Shown piece by piece: positions 1 to 64,000 of a stretch of 64,000 nucleotides of DNA. Below the pieces are notes generated by a model. The model made no database searches. It saw nothing but the letters and a program-made list of their open reading frames with translations, and had not been told where the DNA came from. Source of the stretch: Mobula hypostoma (Eukaryota); assembly GCF_963921235.1 (NCBI RefSeq), contig NC_086108.1, positions 21,204,001 through 21,268,000 of the forward strand, read 5' to 3'. Position numbers and translations under genes: made by a program. Within the stretch, counting starts at the first letter, position 1. Each line of letters starts with the position of its first letter.

Positions 1-349
1 CAGGTGGTGTGGGCTTTCACGTTGACCAAGGGCCCAGCGCATGAGTGACAGAGAAGTTCAAGATGAGTTCCAACTTATGCACATTTGACTGTTTAATTAG
101 AATGGGCCCTTTCCTTTTCATTTTTTTTACTAACCCTTTAGTTAAGATTCATAAATATAATTCCTTTAATCGTATGCAGTGTACTGTCTCTTATTTTGTG
201 GCACTAATTTGTAACAGGGTAGCAAATTACACAGCATCCACACAAATTGGGGTTTGGGATGGGACGTGCTGTCTCAATCTCGTGAGTTTGGTGTGACTTG
301 AGAGTGTCTTCCCTGGACTTGCGCAGCCAAGGAAACCAGGGTGTTTCAG

Positions 350-1870
350 TAGTAATGAGAAGGGAGAATTTCCTGAACAGTGAGGGTCCTTAATGATGGA
401 TGCCACCTTCTTGAGACACTGCTTTTTGAAGATGTCCTCAATGGTGGAGCTGGCTGAGTCTACTACCTTCTGAAGTCTCTAACAGTTCAGGTATTGGCAC
501 CTCCACACCAGTGATGCAACCTATCAGATGCTCTAACATACATCTGTATAAATTTGCTAGAGTCTTTGGTGATATGTCAAATCTCCTCAAACTCCAAATG
601 AAGAATAGCTGCCGCAAGCCTGCTTTGTGATTGCATCAATATAATTGGCCCAGGTAGATCCTCTTAGATGTTGATGTCCAGGAACTTGAAATTGCTCATC
701 CTTTCCACCGCTGACTCTCAATAAGGATTAGAGAGACTTCTCCTAACTTTCCCTTACTGAATCCACAATCAGTTCCTTGGTTCTGTTGAGTGCAAGGTAG
801 TTATTAGGAATTACTGGAAGTTGGAAAATCGTGATGACATGAACATCAATTTCAATATCTTCCAATCATTTCTACTCCCTCCCGTCTTCTCATTTTCCAT
901 TCCATATTCTAGTTACCCTTTCTCTTCTCCTCACCAGTCCATCACTTCCCTCTGGTTTCCCTAATCCCTTCCCTTTCTTCCATAGTCCACTGTACTCTCC
1001 TGTTAGATTCCACCTTCTTCAGCCCTTTACCTTTTCTACAAATCACCATCCAACTTCTTACTTCATCCCTCACCTGGTTTTACTTATTACCTTCACCTCC
1101 CACCACCTTCTTATTCTGGCTTCTTCCCCCTTCCTTTCCAGTCCTGATGACTATTTATTCCCCTCCATAGATGCTGCCTGACTTGCTGAGTGCCTCCAAC
1201 ATTTTGTGAGTGTTGCTCTAGATTTCCAGCATCTGCAGATCCCTTGTGTTTGTGGGTATGATTGATGCCCTTCTGAAGCAGATGGGAACCTCCAACTACA
1301 GCAGTAAGATGTTGAAGATGTCCTTGAACACTCTTGCTAGTTAGTTGAAACAGGTTTTTGGTACCCTGCCAGGTATACAATCAAGGCCTATTGCCTTGCA
1401 AGGATTGACCCGCTTGGAAGAAGTTCTGACATTGGCCTCCAAGACAGAGAGGATAGGGTCACCATAAACTGGGGATTTGTACAGGTGTATATTTATTCTT
1501 CCTTTTAAAGTATGAAGCTCATCAGGGGGTGAAGAATCACTGCCAATTATGCTGTTACATTTTGCCTTTTAGGAAGTAATGACTGCAAACCCTGCCACAG
1601 CAGATGCACATCCGATCGTGTGTCTCTAACTTCACATGGCATTGCCTTTTTGCTGTTACAATGGCCTCTGTAGGTCATACCTGGACTTCTAATAGGATTC
1701 TGGATTGCCATCCTTAAACATTACAGATATAGCCCTCCCAAGGCTGAATCTCCTTGTTCATTCACAGATTCTGGTTAGGGTATGTAGGATTTGTCTTGAA
1801 AGCACACACTCAGTTATGCAAGTCTTGATGAAGTTGATGACTTCAGATTTGAAGATGAATTCATGAATTT
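350..1870 (-). mobile_element. Decayed Rex1/Babar-like fragments, split by a Penelope fragment
   Basis: Similar to the other Rex1-like copies, for example atgatggatgccaccttc. Boundaries approximate. Confidence 0.5.
820..1250 (+). mobile_element. Penelope-like 3' fragment
   Basis: Pyrimidine-rich spacer, then ccagtcctgatga (hammerhead core with an internal deletion), then the atagatgctgcctgacttgctgag...ccagcatctgcag terminus shared with other copies. Confidence 0.7.
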
Positions 1871-2179
1871 TGTTCAACGCCGTGGTGGGAGGGAAATGTT
1901 GGGGAGAAGGGACCATGGTCCTCTGTGTGTGTGGACAATGACACTTGATGGTCCGGCCTGATTGAGTCCTACAGCAAATGGCTTAAATCCATTGGGAAGT
2001 AAGGGACAACCAGAGGGGACAGTGTGCAATCAGTGTGGGATGAGGTTTTCTGCATCCTGAACATTGGAAACTGAAGCCGGCAGATGCTGTATGAAAGGCA
2101 CAGATATCAGAATGAAAACTCTTTCATCACATCTCACAGACAGATTCAGTTCATTGTGCTCCTTTAGTCTTTCAGAGTA

Positions 2180-3207
2180 TTCAGCCTACTTGGAGGAACA
2201 TGATAAAATAGGCAAATGTCAGCATGGTTTCCTTGAGGGGAAATCTTGTCTGACAAATCTGATCTTGATTCTGTTTCAGTTTCTGGCATGGCTCTGAAGG
2301 CCTGGAAAATTGCAAATGTCACTCCACTCTTTGAGAAGGAATACCACTAGTCACCAACAGCCAACCAGAATAAGCCCCCTTTATTCCCACTTATTGCCTC
2401 CTGCCAGTCAGCTAATCTCCTGTCCATGCTAGTACCTTTCCTTTAATACTATGGGCGAAATAGTATTGAGGGGAAATCTTGTCTGACAAATCCCTGGAGC
2501 GTAGAAGAATGAGGGGAGATTTGATAGAGGTATATAAAATTATGATGGGTGTAGATAGAGTGAAAGCAAGCAGGCTTTTTCCACTGAGACAAGGGGAGAA
2601 AAAAACCAGAGGACATGGGTTAAGGGTTACGGGGGAAAAGTTTAAGGGGAATATTAGGGGGGGCTTCTTCACACAGAGGGTGGTGGGAGTATGGAATGAG
2701 CTGCCAGACGAGGTGGTAAATGCGGGTTCTTCTTAACATTTAAGAATAAATTGGACAGATACATGGATAGGAGGTGTATGGAGGGATATGGTCCGTATGC
2801 AAGTCAGTGGGACTAGGCAGAAAATGGTTCGGCACGGCCAAGAAGGGCCAAAAGGCCTGTTTCTGTGCTGTAGTTTTTCTATGGTTTCTATGATGGATGT
2901 CTCTGAGGAAATAACAAGCAGGACAGACAAAGGAGAGTCAGTGGATGTTGTTTACTTGGATTTTCAGAAAGTTGTTGACAAGGTGTCGCACATGAATCTG
3001 CTATACAAAATTTGAGCCCATAATATTAAAGGAAAGGTACTAGCATGGATAGGAGATTAGCTGACTGGCAGGAGGCAATTAGTGGGAATAAAGGGGGCTT
3101 ATTCTGGTTGGCTGTTGGTGACTAGTGGTATTCCTTCTCAAAGAGTGGAGTGACACTTGCAATTTTCCAGGCTTTCAGAGCCATGCCAGAACTGAAACAG
3201 AATCAAG
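2180..3207. mobile_element. Rearranged CR1 fragments, including a young 3' end at 2493-2890
   Basis: Peptides QHGFLEGKSCLTNL, LERRRMRGDLIEVYKIM and VYLDFQK. ttctatggtttctatg tail. Inverted duplication described in findings. Confidence 0.8.
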
Positions 3208-5066
3208 GCAGACAATCAGAACAAACCAAGAACTTCAAAGGTTCAAAGGTACAAAGGTACAATTTAATGTCAGAGAAATGTGTACAATATACATCCTGAA
3301 ATGCTTTTTCTTTGCAACCATCCACGAAAACAGAGAATTGTCCCAAAGACTGAACAATAGTTAAATGTGAGAAGCCCAAAGTCCCCCCCAGCTTCCCCCC
3401 CCCACGTGTAAGTGGCAGCAAGGCAATGATTCCCCCCGCCCCCAGCAAAAGAAAGCACACCCACTACTGAGCACAAACGTGAGCTAGGCAATAGCAAAGA
3501 CACAGACCTTGTAGTTACCCCAAAGACTATTGCATTTCATTCAGCATTTGACAAACTACAGGTTCTCTCTCTCCCTATAAGGGACAGAGAGGTGTCCCCC
3601 ATTTTCACAGTGAGTGGAAGACATAACAACAACCTGCTGGTTTATGATGTTAAAAAGTCCTTTTAATGACATATTGTAAATTATTGACATCAGCACAACT
3701 TAACTGCTCCTCTTCAAATGTGATCTTTTTTTATTTTATACGTTCCTGGGAAGGAACTTGATTTAATATTTCATCCAGAAGACAACAGAGAACCACCCAC
3801 TCAGTTTTACACTAGAGCTTATGCTGAAGTCTTTCAAGTGGGACCACTTGGACTCATTAACTTCTGATTGAGAGCTAAGGATGCAAACTTAAAATGCCAA
3901 AGCAGCAACTCAACACACTTTCCTTTGTATGTTACAGCTTTAATTGAGCACTGTTCTGTGCTGCCAGGTAACTTTACAGCTGCGTAGAAGAATCACTAAA
4001 AAACATGAAATCATAAAAATGCTCAGCAAGTCAGGCATTATGAAAGGAAACGACAGAGTAACAGACAAGGAAAACTCTCATAGAAATAAAGGGTGAATTC
4101 CTTCTGTGGTGAAATAAATATATTTAGCGTCTCATGTCAATAACCTTTCATCAGAACTGGAAAACTGAGAATACAGGCATGTTTTAACTTGTTGCGAAGT
4201 TGGAGTGATGGAAAAAAAAATGGATGTAATATCTATGATAGGGCGGCAACCAAGAGAGGTCGAATAACAGAAGTGGTATGGACTAAGAGGGCAGTAAAAT
4301 CTTGCCTATCACATTAACAGAGAGAGAAGAGTGAGGACAGAGAGGGGAAAAGGGAAAAAAATCACTGTTGGAATTCCACAATGAAAAATAAAATAAAATA
4401 AAATGCTGGTAAAACTCAGGATGACAGGCAGCACCTGTGGAGGGACAAAAATCTGTTGATGTTGAAGCTGATTGTCTCCCATCAGAATGGACTAGTTCAA
4501 CACAAACAGGCAAGGCAGATGTCAAGTTGTTCAATGTCATATTAATTCCCAAGTGCTGACAAAAGATGAGGTGCTAGACTGTAAGCATAGATTTGGTTTT
4601 GGTGTGACAGAGAGGTCAGTTTGGAAATGACAGCAACTGCAAGCTGAGGGTCACCTTTCGGAACTGAAAAGAGGTTTCCTGCACAATTTACCCAATATAC
4701 CTTTGATTATCCAATGTAACAGACACTACACAATGAGCAATGGATGTAGGACACTAAATTGGAGGAAAGTGGCGGTGATTCACTGTGTTACCTGGCAGGG
4801 ATGGTACTGCATTTCCTGCAATAGTGCAGGGAAGTGCTGTGAAAATGGATATGGCTGTTGTTCGAATGAAAGAGAACCAGGGAGTTGTGGATGGAATGGT
4901 GTAGGAGAGGAGAATGACCTATCTGGTGGGGACCACTCATTAAAAATGGCAGAAATTGTAGATAATGATCTGTTGAATATGGAGGCTAGTGGAACGGAAG
5001 GGGAAGATAAGAGGAGCCCTGTTCTTGCTCTGATTGGGAGAAGAAGGGCGGGAAATGGAGCAGACA

Positions 5067-5808
5067 ACAGGAATTCTGCAGATGCTGGAAATTCAAGCAA
5101 CACACATCAAAGTTGCTGGTGAATGCAGCAGGCCAGGTAGCATCTCTAGGAAGAGGTACAGTCGACGTTTCAGGCCGAGACCCTTCGTCAGGACTAACTG
5201 AAGGAAGAGTGAGTAAGAGATTTGAAAGTTGGAGGGGGAGGGGGAGATCCAAAATGATAGGAGAAGACAGGAGGGGGAGGGATGGAGCCAAGAGCTGGAC
5301 AGGTGATTGGCAAAAGGGATACGAGAGGATCATGGGACAGGAGGTCTGGGAAGAAAGACAGTGGCGGGGGGACCCAGAGGATGGGCAAGGGGTATATTCA
5401 GAGGGACAGAGGGAGAAAAAGGAGAGTGAGAGAAAGAATGTGTGTATAAAAATAAATAACAGATGGGGTATGAGGGGGAGGTGGGGCATTAGCGGAAGTT
5501 AGAGAAGTCGATGTTCATGCCATCAGGTTGGAGGCTACCTCAGACGGAATATAAGGTGTTGTTCCTCCAACCTGAGTGTGGCTTCATCTTTATAGTAGAG
5601 GAGGCCGTGGATAGACATGTCAGAATGGGAATGGGAAAACGTGTGGCCACTGGGAGATCCTGCTTTCTCTGGCGGACAGAGCGTAGGTGTTCAGCAAAGC
5701 GGTCTCCCAGTCTGCGTCGGGTCTCACCAATATATAAAAGGCCACATCAGGAGCACCGGACGCAGTATATCACCCCAGCCGACTCACAGGTGAAGTGTCG
5801 CCTCACCT
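5067..5808 (-). mobile_element. Young 5'-truncated Penelope-like element (GIY-YIG C-terminus plus terminal repeat with hammerhead)
   Basis: Minus strand 5808-5640 translates to FQVRRHFTCESAGVIYCVRCS*CGLLYIGETRRRLGDRFAEH (GIY-YIG). 16-bp TSD ggaaatggagcagaca at 5051-5066 and 5809-5824. Confidence 0.85.
5160..5195 (-). ncRNA. Minimal type-I hammerhead ribozyme (Penelope-associated), intact core
   Basis: Minus strand reads AGUC-CUGACGA-AGG(GUCUCGG)CCU-GAAA-CGUC^GACU. Stem I is AGUC/GACU, the core is CUGANGA/GAAA, stem III is reduced to the palindrome ACGU, and the cleavage triplet is GUC. Confidence 0.8.
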
Positions 5809-7789
5809 GGAAATGGAGCAGACATGGTTGGAAATCCTGGCAACTCTGAAAGACATGTTAAAGGGAAAGGAATAACCTCAGAAACACCTGTATGGAAGTC
5901 TTGTCAGAACAGATACAACAAAGATACTGAAATTGAGAGAGTTGAATGGAGTCCTAAAAGGAAACAGGATGGGAGGAAATGTAGTTAAAATAAATCTGGG
6001 ATTCCGTGAGCTTGAAATGAATTTTAGTTGGTAACCTAACCCTGAGATGGAGGTAGGGAAGTGATAGGGATGAACAATGTGAACATGAGAATTAGCTGCA
6101 ATGGTGATGAAATTTCTGAGTTCTGTATGAATGCAAGAAACAACATCAATACAGCAATTATTATACCAGTAAAAGCAATGAGGGAGGAGATAATTTGGAA
6201 CAAGAACTGACCCACATAACCAAAGGGACATGCGTAGCTTGGGTTCTCTCTAGTTCCATAGCTACATCTTTAAAACAGAGATTATTCAATTTAAGAACAA
6301 TTTCAGGCCTGCAAATGCGAGTGATGATGGAGGAGGACTGGTTGTGCCAACCTCTATCTTTCTTCAAGGAAGATGGTAAGCAGGTCGCCAGGCCACCCAG
6401 TGTAAGATGAAGGTGAAGAGAGATTTGCTATACATGGTGAAGAAGAGCTACTGTGAGCAGGAAACTGTTAAAGTGGGAGAGGAGGTCAATTGAGTAATGG
6501 ATGTAGATAGGAGGAAATCAAACAAGGAGAGAAGGAATAGAGTCAAGGTAGGAAATGCATGTAAATAGGGTCTCAGTGCTGGCGATGCTGGTCCAGGGAG
6601 AGAACACCAACATTGGTTTATCCTTACAGAAGGTACAGAGGTTTCTATAGAGACAGTGATGATAATATCTCTCCTGTGCTTTGAGGTGTCTGCTGCAGCT
6701 CAGTCATGACACAAATGTACGGGACAGTAGGGATCATTGATGCCTCGTAGAGCATGTGCTTTTGCTGGGTTTGAGGTGTGATGCTCCTTAAATGCTATCA
6801 TAAATGTAGACAAGCATTCTTGGTGAGACCAATTTTCAGATATATTAAGCGATGGTATCTCATAGACTCATAAAGAAACACCTATTCTAGCAACGTATGT
6901 CTGTTTACCATGTTCCCTCCAAAGTAATAAAAAATCCTTGCATACACTTCTGATTTGAACAAAGTCACACACCAACCTGAATATCACACTGCATCATAGG
7001 TGATGGATTAATTATATCCTCCAGACTGAGTGTTGCTTCACCACGTGGAACATCACATTTCACACTGCATGGTGAAACTGGCAGAACAGCCCAAAGCAGG
7101 CAGATTTAAAATCCTGCACACACTCCTGTTTTACATAAAGTTTCCTGATTTCTGGCAGGTGTAGTGGCTCTGCATGCCTTCACAAGGGATCACTTCTTGA
7201 CCATATAAAATGCATCACTCAAAAGACAAGTGCCTTAATATTGAGAATATGGTCCACGTGAACCGAGACCAGTTTTGATCATTTAAAGGGTTTAGAGAGG
7301 AAATACCATTTTTTTTCCTTCACTGATCCTGGGTTTTCTTTGACTTTTTGTTTTGCCTCTCTTAAGAAATTGTCCAGCTGTGGTGAGCAAGGTCATGGTT
7401 GCAGAGATGAGAGAAAAATAAGAGGGAGGCAAAGAGAAGATGTAGGCAGTCTCTTTCTGAAGAACAAGGCAGATGTAATGGATTAGCTGGCCTTTTCCTG
7501 CCCTACAGTTTTGAACTTTCAAATTAAACCCTGCTGATAACTGATTTCAGAAGTAAAACAGAGTAAACAGGAAAATCAGTTGTCCTTCGCATCAGTGGAA
7601 TTCCTTCTTTTGAACCTGTTTCAGGTTCACTGGCCTGAACATTAACTTCGTTGTTTTTTTCAGACCACATTCTGATCTGTTATTTTTTGGCATCTTCACT
7701 TTACAGTTCACCCAAATTGCTGATGTGGGTTCCTCAACATTTCTTAAAATATTCTTCCCAGCTAGATATTTGCATAATGATACTTGACC

Positions 7790-7858
7790 AGCCAGTTGTG
7801 TAGTGGCATCAGCACTGGACTTTGAGGCAGTTAGTTCTGAGTTCAAATCCGGCCGGGT
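7790..7858 (+). mobile_element. tRNA-derived SINE head
   Basis: A-box-like TGTAGTGG and B-box GAGTTCAAATCC at tRNA-like spacing. The stems are imperfect, so this is not a functional tRNA. Confidence 0.55.
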
Positions 7859-7859
7859 G

Positions 7860-8460
7860 CAAAGAAAGCACAACAGTGCCTCTACTTCCTCAGGAGTCTG
7901 CAAAGGTTTAGCATGTCATTGAAAACCTTGATAAACTTCTCTAGATGTGTGGTGTACAGTGGGCAGACTGGCCGCATTAACGGCCTGGTACAGGAACACC
8001 AATGCCTTCGAGTGGAAAATCCTACAAAAGATAATGGATTTGGCCCAGTGCATCACGGGTAAAACCCTCCCAACCATTGAGTACATCTGCATGAAACATT
8101 GCCATAGAAAAGCAGCATTCATCATCAAAGATCCTCACCACCCAGTCCATCCTCTTGTCTTGCTGCTGCTATCAGGTAGGAGGTACAGGTGCTTCAGGAC
8201 TCACCTCACCATGTTCAAGAATAGTTACTGCCCCTCAACCATCAGACTCTTGAACAAAAGGGGATAGCTACACTCAGTTAAGGACCCTGTTACATTGTTA
8301 TTTCATGCTCATTATTTAATGCTATTTATTTATATCATGCATTTGCACAGTTTGTTTACAGTTTACAGTTCCTGGTCTATAGATATGCTCACAGAGAAAG
8401 AATCTCAGGGTTGTATGTGGTGACAGGCATGTATTCTGATAATAAATTTTACTTTGACCT
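7860..8460 (+). mobile_element. Rex1/Babar-like LINE 3' fragment
   Basis: Peptide TAWY...IIKDPHHP..LLSGRRYR...FKNSYCPSTIRLLN; aataaattttactttga tail. Confidence 0.7.
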
Positions 8461-9812
8461 TTGGATATCTACACTATCCATGAATCGACGACGAGTTGAT
8501 GGCACTCAACAACAATAAATGACCGTAGCAGCACTAATATTTTAAAAATCAAACCAGCAGCACAGGAGAAATTGAGAAGTTTGGCAAATTAAAACTGATT
8601 ACCATCTCTCTTGTCAAAGATTGCAGCAGCATCTCCCTTTGTATTTTGTGAAGCCGAGATGGCCAAAGCTATAGTCCCACAAATTCCATGTGTCAATTCT
8701 CAAGCAGCAAACTCCAGTAGCCTTTCCCTGCTTGATCTTATCTACATTTTTTAAATGATGCCCACCCACATAGAAAAGATCTTTATTTTGTCTTTTCTTA
8801 GAGCCCTGGGCTACTGTCCTGATAATTTTTCAGTGAAAACAAGCTATAGAAGTAAAGCAAGTAAACAACAAACAAGCAAGCTAACAATTGGAATTAGACA
8901 TTTATTGCTATTTTCATTCTCACTTTCTGATTAAATTACATATGACCTGAACTTCAAAAATCATTTTATATTTGCATCTGTGACTTCACACATTGTACTA
9001 TTGTATAGCAAATAGACACCCTATCTTTTCAAATTATGAGCAATTGAGTGTAAGGCAGTTCACTCACACTGTAAAGGCGCATATACTATTTGTGGAATGG
9101 CAAAATTGGTCATTGGTAAGTGGCTCTCAATTGTTGCATCCCGAGAGAGAGTAAAAATTTTTGTTTCCATGTCAACCAGATGATCATTCCATACATAAAT
9201 ATATCAAAGTAGCACAGAACGAAAAAAGACACAGAATATAGTGTTTCAGTTACAGAGAAGGTGCTATGTAGTGTGCAAGGGCCACGGTGAGGAAGATTGA
9301 GAGATCATCTTTATTGTATAAGAGTTCTGTTCAATAAAAATTATACAAAGTGAAAAAATTAACCTCTCTATAAAACATTTATTAGCTGAACCTATTAAAG
9401 GTCTTTTAACTTCAGAACATGGCCATAAACAGGCCATCAACTCCGTTATGAATTCTCTTATAATTTCCCCCATTGACTCCAGTGAAAAGGAAAGTTGGGC
9501 AGTGAGTATCAGGGTTGCCAAGAAAATATCACCTTCAGGGAGATATAATTACCAGCAGAGTGACTAGGCCATTGAAAGCCATCAGAGCCGGTGCTGGTTT
9601 TAAAGCCAAAACTTGCAGTGAAAAAGAATCAAGAGAGCAACTTTGATGAATCAGTAATTTCTTTTCTTCTTCATACCTCATCTATCACATGCATTGTTTC
9701 TGTCAGCAAGACTACCTGTTAGTGCTATTATGTTCAAGTAAGATTACACGTGTAAGTGGGCTATGACTGTACAACACACAATATGTCAAACTCCTACACT
9801 CAGATGAATCTA

Positions 9813-12078
9813 TTGAGCACCCCTTATCCAAAATGTTTGGAGCCAGAAGTGTTTTGGGTTTTGGATTTTAAAATACTTGCATCTATATAATGAGAGACCC
9901 TGGGGAATAGACCCAAATCTAAATATGGAATCCATTTACATTACAAATACAGCTTATACCCTAAAGGTAGTTTTATAAATTACTTCTATTAATTTTGTGC
10001 ATGAAACAATAATGTTGACATCGAACAATCAGAAAAGTAAGCTATCACTGCCCAGGTGGACAGTCAGTTGCCATTTGGCACCTGCATCATTCCTGACTCT
10101 GAATTCATGTGCAGCTTTTGTCTTATACTTATTCATCAAACATATGTACTGATACACACAATCTGCTGGAGGAACTCAGCAGGCCAGGCAGCATCTATGG
10201 GAAAGAGTAAACTGTCGATGATTCAGGCCGAGACCTTTATCAGGACTGGAAAAAAGAGTTGAGAAATCAGAGTCAGAAGGTGGGGGAGGAGAGGAAGAGG
10301 TACAAGGTAGTGGGTGACAGGAGAAACCAGGAGAGGGGGAGTGGTGAAGTAAAGAGCTGGGAGGTCGATTCGTGAAAGAGGTTGAAAGCGCTGGAGAAGG
10401 GGGATCTGATAGGAGAGGACAGAAGGCTATGGAAGAAAAGGAAGGGGGAGGAGCACTAGAAGGATGTGATGGGCAGGCAAAGAGTTAAGATGAGAGACAG
10501 AAACAGGAATGGGGAATGGTGAAGGAGAAAGGGGGTGGAAATTACTGGAAGTTTGAGAAATTGAAGTCATTAGGTTGGAGGTTAATCAGTCAGAATTTAA
10601 GGTGTTGCTCCTCCAACCTGAGTGTGGCCTCTTTGCTGCAATAGAGGAGGCCATGGGCTGATACATTGGAATAGAAATGGGTGGCCACTGGGAGATCCCG
10701 CTTTTTCAGGCAGCTGGAGCACAGGTGCTCGGTAAAGCAGTCTCACAATCTATGTCAGGTCTCATCGATATACAGGAGGCTACACTGGGAGCACCGGATA
10801 CAGTAGATGGCCCCAACAGATTCACAGGTGAAGTGTGGCCTCAGCTGTTTCGGGCCCTGAATGGTAGTGAGGGGGCAGGTGTGGCACTTGTTCTGCTTGC
10901 AAGGGTAAGTGCCAGGAGGGAGGTCAGTGGGCTGGGACAAATGGACAAGGGAGTACCATAGGGAGCGATCCCTGTGGAACGCAGAAAGTGGGGAAGGGGA
11001 GGGAAAAGCGTTCTTGGTGGTGGGATCCCTTTCCGATGGCGTAAGTTATGAAGTATTATGTGCTGGACACGGAGGCTGATGAGGTGGTAAGTGAGTACAA
11101 AAGGTTTATAAAAGTTATCAGTGGATAAACTGAGCAGATGTAGATTGAGAGACTGCTTTGCCAAGAACTTGCACTCCGTCCATCAAAGAAAATGGGATCT
11201 CCTGGTGGTCAGACATGACAGCCCATGGCCTCCTCTGCGGTTGCGATGAGGCCACACTCAGGTTGGAGATTTTCTCATGTATGTGCACTGATGCAGCCAT
11301 TCAGCATGTTACATTTTCATCAGCAATAATCTTGGCAAATTCAACAATAAAATTCTCCGCTGCTTCATGATTACCAGACGCCTTATCACCACATATCTTT
11401 AAACATTTAATGTTGCATCTTTTCTTAAATTTCTGCAACCAGCCTTCAGAAACAATCTTCTCTTGTTTCATGATCAGCATAACATTAAGCAGCATATGTT
11501 CATTCCAAGGCTTATGAATCCACTCTTTCAATACACAACCATGATCTTCATTTCTAATGAGCATCTGTTCATGACTTCCAGTTTGTCCTTCTGTTTCTTC
11601 AGACCATAGATAGTGGTCATTCCCACACCACACTCAAGTGTAAAAGATACTTTACACTTACACTGCTGTCAAGTTTTTCCAACAGCTTGGCTTTCTGTTA
11701 TAGAGAAACATAAATGCTTCCTCTTTTTCTTTTCATTACTACCCACAGGGTAACTGCAGGCCTTTTTAACATTTCCATCAATATCTTCACAGCACAGAGC
11801 AGAAATACGCACAAAACACCTGGTAATCACTGTGAGCCATGCACAAAAGTCTGGCTATGGTGTCTACTGAAAATAAACTGGTGCAAATAGGGCCCCATCA
11901 GGGTATATGAGATCACTCCTCAGAACTGAATGTGCGCACAAAGATCTGTGCATTGCCTGGGAATTTTCCCAGTGTCTTGTGGAATTTTCCATTTGTGACA
12001 TCATGTTAGCACTCAGGACAGTATTGGATTTTGGAGGTTTTTAGATTATGGATTTTCAAATAAGGTGTGCTTAACCTG
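9813..12078 (-). mobile_element. Tigger4/Zombi-like pogo DNA transposon, internally deleted
   Basis: TIR-like ends ttgagcaccccttatcc and aataaggtgtgcttaacctg|TA. CENP-B-type peptide GWLQKFKKRCNIKCLKICGDKASGNHEAAENFIVEFAKIIADENVT. Confidence 0.8.
10150..11267 (-). mobile_element. Penelope-like fragment with an inverted 5' piece, nested in the Tigger-like element
   Basis: ORF 10755-10940 reads PGTYPCK..CHTCP..FTCESVGAIYCIRCSQCSLLYIDET (GIY-YIG with Cys motif). 11150-11267 is an inverted copy of part of the same element. Confidence 0.8.
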
Positions 12079-12244
12079 TATTCCCTCAGTGTGAAACATA
12101 AAATCATCTTCAGTGCTCTTCGTCAACACATTTTTGCCATGTGATTAACATAAAATGCAGAACTTCCTCAGCTTACTTTATTCAATAATGCTGACTGTAT
12201 TAATATCAATACCTTTAAACCAAGATTATACACTAGTATATATT

Positions 12245-12750
12245 ACACACTGGCCACTTTATTAGGTGCACCTGTGCACATGCTCGTTAATGGAAATATC
12301 TAATAGTCAATCATATGGCAGCAACTCATTGCATAAAGCACGCAGACATGGTCAAGAGGTTCAGTTGTTATTTAGATAAAACATCTGAATGGGGAAGAAA
12401 TGTGATCTAAGTGACTTTGAGCGTGGAATAATTGTCAGAGCCAGATGGGGTGGATTGATTATCTCAGAAACTGCTGATCTCCTAGGATTTTCATGCATAA
12501 CAGGCTCTAGAGTTTACTGAGAACGGGGCAAAAAAAACCAAAAAAAAAAATCCAGTGAGCAGCAGTTCTGTGGGTGAAAATGGCTTGTTGATGAGAGGTC
12601 AGAGGAGAATGGCCAGTCTGGTTCAAGCCGACAGTAGCTCAAATAACCACCCATTATAACAGTGGTGTGCAGAAGAGCATCTTTGAATGGACACGTTGAA
12701 CCTTGAAGTGGGTGAGCTATAACACTCAGAGGCCTCTTTATTAGGTACAG
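12245..12750 (+). mobile_element. Tc1-like non-autonomous fragment
   Basis: End motif cactggccactttattagg, repeated at about 12722-12748. Decayed N-terminal transposase sequence (KKCDLSDFERG). Confidence 0.6.
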
Positions 12751-12864
12751 AACGTTTTTCTTTTGATAGAGGTTTGGGGTGGACATTCGGTGCCACTTTT
12801 GTACCCTATCAATGTACACTATCACAGCACTTCGTATCGCTCCTCAGTCAAAAATGGCCAATAA

Positions 12865-13425
12865 TGGTAATCTCTGCTCCATCTGTCAAAAGCAGAACCT
12901 CCCCATGGCTAAACATTTAAATTCCAATTCTTATTCCCATTCCAAAATATTGGTCCATAGTCTCCTCTTGTACCAAAATGAGGCCACCTGCAGGGTGAAG
13001 GCACAACATCTTATATTCATCTGGGGTAGCCTCCAACCTGATGGCATGGATATTGATTTCTCCTTCTGGTAAAACTTTGTTTTTTCTCTTGCCCCCTCCA
13101 CTTCTTCTATTCCCTGTTCTGGCCACTGACTCTTCTTACCTGCCTATCACCTTCCCCCGTGTCCCCCCTTTCTCTTTCTGTTATGATCCACTCTCCTCTC
13201 CTATCAGTTTCCTTCCTCTCTTTACCTTTACCTTTCCACACACCTTGTTTCACCTATCACTTTCTAGCTGCTCTCCTTCCCCTCTCCCCACCTTTTCATT
13301 CTGGCATCTTGCCCCTCCTTTTCCAGTCCTGAAGAAGAGCATCACCCTGAAATGCTGACTTTTTTATTCATTTCCATAGATGCTGTCTGACCTGCTGAGT
13401 TCCTCCAGCATTTTGTGGTTGTTAC
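12865..13425 (+). mobile_element. Penelope-like 3' fragment
   Basis: Peptide QHLIFIWGSLQPDGMDIDFS resembles the GIY-YIG C-terminal tail. Degenerate hammerhead at about 13325-13360 and the shared terminus. Confidence 0.7.
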
Positions 13426-13604
13426 GTCTGATAAAATACTGTCCAGCCAAGGGCATTGTTTTAAGGTTTTAAGGTCAAATGGCAGATTAATTCCAAACAT
13501 AGGGATAAATGCAACACATGCAACAGTTAAATTTTGTAGATTTAGTAATTATCTTAATTCTTTATATGGATAAAAAGAATATTAAATTATCATGTGTTAT
13601 GTGT

Positions 13605-14180
13605 ACACACTTCCACTTTCCATTCCCATATGTCAGTCCATGGCTTCCTCTACCGTCGTGATGAGGCCACTCTCAGATCGGAGGAGCAACACCTTAACAC
13701 ATTGGTAGCCTCCAACCTAATGGCATGAACATCAATGTCTACAACTTCCGGTAATGCCCCCACCCCTTCACCATTCCCCAATCCCTTTTCCTTCTCTCAC
13801 CTTATCTTCTTACCTGCCCATCACCTCTCTCTGGTGCTCCTCCATCTTTTCTTTCTTCCATGGTCTTCTGTCCTCTCCTATCAGATTTCCCCTTCTCTAT
13901 CCCTGTATCTTTTTCACCAACTTCCCAGCTCTTTACTTCACCCGTCCCCCCTCCTGGTTTCACCTGTCATTTTGTGTTTCTTCCTCCACCCCCCCCCCCG
14001 CCGCTTCCACTTTCCAACTCTGACTCCTCATCTTATTTTCTCCAATCCTGATGAGGGGTCTCAGCCTGACACGTCAACTATACTCTTTTCCATAGATGCT
14101 GCCTGGCCTGCTGAATTCCTCCAGCATTTTGTGTGTGTTGCTTGGATTTCCAGCATCTGCAGATTTTCTCTTGCTTGTAC
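13605..14180 (+). mobile_element. Penelope-like 3' fragment
   Basis: Same architecture as the other copies. Hammerhead at about 14044-14079 with GAAA changed to GACA. Confidence 0.75.
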
Positions 14181-14324
14181 TGTGCTTTACATCCTGGTTT
14201 GGAGAAATGTTATCCCATTTCTCTATACATCATATGATTATATACATGTATATGATTAAATGACAATAAATTTGACTTGACTTGACTAATTAATCTGTTA
14301 TTTGTTTATGACTTGGGCATCTCT

Positions 14325-17300
14325 ACATAGAACATAGAATAGTACAGCTCAGTACAGGCCCTTCAGCCCACAATGCTGTGCCGACCCTTAAACCCTGCTT
14401 CCCATATAATCCCCCACCTTAAATTCCTCCATATACCTGTCTAGTGGTCTCTTAAATTTCACAAGTGTATCTGCCTCCACCACTGGCTCAGGCAGTGCAT
14501 TCCACGCACCAACCACTCTCTGAGTAAAAAAACCTCTCTCTGATATCCCCTTTGAACTTCCCACCCCTTACCTTAAAACCATGTCCTCTTGTACCAAGCA
14601 GTGGTGCCCTAGGAAAGAGGTGCTGGCTGTCCACTCTATCTATTTCTCTTATTATCTTGTATACCTCTATCATGTCATCTCTCATCCTCCTTCTCTCCAA
14701 AGAGTAAAGCCCTAGCTCCCTTAATCTCTGATCATAATGCATACTCTCTAAACCAGGCAGCATCCTGGTAAATCTCCTCTGTACCCTATCCAATGCTTCC
14801 ACATCGTTCCTATAGTGAGGCGACCAGAACTGGACACAGTACTCCAAGTGTGGCTTAACCAGAGTTTTATAGAGCTGCATCATTACTTCGTGACTCTTAA
14901 ACTCTATCCCTCAACCTATGAAAGCTAACACCCCATAAGCTTTCTTAACTACCCTATCCACCTGTAAGGCAACTTTCAGGGATGTGTGGACATGTACCCC
15001 GAGATCCCTCTGCTCCTCCACACTACCAAGTAACCTGCCATTTACTTTGTACTCTGCCTTGGAGTTTGTCCTTCCAAAGTGTACCACCTCACACTTCTCC
15101 GGGTTGAACTCCATCTGCCACTTCTCAGCCCACTTCTGCATCCTATCAATGTCTCTCTGCAATCTCTGACATCCTCTACTCTATCCACAACACCACCAAC
15201 CTTTGTGTCGTCTGCAAACTTGCCAACCCACCCTTCTACCCCCACATCCAAGTCGTTAATAAAAATCTCGAAAAATAGAAGACCCAGAACCGATCCTTGT
15301 GGGACACCACTAGTCACAACCCTCCAATCCGAAGGTACTCCCTCCACCACGACCCTCTGCTTTCTGCAGGCAAGCCAATTCTGAATCCACCTGGCCAAAC
15401 TTCCCTGGGTCCCATGCCTTCTGACTTTCTGAATAAGCCTACTGTGTGGAACCTTGTCAAATGCCTTACTAAAATCCATATAGATCACGTCCACTGCACT
15501 ACCCTCATCTATATGCCTGGTCACCTCCTCAAAGAACTCTATCACGCTTGTTAGACACGATCTGCACTTCACAAAGCCATGCTGACTTTCCCTGATCAGA
15601 CCATAATTCTCTAAATGCCCATAGATCCTATCTCTAGGAATCTTTTCCAACAGCTTTCCTGCCACAGACATAAGGCTCACTGGTCTATAATTACCTGGAC
15701 TACCCCTGCTACCTTTTTTGAACAAGTGGACAACATTCGCCTCCCTCCAATCTTCCAGTACCATTCCTGTAGACAACGAGGACATGAAGATCCTAGCCAG
15801 AGGCTCAGCAATCTCTTCCCTTGCCTCATGGAGCAGCCTGGTGAATATTCCTTCAGGCCCCGGGGACTTTTCCGTCCTGATGCATTTTAACAACTCCAAC
15901 CCCTCCTCTCCCTTAATATCAAAATGCTCCAGAACATCAACCTCACTCATATTGCCCTCACCTTCATCAAGTTCCCTCTCATTGGTGAATACCGAAGAGA
16001 AGTATTCATTGAGGATACTCACTTCCACAGCCTCCAGGCACATCTTCCCATCTTTATCTCTAATCAGTCCTACCTTCACTCCTGTCATCTTTTTGTTCTT
16101 CACATAATTGAAGAATGCTTTGGGGTTTTTCTTTACCCTACTTGCCAAGGCCTTCTAATGCCCCCTTCTTGCTCTTCTCAGCCCCTTCTTAAGCTCCTTT
16201 CTTGCTTCCCTGTATTCTTCAATAGACTCATCTGATCCTTGCTTCCTAAACCTCATGTATGCTGCCTTCCTCCACCTGACTAAATTTTCCACCTCACTTG
16301 TCACCCATGGTTCCTTCACCCTACCATTCTTTATCTTCCTCACCAGGACAAATTTATCCCTAACATCCTGCAAGAGATCTCTAAACATCGACCACATGTC
16401 CATAGTACATTTCCCTGCAAAAACATCATCCCAATTCACACCCGCAAGTTCTAGCCTTATAGCCTCATAATTTGCCCTTCCCCATTTAAGAATTTTCCTG
16501 TCCTCTCTGATTCTATCCTTTTCCATGATAATGCTAAAAGCCAGTAGCGGTGGTCACTGTCCCCCAGATGCTCACCCACTGAGAGATCTGTGACCTGACC
16601 CAGTCTGTTACCTAATACTAGATCTAGTATGGCATTCCCCTAGTCGGCCTGTCAACATACTGCGACAGGAATCCGTCCTGGACACACTTAACAAACTCTG
16701 CCCCATCTAAACCATTGGAACTAATCAGGTGCCAATCAATATTAGGGAAGTTAAAGTCACCCATGATAACAACCTGTTATTTTTGCACATTTCCAAAATA
16801 TGCCTCCTAATCTGCTCCTCAGTATCTCTGCTGCTACCAGGGGGCCTATAAAATACTCCCAACAGAGTCACTGCTCCCTTCCTGTTCCTGACATTCACCC
16901 ATACTGACTCAAAAGGGGATCCCGCTACATTACCCAACCTTTCTGTAGCTGTAATCGTATCCCTGACCAGTAATGCCACCCCTCCTCCCCTTTTTCCACC
17001 CTCTCTATCCCTTTTAAAGCACTGAAATCCAGGAATATTGAGAATCCAATCCTGCCTTGGTGCCAGCCAAGTCTCTATTATGGCCACTACATCATAATCC
17101 CATATATGTACCCAAGCTCTCAGTTCATCACCTTTGTTCCTGATGCTTCTTGCATTGAAGTGCACGCACTTTAGCCCTTCTACCTTACTACCTTTACACC
17201 CTTCATTCTGCTTCTCTTTCCTCAAAGCCTCTTTATATGTTAGATCTGGCTTTACTCCATGCAGTATACTTGCAGTTCTCACATGACCTTTATCCTCCTC

Positions 17301-18370
17301 CACCTCACTATCTGCTCTAACACTCTGGTTCCCCTCCCCCTGCAAATGTAGTTTAAACCCCCCCCCCCTCCCCACCGGAGCAGCACTAGCAAACCTTCCC
17401 GCAAGGATGTTAGTCCCCCTCCAGTTCAGGTACAACCCGTCCCGTCGGAACAGATCCCACCTTCTGTGGAACAATTATCCAGAAACATGAAGCCCTCCCT
17501 CCTGCATCAACTCCTTAGCCACATATTTAGCTGCATTATCCTTCAACTTTGCACCTAACTCCCTAAACTCTCTTTGCAGGACCTCCTCCTTCTTCCTATC
17601 CACGTCATTGGTCCCTACATGGACCACAACATCTGGCTGCTCACCCTCCCTCTTGAGAATACTGAGAACTCGATCTGAGATATCGCGGACCTTGGCACTA
17701 GGGAAGCAACAGACCATCCAGGATTCTCGATCCCTCCCACAGAACCTCTTATTTGTCCCCTTAACCATCGAATCCCCTATCACTACTGCTCTCCTCTTTT
17801 CCCTCCTTCCCTTCTGAGCTGAGGCTCCTGTCTCTGTGCCAGAGACACAACCACTACAACTGGTGGGTCGTCCCCACCAACAGTATTCAAAACGGTATAC
17901 TTATTATTGATGGGAACGACCACAGGGGTGCTCTGCTCATTCTGTCTATTCCCCTTCCCTCTCCTGACAGTCACCCAGCTACTGTCTCCTGACTTTTAGG
18001 GGTAACTGTCTCCTTGTAACTCCTGTCTATTTCTGCCTCTGCCTCATGAATGATCCGAAGTTCATCCAGCTCTAGCTCCAGTTCCCTAACTCGGTTTGTC
18101 AGAAGCTGCAGCTGGATTCACCTTTTACAGGTGTAGTCATCAGGGACAATTGTGCTCGCCCTGACTTCCCACTTACTGCAAATGGAGCACTCGACTGCTC
18201 TAACTGCTGCCTCCATTACCTACCCCTGTTAATTAGATTAATTAAAGGAACTTACCCGGCCTTACCTCACTGGGAGCAGGCTTGTCCTCAGCCTCTGCTC
18301 TTACTCTGTCTCCCACTACTCCGTCACCCGCTCCGTTAATCTGCTCGCTTTTTAAATTCTCCCACTATCT
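14325..18370 (-). mobile_element. Near-full-length CR1 LINE (ORF1 zinc-finger/SGNH esterase; ORF2 APE endonuclease and RT), disrupted
   Basis: ORF1 starts near 18216 with a CxxC motif and has IGDSMV, VHVGTND and DGLYLN. ORF2 has NARSIRNK, ETWL, YRPP, YMDFSKAFDKV, GVPQGSVLG, KFADD and RRMRDDMIEVYKI. 3' (TTCTATG)n tail at about 14325-14340. Several stops and frameshifts. Confidence 0.93.
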
Positions 18371-18982
18371 CACAGGCCTGATTGCAGCAACATTGTGAAA
18401 TGTTAAATGATTAAGTCTGCCACGACATGACTCATCCTGGAAGGCTACACACCAATTGTTTATAAAGTTTTGAGGGTGAATGATGCACATTTTACACTAC
18501 AAAGTATTTTATCCAATTCCGTAAGCTGTGTGATTTGATCATAGGTTGCTATCTTATGTTTGAAAACAATTTAGTTTGACAATGTGATGTAAAAAAGTAA
18601 TTGTAAATACAATCATTTGCTTGTAAGCACAAATCAAATAGGAGTAAATTAATGCTTTCCAATTTTAATTTGTTTTAACAAGGTCACAAAGAGCTTACTA
18701 TATAATGGGTTTTCTTTCCTTTCAATGTTTATATCACAATCAATTTAATATTCTTGAATAGCTTCCATGTTCATCGAAATATTAGCCAGAAACTGTCATC
18801 TCATTGCAATGTTCAACAAATGCTCAACATTTAGTTTGAAAAGTCCCAGCTATTCCTCATTTTGGATAGAGAAAGTCTGACTGAAAGCTGTAGTAAGACT
18901 TAACAGAAACTTCTTTGCCCTGGAAATTTAGAAACTATCGACCGAATCAATAAGAATGAAGCGATAGCCTCCTCAATTTGAC

Positions 18983-19300
18983 AGAATCAGAATCAGGTTT
19001 AGTATCACTGGCATATGTAGAGAAATGTGTAAACTTTGCAGCAGCAGTACAATGAAATACATAATAATAGAATAAAAACTGTGAATTACAGTAAGTAGTG
19101 TTCATAGGTTCTATGTCCATTCATAAAACGGATGGCAGAGTTGTTCCAGAATTGAGTGTGTGCCTTTGGGCTTCTGTACCTCTTTCCTGATGGTAGCTCT
19201 GAGAACAAGGCATTACCTGGGTGATGGGAATCTTTAATGATGGAGACCACCTTTTTGAGGCATCGCTCCTTGAAAATACTGTAGAGGCTAGTGCCCATGA
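18983..19300 (-). mobile_element. Rex1/Babar-like 3' fragment
   Basis: Peptide IIKDSHHPGNALFSELPSGKRYRS; (ATTCTG)n tail. Confidence 0.65.
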
Positions 19301-19355
19301 CGAAGGAAAAAAGATTATAAAGATTCCGTAAGGAAAAAAGATTTAAAAAATGACC

Positions 19356-19443
19356 AACATACATCAAAGTTGCTGGTGAACGCAGCAGGCCAAGCAGCAT
19401 CTATAGGAAGAGGCGCAGTCGACGTTTCAGGCCGAGACCCTTC
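19356..19443 (-). mobile_element. 88-bp Penelope-derived mini-insertion, truncated in the hammerhead core
   Basis: Nearly identical to the 44342 insertion, with the same 3' end. No clear TSD. Confidence 0.75.
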
Positions 19444-20454
19444 CAGCTGATTTCCTGTTACCTAAGAATTCAATTTCAGACAGTGATAAAGGAGTTATTA
19501 TTTTCTCAATGAAATCAACGTCTTTTATTCAGTAAAAGATGAGGTGAGAGTAAGCAAAGCAATGGTCTACAAACAGATGATTTTTGTCAGTATTCTCTTC
19601 TCATTCCAATTGGATACAATTTGGGCCAGACTTGTTAAGCAAAAAGGTGGTTATTGAATGGAGGCAATGGATTAAATACAGGATGGGATTCATGGTTCCT
19701 TTGACCATTCTCTTGGCCAGGCCAATAGCAAATTTCCAATTCAGTGTTAATTGAAAGGAACCAACTCAGCACACTCTGGGAATCTGCATTACTAGTGGCA
19801 ATATTCAGCCACAAAGAATCAGAGGTTCCTCGATTCTCGGGAAATTATTTCCAAGGCCAGATGAGGATGAAATCTACAGTCCACTCCAAACAAGGAAGGG
19901 AAATCCCAGATATTGTACAGTGTGCTCTCCTATTAGTACAAACGAAATATAAAACTCAGTGTATTCTGTGCACCTTGGATCCTAACACACTGCAGAATCA
20001 AAGTCAGCACATGTTCAACTTCTGATTCTTTTTTGACATGGGCTCATTTCCGAAGAATTTTCAGCAGTTACCTGCCATTTGTGAATCTGATGTAAAAAGA
20101 CACAATTTGCTTCTCAAAACTAGCTTTTGCTGCTATGCCTCAGACACTGACATATCTTTGACAGATCTACTGAATGCCAAAACAAATGTAGTTATTCCTT
20201 TCAAGTTATTTGGATAAATATAAATTGAAGATATAAATTTAAAATACAATTTTCACTTACATATTTCAGTCTTAATATGAAAAAGAATGGACAATAACAT
20301 CCTTTGAACTTTCATCACCTTTCAATGAGACTGTTATTAAATCATGCAGTCCTTTGGTCCAGCAGGTTCATACTGACCATTCTTCCTAAACCCATTGACT
20401 ATCACTTGGTCAGTAGTCTTCTATGATTTGGTTTCTCAAGCACTTGTCTAAATA

Positions 20455-21540
20455 CCTTGGCCTCAATACCTCCTTGTGCAACGTGAACTTCAGTTTCCTT
20501 GCTTGCAGACCCAGTCAATTCGGATTTTCAAAAACATTTCCCCCACAATCTCCATCAGCACAGGTGCACCACAGGGCTGTGTGCTTAGCCCCCTGCTCTA
20601 TTCGCTTTACATTTATGACTGTGTGGCAATGCCATAGTTAAGTTTGCTGACGACACTACTGTTGTTAGCTGAATCAAAGGTGGTGTTGAATCAGCATAGA
20701 AGAGGTAGATTGAAAATTTGGCTGAGTGATACCACAACAACAACATTCAATGTCAGTAAGATCAAGGAGCTGATTACTGACTTCAGGAGGAGGAAAATGG
20801 AGGTCCATAAGCCAGTTATCATTTCAGCGGATCTGTCCTGGGTCATTTTTCATAAATGCAATTATTAAGAAAGCACAGCAAGGCCTGTACTTCCTTAGAA
20901 GTTTGCAAAGATTCAGCATGACATCTGAAACAAATTTCTATAGGTGTGTGGTGGAGAGTTTATCAACTGGTTGCATCACAGTCTGGTATGGAAACACAGA
21001 ACAGAAAATCCTATAAAAAGTAGTGGATATGGTCCAGTCCATCATTGGTAAAGCTTTCTGCACCATTGAACACATCTACATGGAGTGCTGTTGCAAGAAA
21101 GCAGCTCCATCATCAAGGACCCTCACCACCCAGTTCATGCTCTCTTCTCATTGCTGCCATCAGGAAGAAGGTACAGGAGCCTCAGACCCACACCACCAGG
21201 TTCAGGAACAGTTATTACCCCTCAACCATCAGGCTCTTGAACCAGAGGAGATAACTTCATTCAATTTTACTTGCCCCATCAATGTCTCACAACCTATAGA
21301 CTCACTTTCAAGAACTTTTCATGTCATGTTCTCAATATTTATTGCTTATTTAATTTCTTCTTTTGCATTTGCACAGTCTTTTGTCTTCTACACATTGGTT
21401 GTTTGTCCAAACTGTTGGGGGTGGTCTTTTATTGATTCTATTGTGTTTCTTGGACTTACTGTGTATGCCTACAAGAAAATGAATCTCAAAGGGTTGCATG
21501 TGGTGACATATATGTACTTTGTTATTAAAATTACTTAGAA
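20455..21540 (+). mobile_element. Rex1/Babar-like LINE RT and 3' fragment
   Basis: Decayed GAPQGCVLSP and FADDTT motifs, plus RFRNSYYPSTIRLLN. Confidence 0.75.
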
Positions 21541-21619
21541 CTTATAAAATTTTGTGAATACTGTATCTTCATTCCACTTAACCAACTAGATACTTTAGCA
21601 TTCTTAGTCAACAAAAATA

Positions 21620-24600
21620 CAGGTAGTAATTGGGGAACAAGGAAATAGAAGACAAACTGAATAAGTATTTTGCATTGGCTTCGCTGTGGAAGGCAATAGC
21701 AGTATGCTGGAGGTTTAAGAGTGTCAAGGGGCAAAAGTGAGTGAAGTTGCCTTTACTAGGGAGAAGGTACTTGGGAAACTGAAAGACCTGAAGGTAGATA
21801 AATCACCCGGACCAGATTATGCCTGGGCTCTGAAAGGTGACTGAAGAATTTGTGGAGACATTAGAATTGATCTTTCAAGAACCAAGAGATTCTGCAATGG
21901 TTCTGGAGGACTGGAAAATTGCAAATGTCACTCTACTCTTCAAGAAGAGAGAGAGGCAAAAGAAAGGAAACTATAAGCCAATTAGTCTTACCTCTGTGGT
22001 TGGGAAGATACTGGAGTTGGTTGTTAAGGATGCGGTTTCAGGGTATTTGGATGCACATGATAAAATAGCCTGTTGTCATCATGGTTTCCTCAATATGTCT
22101 TGCGGGACAACTCTGTTAGAGTTCTTTGAGGAAATTACAAGCAGGACAGACAAAGGAGAATCAGTGGATGTTCAGAAGGCCTTTGACAAGGTGACCCATA
22201 TGAGGCTGCTTAACATATTAAGAATACATGGGATTTCAGGCAAGATACTAACATGGATAGATCATTGGCTTACTGGCAGGATTAGGAATGAAGGGAGCCT
22301 TGTTCTGGTTGGCTGCCGGTGATGAGTGATGTTCCAGAGGGGTCTGTGTTAGGACCACTTCTTTTTACATTATACAGTGCTATAAAAAGTATTAATCTCC
22401 TCCCCTCCTTGGAAGTTTTCATGTTTTATTGCTTTACAACATTGAATCACAGTGAATTTAATTTAGCCTTTTTGACACTGATCAACAGAAAAATACTTTT
22501 TCATGTCAAAGTGAAAACAGGTCTCTACAAAATGTTCTAAATTAATTACAAATATGAAACACAAAATAATTGATTGCATAAGTATTCATCCCCTTCATGT
22601 CGGTATTTAGTAGATGCACCTTTGGCAGCAATTACAGCTCGCGTCTGTGTGGATAGGTCTTGATCAGTTTTGCCACACTCTATCAACTTTTCTGCTTTCT
22701 TCTTTACAAAACTGCGTAAACTCTGTCAGATTATATGGGGGTCATGAGTGAACAGCCCTTTTCAAGTCCACCCACAAATTCTCAATTGGATTGAGGTCTG
22801 GACTGTAACTTGGCCACTCCAGGACATTAACTTTATGGTTTTTAAGCCATTCCTATGTAGCTTTGTCTTTATGTTTGGGGTCATTGTCTTGCTGGAAAGC
22901 AAATCTTCTCCTAAGTTGCAGTTCTTTTGCTGACTGCATTAGGTTTTCCTCCAGGATTTCCCTGTATTTTGCTGCATTCATTTTACCCTCTACCTTCATA
23001 AGCATTCCAAGGCCCACTGCAGTGAAACATTTCCACAGCATGATGCAGCCACCACTGTGCTTCATGGTAGGGATGTGGTGTTTTTGATGATGTGCAGTGT
23101 TTGGCTTATACCAAACATAGCATTTGGTCAGATGCCAAAAGTTCAATTTTGGTTTTGTCAGACTATAGAATATTTTTCCAGCTGACTTCAGAGTCTCCCA
23201 TGTGCCTTCTGGCAAACTCTAGCTGAGATTTCATGTGTTTTTTTTCCCAACAGTGGTTTTCTTTTTGTCACTCTCCCATAAAGCTGCAACTGTCGAAGCA
23301 TCTAGACAACTGTTGTTGTATGTGTAGATACATCTCAACCACCAGAGCTTGTAACTCCTCCAGAGTTGTCATAGGTCCCTTGGTAGCCTCTCTAACTTGT
23401 CCCCTTCTTGCACAGTCACTCAGTTTTTGAGGACGGTCTGCACTATGCAGATTTACAGCTGTGCCATACTCTATCCATTTCTTGATGATTGACTTAACTG
23501 TACTCCAAGAGATATTCAGTGACTTGGAAATTTTCTTGTATCCATCTCTTGATTTGTGCTTTTCAATAACCTTTTTGCAGAGTTGTTTGGAATGTTCTTT
23601 TGTCTTCATGGTGTAGATTTTGCCAGGATACTGACTCACCAGCAGTTAATCCTTCCAGATACAGGTGATTTTTACTACAATCAATTGAAACACCTTGACT
23701 GCACATGGAGACCTCCATTTAACTAATTATGTGACTTCTACTACCAATTGATCGCACTAGTGATAATTTGGAGTGTCATAATAAAGGGGTGAATACTGAT
23801 ACAATCAATTATTTTGTGTTTTATATTTATAACTAATTTAGATCATTTTGTGGAGATTTGTTTTCACTTTGACACGAAGGTCTTTTTCTGTTGATCAGTT
23901 TCAAAAAGGACAAATTAAATCAACTTTGATTCAATGTTATAAAACTATAAAACATGAAAACTTCCGGGGGGGGGGAGGGTGAATACTTTTTATAGGCACT
24001 GTATATCAATGATTTGGACGACAGAATTGATGGTTTTGTGGCCAAGTGTGTGGACAATACAAAGATAGGTGGATGGGCAGGTAGTGTTGAGGAAACAGAG
24101 ATGCTGCAGAAGAACTTAGATTGAGAGAATGGGCAAAGAAGTGGCATATGGAATACAGTGTCAGGAAGCATTTGGTCATACACTTTGGTAGAAAAAGTAA
24201 AAGGTTCAAAGGTTCATTTATTATCAAAGTGTACAACTCTGAAATTCTTGTTCTCTGGATAGCTACGAAACCAAGAAAGAAAGGCAGCATGATCATCAGC
24301 CCTCAAATCCCACCTCCCCACACAAATAAATGAACAAAATGGAACAGGCACATCATTCCCAAAATCCCTCCCCCTGCACAAAAAAAAACTGAACAAAAAG
24401 AGAACAGGTATATCGACCCCCAGACTCTCCTTCATTCCAAAAAAGATGAGAAAGATTGGGTGAAAAACACAGCATATAATAAACCTTAAGACTGAATATA
24501 AGACTATAGTCCAAGCCCACATCCAAAACGTAGAAAATCTGGGTAACATACTCTGGGTACAGCAGCAGGCTCTCCCCTCTCCAGTAACGTAGCAGAGACA

Positions 24601-25826
24601 GGCAGCTGGCGCTTACCCCCCACAAGTGCCTCAGTGCTTCAGTCTCCCTCATTGCTTTAATTGGTGCACAATGGAAGCTTTAATTGGCGAAATGGAGTCA
24701 AACATCACTTGTGCTCTGCCCCACAGCCTACCCGCCACAAAGTTCACGCATGCTGCCTCCGCCTCCTGGAAACCTCTCGGAGACCGCAGAGCGTTGAAGC
24801 ACCCAAACAATCTCCAAACTTGCGCATTCACCTCAATGTTTCAATCTCCCTTGTCGCTTTAATCGGTGAACAACGGGGGCTTTAATCAGTGGAATGGAAC
24901 CGAACATTGGCTTACGCTCCATCACACAGCCTGCCTGTGCTCACTACCTCTGCCTCCCAGAATCTTCTCAGAGACTGCAAAGCACTGGAACACCCAAAAT
25001 GTTGCAAGACGCTCCCAACCACACCAGCTTCCTGGATTCAGATGCTCTAACTCCTCAGAGTACAGATAGCTAGTGCAGCCCTTTTAAGGGTTCAGGATGG
25101 TCCCACTAATAGGTAATCATGTTTTGGCAACAAGAATTCTATTTAAGGAACACCTGAACTAAGGTGCAGCGCTCAATCATAAGTGATATTGTCTAGTATT
25201 TGCTTTGAGCTCAGATCCAGTTTGAAATCCTGTCTTGAACCTTGCTTCAGATACCGCAGCACTTGGGTCCAAACCATCTCAAATGTTGGGGTATCTGAAG
25301 GTAGTTTACCCCACTAGGAGTATTGTGAACAGTTTTGGGCCCCTTATCTAAGAAAGGATGTGCTGACATTGGAGAGGATTCAGAGGATGTTCACAGGAAT
25401 GATTCCAGGAATGAAAGAGTTACCATATGACAACCAACTGATGGCTCTAGGGTTTGGGCTTGGATTCACTGGAATTCAGAAGAATGGTGGGGGGGGGGGG
25501 AATCCCAATGAAACCTATTGAATTTTGAATGGCCTCAAGAGAATGGATGTGAAGAGAGTATTTCCTATGGTAGGGGAGTCTAAGACCGGAAGGCACAGCC
25601 TCAGAATAGATGGATGTCCATTTAGAACAGAGATGAGGAGGGATTTCTTTAGCTAGAGAGGGGTGAATCTGTGGAATTCATTACCCTAGGTGGCTGTGGA
25701 GGTGCATTTAAGGCAGAGTTTGATAGATTCTTCATTAGTCAGGGCATGAAGGGTTATGGGGAGAAGGCAGGAGACTGGGGCTGAAAAGGAAATGAATCAG
25801 CCATGATGAAATGGCAGAGCAGACTT
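21620..25826 (+). mobile_element. Older CR1 ORF2 remnant, interrupted by Tc1 and another insertion
   Basis: RT peptides DWKIANVT, NYKPISLTSVVGK, KAFDKV and GSVLGPLLF, resuming after the Tc1 (INDLD, LREWAKKW). The 3' part lies at 25320-25826. Confidence 0.8.
22375..24001 (-). mobile_element. Full-length Tc1 DNA transposon (about 1.63 kb, long IR/DR-type TIRs), transposase pseudogene
   Basis: TA|CAGTG...CACTG|TA. Roughly 200-bp inverted ends. Peptides KTKEHSKQ..GYKKISKSL (paired-like HTH), [18 protein letters not shown] and SPDLNPIE. Confidence 0.93.
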
Positions 25827-26278
25827 AGACCATAAGACACAGGAGCAGAATTAGGCCATTCAGCTCATTGAGTCTGCTCCGCCATTTCATCATGGTGATC
25901 CCACTCAACCCTATACACCTGCCTTGATGCCCTGACCAATCAGGAAACTATCAACTTCCACCCTAAATATACCTACGGACTTGGTCTCCACCACAGTCTG
26001 TGGTAGAGCATTCCATAGATTCACTATGCTCTGGCAAAAAAAAAAATCTCCTTACCTCTGTTCTAAAAGGTCACCCCTCAATTTTGAGGCTGTGCCATCC
26101 TGTTCTGCATACCCCCACCATGGGAAACATCCTCTCCTGTCTAGTCCTTTCAATGACATCCCCACACATTCTTCTAAATTCTGGTGAGTACGGGCCCAAA
26201 GCTGCCAAACATTCCCCATATGTTAACCCCTTCATTCCCAGAATCATCCTTGTGATCCTCCTGTGGATTCTCTCCACT
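25827..26278 (-). mobile_element. CR1 3' fragment inserted in the tail of the preceding CR1
   Basis: ORF 26071-26289 has ERIHRRITRMILGMKGL...GWHSLKIEG. Confidence 0.7.
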
Positions 26279-27082
26279 TGATGGGCCAAATGGCCCTAAT
26301 TCTGCTCCTATATCTTATGGTCTTCTTTTGTGCTAAAACCTAAAATAATCTCAGGAACATCGTTTGTGGGAGAAAATGTCAAGCTCTCTCCCAGTTTCTT
26401 CCTTGAGCTACCAAGTTCTGCTTATCTTGTCTGGGTACTGAAGCTATCCTCTTGAAACGTTTTTAACACTTCAGTCACACAGTTAAAACATTGAGCAAGA
26501 TAATTAAAAGCCACGGCATGATGTTGTACAATATGCCCTTCCATCTAAGGAAAAACTAAAATACAGTACAGCGGAGGTGGAGTTTCTGTCGGCGCGTGAG
26601 TTCTGAATGTTGCCAAATGGTAAGTGAGACATTATCCTTGGTTTTTTGAACCCCTCTTCGCTGCTTCTATGTTTTATTCAGAAAGACTTAAAATCTGGCC
26701 GATCCCGCCTTCCCCATCCCACGCACCCACCCCACCAGCAGAATGCTGACTCCACCTAGATTCTCTCGCTCCATTCAGCCACTCGGCTACAAACAACGAG
26801 ATACCCAAATCAGTCGCAAACGAGAAGTGAGCACTCCCTCTCTCTTGCTGTGAGGGGCAGCCCAATATTATACACAATTAGCTTCCCGCCCCCATTCGCT
26901 CGTTGAAAAAGCAGGCTAGCCTCTCAGTTTTGCGCGATAGCCTTGATCTTGCCGATTTTGGGGGAAATCCGCACCCGTTTCCTGCAATTGCTGGCAACTG
27001 TCAGCTGGATCTGACAAATCCTGCCAACGCCTCGAACAGGCAGACATCTCCGGCGAGGGCGAGGTGCAAGGAGCCGGCGAAG

Positions 27083-27253
27083 ATGCTGTTGGGAGCAGTC
27101 TTCGCCTTGGGCTTCGTTCTGTGTAGCGGTCTCCGCAACCCCACCAGGAAATCTCCCAAACCGACACCAGATGTTTGGGAGGAATCGAAGGATGAGACTC
27201 AAACGAGGACAACAGCTCCTCAACCTGAGAAGCAGGACAACACCCCGTCAGAG
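27083..27253 (+). CDS. OLFML2B: OLFML2B coding exon 1 (signal peptide and N-terminal linker)
   Basis: ATG at 27083 (AAGATGC). Hydrophobic signal-like MLLGAVFALGFVLCSG. Ends EKQDNTPSE, resembling human DNQENVLSQ from memory, then donor GAG|GTAAGA. 171 nt, phase 0. Confidence 0.85.
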
Positions 27254-27788
27254 GTAAGATCAACACTCTATTAATAAATTAGCTAAAGGTAAAGGTGGGG
27301 GAGGGCGGGCAACACAACCGGACGACTTCAGTTTTGATTTTGTTGCAAGGAGGTAATGATGTATGCGAGTCAGTCAGATATTTGTAAACAAACCTGATGA
27401 CTATGTTGCAGAGTTGCAACGCTGAGTTTTCATGCAGCACCATGATGCCGTTTTCATTTTAAGTACAAAGCCATTCAGTACATTTATTACTGAGTTCGTA
27501 TAGCGGAGAGGGAGAGTCGGGTACCTCTTGTCTCTGAGAGCCCTGACACTGTTCTCCTGTGGCGCATCTTTATTCAAAGAGACCGATACATGTTATTCAA
27601 TCGTTTAACCAAGTACGCTGAGGTAAGCTGCTAATAAACTTCTATCCAAAAAAAAACTTATTGCGTTAATTAACTGCGTAGAGCTGACTATATGGCTACT
27701 TATTACAGCCAATCATTAGTGCGGCGTTTCACTGTATATATTTCTATGTGTCCCTTAACTCACGAACTTGTTGTTCGCTTGCCTCTAG

Positions 27789-28052
27789 TTGCTATGGGAC
27801 GATGACAAACTGAAAGCCGTGTCCGAGGGCTCGAGTTGCCGATGCCAATGTGTGTTTAGACCCCTGGGCCGGGACGCCTGCCGCCGGATGGAGGAAGGCA
27901 CCGGCAGCTCGGAGGACTCGTACACGATAGAAACCATCAGCTCGGGCCCGCACTGTAAATGTACCTGCCTCGCCCCGCCCTCGGCGCTCGGTCCCTGCCA
28001 CCAGCCAATCAGATTGCAGAAGCCCCGGGAGGCGGCGGGCGGCGGATTCAAG
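27789..28052 (+). CDS. OLFML2B: OLFML2B coding exon 2 (Cys-rich N-terminal region)
   Basis: Acceptor gcctctag|TTG. Translates [31 protein letters not shown]...[26 protein letters not shown]...RLQKPREA, matching the recalled OLFML2B motif [31 protein letters not shown]. Donor AAG|GTTGGT. 264 nt, phase 0/0. Confidence 0.95.
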
Positions 28053-30055
28053 GTTGGTTGTGAGGCTGGCTGTGTTGGCAAGCAAGTACCGGGGTTGTGA
28101 GGAGAGGGCGTCTGCTTGGGAAGGTATTTGGGAAAAGTGGGTACTGGAAGGCAGGGAGAAAGGGACACACATTCTTCACGGTGGCACCAGTCTCTGGAAG
28201 TGATCCACGACATCGATTGATCACATCTCCCACCAGCAGGATTGGCGTGGCGTCACCTAAGAACTCCCCCCCCCCCACCTTTCCAACCGCCAGCTGTTAG
28301 TCGGGTGCAACACCAAGCATGGTCGCCACCTGACATCATATGAAAAGTAAATCCTTTGGCTCATGGTCCTCCCCCCACAGCGTGCATTTGTTTAACTAGG
28401 CAGATTAATAGTTTGGCACAGACTAGATGGGCCAAAGGGCTCGTTTCTATGCTGTAGTGCTCTACTAGCTGTACTAAAGTGTTCTGGATATGAGGAACCT
28501 GCAGCTTGCAACCACTTCCACATCTCTTCTTCTCCCCAGATATTAATTCCTGCTTTTTTTTATTAAGTGCAATCATGAACAATAGTCAGATCAGAAATGC
28601 TGATCAAGTCAACTAGTTCCCAAAGAGAACTCTGATAGGCCAATCAGATGGTTCACTGCTGCTCAGCGATAGAACACAAAAAAATAACAGGCACGAGGTC
28701 TCTAGCCCCTGTACCCCAGAAACACACCTGAGAGGTGTGTGGAGGTATGTGCTATACATGACCTGATCTAAAAGCATCATGTTGACTCATAACAGATCGT
28801 GTTCACGGTGGAACAGCTTAGTCAAGGATGGGGTGATCAACTCAGATGGACAAATTATACCTCCACTACCCCAAAACAAACTTCAGAGGCTAGATGTACC
28901 TTGTAAACATTTGCAATCTAATTCCACAAGCAAGTTTAAGGCAGGTTACATAAAATGGTTACCAGTGCAGTGGGGCTCAGTGCTAACGATTAGAAAGTTA
29001 CAAACAGTTAGGACAGGGTTCCATTCCTGAGAACTGTCCATAACTAGGAGTTAAATTGGAAATGAATAAAAAGTGTGGGGGAGGATCACAGAAACAACTG
29101 TGATGGGACAGCAAACAGGTGCAGGAGGAGCAGCCACCATCTGGCCTTACTGATTCAAAAGAATAATATCACAAAGGGGAGGAGGAGTATATAGAGGCTT
29201 GCATGCTGTCAAGTGGAAGGTGAGATAAAGAGATAATTCATATAAAGGTGAACCCGACAACAGTTATATAGATGGGAAGTTACTCATAATGAAAGATTTT
29301 CAGTGTGAGTAAACATTTCATACAAAAACAAACTCAACTGTCAACATTGAGCTCCATTTCAGTCTAATGGCTTAGTGTCCTAAATCACAGAAAAGTATGG
29401 AAATATACTTTATGTTATAAATTTGACCTGAACTAGAGTTTTGCTAAATTGAAGAATGAGTTCACTTTTCTCTTATTTCCCTTTGGGAATATGGCCAGAC
29501 AGGAAGTAGTATCCGGTAGAACTGTTTGAACGGAAATCCTTTGTGCCTTCTAAAGAATCTTCCCAAAGCTCCCTCGAATATGTCCTTTTCACATTGGGAA
29601 GTTACACCTTAGCTGATGGCTAAGGATAAACTGTAAAGTACATTCAGGAATTCTTGGAATGATCAACTTGATGCAGTCCAATGATGCTAAAACTGACTGA
29701 GGAATTGATCGGGATGGACAACCTTGTTTCTGACCTATTTTGCAAAAGATTATTGAGTATCTCTTAAGGTGGGGATGGGGACAATAGAAACAATTGTTGA
29801 TTTTTAGGTTCAAGACCCAATGCAGGGTCAACAATTCCTGATTCTCAGCAGCTACTGCTCAACCCAGTGAATTCCTCCAGCAGTTTGTTTTTTTTTCACA
29901 CACAATTCTGTTTATAGATGGTACAAGTTCAACATGTCTGATCTGGGTCTATTGCCTTTGGTGTGAAAGGTCGTCTTTGAAAACTTGATCTCAATAAACC
30001 ATAAAAAAGACCCAACGATAGTACCACAACAGGTAAAGCACTAGCCAAAACTTAA

Positions 30056-30134
30056 CTCGGCCTGAAACGTCGACTGCGCCTCTTCCTATGGATGCTGCTT
30101 GGCCTGCTGCATTCACCAGCAACTTTGATGTATG
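30056..30134 (+). mobile_element. 79-bp Penelope-derived mini-insertion, truncated within hammerhead stem II
   Basis: 14-bp TSD tagccaaaacttaa at 30042-30055 and 30135-30148. Confidence 0.85.
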
Positions 30135-31799
30135 TAGCCAAAACTTAAAATTGTCACCAAAACTTATAATTGTCTTTAAGCTCTTAATGTCCAAGTTTAC
30201 CAGCTAAACAGTCCAGAAACCAAAGTCTGCACAGACATGTGAAACAAAAATAGATCTGTAGACATCTTATGAAAAGATTTCTAATCAATCTCTCAGCAAG
30301 AGAAAAAAATCAGGTGAATGAACAAAATCCATTTATTCCTGGTGTTTGTAATCTATATTGTATGTGAGATCCATTTCCACAACCGGTAGCCAATTATTTT
30401 TAATAAGTATTCACTGTAACACTCTGTCTGTAAATCAGATTAGTGGCTTCAATTTGTCACTGTTGTTCAGGGTTAAACTGAATTGGAATGTACTAGACTC
30501 TCTGTAGGGATTGTCACTATAATGACCTCAGTTGACAAAGCACCCCTGAAATGGGATAGAAAACAAGCATAGCTGGAACAGACAGACTGCTTTGGAAGTA
30601 CAGTATGATGCTGCAGTAGTCAAGAAGTGCAACATGCACAATCATTCAACAAACCAGGGCAATGTTGTGTTGGCATCACATGAGGGTTGCTTGCGGGCAT
30701 TAACTCAACGGTTATTTCTTCAGAAGAGAGAAACACAGAAAGGAAAGTCATAGTAAATGCAGTATGCTAAAGGAACCCAGGAGCAGCAAGCTAGTATAGC
30801 TGGCATAGCTGCAAAGTATTACTCAGGAATCACTGAGAAAGGCCTCCATAAATCCAACCACAATCCTTTCATCAGTTCCAATTACGTACTTGGAGCCTGG
30901 AAACATGAACAAAGTCCAACTAGACACACTCTGGAACTATGCATAAGGGTGTTTCATTCTCTGGCATCCTCGTGTTCCACTTCCACTCTGACAGCTGCGA
31001 AAACCTTCTCTCGTTGGAAGCCATTCAACTGGAGTTCTTTTTCTTACTTTATTGATTTGTCTTTGTGTTTTGTGTTACCAATTGAAGAATGTTCAATGTC
31101 CTTTGTTTTTGTAAGGTGTGCCTCGGGAAGGCTATGGATTGTTCCAAGAATATGGGTATCATTAGACTCTAGAAACCATCCCCCCCACCCCCCACCACCG
31201 GCTATCAGCCAAGTTATCTGAAAGAAGGCCAGATAATGCATTGCAATCAAGATGATATCCTGACTCCAAGATAGTTGAGAGGTTCACAGAAAGCAACTCA
31301 CAAGAGAGAAGCTATTGAATCTGAAAGATCAGTTGCTGTTCAGTCAGTGTTTAATTGCACCATTTTAATGTTTTGGCCAGGGCTGGAGTTTGAAACTGGA
31401 TGCTGGAGTGATGTAGTCCATTACCCTTTCCCTTCCGACCTAACCTTGGGGAAGGTCAACCAAACACCATACTCATAAATAATGTTTATTTAGGCATCTG
31501 TTAGGAAACCACAGAGATGGTGAATGCAATAAGATGGTGATCTTCAAAAATTAGGGCCAAAGCATTTGTTGTGTTTGATAACTCTGCACCAACATACTAC
31601 CAGATCCACAGGTGAATGTTAATTTACTAATTCAAAATGTGAAACAATTCATTGAATAAGTTATTGCTCTATAGCTCCAAATTTTCCCCCAGACTCCCTA
31701 TTCCTATTCATGAGAAAAGCTTGTTTCTTTGAGACTAGATTAAGGGTAGTTATTCCTCACAGTTCCAATTACCCCGAGTCTGATGCTATTCTTAGATGT

Positions 31800-32008
31800 T
31801 GGCAGTGTGGAACTTTTGTGTTCTCCCTGTGACTGTGTGGGTTTCCCTGATACTCCGGTTTCTTCACAAGTTGGTCGCTATACATTTTCCCCAATATTTC
31901 AGTGGGTGGTAGGAAATTCAGGCTGGCGATGATGGACACATAGGTGAAAATAAGCTACTGGGAAATAAGAGGATGCATTGGATTGAAGGAGTTGTTCTGA
32001 GAGTTGGC
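31800..32008 (+). mobile_element. V-SINE (HE1-like) relic
   Basis: gtgtggaacttttgtgttctccctgtgactgtgtgggtttccc...ctccggtttc resembles the recalled V-domain. Confidence 0.6.
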
Positions 32009-32018
32009 ATAGAGAGAC

Positions 32019-33661
32019 ACAGGGCGAAGACCTTAAGGACTCAGCAATCATTACCATCTACAAAAGGAAAGGCGATCGATCCGAATACAGAAATTATCGT
32101 GGAATTTCCCTGTTAGCAACAGCAGGAAAGATCCTCACCCGCATCATGAACAACCGGCTCAAGCCTTTAGCTGAGAAGATCCTTCTGGAGACACAAGCTG
32201 GTTTTAGACCATTGCGTGGAGCAATTGACATGTTCTTCACAATGCGACAGCTACAAGAAAAATGTTGTGAACAACTTCAACCTTTGTACATGGCATTCAT
32301 TGACCTCACCAAAGCCTTTGACTCGGTATCAAGGGAACTCCTATGGGATGTCCTACCCACCTATGGATGCCCTGAAAAGTTAATTTGAATCCTGAGGCTC
32401 CTCCACAATGGCATGCTTGCCACAGTCATGGTCAGCAACAGTAACTGTGACTCTTTTCAAGTTAGATCAGGAGTAAAACAGGGATGCGTGATTGCCCCAA
32501 CTTTGTTCACCATCTTCATTGCGACAATCATCTACATTATCAAGGACGACCTACCCCCAGGAATCGAAATTGTCTACAGAACAGATGGCAGACTTTTCAA
32601 TCTTGCCCATCTCAAATCCAAAATAAAGATATCCATGAGTTCCCTCATCGAGTTCCAATACGCAGATGACAACAGTGTTGCAGCTCTTTCAGAAAACCAC
32701 CTACAACAGATTCTGACTACCTTCAACTGTGCATACACGAAACTTGGACTTATCATCAATTCCAAGAAGAGTAAGATCACCTATCAACCGTCACCAATTG
32801 AGACAAATCGGATAGAACCATCATTTCAGCTTGCCGAAACAACCCTGGAAAACGTTGACCAGTTAACGTATCTTGGAAGTCACTCTCCTCCGATGTCGAC
32901 CTTAATGACGAGATCCAACATCGTCTTAAATGCGCTGGAACAGCTTTTGGATGTCTCCGAACAAGAGTCTTTCATGATTGTGACATCCGAACAGACACCA
33001 AAATGTTAGTGTACAAAACAGTGGTAATCCCAATGCTCCTGTATGCATCAGAAACCTGGACAACATACCAACGACATTTGAAGGCACTTGAAAAGTTCTA
33101 TCAATGCTGTCTTCGAAACATCTTAAATGTCAGCTGGGAAGATAGAAGAACCAATGTCAGTGTGCTAAATGAAGCAAAAACAACAAGCATTGAAGCCTAC
33201 GTCATCAAGAACCAACTAAGATGGAGCGGTCATGTTGTTCGGATGAAAGACGAATGTCTGCCGAAACAGATCTTCTAATCCCAGTTTAATGAAGGCAAAC
33301 ATAAAAGAGGCGGACAACAGAATAGATTCAAATATGTCTTAAAAGCCAACATGAAGAAATGTAACATCAATATCAACAATTGGGAAACCAATGCCAAGGA
33401 CAGGAAACTCTGGCAAGCCATCATCCGAGAAGGAACAGCAACTTTCGAAGCCAACAGATGTGCAGAGTTAGAAGAAAAGAGAAGAAAATGGAAAGAGAGG
33501 CAGCAACAACCAAAGCCCAATCTGCCATCTGGAACTACCTGTCCTGAATGCGGAAGAACTTTCAAAGCCAAGATTGGACTCATAAGCCACTTGAGAGCCC
33601 ATAAGTAGATCAACAGAATGAAGGCCGTCATCCTCGACCTCAAGGGATAGCCACAACGACG
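32019..33661 (+). mobile_element. 5'-truncated RTE-clade LINE
   Basis: RT motifs NYRGISLL, QAGFR, FIDLTKAFDSV, GVKQGCVIAPTLF and QYADD; C-terminal CPECGRTFKAKIGLISHLRAH. Short acgacg tail. 10-bp TSD atagagagac at 32009-32018 and 33662-33671. Confidence 0.92.
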
Positions 33662-35408
33662 ATAGAGAGACCACTGAGCCCTTTGTGAGTCATAAGTAAA
33701 GGTGCGAAACATGGCGTATTATAGACAACTCTGGCATTTGAAATAAAATGACAGGAGATCAGATTGTAATCACATTCCTTTCTACTTGTGGTAACCTTTC
33801 ACCACCTTGGTGATCATTTGTCTATCCATCTCTTCCTTAAAATATTCAGTCTTAATGGGTGTCAATAAGTCACTTAAGAGCCTTATGATCACATATTAAG
33901 ATACCTGTAAGGAGTCCCTTTTTTTAAAGTTACCTATCAACATTCATTCCCCCATGAAGCAAACATCCCCTCTATACCTATTTAGAAAAAACACCTCAGG
34001 ATTTTGTACATTTTAATCAAGTTGCTTCTAAACTCCAACAAGTGCAAGCTGAGTCCGTCCGTCTTCTTTGAACTGCATACAATGCACTAATGTCCTTCCT
34101 TAAATAAACGGACCAATACGTACATTGTATTCCAATGTCCTATAACGTCAAGATGGCGGTGAGTTGCTGTCTCTGTCGGGATCGTGTCTCGTGCTTTTTA
34201 ATTTCATGAGGAAGGTTTTGGTGACAGAGAGGGGATTTGGGGATCAGGATAGGGATTAGGGACAATGATGTAGGGTTTGGGGACAGGGATGTGGAGGAAT
34301 TAGAGGTCAGGCCTCCATTCTGTGCTCTGCGTTTGTAGGCCAATAATGTGGATGGGTGACAAAGGACATCTGGAATTGGGGCCTCTAGTCCATGCTCGAA
34401 AGACCAGCAATGTGAATATGGGAAATACATATTCAGAGCCCAGACCTCTGCTCCGCGCTAAAAAGGTCATCAATGTGGGTGTAGGATGAAGGACATCCAT
34501 GGCATTTGGGATGTCCCAGGTTCGCGCATTTCCATGTGAGCATGAGGGCGGGTCAGTTGACGCACTCAGAGTTCGAGCCCCTGTGGTTTGAGTCTAAGGG
34601 TCGATACTGAAGATTGAAGCCCAAAGATTGACGAGAAGCTTGGAAGTCATAAACCAGTGGTTGAAGCCTGGAGTCTTGGAGACTTGTCCGAGAGTTGCAG
34701 GGTTGTGTGGGTGTGAGGGAGGTTGGGAGAGTGGAAAGGGTTTTTTTTTTGTTGTTGTTTTGTTGTCTGTTGTGTTCTGTGTTGTTCAACTAGCATTGTG
34801 GGCTTGCTATATTGGCGGCACTTATGAGCTGCCCCAGCACATCCTGAGGTGTGTTGGTTGTTAGTTCAAACGACACATTTCACTGTATGTTTTCATGTAC
34901 ATTTGATAAAATAGGTCTGAATCTGAACTAAAGTATAATTTTCATACATTTGAATTCAGTTCCTCTTTGCAATAAACAATTATGTTGTTAGCTAATTACT
35001 TGCCTTTGGCAAATCATGCACTAGAACTCCCTAGGCCCTTGCATCTCAGAGTTTGGCAGTCTTTCATCATTTTGACAATATGCTGTTTAATTCTTCCATA
35101 CAAAATGGATAATTTCACATTTTCCCATAATGCACCATTGCCCCATGTCTTTGCCTACTCACTTAGCCTGTTGACATCTCTTTGTAGTCTCTTTTATGTC
35201 CACTTTGCAATTCACTTTCATCCCAACTTGTGCAAGGTATTTATGTTCTCAAGAATAGACTATGATATTGAATGAACAGGTCTTTGGTTAGTATTGTTTT
35301 GGCAACCACAAATGAGATGGTCATTAACACCAATAAAAACCAAAATAACATTTTTAATGTCATTTAAAAGGAGAACAAAACAAATAAGTTGTTGCTCTCA
35401 TTTTAAAA

Positions 35409-36268
35409 ATGCAAACACAAGGAAATCTGCAGACGCTGGAATTTCAAGCAACACACACAAAAAAAATGCTGGTGAACGCAGCAGGCCAGGCAGCATCTAT
35501 GGAAAGAGGTACAGACCCTTTGTCAGGACTAACTGAAAGAAGATATAGTAAGAGATTTGAAAGTGGGAGGGGGAGATCCGAAATGATAGGAGAAGACAGG
35601 AGTGGGAGGGATGGAGCTAAGAGCTGGAAAGTTGATTGGCAGAAGGGATATGAGGCTGGAGAAGGGAGAGAATCATGGGACGGGAGGCCTAGGGAGAAAG
35701 AAAGGGGGAGGGGGGAAGCCCAGAGAATGGGCAAGGAGTATAGTGGGAGGGACAGAGGGAGGAAAAGGAGACCGAGAAAAAAATTAATAATAACAAATAA
35801 ATAACAGGGTACGAAGGGGAGGTAGGGCATTAACGGAAGTTAGCGGCATGAACATTGACTTCTCTAATGCCCCACCTCCCCTTTGTACCCCATCCGTTAT
35901 TTATTTATTTTCTCTCTCCTTTTTCTCCCTCTGTCCCTCTCACTATACTCCTTGCCCATCCTCTGGGCTTCCCCCTCCCCCTTTCTTTCTCCCTGGGTCT
36001 CCTGTCCCACCTGTCCCTTGATCCTCTCCCTTCTCCAGCCTCATATCCCTTTTGCCAATCAACTTTCCAGTTCTTAGCTCCATCCCTCCCCCTCCTGTCT
36101 TCTCCTATCATTTCGGATCTCCCCCTCCCCCTCCCACTTTCAAAACTCTTAATATCTCTTCTTTCAGTTAGTCCTAACAAAAGGTCTCAGCCGAAACGTC
36201 GACTGTACCTCTTCCTATAGATGCTGCCTGGCCTGCTGCGTTCATCAGCATTTTTTTGTGTGTGTTGC
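35409..36268. mobile_element. Inverted pair of Penelope terminal repeats
   Basis: 35409-35850 (-) and 35855-36268 (+) are reverse-complementary copies of the same terminal region. Confidence 0.8.
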
Positions 36269-37115
36269 TGTCACTTACTCACTCAAGAGCTGGAAGAATA
36301 ATCCAGGGAACACAAAAAAAGAGAAAAGAAAGACGCTGAATTAATGAAACACTATTTCAGAAATATCCCACTGCTTTTCTTGTGCAGTAAATTACATTGG
36401 ACAGTTATTGTTGTTACTTTGGGGAAGATGGTTGCCATTTAACACACAGCAGGTCACAGAAAGTGATAGGATTAATGATCAATAGTTATTCTCAGTGGGT
36501 AACTGGTTTGTTGACACTGGCTATTGTGAAGGCAATCAATGCTGTCAGAGTATCATTCCCATAAAAATTGTTTTCGAGTCAGATGGAATATGATACCAAC
36601 AATAAAAATATCAGTGAGAAATAATACAGCATGTTGGTGTGTTGATTATTTTTGATGGCAGGAGGTGGTGAATTAGCTGAATCTGTGAAGTTCTGTAATG
36701 AAGATAGTGGTGTTTCTTATTCCGTAATTCTTTTTCACAATGGAAATACAGTTTAAAGAAAACATTTGCATTGATGAAATTTAATTCCTAATTCATTCTG
36801 AAGCATTATATATTAGGTCTAAAGTAACATCGTGCTTGCTACTTGATCAGTAGAACTGTCAACATCGGGAACTGTGACCTCTCACTTCTCTTCTTCTGCA
36901 TGGCAGAAGTTTATTGGCGATTTGTGATTCCAGCCTTTCAATCATTTGTTATTTTCTAACATTTGTTCCATTTTAATTACATCTGTCAAATTAAGCCAAA
37001 CCCCATGTGCTTCCTTAGCTGTTAGTGAAGATTTCAGTTCACTTTTTGATGAAGAGCAAGTGAGTTCTCCAGCTTCTATCCTACTTCAATATCAACAATA
37101 CGTTTATGGGTCATT

Positions 37116-39965
37116 TAGAACATAGAACATAGAATAGTACAGCACAGTACAGGCCCTTCGGCCCACAATGTTGTGCTGACCCTCAAACCCTGCCTCCCAT
37201 ATAGGCCCCCACCTTAAATTCCTCCATATACCTGTCTAGTAGTCTCTTAAACTTCACTAGTGTATCTGCCTCCACCACTGACTCAGGCAGTGCATTCCAC
37301 GCACCAACCACTCTCTGAGTAAAAAAAACCTTCCTCTAGTATCCCCCTTGAACTTCCCACCCTTTACCTTAAAGCCATGTCCTCTTGTATTGAGAAGTGG
37401 TGCCCTGGCGAAGAGGCGCTAGCAATCCACTCTATCTATTCCTCTTATTATCTTGTACACCTCTATAATGTCTCCTCTCATCCTCCTTCTCTCCATAGAG
37501 TAAAGCCCTAGCTCCCTTAATCTCTGATCATAATGCATACTCTCTAAACCAGGCAGTATCCTGGTAAATCTCCTCTGTACCCTTTCCAATGCTTCCACAT
37601 CCTTCCTATAGTGAGGTGACCAGAACTGGACACAGTACTCCAAGTGTGGCCTAACCAGAGTTTTATAGAGCTGCATCATTACATCGCAACTCTTAAACTC
37701 TATGCCTCGACTTATGAAAGCTAACACCCCATAAGCTTTCTTAACTACCCTATCCACCTGTGAGGCAACTTTCAGGGATCTATGGACATGTACCCCCAGA
37801 TCCCTCTGCTCCTCCACACTACCACATATCCTGCCACTTACTTTGTACTCTATCTTGGAGTTTGTCCTTCCAAAGTGTACCACTTCACACTTCTCCAGGT
37901 TGAACTCCATCTGCCACTTCTCAGCCCACTTCTGGATCCCATCAATGTCTCTCTGCAATCTTCGACAATCCTCTCGACTATCTACAACACCACCAACCTT
38001 TGTGTTGTCTGCAAACTTGCCAACCCCCCTTTCTAACCCCACATCCAGGTCGTTAATAAAAATCACGAAAAATAGAGGTCCCAGAACAGATCCTTGTGGG
38101 ACACCACTAGTCACAATCCTCCAGTCTGAATGTACTCCCTCCACCACGACCCTCTGCCTTCTGCAGGCAAGCCAATTCTAAATCCACCTGGCCAAGCTTC
38201 CCTGGATCCCATGCCTTCTGACCTTCTGAATAAGCCTACTGTGTGGAACCTTGTCAAATGCCTTACTAAAATCCATATAGCTCACATCCACTGCACTACC
38301 CTCATCTATATGCCTGGTCACCTCCGCAAAGAACTCTATCAGGCTTGTTAGACATGATCTGCCCTTCACAAAGCCATGCTGACTGTCCCTGATCAGACCA
38401 TGATTCTCTAAATGCCCAGAGATCCTATCTCTAAGAATCTTTTCCAATAGCTTTCCCACCACAGATCACTGCTCTATAATTACCCGTACTATCCCTACTA
38501 CCTTTTTTGAACAAGGGGACAACATTCGCCTCCCTCCAATCCTCCAGTACCATTCCCGTGGACAACGAGGACGTAAAGATCCTAGCCAGAGGCTCGAAAA
38601 TCTCTTCCTCTGCCTCGTTGAGCAGCCTGGTGAATATTCCGTCAGGGCCTGGGGACTTATCCATCCTAATGTATTTTAACAACTTCAACACCTCCTCTCC
38701 CTTAATATCAACATGCTCCAGAACATCAACCTCACTCATATCGTCCTCACCTTCATCAAGTTCCCTCTCATTGGTGAATACCGAAGAGAAGTATTCATTG
38801 AGGACCTCGCTGACTTCCACAGCCTCTAGGCATCTCTTCCCACCTTTATCTCTAACCGGTCCTACCTTCACTCCTGTCATCCTTTTGTTCTTCACATAAT
38901 TGAAGAATGCCTTGGGGTTTTCCTTTACCCTACTTGCCAAGGCCTTCTAATGCCCCCTTCTTGCTCTTCTCAGCCCCTTCTTAAGCTCCTTTCTTGCTTC
39001 CCTGTATTCCTCAATAGACCCATCTGATCCTTGCTTCCTAAACCTCATGTATGCTGCCTTCTTCCACCTGACTAAATTTTCCACCTCACTTGTCACCCAT
39101 GGTTCCTTCACCCTACCATTCTTTATCTTCCTCACCAGGACAAATTTATCCCTAACATCCTGCAAGAGATCTCTAAACATCGACCACATGTCCATAGTAC
39201 ATTTCCCTGCAAAAACATCATCCCAATTCACACCCGCAAGTTCTAGCCTTATAGCCTCATAATTTGCCCTTCCCCATTTAAGAATTTTCCTGTCCTCTCT
39301 GATTCTATCCTTTTCCATGATAATGCTAAAGGCCAGGGAGTGGTGGTCACTGTCCCCCAGATACTCACCCACTGAGAGATCTGTGACCTGACTCGGTTCA
39401 TTACCTAATACTAGATCTAGTATGGCATTCCCCCTGGTCGGGCTGTCCACATACTGTGACAGGAATCTGTCCCCGACACACTTAACAAACTCTGCCCCAT
39501 CTAAACCCTTGGAACTAATGAGGTGCCATTCAATATTAGGGAAGTTAAAGTCACCCATGATAATAACCCTGTTATTTTTGCACCTTTCCAAAATCTGCCT
39601 CCCAATCTGCTCCTCTGTATCTCTGCTGCTATCAGGGGGCCTATAGAATACCCCCAAGAGAGTAACTGCTCCCTTCCTGTTCCTGACTTCCACCCATGCT
39701 GACTCAAAAGGGGATCCCGCTACATTACCCACCCTTTCTGTAGCTGTAATCGTATCCCTGACCAGTAATGCCACCCCTCCTCCCCTTTTTCCACCCTCTC
39801 TATCCCTTTTAAAGCACTGAAATCCAGGAATATTGAGAATCCATTCCTGCCCTAGTGCCAGCCAAGTCTCTGTAATGGCCACTACATCATAATTTCATGT
39901 ATGTATCCAAGCTGTCAGTTCATCACCTTTGTTCCTGATGCTTCTTGCATTGAGGTACACACATT
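37116..39965 (-). mobile_element. 5'-truncated CR1 LINE of the same family as 14325-18370
   Basis: ORFs 38947-39882 (APE: GDFN, LDL, SDH), 38431-38940, 38178-38462 and 37419-38147 (RT). (TTCTATG)n tail. Confidence 0.93.
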
Positions 39966-41097
39966 TATCTTGCACTGTAGGCACCCCTTAATTATAAATT
40001 AATTGATCTCCAATATTCCACGTCCACTTTGCTAGAGAGTCGTTTCTTCATGGGTTTTGCAAGATTCCACCAAAAACAAAAGTCTGCAATGCAGTAATTT
40101 GGAGCAAGGAAAAAAAGACCCCTGGAGCAAGTGTTTGTTTTTAATGCTCCAGATTAACTGACTTCACTTAAAGCAAACATTAAATATGGGACATTACGCA
40201 AATATTGCTAGTAATATTCAGTAGGTCGGGCAGCATCTGTGTTAATGTTTCAGGATGATGACCTTTCATCAAACTGCAGTTGTGCCATCCTTCACTGTAA
40301 GTGAATCATAATCCTGGAAACTTCCTAAATGACAGCATGGTTGAAGTAATTGCACTGTAAGAGTTCAGCGGGTAGCAGTAGTTCACCGTGATCTCTGAGT
40401 GAAATTAGGGACTGGCCTTGTTAGCAACACCATTATCTTAAGTACAATAAATGTGCCACCAGACTAGAGGCAACAGCCAGATGGAGCCCAAATTCATGCA
40501 TTATCTATAGAGGTCAGCAATGAATCACTTCATTTACTGACTTGTGTCGACCTCTCAAATCCTCAGGAATGTTTAGCAACCAGAAAATAATGTTCTAATT
40601 CACAACTGTATGTGGGCAAAACTGAGCTGAGCTCACACAGATAATTTGCTGATGATGTGAAATTTGGTTCGGTTGGGGTGTCTATAATGTCAATGCCAGA
40701 GAAAATAAACAAAGGAAAAGGGAAAAAAATGCCAAGAACAGGAACCAAACAGGGAGAAAGAGAGAAGGAAAAAGATACACAGTAAGAAGGCCATTTGGCC
40801 CATTCTGTCTGTGTTGACTGTAGAAACCATCCAGTTTGATCCCACTTCCAGGACTAATTCTGTGTCTCTTCGGCTTACATTTCTTTATTACACATCCAAC
40901 TACTTTTTAATGAGATGATGGTTGCTGCCTCCCCTATTGGATAGTCAGTTCCAGATCCCTTCTAGCTTCTGGATGAAAAATATCCATTCCTTCACCTTCC
41001 TCCTAACATTTGTTTTTTTTTTACAGTTTTGCTAAAGCAAATAGATCCTTCCCATTTCCCCAGTCTAGGGCCTTCATTATTTTTTTCACTTTAATTA

Positions 41098-42735
41098 TAG
41101 TGCCAATAAAAAGTATTCACCCCCTCGGAAGTTCTTGTGTTTTATTGTTTTACAATATTGAATCACAGTGGATTTAATTTGGCTTTTTTGATACTGATCA
41201 ATAGAAAAATACTTTTTTTTGTGTCAAAGTGAAAACAGATCTCTACAAAGTGATTTAAATTCATTACAAATCTCAAACACAAAATAATTAATTACTTAAG
41301 TATTCACGCCCTTCAAGTCAGTATTTAGTTAATGCACCTTTGGTAGCAAATAACAGCCTTGAGTCTGTGTAGGTAGGTCTCTTACAGCTTTGCACATCTA
41401 GACACTGCAATTTTTCCCCATTCTTCTTTACAAAGCTACTCAAGCTCTGTCAGATTGCATGGGGATTGTGAGTGAACAGCCCCTCTCAAGTACAGCCACA
41501 TATTCTCAATTGGATTGAGGTCTGGACTCTGACTTGGCCATTCCAGGACATTAACTTTGTTGTTTTTAAACCATTCCTGTGTAGCTTTGGCTTTATGCTT
41601 GGGGTCATTGTCTTGCTGGAAAACAAATCTCCCAAGTCACAGTTCTCTTGCAGATTGCATCAGGTTTTTCTGCATGATTTCCCTGTATTTGCTGCATTTA
41701 TTTTATTCTCTACCTTCACAAGCCTTCTAGGACCTGCTGCAGTGAAGCATCCCCACAGCATGATGCAGCCACCACTATACTTCACGGTAGGGATGGTGTG
41801 TATTTGATGATGTGTAGTGTTCAGTTTACAACAAACATAGCAATTAATCTGATGGCCAAAAAGCTCAATTGTGGTTTCATCAGACCATAGAACCTTCTGC
41901 CAGCTGACTTCAGAGTCTCCCACATGCCTTCTGGCAAACTCTAGCCAGAATTTCATGAGAGCTTTTTTCAACAGTGGCTTTCCACTCTTTGCACCTCTCC
42001 CATAAAGTTCCAACTGGTGAAGCACCTGGGCAACAGTTGTTGTATGTGCAGTCTCTCCCATCTCAGCCACTGAAGCTTGTAGCTCCTCCAGAGTTGTCAT
42101 AGGTCTCTTGGTGGCCTCTCCCACTAGTCCCCTTCTTGTACAGTCACTCAGTTTTTGTGGATTGCCTGTTCTAGGCAGATTTACAGCTGTGCCATATTCT
42201 TTCGATGAATGACGTAACTGTACTCCAAGGGATATTCAGTGACTTGGAAATTTTCTTGTATCCACCTTCTGACATGTGCTTTTTGATAACCTTTTCTCAG
42301 AGTTGTTTCAAGTATTCTTTTGTCTTCATGGTGTATTTTTGTAGTTTAGGATACTGACTCACCAGCAGTTGGACCTTCCAGATGCAGGTATATTTTTACT
42401 ACAATCAATTGAAACACCTTGATTGCAAACAGGTCTCCAAAAACAGATTTCCAAAGTCAGATTTCCATTGAACTACTGATGTGACTTTTAAAACCAATTG
42501 GCTGCACCAGTGATGATTTGGTGTGTCATATTAAAGGGGGTGAATAGTTATGCAATCAATTATTTTGTGTTTTATATTTGCAATTAATTTAAGTCATTTT
42601 GTAGAAATTTGTTTTCACTTTGACACAAAAGAGTCTTTTTGTCAAAAATTCCAAATTAAATCCACTGTGATTGAAGGTTGTAAAACAATGAAACATGAAA
42701 ACATCCCAGGGGCTGAATACCTTTTATAGGTACTG
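41098..42735 (-). mobile_element. Second full-length Tc1 copy of the same family, in OLFML2B intron 2
   Basis: TA-flanked, same TIRs. Peptides VLWSDET and KYSGGCIMLWGCF. Frameshifted. Confidence 0.92.
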
Positions 42736-43361
42736 TAAATCTTCCGTTAGCCTCTACTGGTCCATTGAAATCAATACAAACCTTTCCAAACTTCACTTAT
42801 TACTAATTTTTTCCAATCTTGGCAACATTCTTGTAAATCAGAAAGGGCTCAGATCTCTAACAAAGTGCACTTGGCAGGGAAGAAATAAAGGAAGTTAATA
42901 CCCCCAATGTGAGTTTTCTTGATGCAATGTTTGGAACATACCCTGGCCATGACCAACATGCTATTTTGTAGAAGAACATAACAAGGCAACAGTTTTAATC
43001 TGGGTATTGGCATGGAGTACATCTTCCATGCATCTACATGAGGATCAAACATTACTCCCTTCAACACAGCCATTAAATCAGGCAGCCACCCTGGTTTTAA
43101 CTATTCCAGTATCCACAAAACTCTTACAACCACTTATTATAATGATTATTGGAGGTCAGTATTAATATTTCTTAATTTTTACCATTAGATAAATACTTAT
43201 TGTCTTTTAATATATGTTGGCAATACCAAAGAAGAATGTCATTTTCTCTTTAGTCCAGTTTGTCTCCAGGCTAGTGTTTGATTGTGTAACTTTGTGATGG
43301 TGACCTGTGATTTATACTTTCAATTAAGTATAGCTTCAACACGTTTTCATTTTGTCTACAG

Positions 43362-43469
43362 CTCTCCTCAATGATGGAACTTTTAGAAAGCACCGTCTTT
43401 GGATTGGATCTCTTAAAGTTGCACTCCGTAACAATCAAACTCATTAAACATATTGAAAAACTGGAAGAG
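43362..43469 (+). CDS. OLFML2B: OLFML2B coding exon 3 (coiled-coil region)
   Basis: Not in the ORF track; read directly. ttttgtctacag|CTC... gives [42 protein letters not shown], matching recalled [36 protein letters not shown]. 108 nt, phase 0/0. Confidence 0.95.
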
Positions 43470-44341
43470 GTAAGATACTTGTTTACTTCTTGACTCAAAT
43501 ATTTTCCAACCCTCAGTCTTAAAGGTCAAGACTTAAAAACTTTAAACAGGACTTTGAGCAGGACCATAGTTCCATGGGATCTGTCCTATTCTCTTGTAAC
43601 TTGTTGAAGTAAGTGCAGTGCATACAGGAGCATAATAGCTGGCCCACACTAAGCCATAAAAGTCAGTGCAGGTATGTTTTCTACAACAGAGGGAAATCAG
43701 AGCGAGAGTCACTGAGTCTCAACTTTCAGCCTTTGTCATGGTTTGGTTTAGAACTACATAGAAAAGCCGAATCTAAAAATGTTCTGCTGCTCTCAATACT
43801 CCAAATGAACTCCCTCCAACCTAACTTCATCTTACCCAACTACATTATCTTTCTATACTTTTGTTTCCATGCCTGCCACACCTGCAAACCCCTCCCCCGT
43901 TACCTCTAATCCTGCCTCCAACTTTAATTCTCTAACTTTCCCTAATGCATCTCTACTAGTCCACTGAACCTTTCCATGTGGTAGGAGGAGCAACAATTTC
44001 ATTCCATTGGAGAGTGATATGGAAATAACCTGAAGAAGGGCATTTGGCTGAACAGGAAGAAATTTTAAGATCCTAGTGACAAAAGGAGGCTGAAAGAACT
44101 GCTGAGAAAGTTGTGCTGTCCTTTTATTGGATTCAAGGAAAATTAATCATCTGAACCTTCAGCCTATCAGACACTTGCTATTTCACTAACAGAATAGAAT
44201 TGTCCAATTGTCACCCATTACTTCATCTTTACAAAAAAAATGCTTTCTCTGTTGATGGATGGATAGGTATCAAAAGACTGCTTGATATTTTGTCAAATAA
44301 TGTCATGTCTTGTCTTTTCCTGCCTTGTATAAGTGACTGTA

Positions 44342-44447
44342 ACATACATCAAAGTTGCTGGTGAACGCAGCAGGCCAAGCAGCATCTCTAGGAAGAGGCG
44401 TAGTCGACGTTTCAGGCCGAGACCCTTCGTCAGGACTAACTAACTAA
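44342..44447 (-). mobile_element. 106-bp Penelope-derived mini-insertion carrying an intact hammerhead
   Basis: 11-bp TSD aagtgactgta at 44331-44341 and 44448-44458. Confidence 0.85.
44401..44438 (-). ncRNA. Minimal type-I hammerhead ribozyme (Penelope-associated), intact core, antisense in OLFML2B intron 3
   Basis: Minus strand reads UAGUC-CUGACGA-AGG(GUCUCGG)CCU-GAAA-CGUC^GACUA, with a 5-bp stem I and an intact core. Confidence 0.82.
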
Positions 44448-46019
44448 AAGTGACTGTAGTTTGGTAGGACATAACTACTGTAAAAGTATCAGCAACTCCC
44501 TCATCCCATTCAGGATGAGAAAGTTGCTGATGTTTGGTAGTGAGTGATTTTTGAATCGATTCAGAAACAGCCTGGAAGAAATAATTTGCAGTTAAGACTG
44601 CAATTGCAAATTATATTCCTGAATGACAATTTGAATCATTACAGCACATTTTCCTCTGCTTTTTTGTACAAAGCTTTTGCAGAGGGAGAGTTAATAACTG
44701 TACTCGACAATGCTGGAAACATTAATTGTTCTAAGCTGAAATAAACAGAGTGATTTTTTGTGAAATATTTGCATGCTTTAGAGTTCTACCTGTATTATGA
44801 TCTCATTATACCCAATTTCACATATTGATAGGATTGTGTGATTGTTATGCCTCTTCATCAAATCATTTATTTATAGGCAAATCTGTAAATTAGGAAGCCA
44901 TTCTTTGGATTGAGCACAGCAAGACTTTGTACTATTTTGTGTTGTCTGTCCAGGGAAGGTATATTACTCATTTTCAACAGTAGGGGCATATCAGATTCCT
45001 AACTATCTTCCTGAACCACGAGAACAGGTCATCTGATTCCTAAATTCCCAGAAATATTATTGTTTAATTGCAAGGTAAACTCGAAGTGAAATATTAACAT
45101 GACATAACTGCTAATTTTAAAATGGCAATTAAAACCTTTTTGCTGCTCTGATATAATTCTTCATAATTTCCATTTCGCTTAAACACCTTGAATTCTCAAG
45201 GTGAACTACCATTAAGGTCTGACTAATTTCATCATATATATCTTAAAAATTATAAATGGCAACATTGAAGAATTTTTATTAAAATTCCCATAAATCAAAA
45301 CCTGACTGTGGGAGGTAGTATGCAGGGTGTACAATAAATCTGTAATAGCAACTTCACACCTCCCCGACTGTGATTGACCATCTGTCTTAGGCTAATAATT
45401 TCCAATTGTAGTTATAAAGAAATGTGAAAATAGACAACACATTTATTGACTCACTGTAAAAGGGGCAAGCAATAATGGTTAGTGAGTGGACAGTAAAATC
45501 TGTTTCAGATTAAATGAATCTATATTTCTTCTGGCTGGGAATACAGTATATGTTTGTAAAGAAAGCTTATCTGTGAACTTGCTTATTCTCGGTGTCATCA
45601 CCTACACACTGCATCACTGCAACAACTGAATGAAGTCAGTCAACAAGGGGAAATCTTGAATCTTTCAGCATCTGTCAGAGTCTGTGAATGGAATTATCAA
45701 GCTACACTTGGCTGTTAGGTTCAAACTGAGCTACTGGATGCACTAGGCTTGTTGCACACAGAAGACAGGATGAACAGAGAGGAATGGTAGCTTAGTTCAA
45801 AGCAAAACAGAGGAACTGACCATATGGTAGAACAGGTGCTACATTCAAGTCCAAGTTTTAAGTTAAGTGGGAATATTAAAACTATTTCCCTTGATTGAAA
45901 GAAGAGGTAGATTTTTCTGAACATATTTCTTATTCTAACACCACCTGCATTTACAAGACGGGGCTCAGAATGATGGATGATATCACAAGTAGTTCCTCGC
46001 ATGCCGGCCTTACTTTTGG

Positions 46020-46240
46020 CTGGTAATATCCTTGCTTTTAAATCAAAAGGTTGTGAGTTTAAACCCCACTGCAGAGAACTGTAGGCAAAAAATTAACATA
46101 TTCCAGTGTAGCACTAGGGTGTAATGTGCTGTCAGAGGCACTGCCTTTTAAATGAGATCCCAAAGCAAGGTTTTGGCTGCTTCAAAAATAGATTCTGAAG
46201 ATCTCATAACACTACTTTGAAGGACAGCAGGAGAGTATCA
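46020..46240 (+). mobile_element. DeuSINE (SacSINE1/AmnSINE-like) relic
   Basis: tRNA-like head (ggttgtgagtttaaacccca), then gtgctgtcagaggcactgcctttt-aaatgaga...aagatctcataacactactttgaagg..gcagg, resembling the recalled Deu domain. Weaker relics at about 3650-3890 (-), 36850-37100 (+) and 53060-53350 (-). Confidence 0.6.
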
Positions 46241-49200
46241 CACGAAAAAAATAAGGAAAGGGTTTTAATCGACAGCCAGTCTGTTTAAGGCAGTATTAGG
46301 CAGAATGTTGGGATTGTAACAGTCAAATTACATGCATATTATAAAACTCAGTTATTCACTTCAATGCACTTCTGGGCTTGGTTGATGGTAGAGTTACCCA
46401 ATCATTTCTACTCTCTATAAAAATAGTATCATCACTTAATATGGATAAACAGACTATCTAATTGTTATCACATTGCTGTTTAGCAAGCATGGTGAGTGTA
46501 TGATTATCTGCTGTTTTATATCCTGTTGTTCAGAAAATGCTACTATGGCCATAAAACACTTCAAAATATCTAAGCTGTTAGACGAAAGGCTTTTTTTTAA
46601 AACAGTGGGACAATAATTTTTTTGTATCAGACAAAGGAAATCATGAACAGTAATGGGTAGCATGCAGCAGAGTAAAGCTAAAAGCAATGCTAAGTCATTT
46701 GAAGGGTTAAAGTATTTTCAGTGATGATCACATGCAAGATGAGAATCAGAGGCATCATTGTAAAATCTGATTAAATGTTTTCACAGAACAACAACTTCAA
46801 TTTGTATTGCAGCTGTAACAGGGTAAAAATGCCCCAGGGTGCTTCAAATGTATGTTTTCAAACAAATGTTAATGCCAAGCCATATAAAGTCAGAGCCAAA
46901 TCAAAGGAGAGCTTATAAGGATGATAGAGTGATAAGAGAGTTCAGGGTGGAGAGGTTTCTGGAGGGTTGGGGACTTTCTGAGCTTAGCTCAAATGGAGCA
47001 ATTATATCTTAACTACAAATGGAGCAATTATATCTGATAATGCTCAGGTGACCAGAGGTGGAGGGCATCAAGATACCATGGAAAATTAGATGGTTGGAGG
47101 AGAATATAGAGATAAGGATTAATGAGCCTGTGTAAGGGGTTTAAAACAAGAATTTTAAAAAAAGTTATAATCAGGTATAATAGGTGAGGAGGGCCTGAAA
47201 GAAATAAGAGCACCTGGATGTCCTCAAATTCATGGACAACAGAATAAGGAGGTCAGCCTTGTGTGTTGAAAGGTCAAGTCTTGAGGCAACACAGGTTGAG
47301 AAAAGAATTTCAGCAGCTGATAAGTTAAGGTAGTGGCAGAGTTAAATAATTTATAGAGGTCCAAATAGATATTCTCAGTGATGCCCTGAACACAACATCC
47401 AAAACTCAACACAATGTCCAATTAGAACACCAAGGTTGTGAACAGCTGAATGGTGTTGCCAGTAAGATTGGTGGAGTAGGTAGCAATGGACAGAGTTAGT
47501 AATGGACTCAATTGTTTACTTTGGTCACCCCAATATTGTATTGATAAGGTTGTATTGGGTTAGCGACAGTAGAGGAGTCAACAGTGATGATGAAGCTGAG
47601 GTGAAGCTAGGTAACATCATCACATATAGGAAATACAATGTGTGTGGTAGATTTTGGTGGAGGGTAGAATGAAAGGGGTCTGGGATAAATTGTTAGGGGT
47701 CACCAAAACGACAGTGTGTGAATTAGACTGGAGCTTGGCAGGAGTGATCTGGTCACCTCGATAGTGAAGAGGCAATGGGAGAGGATGATATAATCAAATT
47801 ATTGCAGTATATCATAAAATCTGAATGACTACCTTTGGTGTTGTAGCCTTTATGATACTCAGAGATCATTATAGTTGAAGACCTCCAGTCACACGACCTT
47901 GAGTGTTAATCACCTGGGCTTCTAGATGAGCGGGGTGCAGAGAAGCCACCTTGAGCTTCGTCTCTGTGCCTGAAAATGAAACCAGATAAAACTCTCATTA
48001 ACCTATTTGGTCTCATCTTATCCAGAATACTCTTCTTTGTTTCATCCATCCTTCCCACGCTTCATCTGCAACTTAAAACTCCTTTTCTAGTTCTAGATAT
48101 GAAACATTAACTCCGTTTCTCCTTCCCACAGACACCATTTATAGTATTTCTCTGTTTTTATTTCAGATTTCCCAGCATCTGTAGTTTTTTTTATTTTCAA
48201 AACTCTCCCTTCCTCATGTCCCTTTTCCACATTAGGCCATCTATTTTTCTCATTCAAATGCGATAGGCAACTTGAAGTGAAATAGTGCCTGTTATCAGTC
48301 TCTTACCCTTATTGTTCTCTGCATCTATCCTTCCAGGAATCTGACCATCCTTACTAGTAAGAACCTTTAAGTGCGCAAAGTTCTCATCAGCCTTGAATGT
48401 TCAGTCTGTCATTTTATCCATTTATAATAATCCAGCAAACAGACCCTCACTCCCTATTTTCACTCCTTCCTTTAAAGACAAGCCCCTTTAGAGATAAGCA
48501 GCCATATAATCTGTTTCAAATCAAATCAAATCAAGTTTAATTATCATTCAAACCATACATAGATACAACTGAATGATACAGCGTTCCTCTGGGGCCAAGG
48601 AGCGAAACATTCAAAAATAGCAAGTGGCATAATTCAAAATATCGAGCAAAGAAGCATATTCATTTAAAAAAAGGTATATATGTCTGGCAATCAATGGTAC
48701 AGTCTCCTGGCAGTCTGGCAGTGTACAAATGCACACAATCTATCCTGTCTTTCCACCACTTGAACATGGAAGGGCAGCTACGATGGGAGAGACCAGGCCC
48801 CAACCGAGCTCAGGCGCCATGCTATAAGTGCTTCAGTGTCTCTCCCTGGTCTGCAGGAGCAAATAAGCCTGAGGCTTGAGGCCTAGCTCTCACAACAACC
48901 AAGGCTACACAGCTCCCATGTTGCCAGAGAAGGGTAACAAGCCTGCAGCAACTTATATTATCACCGTCCAATAGAGTCTTGCGATCACAAGAGAAATGTC
49001 CGAGACAAACTCCCACAGTTATATGGCACCAATTTCGATGCTTCCAAGTAGTGGCAGCAACACAGTCTGCAGCCAGGTCAGCTCCTCTGACACACCAGCA
49101 GGCTCCACTGATATCCTGACTGACTCCTTCTCCACCATCTCGGTCCCTTCGACAGCTCAGCCGGCCTTCTCTCCAACATCATGGCTGGCTCCTTCGACAT

Positions 49201-50508
49201 CTCAGCCGGCTCCACCGCTGACACCAGTCCAGCTACTCCAATTAACAAGTAGCTCACTGATGGAGTAGCCCTGCAGTACCCAATGTTCTTAGAGTAGGAT
49301 TCCCTGCTGCTGTTTAAGATAATATAGTTAAGAATATTGAGAAAACTTACCCTCTTGTTAAATATTACCTGGAGATTAAATATCACATTTGAACCAAATG
49401 GGATAACTTCACTCAACTTGCCCAATCACTGTTCCCACAACCTATGGACTCACTTTCAAGGACTCTTCATCTCATGTTCTTGATATTTATTGCTTATTTA
49501 TTTATTATTTTTTTTGTGTTTGCAGAGTTTGTTGTCCTTTGAGCACTGGTTGAACACCCAGTTGGTGTGGTCTTTCATTGATTCTATTATGATTATTATT
49601 ATTCTATGATGGATTTATTGAGTATTCCTGCAAGAAAATGAACCTGGATTGTATATGGTGACATATATGTACTTTGATAATAAATTTACTGTGAATTTTG
49701 AAGTTTGTTAATCTATGATTTACTTCTGTACCCTCAGATGTATATTGGTTCCGAAAAAGCAGACAGAATTATTAGGCCATATCTGAAAATGGAGAAATGA
49801 ACAGATGTAGAATAGAGGGGGTGAAGAGGTAATGCTGGTTGTTTATAGGTATTAACATAGATTGAATATTAATCTATTCAGCAGGATCCAGTGATCAGAC
49901 CTCCTGATAATTTATTGACCCTGTTACACTGCAAAAAGCAGTGCATTTTGTGGATATCCCTGGCATTGAAAAAGTGGCCAAGTTCAGAATGCTCTTTGTA
50001 CCCCAAAAGGGAAAAATTCTATGCTTGTTTATGCTCTGTGGCAAGTTCCATGCACTAGATTTCAATCACTTTGTAGTCAATTGGAAATAAGGAGATATGC
50101 TGAATTTATGATTTAGAGAGTAAGCTGCTCATCTTTCTTGTACAACAGCTGACAATGGTATATGTGAAGGAGCCAACAGGCAGTGTTTAGAGTTGTTGAT
50201 TAAATGTGAAGACTGCATTGCATAATGGAGTTGTAAGATAAAACCCCAGAGATTAAGAGTTCAAATACCAACCTAGCTGGTGATCTCCATTAAGTAATAT
50301 CTACTCAATGCTTAGGTAAGGAGTAATATAGGAAATGATCAAAGCTGCCTGCAGACTTTGTGTAATACCAGTGGATTAATGTGATTTTGAAATTCCAGAA
50401 ATAATCTCAGTGAAAGCTCACCAAGGACCAATCAAAAGACAGCATGGGGAAATAAGAGGAGGCAGGGTGTGTTTGTACACTGGATTATTGATCTCCCTTT
50501 CTCTCCAG

Positions 50509-50691
50509 AAGCTGACTGCAGATACTTTGGAAGGAGATAGGCCCAGTACAGACAACGTCAACAAGGCTCAGAGTAAGATGGAGAAGAAGGAAAACCACAC
50601 AACCACTTATAGCAGCCTGAAGAAAGAGATGACCGACATTGGCACAAATCTACTGCAGAGAGATGCGGCTAATACCTACACCCAGTCAGAG
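50509..50691 (+). CDS. OLFML2B: OLFML2B coding exon 4
   Basis: Polypyrimidine tract ctccctttctctccag|AAG. Translates KLTADTLEG...KKEMTDIGTNLLQRDAANTYTQSE|GTAAGC; the LQRDAAxxY motif is typical of OLFML2B. 183 nt, phase 0/0. Confidence 0.88.
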
Positions 50692-51502
50692 GTAAGCAGG
50701 CAAATAACTGCATCCAAACATCTGACTCCCAGTTTCATCAGAAAAGGTTCCGAGACTATTAAGCAAAAAAGTAGCTATGACTAAATTGAACTTCTTCAAT
50801 GTTTGAAACAGACATTGTCTACAAATGTTCCCTCTCCCTAGCCATCAAGATACAAATGTGTGGATGAAAGTCTGAAGTGTTTTAATGGAAGTGTCAATTG
50901 TTGCTGCCAGATTTTGTGCTCCTAGGGATGAAGGTTGGTTAATATTGGGGCATGTGTCCAGTGCTGTCTTCAAACATTTCCAACATGCCAATTACTGAGC
51001 TTAAATGGTGGTGCTGCTTTTCTATGTTATTGTAACTTAATCTAGTTTGCCAATCCCCGCAGAAGAATTTCTCTGTGATTCCTCTGCCAGGACAGAAGAG
51101 CTGGGTTCAGTTGTCCAATACACAAAGTTGATGAAAATGTAACCTAGCGCTTCCAGTGACCTTTAGCCCACAAAAGATTAAGTTTTTTCAACACTGCTCC
51201 AACAATGAGCCACACACTCTTGGGGGGAAAAAAACACATCCCACTATTTCAGCAAGTGCCAATTTTCCATTTCCTAATTTACTCTGAGCATATTCACTCT
51301 ACTAGCGCCAAATTAAGCACTTTGTGTTACGTGCTCAGTGCCCAATCCAAACAAAGCTGAAACTGCCCAAATTCATTTCGGCCTAAGATTCTAAAGAATA
51401 GGCCAACAGATCTAATCAGCCCGAGCTGTTTTCAGCCTGATCTCTGAAGACAAAGTGTCAAGGCTATGCTTCTTAATGTGGCAGGACTACCACTGTTTTA
51501 GG

Positions 51503-52845
51503 ACATAGAACAGTGCAGGCCCTTTGGCCCACATTGTTGAGTCAACCCTTTAACCTATACCGAGATCAATCTAACCCTTTCCTCCTACATAACTCTCCAT
51601 TTTTCTGTCATCCATATGCCTATCTAAGAATATCTTAAACATCCTTAATGAATCTTGAACTGACCTGCCCCTCACAAAGCCAAGTTGATTATCCTTAATC
51701 ATACTTTGCTTCTCCAAATGTTCATAAATCCTGTCTCTAAGAATCCTCTCTAATAGTTTGCCCACCACTGATATAAGACCCACCAGTCTCTAATTCCCAG
51801 AGTTATCCTTATTACCTTTCTTGAACAAAGGAATAATATTTGCCACCTTCCAATCTTCTGGCACTACTCCTGTGGCAAGTGAGGACACAAAGATCATTGC
51901 CAAAGGTGCTGCTCTTCCCTTACTTCCCATAGTAACCTGGGGAATATCTCATCGAGACTGGGGGACTTATCTATCCTCAGTTTTTTTTCAAAAGTTCCAG
52001 CACACCTTTTTCTTAACATTGACATATTCCAGCATATCAGTCTGTTCTATGCTGACCCTATATCTGTCAAGGTCCCTTTCACTGGTGAATACTGAAGCAA
52101 AATATTCATTAAGGACCTCCCTCGCCTCCTCAGACTCCAGGCGCATTTCCTCTTTTGTTCCTGATCAGTCCGACCCTCACTATAATCATCATCCTGTTCT
52201 TCACACACATGTAGAATGCCTTGGGGTTTTCCATAATCCTACTTACTAAGATCTTCTCATGTCTCCTTCTAGCTCTCCTAAGACCCTTCCTAGCTACCTT
52301 ATATCCACAGCCCTGTCTGATCCTTTCTTCCTAAACCTTAAGTATGCTTCTTTCTTACTCTTGACTAGATGTCTTGGCATCTCTTGTCAAGTCCCGGTTC
52401 CTTCACCCTACCATCCTTTCCCTGCCTAAATAGGACAAACCTATCCAGAACCATATCTAAGTTCTCTCTAAGCAACCTCCACATTTTGGAAACGAGAAAA
52501 TCTGTAAATGCTGGATATCCGAGCAACACACACAAAATGTCCTGCCAAAGGGTTCTGGCCCGAAACATCAACTGTACTCTTTTCCTAGATGCTACCTGGC
52601 CTGCTGAGTTCCTCCAGCATTTTGTGTGTATTGCTGCACATTTTGGAAGTACGTTTTCCTGAGTACATCCATTCCCAATTTATGCTCCCAAGTTCCTGCC
52701 TAATAGCATCAGAGTTCATCTACATACTGTGTCAGGAATACTTCCTGGGCACAACTAACAAATTCCAACCTATCTAAACCTTTTGCACTGAAGAGGGGCA
52801 AATCATATTAGCAAAGTTGAAGTCCTCCATGACAACAACCCTTTA
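51503..52845 (-). mobile_element. Older internally deleted CR1 fragment
   Basis: Peptides VVGKLLERILRDRIYEHLE and GKDGRVKEP; catagaa tail. Confidence 0.75.
52492..52636. mobile_element. Penelope-derived insertion with an inverted 5' segment, inside a CR1 fragment
   Basis: 12-bp TSD cacattttggaa at 52480-52491 and 52637-52648. Degenerate hammerhead at about 52539-52573. Confidence 0.8.
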
Positions 52846-55800
52846 TTGAAGTATCAATGACTGTAAGAATTTGGAGGTATGTGCGATAAGAAAATTTGAA
52901 AATATCAAGGGCTATCAATAGGGATGGTTGGAGATTGCTGTGAAATTTTGAAAGGGCCAAGGAATATTACAGTATGAAATTCACTAATGAAATTCAGAAA
53001 CACTCCCTGGCATTTTCCCAACTATTAGCCTTCTATAAGTGTGAACATGTATAGAGTGCCTTTCTTAACTCCAGACCATTCTAAAACATCTTACAGCTTT
53101 TAAAGTACTCTTGAAGTATATTCAGTGTTACAATAAATAATACGCAGTATCTAACCTAGGCACAAACTCCCAAAAGCAGCAAGCAGTGTTGACTTAGTGT
53201 ATTTCAGAGAAGTCAGTGAAGGGTTAAATATTAGTCAGAGTGTGAACATTGTTTTTCTTTGGGGAAAAAAAAGTGCCACTGGATCCAGTTGAGAGGCCTC
53301 AATGAGATTTTGGTGTCTGCACTGTGTCAGGGACATTTTCCATTGAAGGCCAGACATTTTATCGTAGTACTGAACAATGATGCAGGATTTCAACTCGAAA
53401 CATTGACAGATCCTTTCCTCACACGCATGGTGCTCAACTCGCTAAGTTCCTCCAGTGGATTTTTTGTTGCTCCTGATTCCAAAGTCTGCAGTCTCTTGTA
53501 TCTCCAGACACTCTGATAGAAGGTCCACAACCTCAGCACAAAAGTCTGATGTTCAGGACGAGAAGGAGGTGGTTGAGGAGGTAGAGGTGGAAGAGATTGG
53601 TGAGGAAGACCAGGATGTCAGACAGAGTCTTCAGGTACCATTCTATATCCTCCACAGGGTCTATAATAAAAGCAGACCAGCTTGCACCAGGCTAGTCAAC
53701 ATAGATATTCATGCCCCATTAAAGCCCTATTTTTCAGGTGAATATCTTGGCCTAGAGAAAAGGCCGACCATTTCTGATGATTAAAAGCAAATTCAAAGTA
53801 TCCTTCCTTCAAGTATTTCTCTGCCTTAATCAACCAAATAATACCAAAGGTTCCAACTGTATGAAAGGCAAAAATCAGCTAGCTTTATCATCAGCAGCCA
53901 TACTCATGAAGATTACTCACCTCATCATAGGAATCGTTTCAGCAGGAAAGTTTACAGAGAAGAGGCAAGTTTCTGCACTTGCGATTGGAATATTATTGAC
54001 ACAGTTGGCTTGCTTAGTATTAGCCAGAACAGAAAGACTTTTAAAATCTCTTACTCCTTCAGCTCAACTAAGAGATTCAGCAACTATATTGTGATGTTAG
54101 GCACCAAGTTATGAGAGTGCAGCTTTGAGTCCTGAGGAGATTCTTGGCAGATGGGACTGTAAACTATGGATTGTGCCAATTTTGAACTTGTGCTTTAACA
54201 TCACTATTTCAGTCAAACACCAAAGAAGACAGCACGATTCATGTCAGATGTCTAATACGTTAACCATCACCAGTGCAAGGGATGGGAATCTGTAAGATGA
54301 AATTCACTGGACTCCCTTGGGAATTTTTGGTGTCTCCAATTACGCTATCAAGAAGGCTACTCATTTGATTAAATCATTACATTGTCAGTACAATATTCTT
54401 TACACTCACCACACATACCTGAAAGAACATAGAATTTAAGTTTTATGTTACTCATTATGGTGTAGGTTCTAGGAAGGCTCTGCAACATAAAGCTTCCCCG
54501 GAAGGAAACTTAAGTGTCCAGGATAATAAAAACACTGGAAAAAATGTCCATTTACCCTACCAGTGGCAAATGCGGATTGCAGCCATTAAAATGTTTGTCC
54601 CTGACTACTTTAAACTTAATTGCAAACTAGCTTTCTTTCTCTTGTACCAATTCCATTGTATTGCAGATACTAAACAGAGCAGTCACCTCTTCGAAGTCTC
54701 TGGTTGTAATGCATTCATTACATGTAAAGATTACGCACAGAAAGTGCATTGCAATATGCAGTGTCCCTACTTTCTAAAGCCTCCCTTGTTATTCCAACTG
54801 TACATTTCATTCAAGCTATTGTACTAGATGAATTTGAGAAATTTTCAATTGATAAATCTTTGAAAGAAAAGTCAAATGGAATTTACCAGATGGATAATAA
54901 TGCTGGCAGTTCACCCACGTGCTGCTCCTTAGTGGTAATCTGACAATGGACTCACAGGTATTTTAGTTGCTGCCAGTGGTGGAAAGCTGCTACCGTTCAG
55001 TGTGTTGACAGCTAACTTAGGTTAGGTAAATGCCCATGTAAATTGTTATTAATTCAGAGCTCATACTTTATTGTATTAACCTAAATATCCATTTACGTTG
55101 ACTCCAAGCCAGTGATTCCTGAATGCTGTTTTTCCATCTATACCAGTGCTTACCTAGACCATCACTCCAACATGTAACATGGAAAAAGGGGATTTCCTGT
55201 TGGCCAAATAATTGATCCTTCTTCTCCTTGCCCCTGGTATGAGTTTCTTCCCTTCCAATAGTCAGTCTCCAGAGTTCCATTGCTCTGCATCTGAAATCCT
55301 TCATTATTATTCTTTTCTTATCAGTTCTGTACCAAAATGCTTTGTTTCTGTTGGTTCTGGTGAGCCTATGTCTACTCCTGATTGGCTCTTCTTCCAAGTA
55401 AGAATTTGCCTCTGATGCCATTCCCTTGTTTTTCCCTAAGTCAGGATATTTGAGACCAGTTCCAGCCAATTCAAGTCAAACACTTACGTTCACAGACACA
55501 GATAATTCTTCCATAAGTCTTCAGCAGTCAGCAGGGGCTTCTTTAAGCCCGCTTTCCATTGTTTCAATCCTCTATCTCTGAGCAAGAACCAGTTCAGAAA
55601 ATAGTCCACAAAATGGTGGTTGCTAGAACAGTTTCACAAAATAGAGGTCTTCATTCCTTCCATCATAATGCAACAACAAAGATTTTTTTTTTACTTACAA
55701 TGCCCCTGACTCATTCCACTTAGCTGTTTTGTAGAATTTTAATTCCTTTATCGCCAATAATTAGTAGCATTGCAGATAAATGACTATAGCCAGCGCTAAT

Positions 55801-56178
55801 TATCAAAGACTCATTTTGGGATTAAGTTGCCTTGATCTCAGCGACTGCAATGTTAGTTTAGCGAGCTGTGTTGGCATTGTATGAAGAGATGACACTTCCT
55901 AGCTCCACAATGCCAGTGACGCACTTCAGAGATCAGGTGTCCAATAGATTATCTGTGGTTTGACCACAAACGCACCACTGTAATCACGATTATCTACACC
56001 AAAGCGTACATTCATCTTTCAGAAGGTACTTGGTGGTAACTGGCATCTCACTGCTTCTGAAGAACAGCAGTTTACTACAGCGTTGCAGCAAATAGATCTG
56101 TGGTAGGAATTGCCACGAGAGTTGATTGAGGCACAAAGACTTTTGACAGGCAACTTGGTAGCTGAAAGTTGCTTCATT

Positions 56179-56667
56179 TTCTTTTTTCAACATTTTTATT
56201 GATATTATATGGATACAAATACAAAATTCCTAAGGATACAAGTAAATAATATGAATTATATTACATTTAAATCACAGTAATAGGATCACAGTATCCCATA
56301 TTCCAAATCAATCATGTATAAAAAAAGATTGAATTATGAAATGAAATGAAATAAAATTAAATAATTGTATTTTATTAAAATAATCTACCCCCACTACCAA
56401 AGTAAGCTGGTTGGTAAAAAAAAAGAAGAAAAAAGAAAAATACCTTACCATATGACATTATAATAATGGCTCAGATCCATACTTTAATAACAGTTCAAAG
56501 ATTGTGAAAATAATTCAGAAAGGGTCCCCATAACATTAGAAAATCATGTTTAGAATCAGAAATCGAACAATGAATCTTCTCTAGATCAAGGCACAACATA
56601 ACGTCAGATAGCCATTGAACATGACTGGGCGGGGTGGCCTCCTTCCACTTGGGTAAGATCACCCTCC
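56179..56667 (-). mobile_element. Tx1/L1-clade 3' fragment
   Basis: Minus strand resembles the same C-terminus (RRVILPKWKEATPP...CLDLEKIH). TSD tgcttcatt at 56170-56178 and 56668-56676. Confidence 0.7.
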
Positions 56668-56676
56668 TGCTTCATT

Positions 56677-57392
56677 GAATTGAAATGACTTTATTACTTA
56701 CTTCTTTCATATACATGAGGAGTAAACATCTTTATGTTATGTCTCTGTCTAAATGTGCAATGTGCAATTTATAGTAATTTATAATAAATAGTATGTACAA
56801 CAGGACAGTCAATATAGCATAGAAATACAGTTGAATTAAGCAAGCTGATGGCCTGGTGAAAGAAGCTGTCCTGGAGCCTGTTGGTCCTGGCTTTTATGCT
56901 GCGGTACTGTTTCCCGGATGGTAGCAGCTGGAATCGTTTGTGGTTGGGGTGACTCGGGTCTCCAATGATCTTTCGGGCCCTTTTTATACACCTGTCTTTA
57001 TAAATGTCCTGAACAGTGGGAAGTTCACATCTACAGAAGCTTGGGCTGTCCACACCACTCTGTAGAGTCCTGCAATTGAAGCAAGTACAGTTCCCATGCC
57101 AGGCAGCGATGCAGCCAGTCAGGATGCTCTCAATTGTGCCACCATAGAAAGTTCTTAGGATTTGAGAGCCCATACCAAACTTCTTCAGCCGTCTGAGGTG
57201 AAAGAGGCACTGTTGTGCCTTTCATACCACACAGCTGATATGTACAGACCACATGAGATCCTCGGTGATGTGTATGCCGAGGAATTTAAAGCTGTTCACC
57301 CTCTCAACAGCAGATCCATTGAAGTCAATAGGGGTTAGCCTGGCTCCATTCCTCCTGTAGTCCACAACCAGCTTCTTTGTTTTTGTGACATT
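56677..57392 (-). mobile_element. Rex1/Babar-like LINE 3' fragment
   Basis: ORF 56769-57173: FYGGTIESILTGCIAAWHGNC...DPSHPNH..LLPSGKQYRSIKARTNRLQDSFF. Confidence 0.8.
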
Positions 57393-58047
57393 GGCTGCTG
57401 TATCGGGGAACTGTCAATGCTTGCTGACTGACTGACACTGGCTCTGCTGAAATCTTGTGAGTGGCTGTAAATGAACTTCTCCATACTTCTTGGCATCTCT
57501 CACTTGATAGCAGGCAGGCTGGACAAGCACCATGTATTTCCAGATGGATATGCAACAGCCTTCTGTATATGTTTCCTTGCAAAGTCCTTATCCAAGTCTT
57601 CCAGGATAGAAGGGATACGTAACTTCTTTCTCGGAGGAATTAAAACTAGTCTCCTCATTTTTATGAATTAACTGTAGCTTGGTGCCTCTCCATAAGAAAT
57701 GTTCAAAAAAGTTCAAAGTGAATTTTATTATCAAAATAGATGTATGTCACCATATACAACCTGAGATTCTGTTCCTTGTGGGCCTACTCAACAAATTTAT
57801 AAAATAGTAACTATAACTGGATCAATGAAAGGTCAACCAGAGTGAAGAAGACAACAAACTGTGCAAATACAAATATAAATAAATAGCAATAAATAATGAG
57901 ATAACAAGTCCTTAAAAGTGAGATCATTGGTTGTGGGAATATTTCAATGATGGGGTAAGTGAGTGTAATTAACCCCTTTTATTCAACAGCCTGATGGTTG
58001 AGGGGTAGTAACTGGTGGTGCAAGTCCTGAAGCTCTTGTATCTTCTA

Positions 58048-59304
58048 ACCTTCACTTAGTGATCCTACCTTTTCTCTTTGGAGGAATAAAGGAATTTATT
58101 CCTTTATGGATTTGTTTCAAGAAGGCCGATTGATGTCCTTTGAGAAATTAGTAACTAAATACTCTCTTTCATACTCACACTTTTTGCAATATCTTCAGGT
58201 CAGACATTTTTTACAAGAATATTTAAGTAATTTCCATATATACAAGATTCTGACCTGTCAGACACTATTTTAAAAATGAACCCTTTAGTGAAAGGTTTTA
58301 TTGGGAAAATTTATAATTTTTACTATTACAACAGGATAATTATCCTCTATTTGAGATTAAGCAAGATTGGGAAAGAGAGCTTAACATGACCCTGATAACA
58401 GAGGATTGGTTGCAAATTTTGAAGTTGGTTAACTCTTCTTCGATTTGCGCCAGTCATTCTTCAATTCAATTTAAAATTGTACGTCATTATTATTTGACAA
58501 AGGAGAGACTGTCTAAAGTATTTCCTAATGTTAATAGTCAGTGTGATAGATGTAAAACTGAGATAGCTATATTGACACATATGTTTTGGTCATGTTCTGT
58601 ATTGAAACAGTTTTGGAAATCTATTTTTTCTACAATTTCTAAAGCTTTAAACATTAATATACAACCTAATAAATTGACATTTTTGTTTGGTATAATTCCT
58701 CAATATATTCATGGTATTTCTATATCAAACCAACATGTAATTGCATTTGTTACATTATTGGCTAGAAGGGCTATTTTATTGAAATGGAAAGATGCTTCTG
58801 CTCCCACTTTGATACAATGGTTCTCTCAGGTGATGCTATGTCTTAGGAAAAAATCTGAAGTCGAATTTTTGATCCTTGATTTGACTTTGAGAAAAGGTGT
58901 GGCTCTTTTGCCTGCTACTATCATTTGATTTGAGTTAATTAAGATGGTCCCCTTCTGATTCTTGGGTAAATGGATTTGGTTGGTGGATTGATGTCTTCTT
59001 TTTTATAGAAGCTTGTATGGCGTATAGCTCCGGGTTTGTGCTCCAAATGGTTTTTTTTTTCTTGTTTTTTTTTGTTAGCTGGGTTTTTTTTTGTTTTAGT
59101 TAGTAGGGGTTCTTTTTCCTTCTTTCTTTTTTCAAAAAAAAAGCTTTAACATTTTGTTTTTTTAAAATTATTATTATTGATATACTGTTTAGCTTGGTTA
59201 ATAGTTTGACTCCTATACATATTGATATATTGACTTGCTTATTTTAATATATTTTTTGTTGTCTATTTTCAATAATAATTAATAAAAAGATTTAAAAATG
59301 AAGA
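58048..59304 (+). mobile_element. Tx1/L1-clade LINE 3' fragment
   Basis: zf-RVT-like CDRCKTEIAILTHMFWSC, T-rich 3'UTR and AATAAA. TSD tgtatcttcta at 58037-58047 and 59305-59315. Confidence 0.85.
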
Positions 59305-60289
59305 TGTATCTTCTACCTGATGGGTAGAAGGTGTGTCTGTAATGCTGTCTGTTTAACCCTTGTGGTACTAATATCTGAGCTGATCTTGCTGGTGCCAGAA
59401 GTGATATGTTGTCCTCTTTCTCCTCATCTGCACTGTGCTCTGAATGTGTAAATAGCAGCTGGGTATTGGTGTCATCTGCAACTCTATAATGATAGAAATT
59501 AAAACCTAGACAAGTTTGGATAAGTGTCTTGTAGATATCAAATATACATAGTCATCTCACTCATTATTGAGAGTGGTAAAGGTACCTGAAATCACTGGTT
59601 AGAAATGTGCATAACTGCCTCAACTCCAGTTGGGTGTCCGGTTGGGAAACACAAGCTTACATTATCTCCAGGTCAGCTTTGGGACAGCAAGGTCCACCAG
59701 CGTGTTTTGACAGGACCTGTTCAAGTGGCTTCATTCTGCAAGGCTCAGGAAATTCTCCTGAAATTACTTGATTACCGAAGTTCAGTTGTGATTGTGTGTA
59801 ATATTTGTTGTGAGCTCTGTTTGAGTTAAGAACTGTTGAGTCAATGAGAAGTGAGTGTGTGTTTAAGAGAAAGAGACAGAGAGGAACGTGACACCAACTC
59901 TTACAGCATGAATTAATTTATGGAATTTTTTAATATGTTTCTCCTTGCTGAAGGGAGACTTGCTTCTAGATTTTCGATGCCTTTCCCTTTTCATGGTATA
60001 TACACAGCACGAATCATCCGCAACCTTATGCATAAAATATGATGATCTGTGGCAATGAAGCAGGAGTACATTCCTTCTCTGCATTGTGTTTATTGTGGCT
60101 ACTCGAGCTGTTTGCCCCACAGACATTTCTATCAATGGACAGAAGCTCTCTAAGAGCCTGAAATCTGACACCAATTAACTCATGAATGGGTCTACATGTA
60201 GCACAAGACTTGAGAATTAATGATCACTAACCTGGGAGTTAGCAAGGAAGCAAAGTGCTGTGAGCTCAATACATGCAAAGGTAGTACAT

Positions 60290-60495
60290 AAATACGAGAA
60301 AGTCTGCAAATGCTGGAAATCCAAAGCAACAAACACAAAATCCTGGAGGAACTCAGCAGGTCAGGCAGCATCTATGGAAATGAATAGATAGCTGACATTT
60401 TGGGCTGAGACCCTTCTTCAGGATTGAGAGGGAAGGGGGAATATGCTGATTAAAAAGGTGTGGGTGGGGAGAGGGAAGGAGGCTAGCTGGACGGT
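60290..60495 (-). mobile_element. Penelope-like terminal fragment
   Basis: Shared terminus and a degenerate hammerhead (CTGAAGAAGGGTCTCAGCCCAAAA on the - strand). Confidence 0.7.
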
Positions 60496-60643
60496 CCATA
60501 TCCCAGCATGTCAGCATTATCACATTCCAGCATTATTGGTTCTTGCAAGGTGAGGTATAATTTCTAGGCATCAGTATTTTACTTGGCAAAGCTGCAGTGT
60601 GACTTGCTAACCTGGGAATTGTCTGATTCTGATTTCTTTGAAG

Positions 60644-60866
60644 GAAAGGCATATCCACATACCTGAAAAGTTTAACAAAGAGCTCCTTTGGAAGAGGGGT
60701 GAAAACAAAGACACCAAACCAGTCACTGTGTTGCACACAGAGCAGAAGCAGTTTGAGAGACATCACAAACATAGGCATTCCCAAAGACCAACCATTATAC
60801 GAGCCACGTACTACAAGGCTAAAGCTTCAGAGGCAGTGGGAGATGAAGAGGTGGCAGAGGATGAGC
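60644..60866 (+). CDS. OLFML2B: OLFML2B coding exon 5; the gene continues beyond the window
   Basis: Acceptor gatttctttgaag|GAA. Translates ERHIHIPEKF...SQRPTIIRATYYKAKASEAVGDEEVAEDE, compared with recalled QPTVIRGITYYKAKVSEEE. Donor C|GTAAGT, phase 1. 223 nt. Confidence 0.88.
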
Positions 60867-61977
60867 GTAAGTGCACCAAAATGTTTCCTGTCATTGTGGA
60901 GATATGTTTTAAAGAAGAGCAACAGGTTATGAGTGAATTCAGATGTCCTGGTACTGTGAAGGTGTGAAAAATGAATCCAAGTTTCGTTCTTTCTTGCTTG
61001 ATAGAGATGAGGCAAATCTTTCCCCTTGATCATGGACATTTTCTGCATCACTGATTCATGAACCATTTCCTTTCACACATCCTCCTTACAATGCACCCAG
61101 TTACACATCTGTCTTTCATTAGTGCATTCTCACCTCCATCTTTCTTCCTTGAATGTATTTAGCCCGTTCTCACAAACTTTCTTATTTTTGTCATAGCATA
61201 GAGTGATTTATTTTGGCACAAGATCTTTGGTGATCCAGCAGTCTGAAAACAGCATTCGGGTTTGTCAAGGAAAATATTTGTCTGGGACCCTCTGAAGCTG
61301 TTGGCTGCTGCACAGTTTTGTCTGCAGAATCACATGTTTGGCTTCAGCCCAGCACTTTACAAAACAGCCACTATTACCCTTGCTGTTAAGGAAAATCAAA
61401 TCAGTTTCAATTTCTGTGCTGATCAAAATGCTGAACATACAGTTTTTTCATGCTTTATCCAGTTGCAGATAACAACTAAGGCAATGCAGAGCTTCTTGTA
61501 TTTTGCCGCTATGCACAAGCCTTAACAGCAAGCTTAGAATACCACTCCCAGTAGAGTGTAACACTATCTCTTCCAGTTCCAGTCACATTGCCAGATGTGG
61601 CCTTGGAGGAGGTCATAATTTTCAACCTCCAACCATCTCATTGCTTCACTGCTTCATCCACACTGCTTCTTGCCATTGGTTGAGATACATTCATTCCTGA
61701 AGCAGACTGCCAATCAGAATGCAGACAAATTGTTACCAGATTGGATGATTTCAGTCTGTCAGTTAACCAGCTCTTTCTCCATTGCAATTAGTTTTATTAG
61801 CAACAACCAAACTGCTCAAAGGACTTTTTTTGCCTCTACAGTATTATTGCCATTTGCTATAGCAAACATGATTTAAGATCCTGGGAATTCTGGAGGGCAA
61901 GCCATCATAAACTGCATTATTCTCTTAACAAGGATGGTCCAGTATCACATATGGGAAAACAATGAGTTTTCTAAGCT

Positions 61978-62774
61978 TTGACTACAAGAAGATAACCTCT
62001 CACTAAAGATTAAACAAGATTGGGAAAGAGAACTTAATATGACTCTTGTTAACGGAGATTGGTTGCGAGTTCTGAAAATGGTTAATTCTTCTTTGATATA
62101 TGCCAATCATTGTTTAATTCAATTTAAAATTGTTCACCGTTATTATTTAACAAAGGAGAGGCTATCCAAAATATTTCCTAATACAGACAATTATTGTGAT
62201 AGGTGTAAAAATGAAGTAGCTATTTTGTCACATATGTTCTGGTCATGTCCCTCATTGAAATCTTTTTGGAATTCTTTATTTTCTACAATTTCTAAAGCTT
62301 TGAAAATTAATTTACAACTTAATACATTGACTGCTCTATTTGGAATAGTTCCGCATCATATTCAGGGTATTTCATTTTCAAACCAACATGTAATTGCATT
62401 CGTTACATTGTTGGCAAGAAGGGCTATTTTATTGAAGTGGAAAGATACCGCTGCTCCTACACTAATTCAATGGTTTTCCCAAGTAATGTTATGTCTTAGT
62501 TTGGAAAAAATTAGAAGTAGAATGTTTGATCCCTGATTCGATTTTGAGAGAAGGTGGGGCTCTTTTGCCAAATATTATCATTTAATTTGGATTAATTTAT
62601 CTGGTTTCCTTCCAGTTTTATGTTATATAAATGTGATTTGGCGGTTGTTTTTTTTCTCTTTTATATATACTTATAGCTGATTGTAAGACGTATTGCTCTT
62701 GGAGTTGGTTCCTAATGGGTTTTTTTTGTAGTTAGTGGGGTTTTTTTTTCAGTTAGTTGGGGTTCTCTTTTTTC

Positions 62775-62820
<46 letters not shown>

Positions 62821-62948
62821 TTCATTAGCATATACAAGTTTTTTTTCCTTCAGCTTTATTAATTATATATATACTAATTTGTTGAACTTTGGTATTTTAT
62901 AGCTGTAGAAGATTATACTGTATATCAATAAAAAGATTTAAAAAATGA
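61978..62948 (+). mobile_element. Tx1/L1-clade LINE 3' fragment (related copy)
   Basis: CDRCKNEVAILSHMFWSC. 17-bp TSD aatgagtttt(c/a)taagct at 61961-61977 and 62949-62965. Confidence 0.85.
62779..62814. repeat. (TA)n microsatellite
   Basis: Directly visible, within the Tx1 3'UTR. Confidence 0.95.
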
Positions 62949-63602
62949 AATGAGTTTTATAAGCTATGTAACCAAATACCTTTGATATTTGCCCCTCTTT
63001 GCAAACCCATAAATTTGATTACAAGAAGTGCCATGCTGAATTGCCTTTCACTTTGTGTTGACTGGGAGAAAAGTGAAAGTGACTCCATGTTGTGAATGGA
63101 TAGGCTCCCAGTTGGTTATTAATTGGATGGATGGTCATTGACATTTAAAAGAGGATTAATTATTTATGCTTAAAGAACAGGATTTATGTAAAAAGTGTCA
63201 CCTGCAGCATTTTCTTAACTTGCAAGCTTTAGGGTAATTACAACTGTCATTAACAGTGGCCAGTTTAAATCAAAAGGGCCGTAGGTCACATAAATTCAAT
63301 TGGAATTCATTGCGTCAAGGGATCATATGATGACATTTCTAAAGCTGCCTCCGAACTTGTTCTTTGGAGTAGTTGTATATCTCAATAACCATCCAGCAAG
63401 GCAAAGAGTGACTAGCAATTCTGTAAATATGGATCTTCTTCAATTAGGCTGTACCCCTCTGCCCTGAGTGACTCCTGTGATGACCTAGAGCAATGAATTC
63501 TGAGCTGAAGTGAAACCTGGCCGTTAGCAATCTCACTGGTTAAGGATATTTGCTTTACAGTGGTTAGGTGTTTTGCATGTAATTGTTGACACAAAAGTAT
63601 AA

Positions 63603-64000
63603 AGCAACATACACAAAATGCTGGAGGAGCTCAGCAGGTCAGGTAGCATCTATGGAAGAGAATAAACAGTTGACGTTTTGGGCCGAGTGTTCTTCAAGAT
63701 TGAGAAGGAAGAGGAAAGAAGCCAGAGTGATAAGATTGCCGGGGGGGGGGGTGGTTGTGGGAGGATAGCTGAAAGACAATAGGTGAAGCCAGGTAGGTGG
63801 GAAAGGTCAAGGGTTGGAGAAGAAGGAATCTAATAGGAGACGAGAATGGACCATAGGAGAAAGGAAAGGAGACCCAGAAGGAAATGATAGACAGTTGAGA
63901 AGAGGTAAAAGGTCAGAGTGAGAATAGAGGCAGAGGGGAGGGGAGGGAAATTTAATGCTGATTCCCATTCCTGTTCCACAATGAGGCCACCCTCAGGTTG
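63603..64000 (-). mobile_element. Penelope-like terminal fragment running off the window; switches orientation near 63955
   Basis: Shared terminus, degenerate hammerhead and purine-rich spacer. Confidence 0.7.

Follow-up and report, generated by a model that had tools for sequence, protein, structure and literature searches.

A minimal hammerhead motif in a recent 103-bp insertion, probably derived from a Penelope-like element, within an OLFML2B intron of Mobula hypostoma

Introduction

A 38-nucleotide stretch on the minus strand of the Mobula hypostoma genome, situated in an intron of the gene OLFML2B, reads as a minimal hammerhead ribozyme, and this raises the question of how such a motif came to lie there and whether it acts on the gene that surrounds it. 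The question was addressed with the 64,000 nucleotides of contig NC_086108.1 that surround the motif, referred to here as the window; all coordinates are positions within it. An earlier note had assigned the motif to the minimal type-I hammerheads that Penelope-like elements (PLEs) carry, a class that was already known, and had predicted that it would need to form a dimer to cleave. The analysis below agrees with that assignment. Minimal hammerheads (min-HHRs) of PLEs have been described in the literature, reportedly also by Lunse et al. (RNA Biol 14:1499).

The min-HHRs in the pLTRs of metazoan PLEs, including the Neptune elements of fish, were described in 2014 (Cervera & De la Pena, PMC4209133). 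In that work the monomers showed no cleavage and the dimers low cleavage, and most of the motifs were single ones in truncated copies, as is the case here. A review gives the same picture (PMC6765202), and one of nine Xenopus dimer elements was found to cleave (bioRxiv 10.64898/2026.07.22.740005). For the Anolis Poseidon element PAc, the hammerhead cleaved only with the protein of the element (Frangieh et al., 2024, PMC11167929), and the role of the hammerhead in EN+ Penelope elements has been described as still unclear (bioRxiv 10.1101/2021.04.23.441226). The text and supplements of PMC4209133, in the parts consulted, do not mention the ray lineage. Among the papers listed in literature searches, none described a PLE hammerhead from a shark or ray; one chondrichthyan genome is included in a retrozyme preprint (bioRxiv 10.64898/2026.07.22.740005).

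Results

The hammerhead motif

Read from 44438 to 44401 on the minus strand, the sequence is UAGUC CUGACGA A GGGUCUCGGCCU GAAA C GUC GACUA. A minimal type-I hammerhead motif was identified at 44401–44438, with stem I formed by 44438–44434 and 44405–44401, the core CUGACGA at 44433–44427, an unpaired A at 44426, stem II (GGGU/GCCU with a CUCG loop) at 44425–44414 and GAAA at 44413–44410. Every catalytic core base is present, as the earlier note had stated, with CUGANGA, GAAA and UH (H being C17) all found, and the 5-bp stem I that it described consists in this copy of five Watson–Crick pairs. Its reading of the remaining end of the molecule also held: stem III is absent, the palindrome ACGU is in place at positions 15.1–16.1 (GAAA-C-G-UC), and C17 corresponds to 44406, with the predicted cut between 44406 and 44405.

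The motif belongs to a repeat that is dispersed over the window, from which 14 copies were aligned. The min-HHR descriptor detected two sites, at 44433 and 5191, both on the minus strand, while each of 200 dinucleotide shuffles was without a match; with a plain pattern search there were two matches in the window, the mean of 100 shuffles being 0.00. Only two of the 14 copies thus pass the descriptor, the other intact copy being 39 kb away. Across the window copies, 80% of cells were paired in the hammerhead register as against 10–45% in slid registers, a control inclined towards the structure. The folding z-score of the motif was −1.0, and stem covariation among the 14 copies scored 0.073 against 0.088 for shuffled data, with 408 of 500 shuffles scoring as high, in a test that is weak because 12 of the 14 copies are decayed or cut. 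The hammerhead motif at 44401–44438 is a genuine one.

Stem II register and predicted folding

In the earlier structure stem II needs correction; it had been drawn as A-U, G-C and G-C pairs closing a 7-nt loop. Pair probabilities for that register were approximately 0.02, compared with 0.87–0.97 for the GGGU/GCCU register, which has a CUCG loop and leaves an A unpaired after A9. Of 13 copies that extend to this position, 12 have the A, its placement in gapped copies being dependent on the alignment. At the base of stem II the 44401–44438 copy has G.U, the typical pair of min-HHRs being G10.1-C11.1. Among the 10 window copies with letters at these positions, G.U was found in six, G-C in two older copies and A-U in one, the remaining copy being unpaired. 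It was also considered whether the CCU in stem II could be private CpG decay; this was ruled out, CCU being common to seven window copies.

When folded in isolation, the 38-mer was predicted to form a rod through pairing of the core GACG with CGUC (probability of at least 0.98; −11.3 kcal/mol), and the hammerhead-like monomer fold had a probability below 0.001. The model thus has the monomer prefer an inactive rod. With nearest-neighbour energies, a strand-swapped double hammerhead gave −12.1 and is not favoured, two monomers together coming to −22.6 and the cofold MFE to −30.9. These energies omit the tertiary contacts of the core, so that catalysis is neither ruled out nor supported by them. 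The catalytic competence proposed in the earlier note is not supported.

The 103-bp insertion and its target site

The motif lies within a 103-bp segment on the minus strand (44342–44444) which was identified as the 3′ end (pLTR) of a PLE, inserted in 5′-truncated form and without its optional tail. It is flanked by a target-site duplication (TSD) at 44328–44341, on the 3′ side of the element, which matches the pre-insertion site in two relatives, and at 44445–44458 on the 5′ side. The two 14-mers are identical at 13 of 14 positions, or may be read as a perfect 11-bp TSD followed by copies of TTAG from junction slippage; a length of 14 nt was reached by three of 1500 random flank pairs. Between the duplications there is a single copy, with no tandem array at this site.

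To examine the site in other genomes, four public sequencing runs (X1, X5, X9 and X19) were aligned over 43250–45350. Run X1, which is possibly the source of the window and hence not independent of it, contained both junctions of the insert, and no empty-site joint was present among the joints listed for it. In contigs of both related organisms (X5 and X9) the site is empty, with a joint leading from 44330 to 44448 that skips 117 bases, 11 letters being ambiguous. The flanks of X5 differ from the window at 27 of 1,984 aligned bases (1.4%) and those of X9 at approximately 4%. The insertion is therefore recent and species-specific, having taken place after the split from the 1.4%-divergent relative, and the intactness of the motif can be put down to the youth of the insertion and not to maintenance by the host. 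It should also be noted that run X9 skips 148 bp at 44895–45042 (joint 44894 to 45043), so that this intron holds a further indel or insertion.

Host gene and orientation

The exon at 27789–28007 is 99% identical to Mobula hypostoma OLFML2B, and all 15 of its matches were to OLFML2B or olfactomedin-domain proteins; a search of the ESM Atlas with exon 2 of OLFML2B gave no usable match. Using tblastn, five OLFML2B exons were placed on the plus strand from 27083 to 60868. Upstream of the insertion is the coding exon 43362–43469 (plus strand; tblastn of P0008, with AG...GT splice sites), and the next coding exon found, corresponding to amino acids 181–242 of P0008, is at about 50506–50691 on the same strand.

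The position of the motif in an OLFML2B intron, as given in the earlier note, is thus correct, but the motif is antisense to the gene and outside its pre-mRNA. With OLFML2B on the plus strand and the ribozyme on the minus strand, the pre-mRNA carries only the non-catalytic complement. In the RNA-like run X19 a contig covers 43360–43469 only, and the unique intron flanks have no coverage in this run, which speaks neither for nor against antisense transcription. Seven family copies lie within the gene span, four antisense and three sense, showing no evident orientation bias in this small sample. The antisense orientation and the absence of a tandem partner suggest that the motif does nothing at this site, and the insert at 44342–44444 is most likely inert.

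Relationship to a Penelope-like element

The relationship of the repeat to a protein-coding element is visible in sister copies. The most informative of these (5070–6189, minus strand) contains remnants of RT and GIY-YIG domains with a stop codon near 5490, a pyrimidine-rich pLTR of approximately 300 nt, an intact hammerhead (C3 at 5191) located 299 nt behind the stop codon of the GIY-YIG remnant, and a tail of approximately 35 nt. The insert is identical to this copy at 93 of 100 positions, and to the copy at 19443 at 85 of 87. An older copy (10164–11104, minus strand) has a C-x4-C-x2-C linker before the GIY-YIG domain, and its hammerhead, at about 10247, is decayed. GIY-YIG remnants were found upstream, on the same strand, for the copies at 5191, 10247, 13325 and 14046.

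In a tblastn search with the ray protein P0003, the 5191 and 10247 copies were detected with 72% and 65% identity (E values of 4e-58 and 1e-58) and with weak extension into the RT. A 96-aa remnant had seven homologues, each of them a Hypanus sabinus or Mobula hypostoma protein, and RT and GIY-YIG occur in a single chain among them. P0001, P0003 and P0004 matched the GIY-YIG family of Pfam and P0005 matched RVT_1, all just below the gathering cut-offs. Taken together, the remnants in the window and P0001, P0003 and P0005 show an RT followed by a GIY-YIG at the C-terminus, two Cys being located between its GIY and YIG motifs (CCHH). The C-x4-C-x2-C linker of the 10247 copy was also found in P0001–P0003 and fits the CX2-5CxxC trait of Neptune/Nematis.

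The shared tail of approximately 35 nt is present in five of the 14 copies, the other nine stopping before it. A tail, inverted copies, 5′ truncation, TSDs of variable length and the Cys linker are traits of PLEs and of Neptune/Nematis (bioRxiv 10.1101/2021.04.23.441226; PMC11167929), and Neptune is favoured over other clades since vertebrates had only Neptune and Poseidon elements in the preprint consulted (bioRxiv 10.64898/2026.07.22.740005). The 64-kb window holds no intact ORF of the element and no full-length copy, so the connection with a PLE ORF is made through neighbouring copies, which share at most 93% identity with the 44342–44444 insert. On these sequence grounds it is considered highly probable that the parent is a Neptune-type EN+ PLE with its hammerhead in the pLTR.

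An inverted pair of pLTRs forms a long hairpin at 35421–36269, and miRNA-like Rfam matches at 35.7–36.0 kb are regarded as spurious on account of it. In an old copy at about 1140–1150 (plus strand), a deletion runs from the core exactly to the predicted cut, which could be explained by a 2-nt microhomology. Outside the ray sequences, a 28-letter pattern of the family gave no match in viral contigs and none in metagenome contigs.

Copy abundance and a young subfamily

A total of 39,891 contigs of run X1 align to 43250–45350. Their summed depth over the insert is approximately 5.5 million as against 10–13 on its flanks; this figure does not amount to a copy number, but it indicates a hugely repeated family. 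The insert is an ordinary copy of a very abundant repeat, and the family may already be catalogued in repeat databases. This bears on a further expectation of the earlier note, namely that the motif would be missed by annotation. As far as Rfam is concerned this was borne out: a search of the whole window up to E = 5 returned 15 matches and no hammerhead. Repeat annotation, on the other hand, would be unlikely to miss a repeat that ranks among the most abundant in this genome.

At 44401, a C on the plus strand, equivalent to a U.G pair in stem I, makes up 96% of the X1 depth of related copies, so the perfect fifth pair (U-A) of this copy is a rare variant. Of the letters diagnostic for a young subfamily, at 44399 and 44378, the C at 44399 accounts for about 28% of the depth in X1 and about 1% in X5 and X9. 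Three copies in the window carry the diagnostic letters (44342–44444, 19356–19443 and 30056–30134), all of them tail-less and 79–103 bp in length. The two shorter ones, on the plus strand at 30056–30134 and on the minus strand at 19356–19443, are truncated inside the ribozyme; the former has a 14–15-bp TSD (30041–30055 and 30134–30148), and no TSD was found in the flanks of the latter.

Contigs with head-to-tail hammerhead joints (44437 to 44402, with 2–4 letters between and a unit of approximately 38–40 nt) were detected rarely in runs X1, X9 and X19, at depths of approximately 20–146 compared with approximately 5.5 million for the family. These could possibly be tandem dimers, template jumps or tiny circles. 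Among the loose contig ends listed, those at 44435–44441 might have marked truncation hot-spots; this was dismissed because their consensus letters agree with the upstream sequence of older subfamilies.

Other repeats in the window

The window also contains a number of other mobile elements. Copies at 14325–17900, at 37120–39894 on the minus strand and at 51662–52484, which are 90–96% alike and hold APE and RT remnants, are presumably CR1-type LINEs. A broken, RT-bearing LINE (31987–33608, plus strand; RVT_1 with E values of 9e-16 and 3e-13) lies in an OLFML2B intron and is taken to be RTE-like. The segments at 22402–23974 and 41095–42738, with terminal inverted repeats, are assumed to be relics of Tc1/mariner-like transposons, and those at 58317–59004 and 61976–62661 (plus strand), approximately 75% alike and with a Cys-rich motif, are assumed to be 3′ ends of L1/Tx1-like ORF2. 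An inverted repeat of 176 nt (2281–2456 and 3016–3191), 97% complementary and with 559 nt between its arms, is possibly a young MITE.

Discussion

The explanation considered highly probable for this locus is that the hammerhead is a passenger in a dead-on-arrival retrotransposition product of a Neptune-type PLE. A PLE of the ray would carry a minimal hammerhead in its pLTR, approximately 300 nt downstream of the RT/GIY-YIG ORF, and its protein would have nicked AT-rich DNA within the OLFML2B intron. Reverse transcription by TPRT would have started at an internal, "no-tail" start on the 3′ side of the predicted cut, approximately 63 nt away from it. RNA that had not been cleaved would then have been copied through the ribozyme, early termination past it after approximately 103 nt leaving the truncated insert and its 11–14-bp TSD. 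The template was probably uncleaved, since the insert spans the predicted cut at 44406/44405. In tandem transcripts of the parent element, two ACGU palindromes may form a shared stem III in a strand-swapped dimer, and cleavage of this dimer may perhaps be helped by the protein of the element. By analogy with the published PLE motifs, that of the parent element probably cleaves slowly as a dimer in such transcripts.

The motif resembles the PLE min-HHRs in being of type I, in having no stem III but a palindrome at 15.2–16.2, in its short stem I (4–5 bp in that class), in its extra nucleotide between 9 and 10.1 and in its pLTR location (PMC4209133). It differs from the Schistosoma min-HHRs, in which stem II is of 7–8 bp as opposed to 4 bp in the ray, and from the consensus, in which G10.1-C11.1 is conserved where the young ray subfamily starts stem II with G.U (PMC4209133). 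As in PAc, the hammerhead lies upstream of two RT starts that define an optional tail of 30–40 bp, the targets are AT-rich, and insertions arise from uncleaved RNA, which for PAc was found in vitro; unlike PAc, the ray element carries the additional Cys linker known from Neptune/Nematis (PMC11167929).

Other readings of the locus were weighed against this one. That the resemblance to a hammerhead is due to chance is extremely improbable and largely refuted: the unremarkable folding z-score, the lack of an Rfam match and covariation not above that of shuffles would agree with it, but the descriptor found nothing in the 200 shuffles, the cells of the copies pair far more often in the hammerhead register than in slid ones, and the motif sits within a PLE pLTR, a place in which a hammerhead is to be expected (PMC4209133). 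A working ribozyme of relevance to the host, cleaving OLFML2B pre-mRNA or an antisense RNA, would have its precedent in the intronic hammerheads of amniotes such as that of RECK, which likewise lie within an intron (PMC6155905). The perfect core and wholly Watson–Crick stem I, in a family of which so few window copies pass the descriptor, speak for such a ribozyme. However, in contrast to the conserved amniote hammerheads, the ray motif is a minimal one, runs antisense to the gene and is missing at the same site in two close relatives (PMC6155905 for the amniote motifs); it is moreover a single copy with no partner nearby, and its monomer is predicted to be an inactive rod. A function of this kind is thus judged very unlikely.

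It was also considered whether the young subfamily constitutes a mini-element of approximately 80–105 nt, non-autonomous and retrozyme- or SINE-like, which consists of a hammerhead and a signal for the RT start and is mobilised in trans by the PLE protein, as opposed to arising from full PLE transcripts by random 5′ truncation. All three subfamily copies are short and tail-less with ends within approximately 30 nt of one another, in or just before the ribozyme, two of the three have TSDs of 14–15 bp, and the difference in the C at 44399 between X1 and the two relatives points to a lineage-specific burst. The rare head-to-tail joints would also fit, and retrozymes derived from pLTRs have been reported in one chondrichthyan genome (bioRxiv 10.64898/2026.07.22.740005). 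The insert shares with non-LTR retrozymes a non-coding unit, a type-I hammerhead and a relation to pLTRs (PMC7229834; bioRxiv 10.64898/2026.07.22.740005), but retrozymes are tandem units each with a hammerhead and the ray insert is a single 103-bp copy without a tandem array (PMC7229834). Against a mini-element it also counts that there are only three copies, that the dimer joints are so rare relative to the family, and that the 5′ ends vary, two of them cutting into the core, which fits truncation or stalling of the RT at a hairpin of −11 kcal/mol. This reading is accordingly held to be quite improbable. In a related form, a PLE subfamily would be undergoing a burst in which it spreads as hammerhead-only inserts of 80–105 nt with TSDs of approximately 14 bp, the dimers recording template jumping or tiny RNA circles; this too seems unlikely. 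If true, it would represent a minimal retrozyme-like parasite at its birth from a pLTR, and the genome, its copy number being of the order of 10^5, would allow a natural test of whether cleavage by PLE hammerheads shapes insertions.

For a passenger in a truncated PLE copy, the preferred reading, the single insertion in OLFML2B is of little weight, its use being limited to that of a presence/absence marker for telling ray species apart. As a whole, the family is of modest value. It is a very young vertebrate family of very high copy number, which would allow statistics on the position of 5′ ends relative to the cut, on selection on the core and on the G.U variant of stem II, and it supplies a convenient construct with which cleavage could be assayed.
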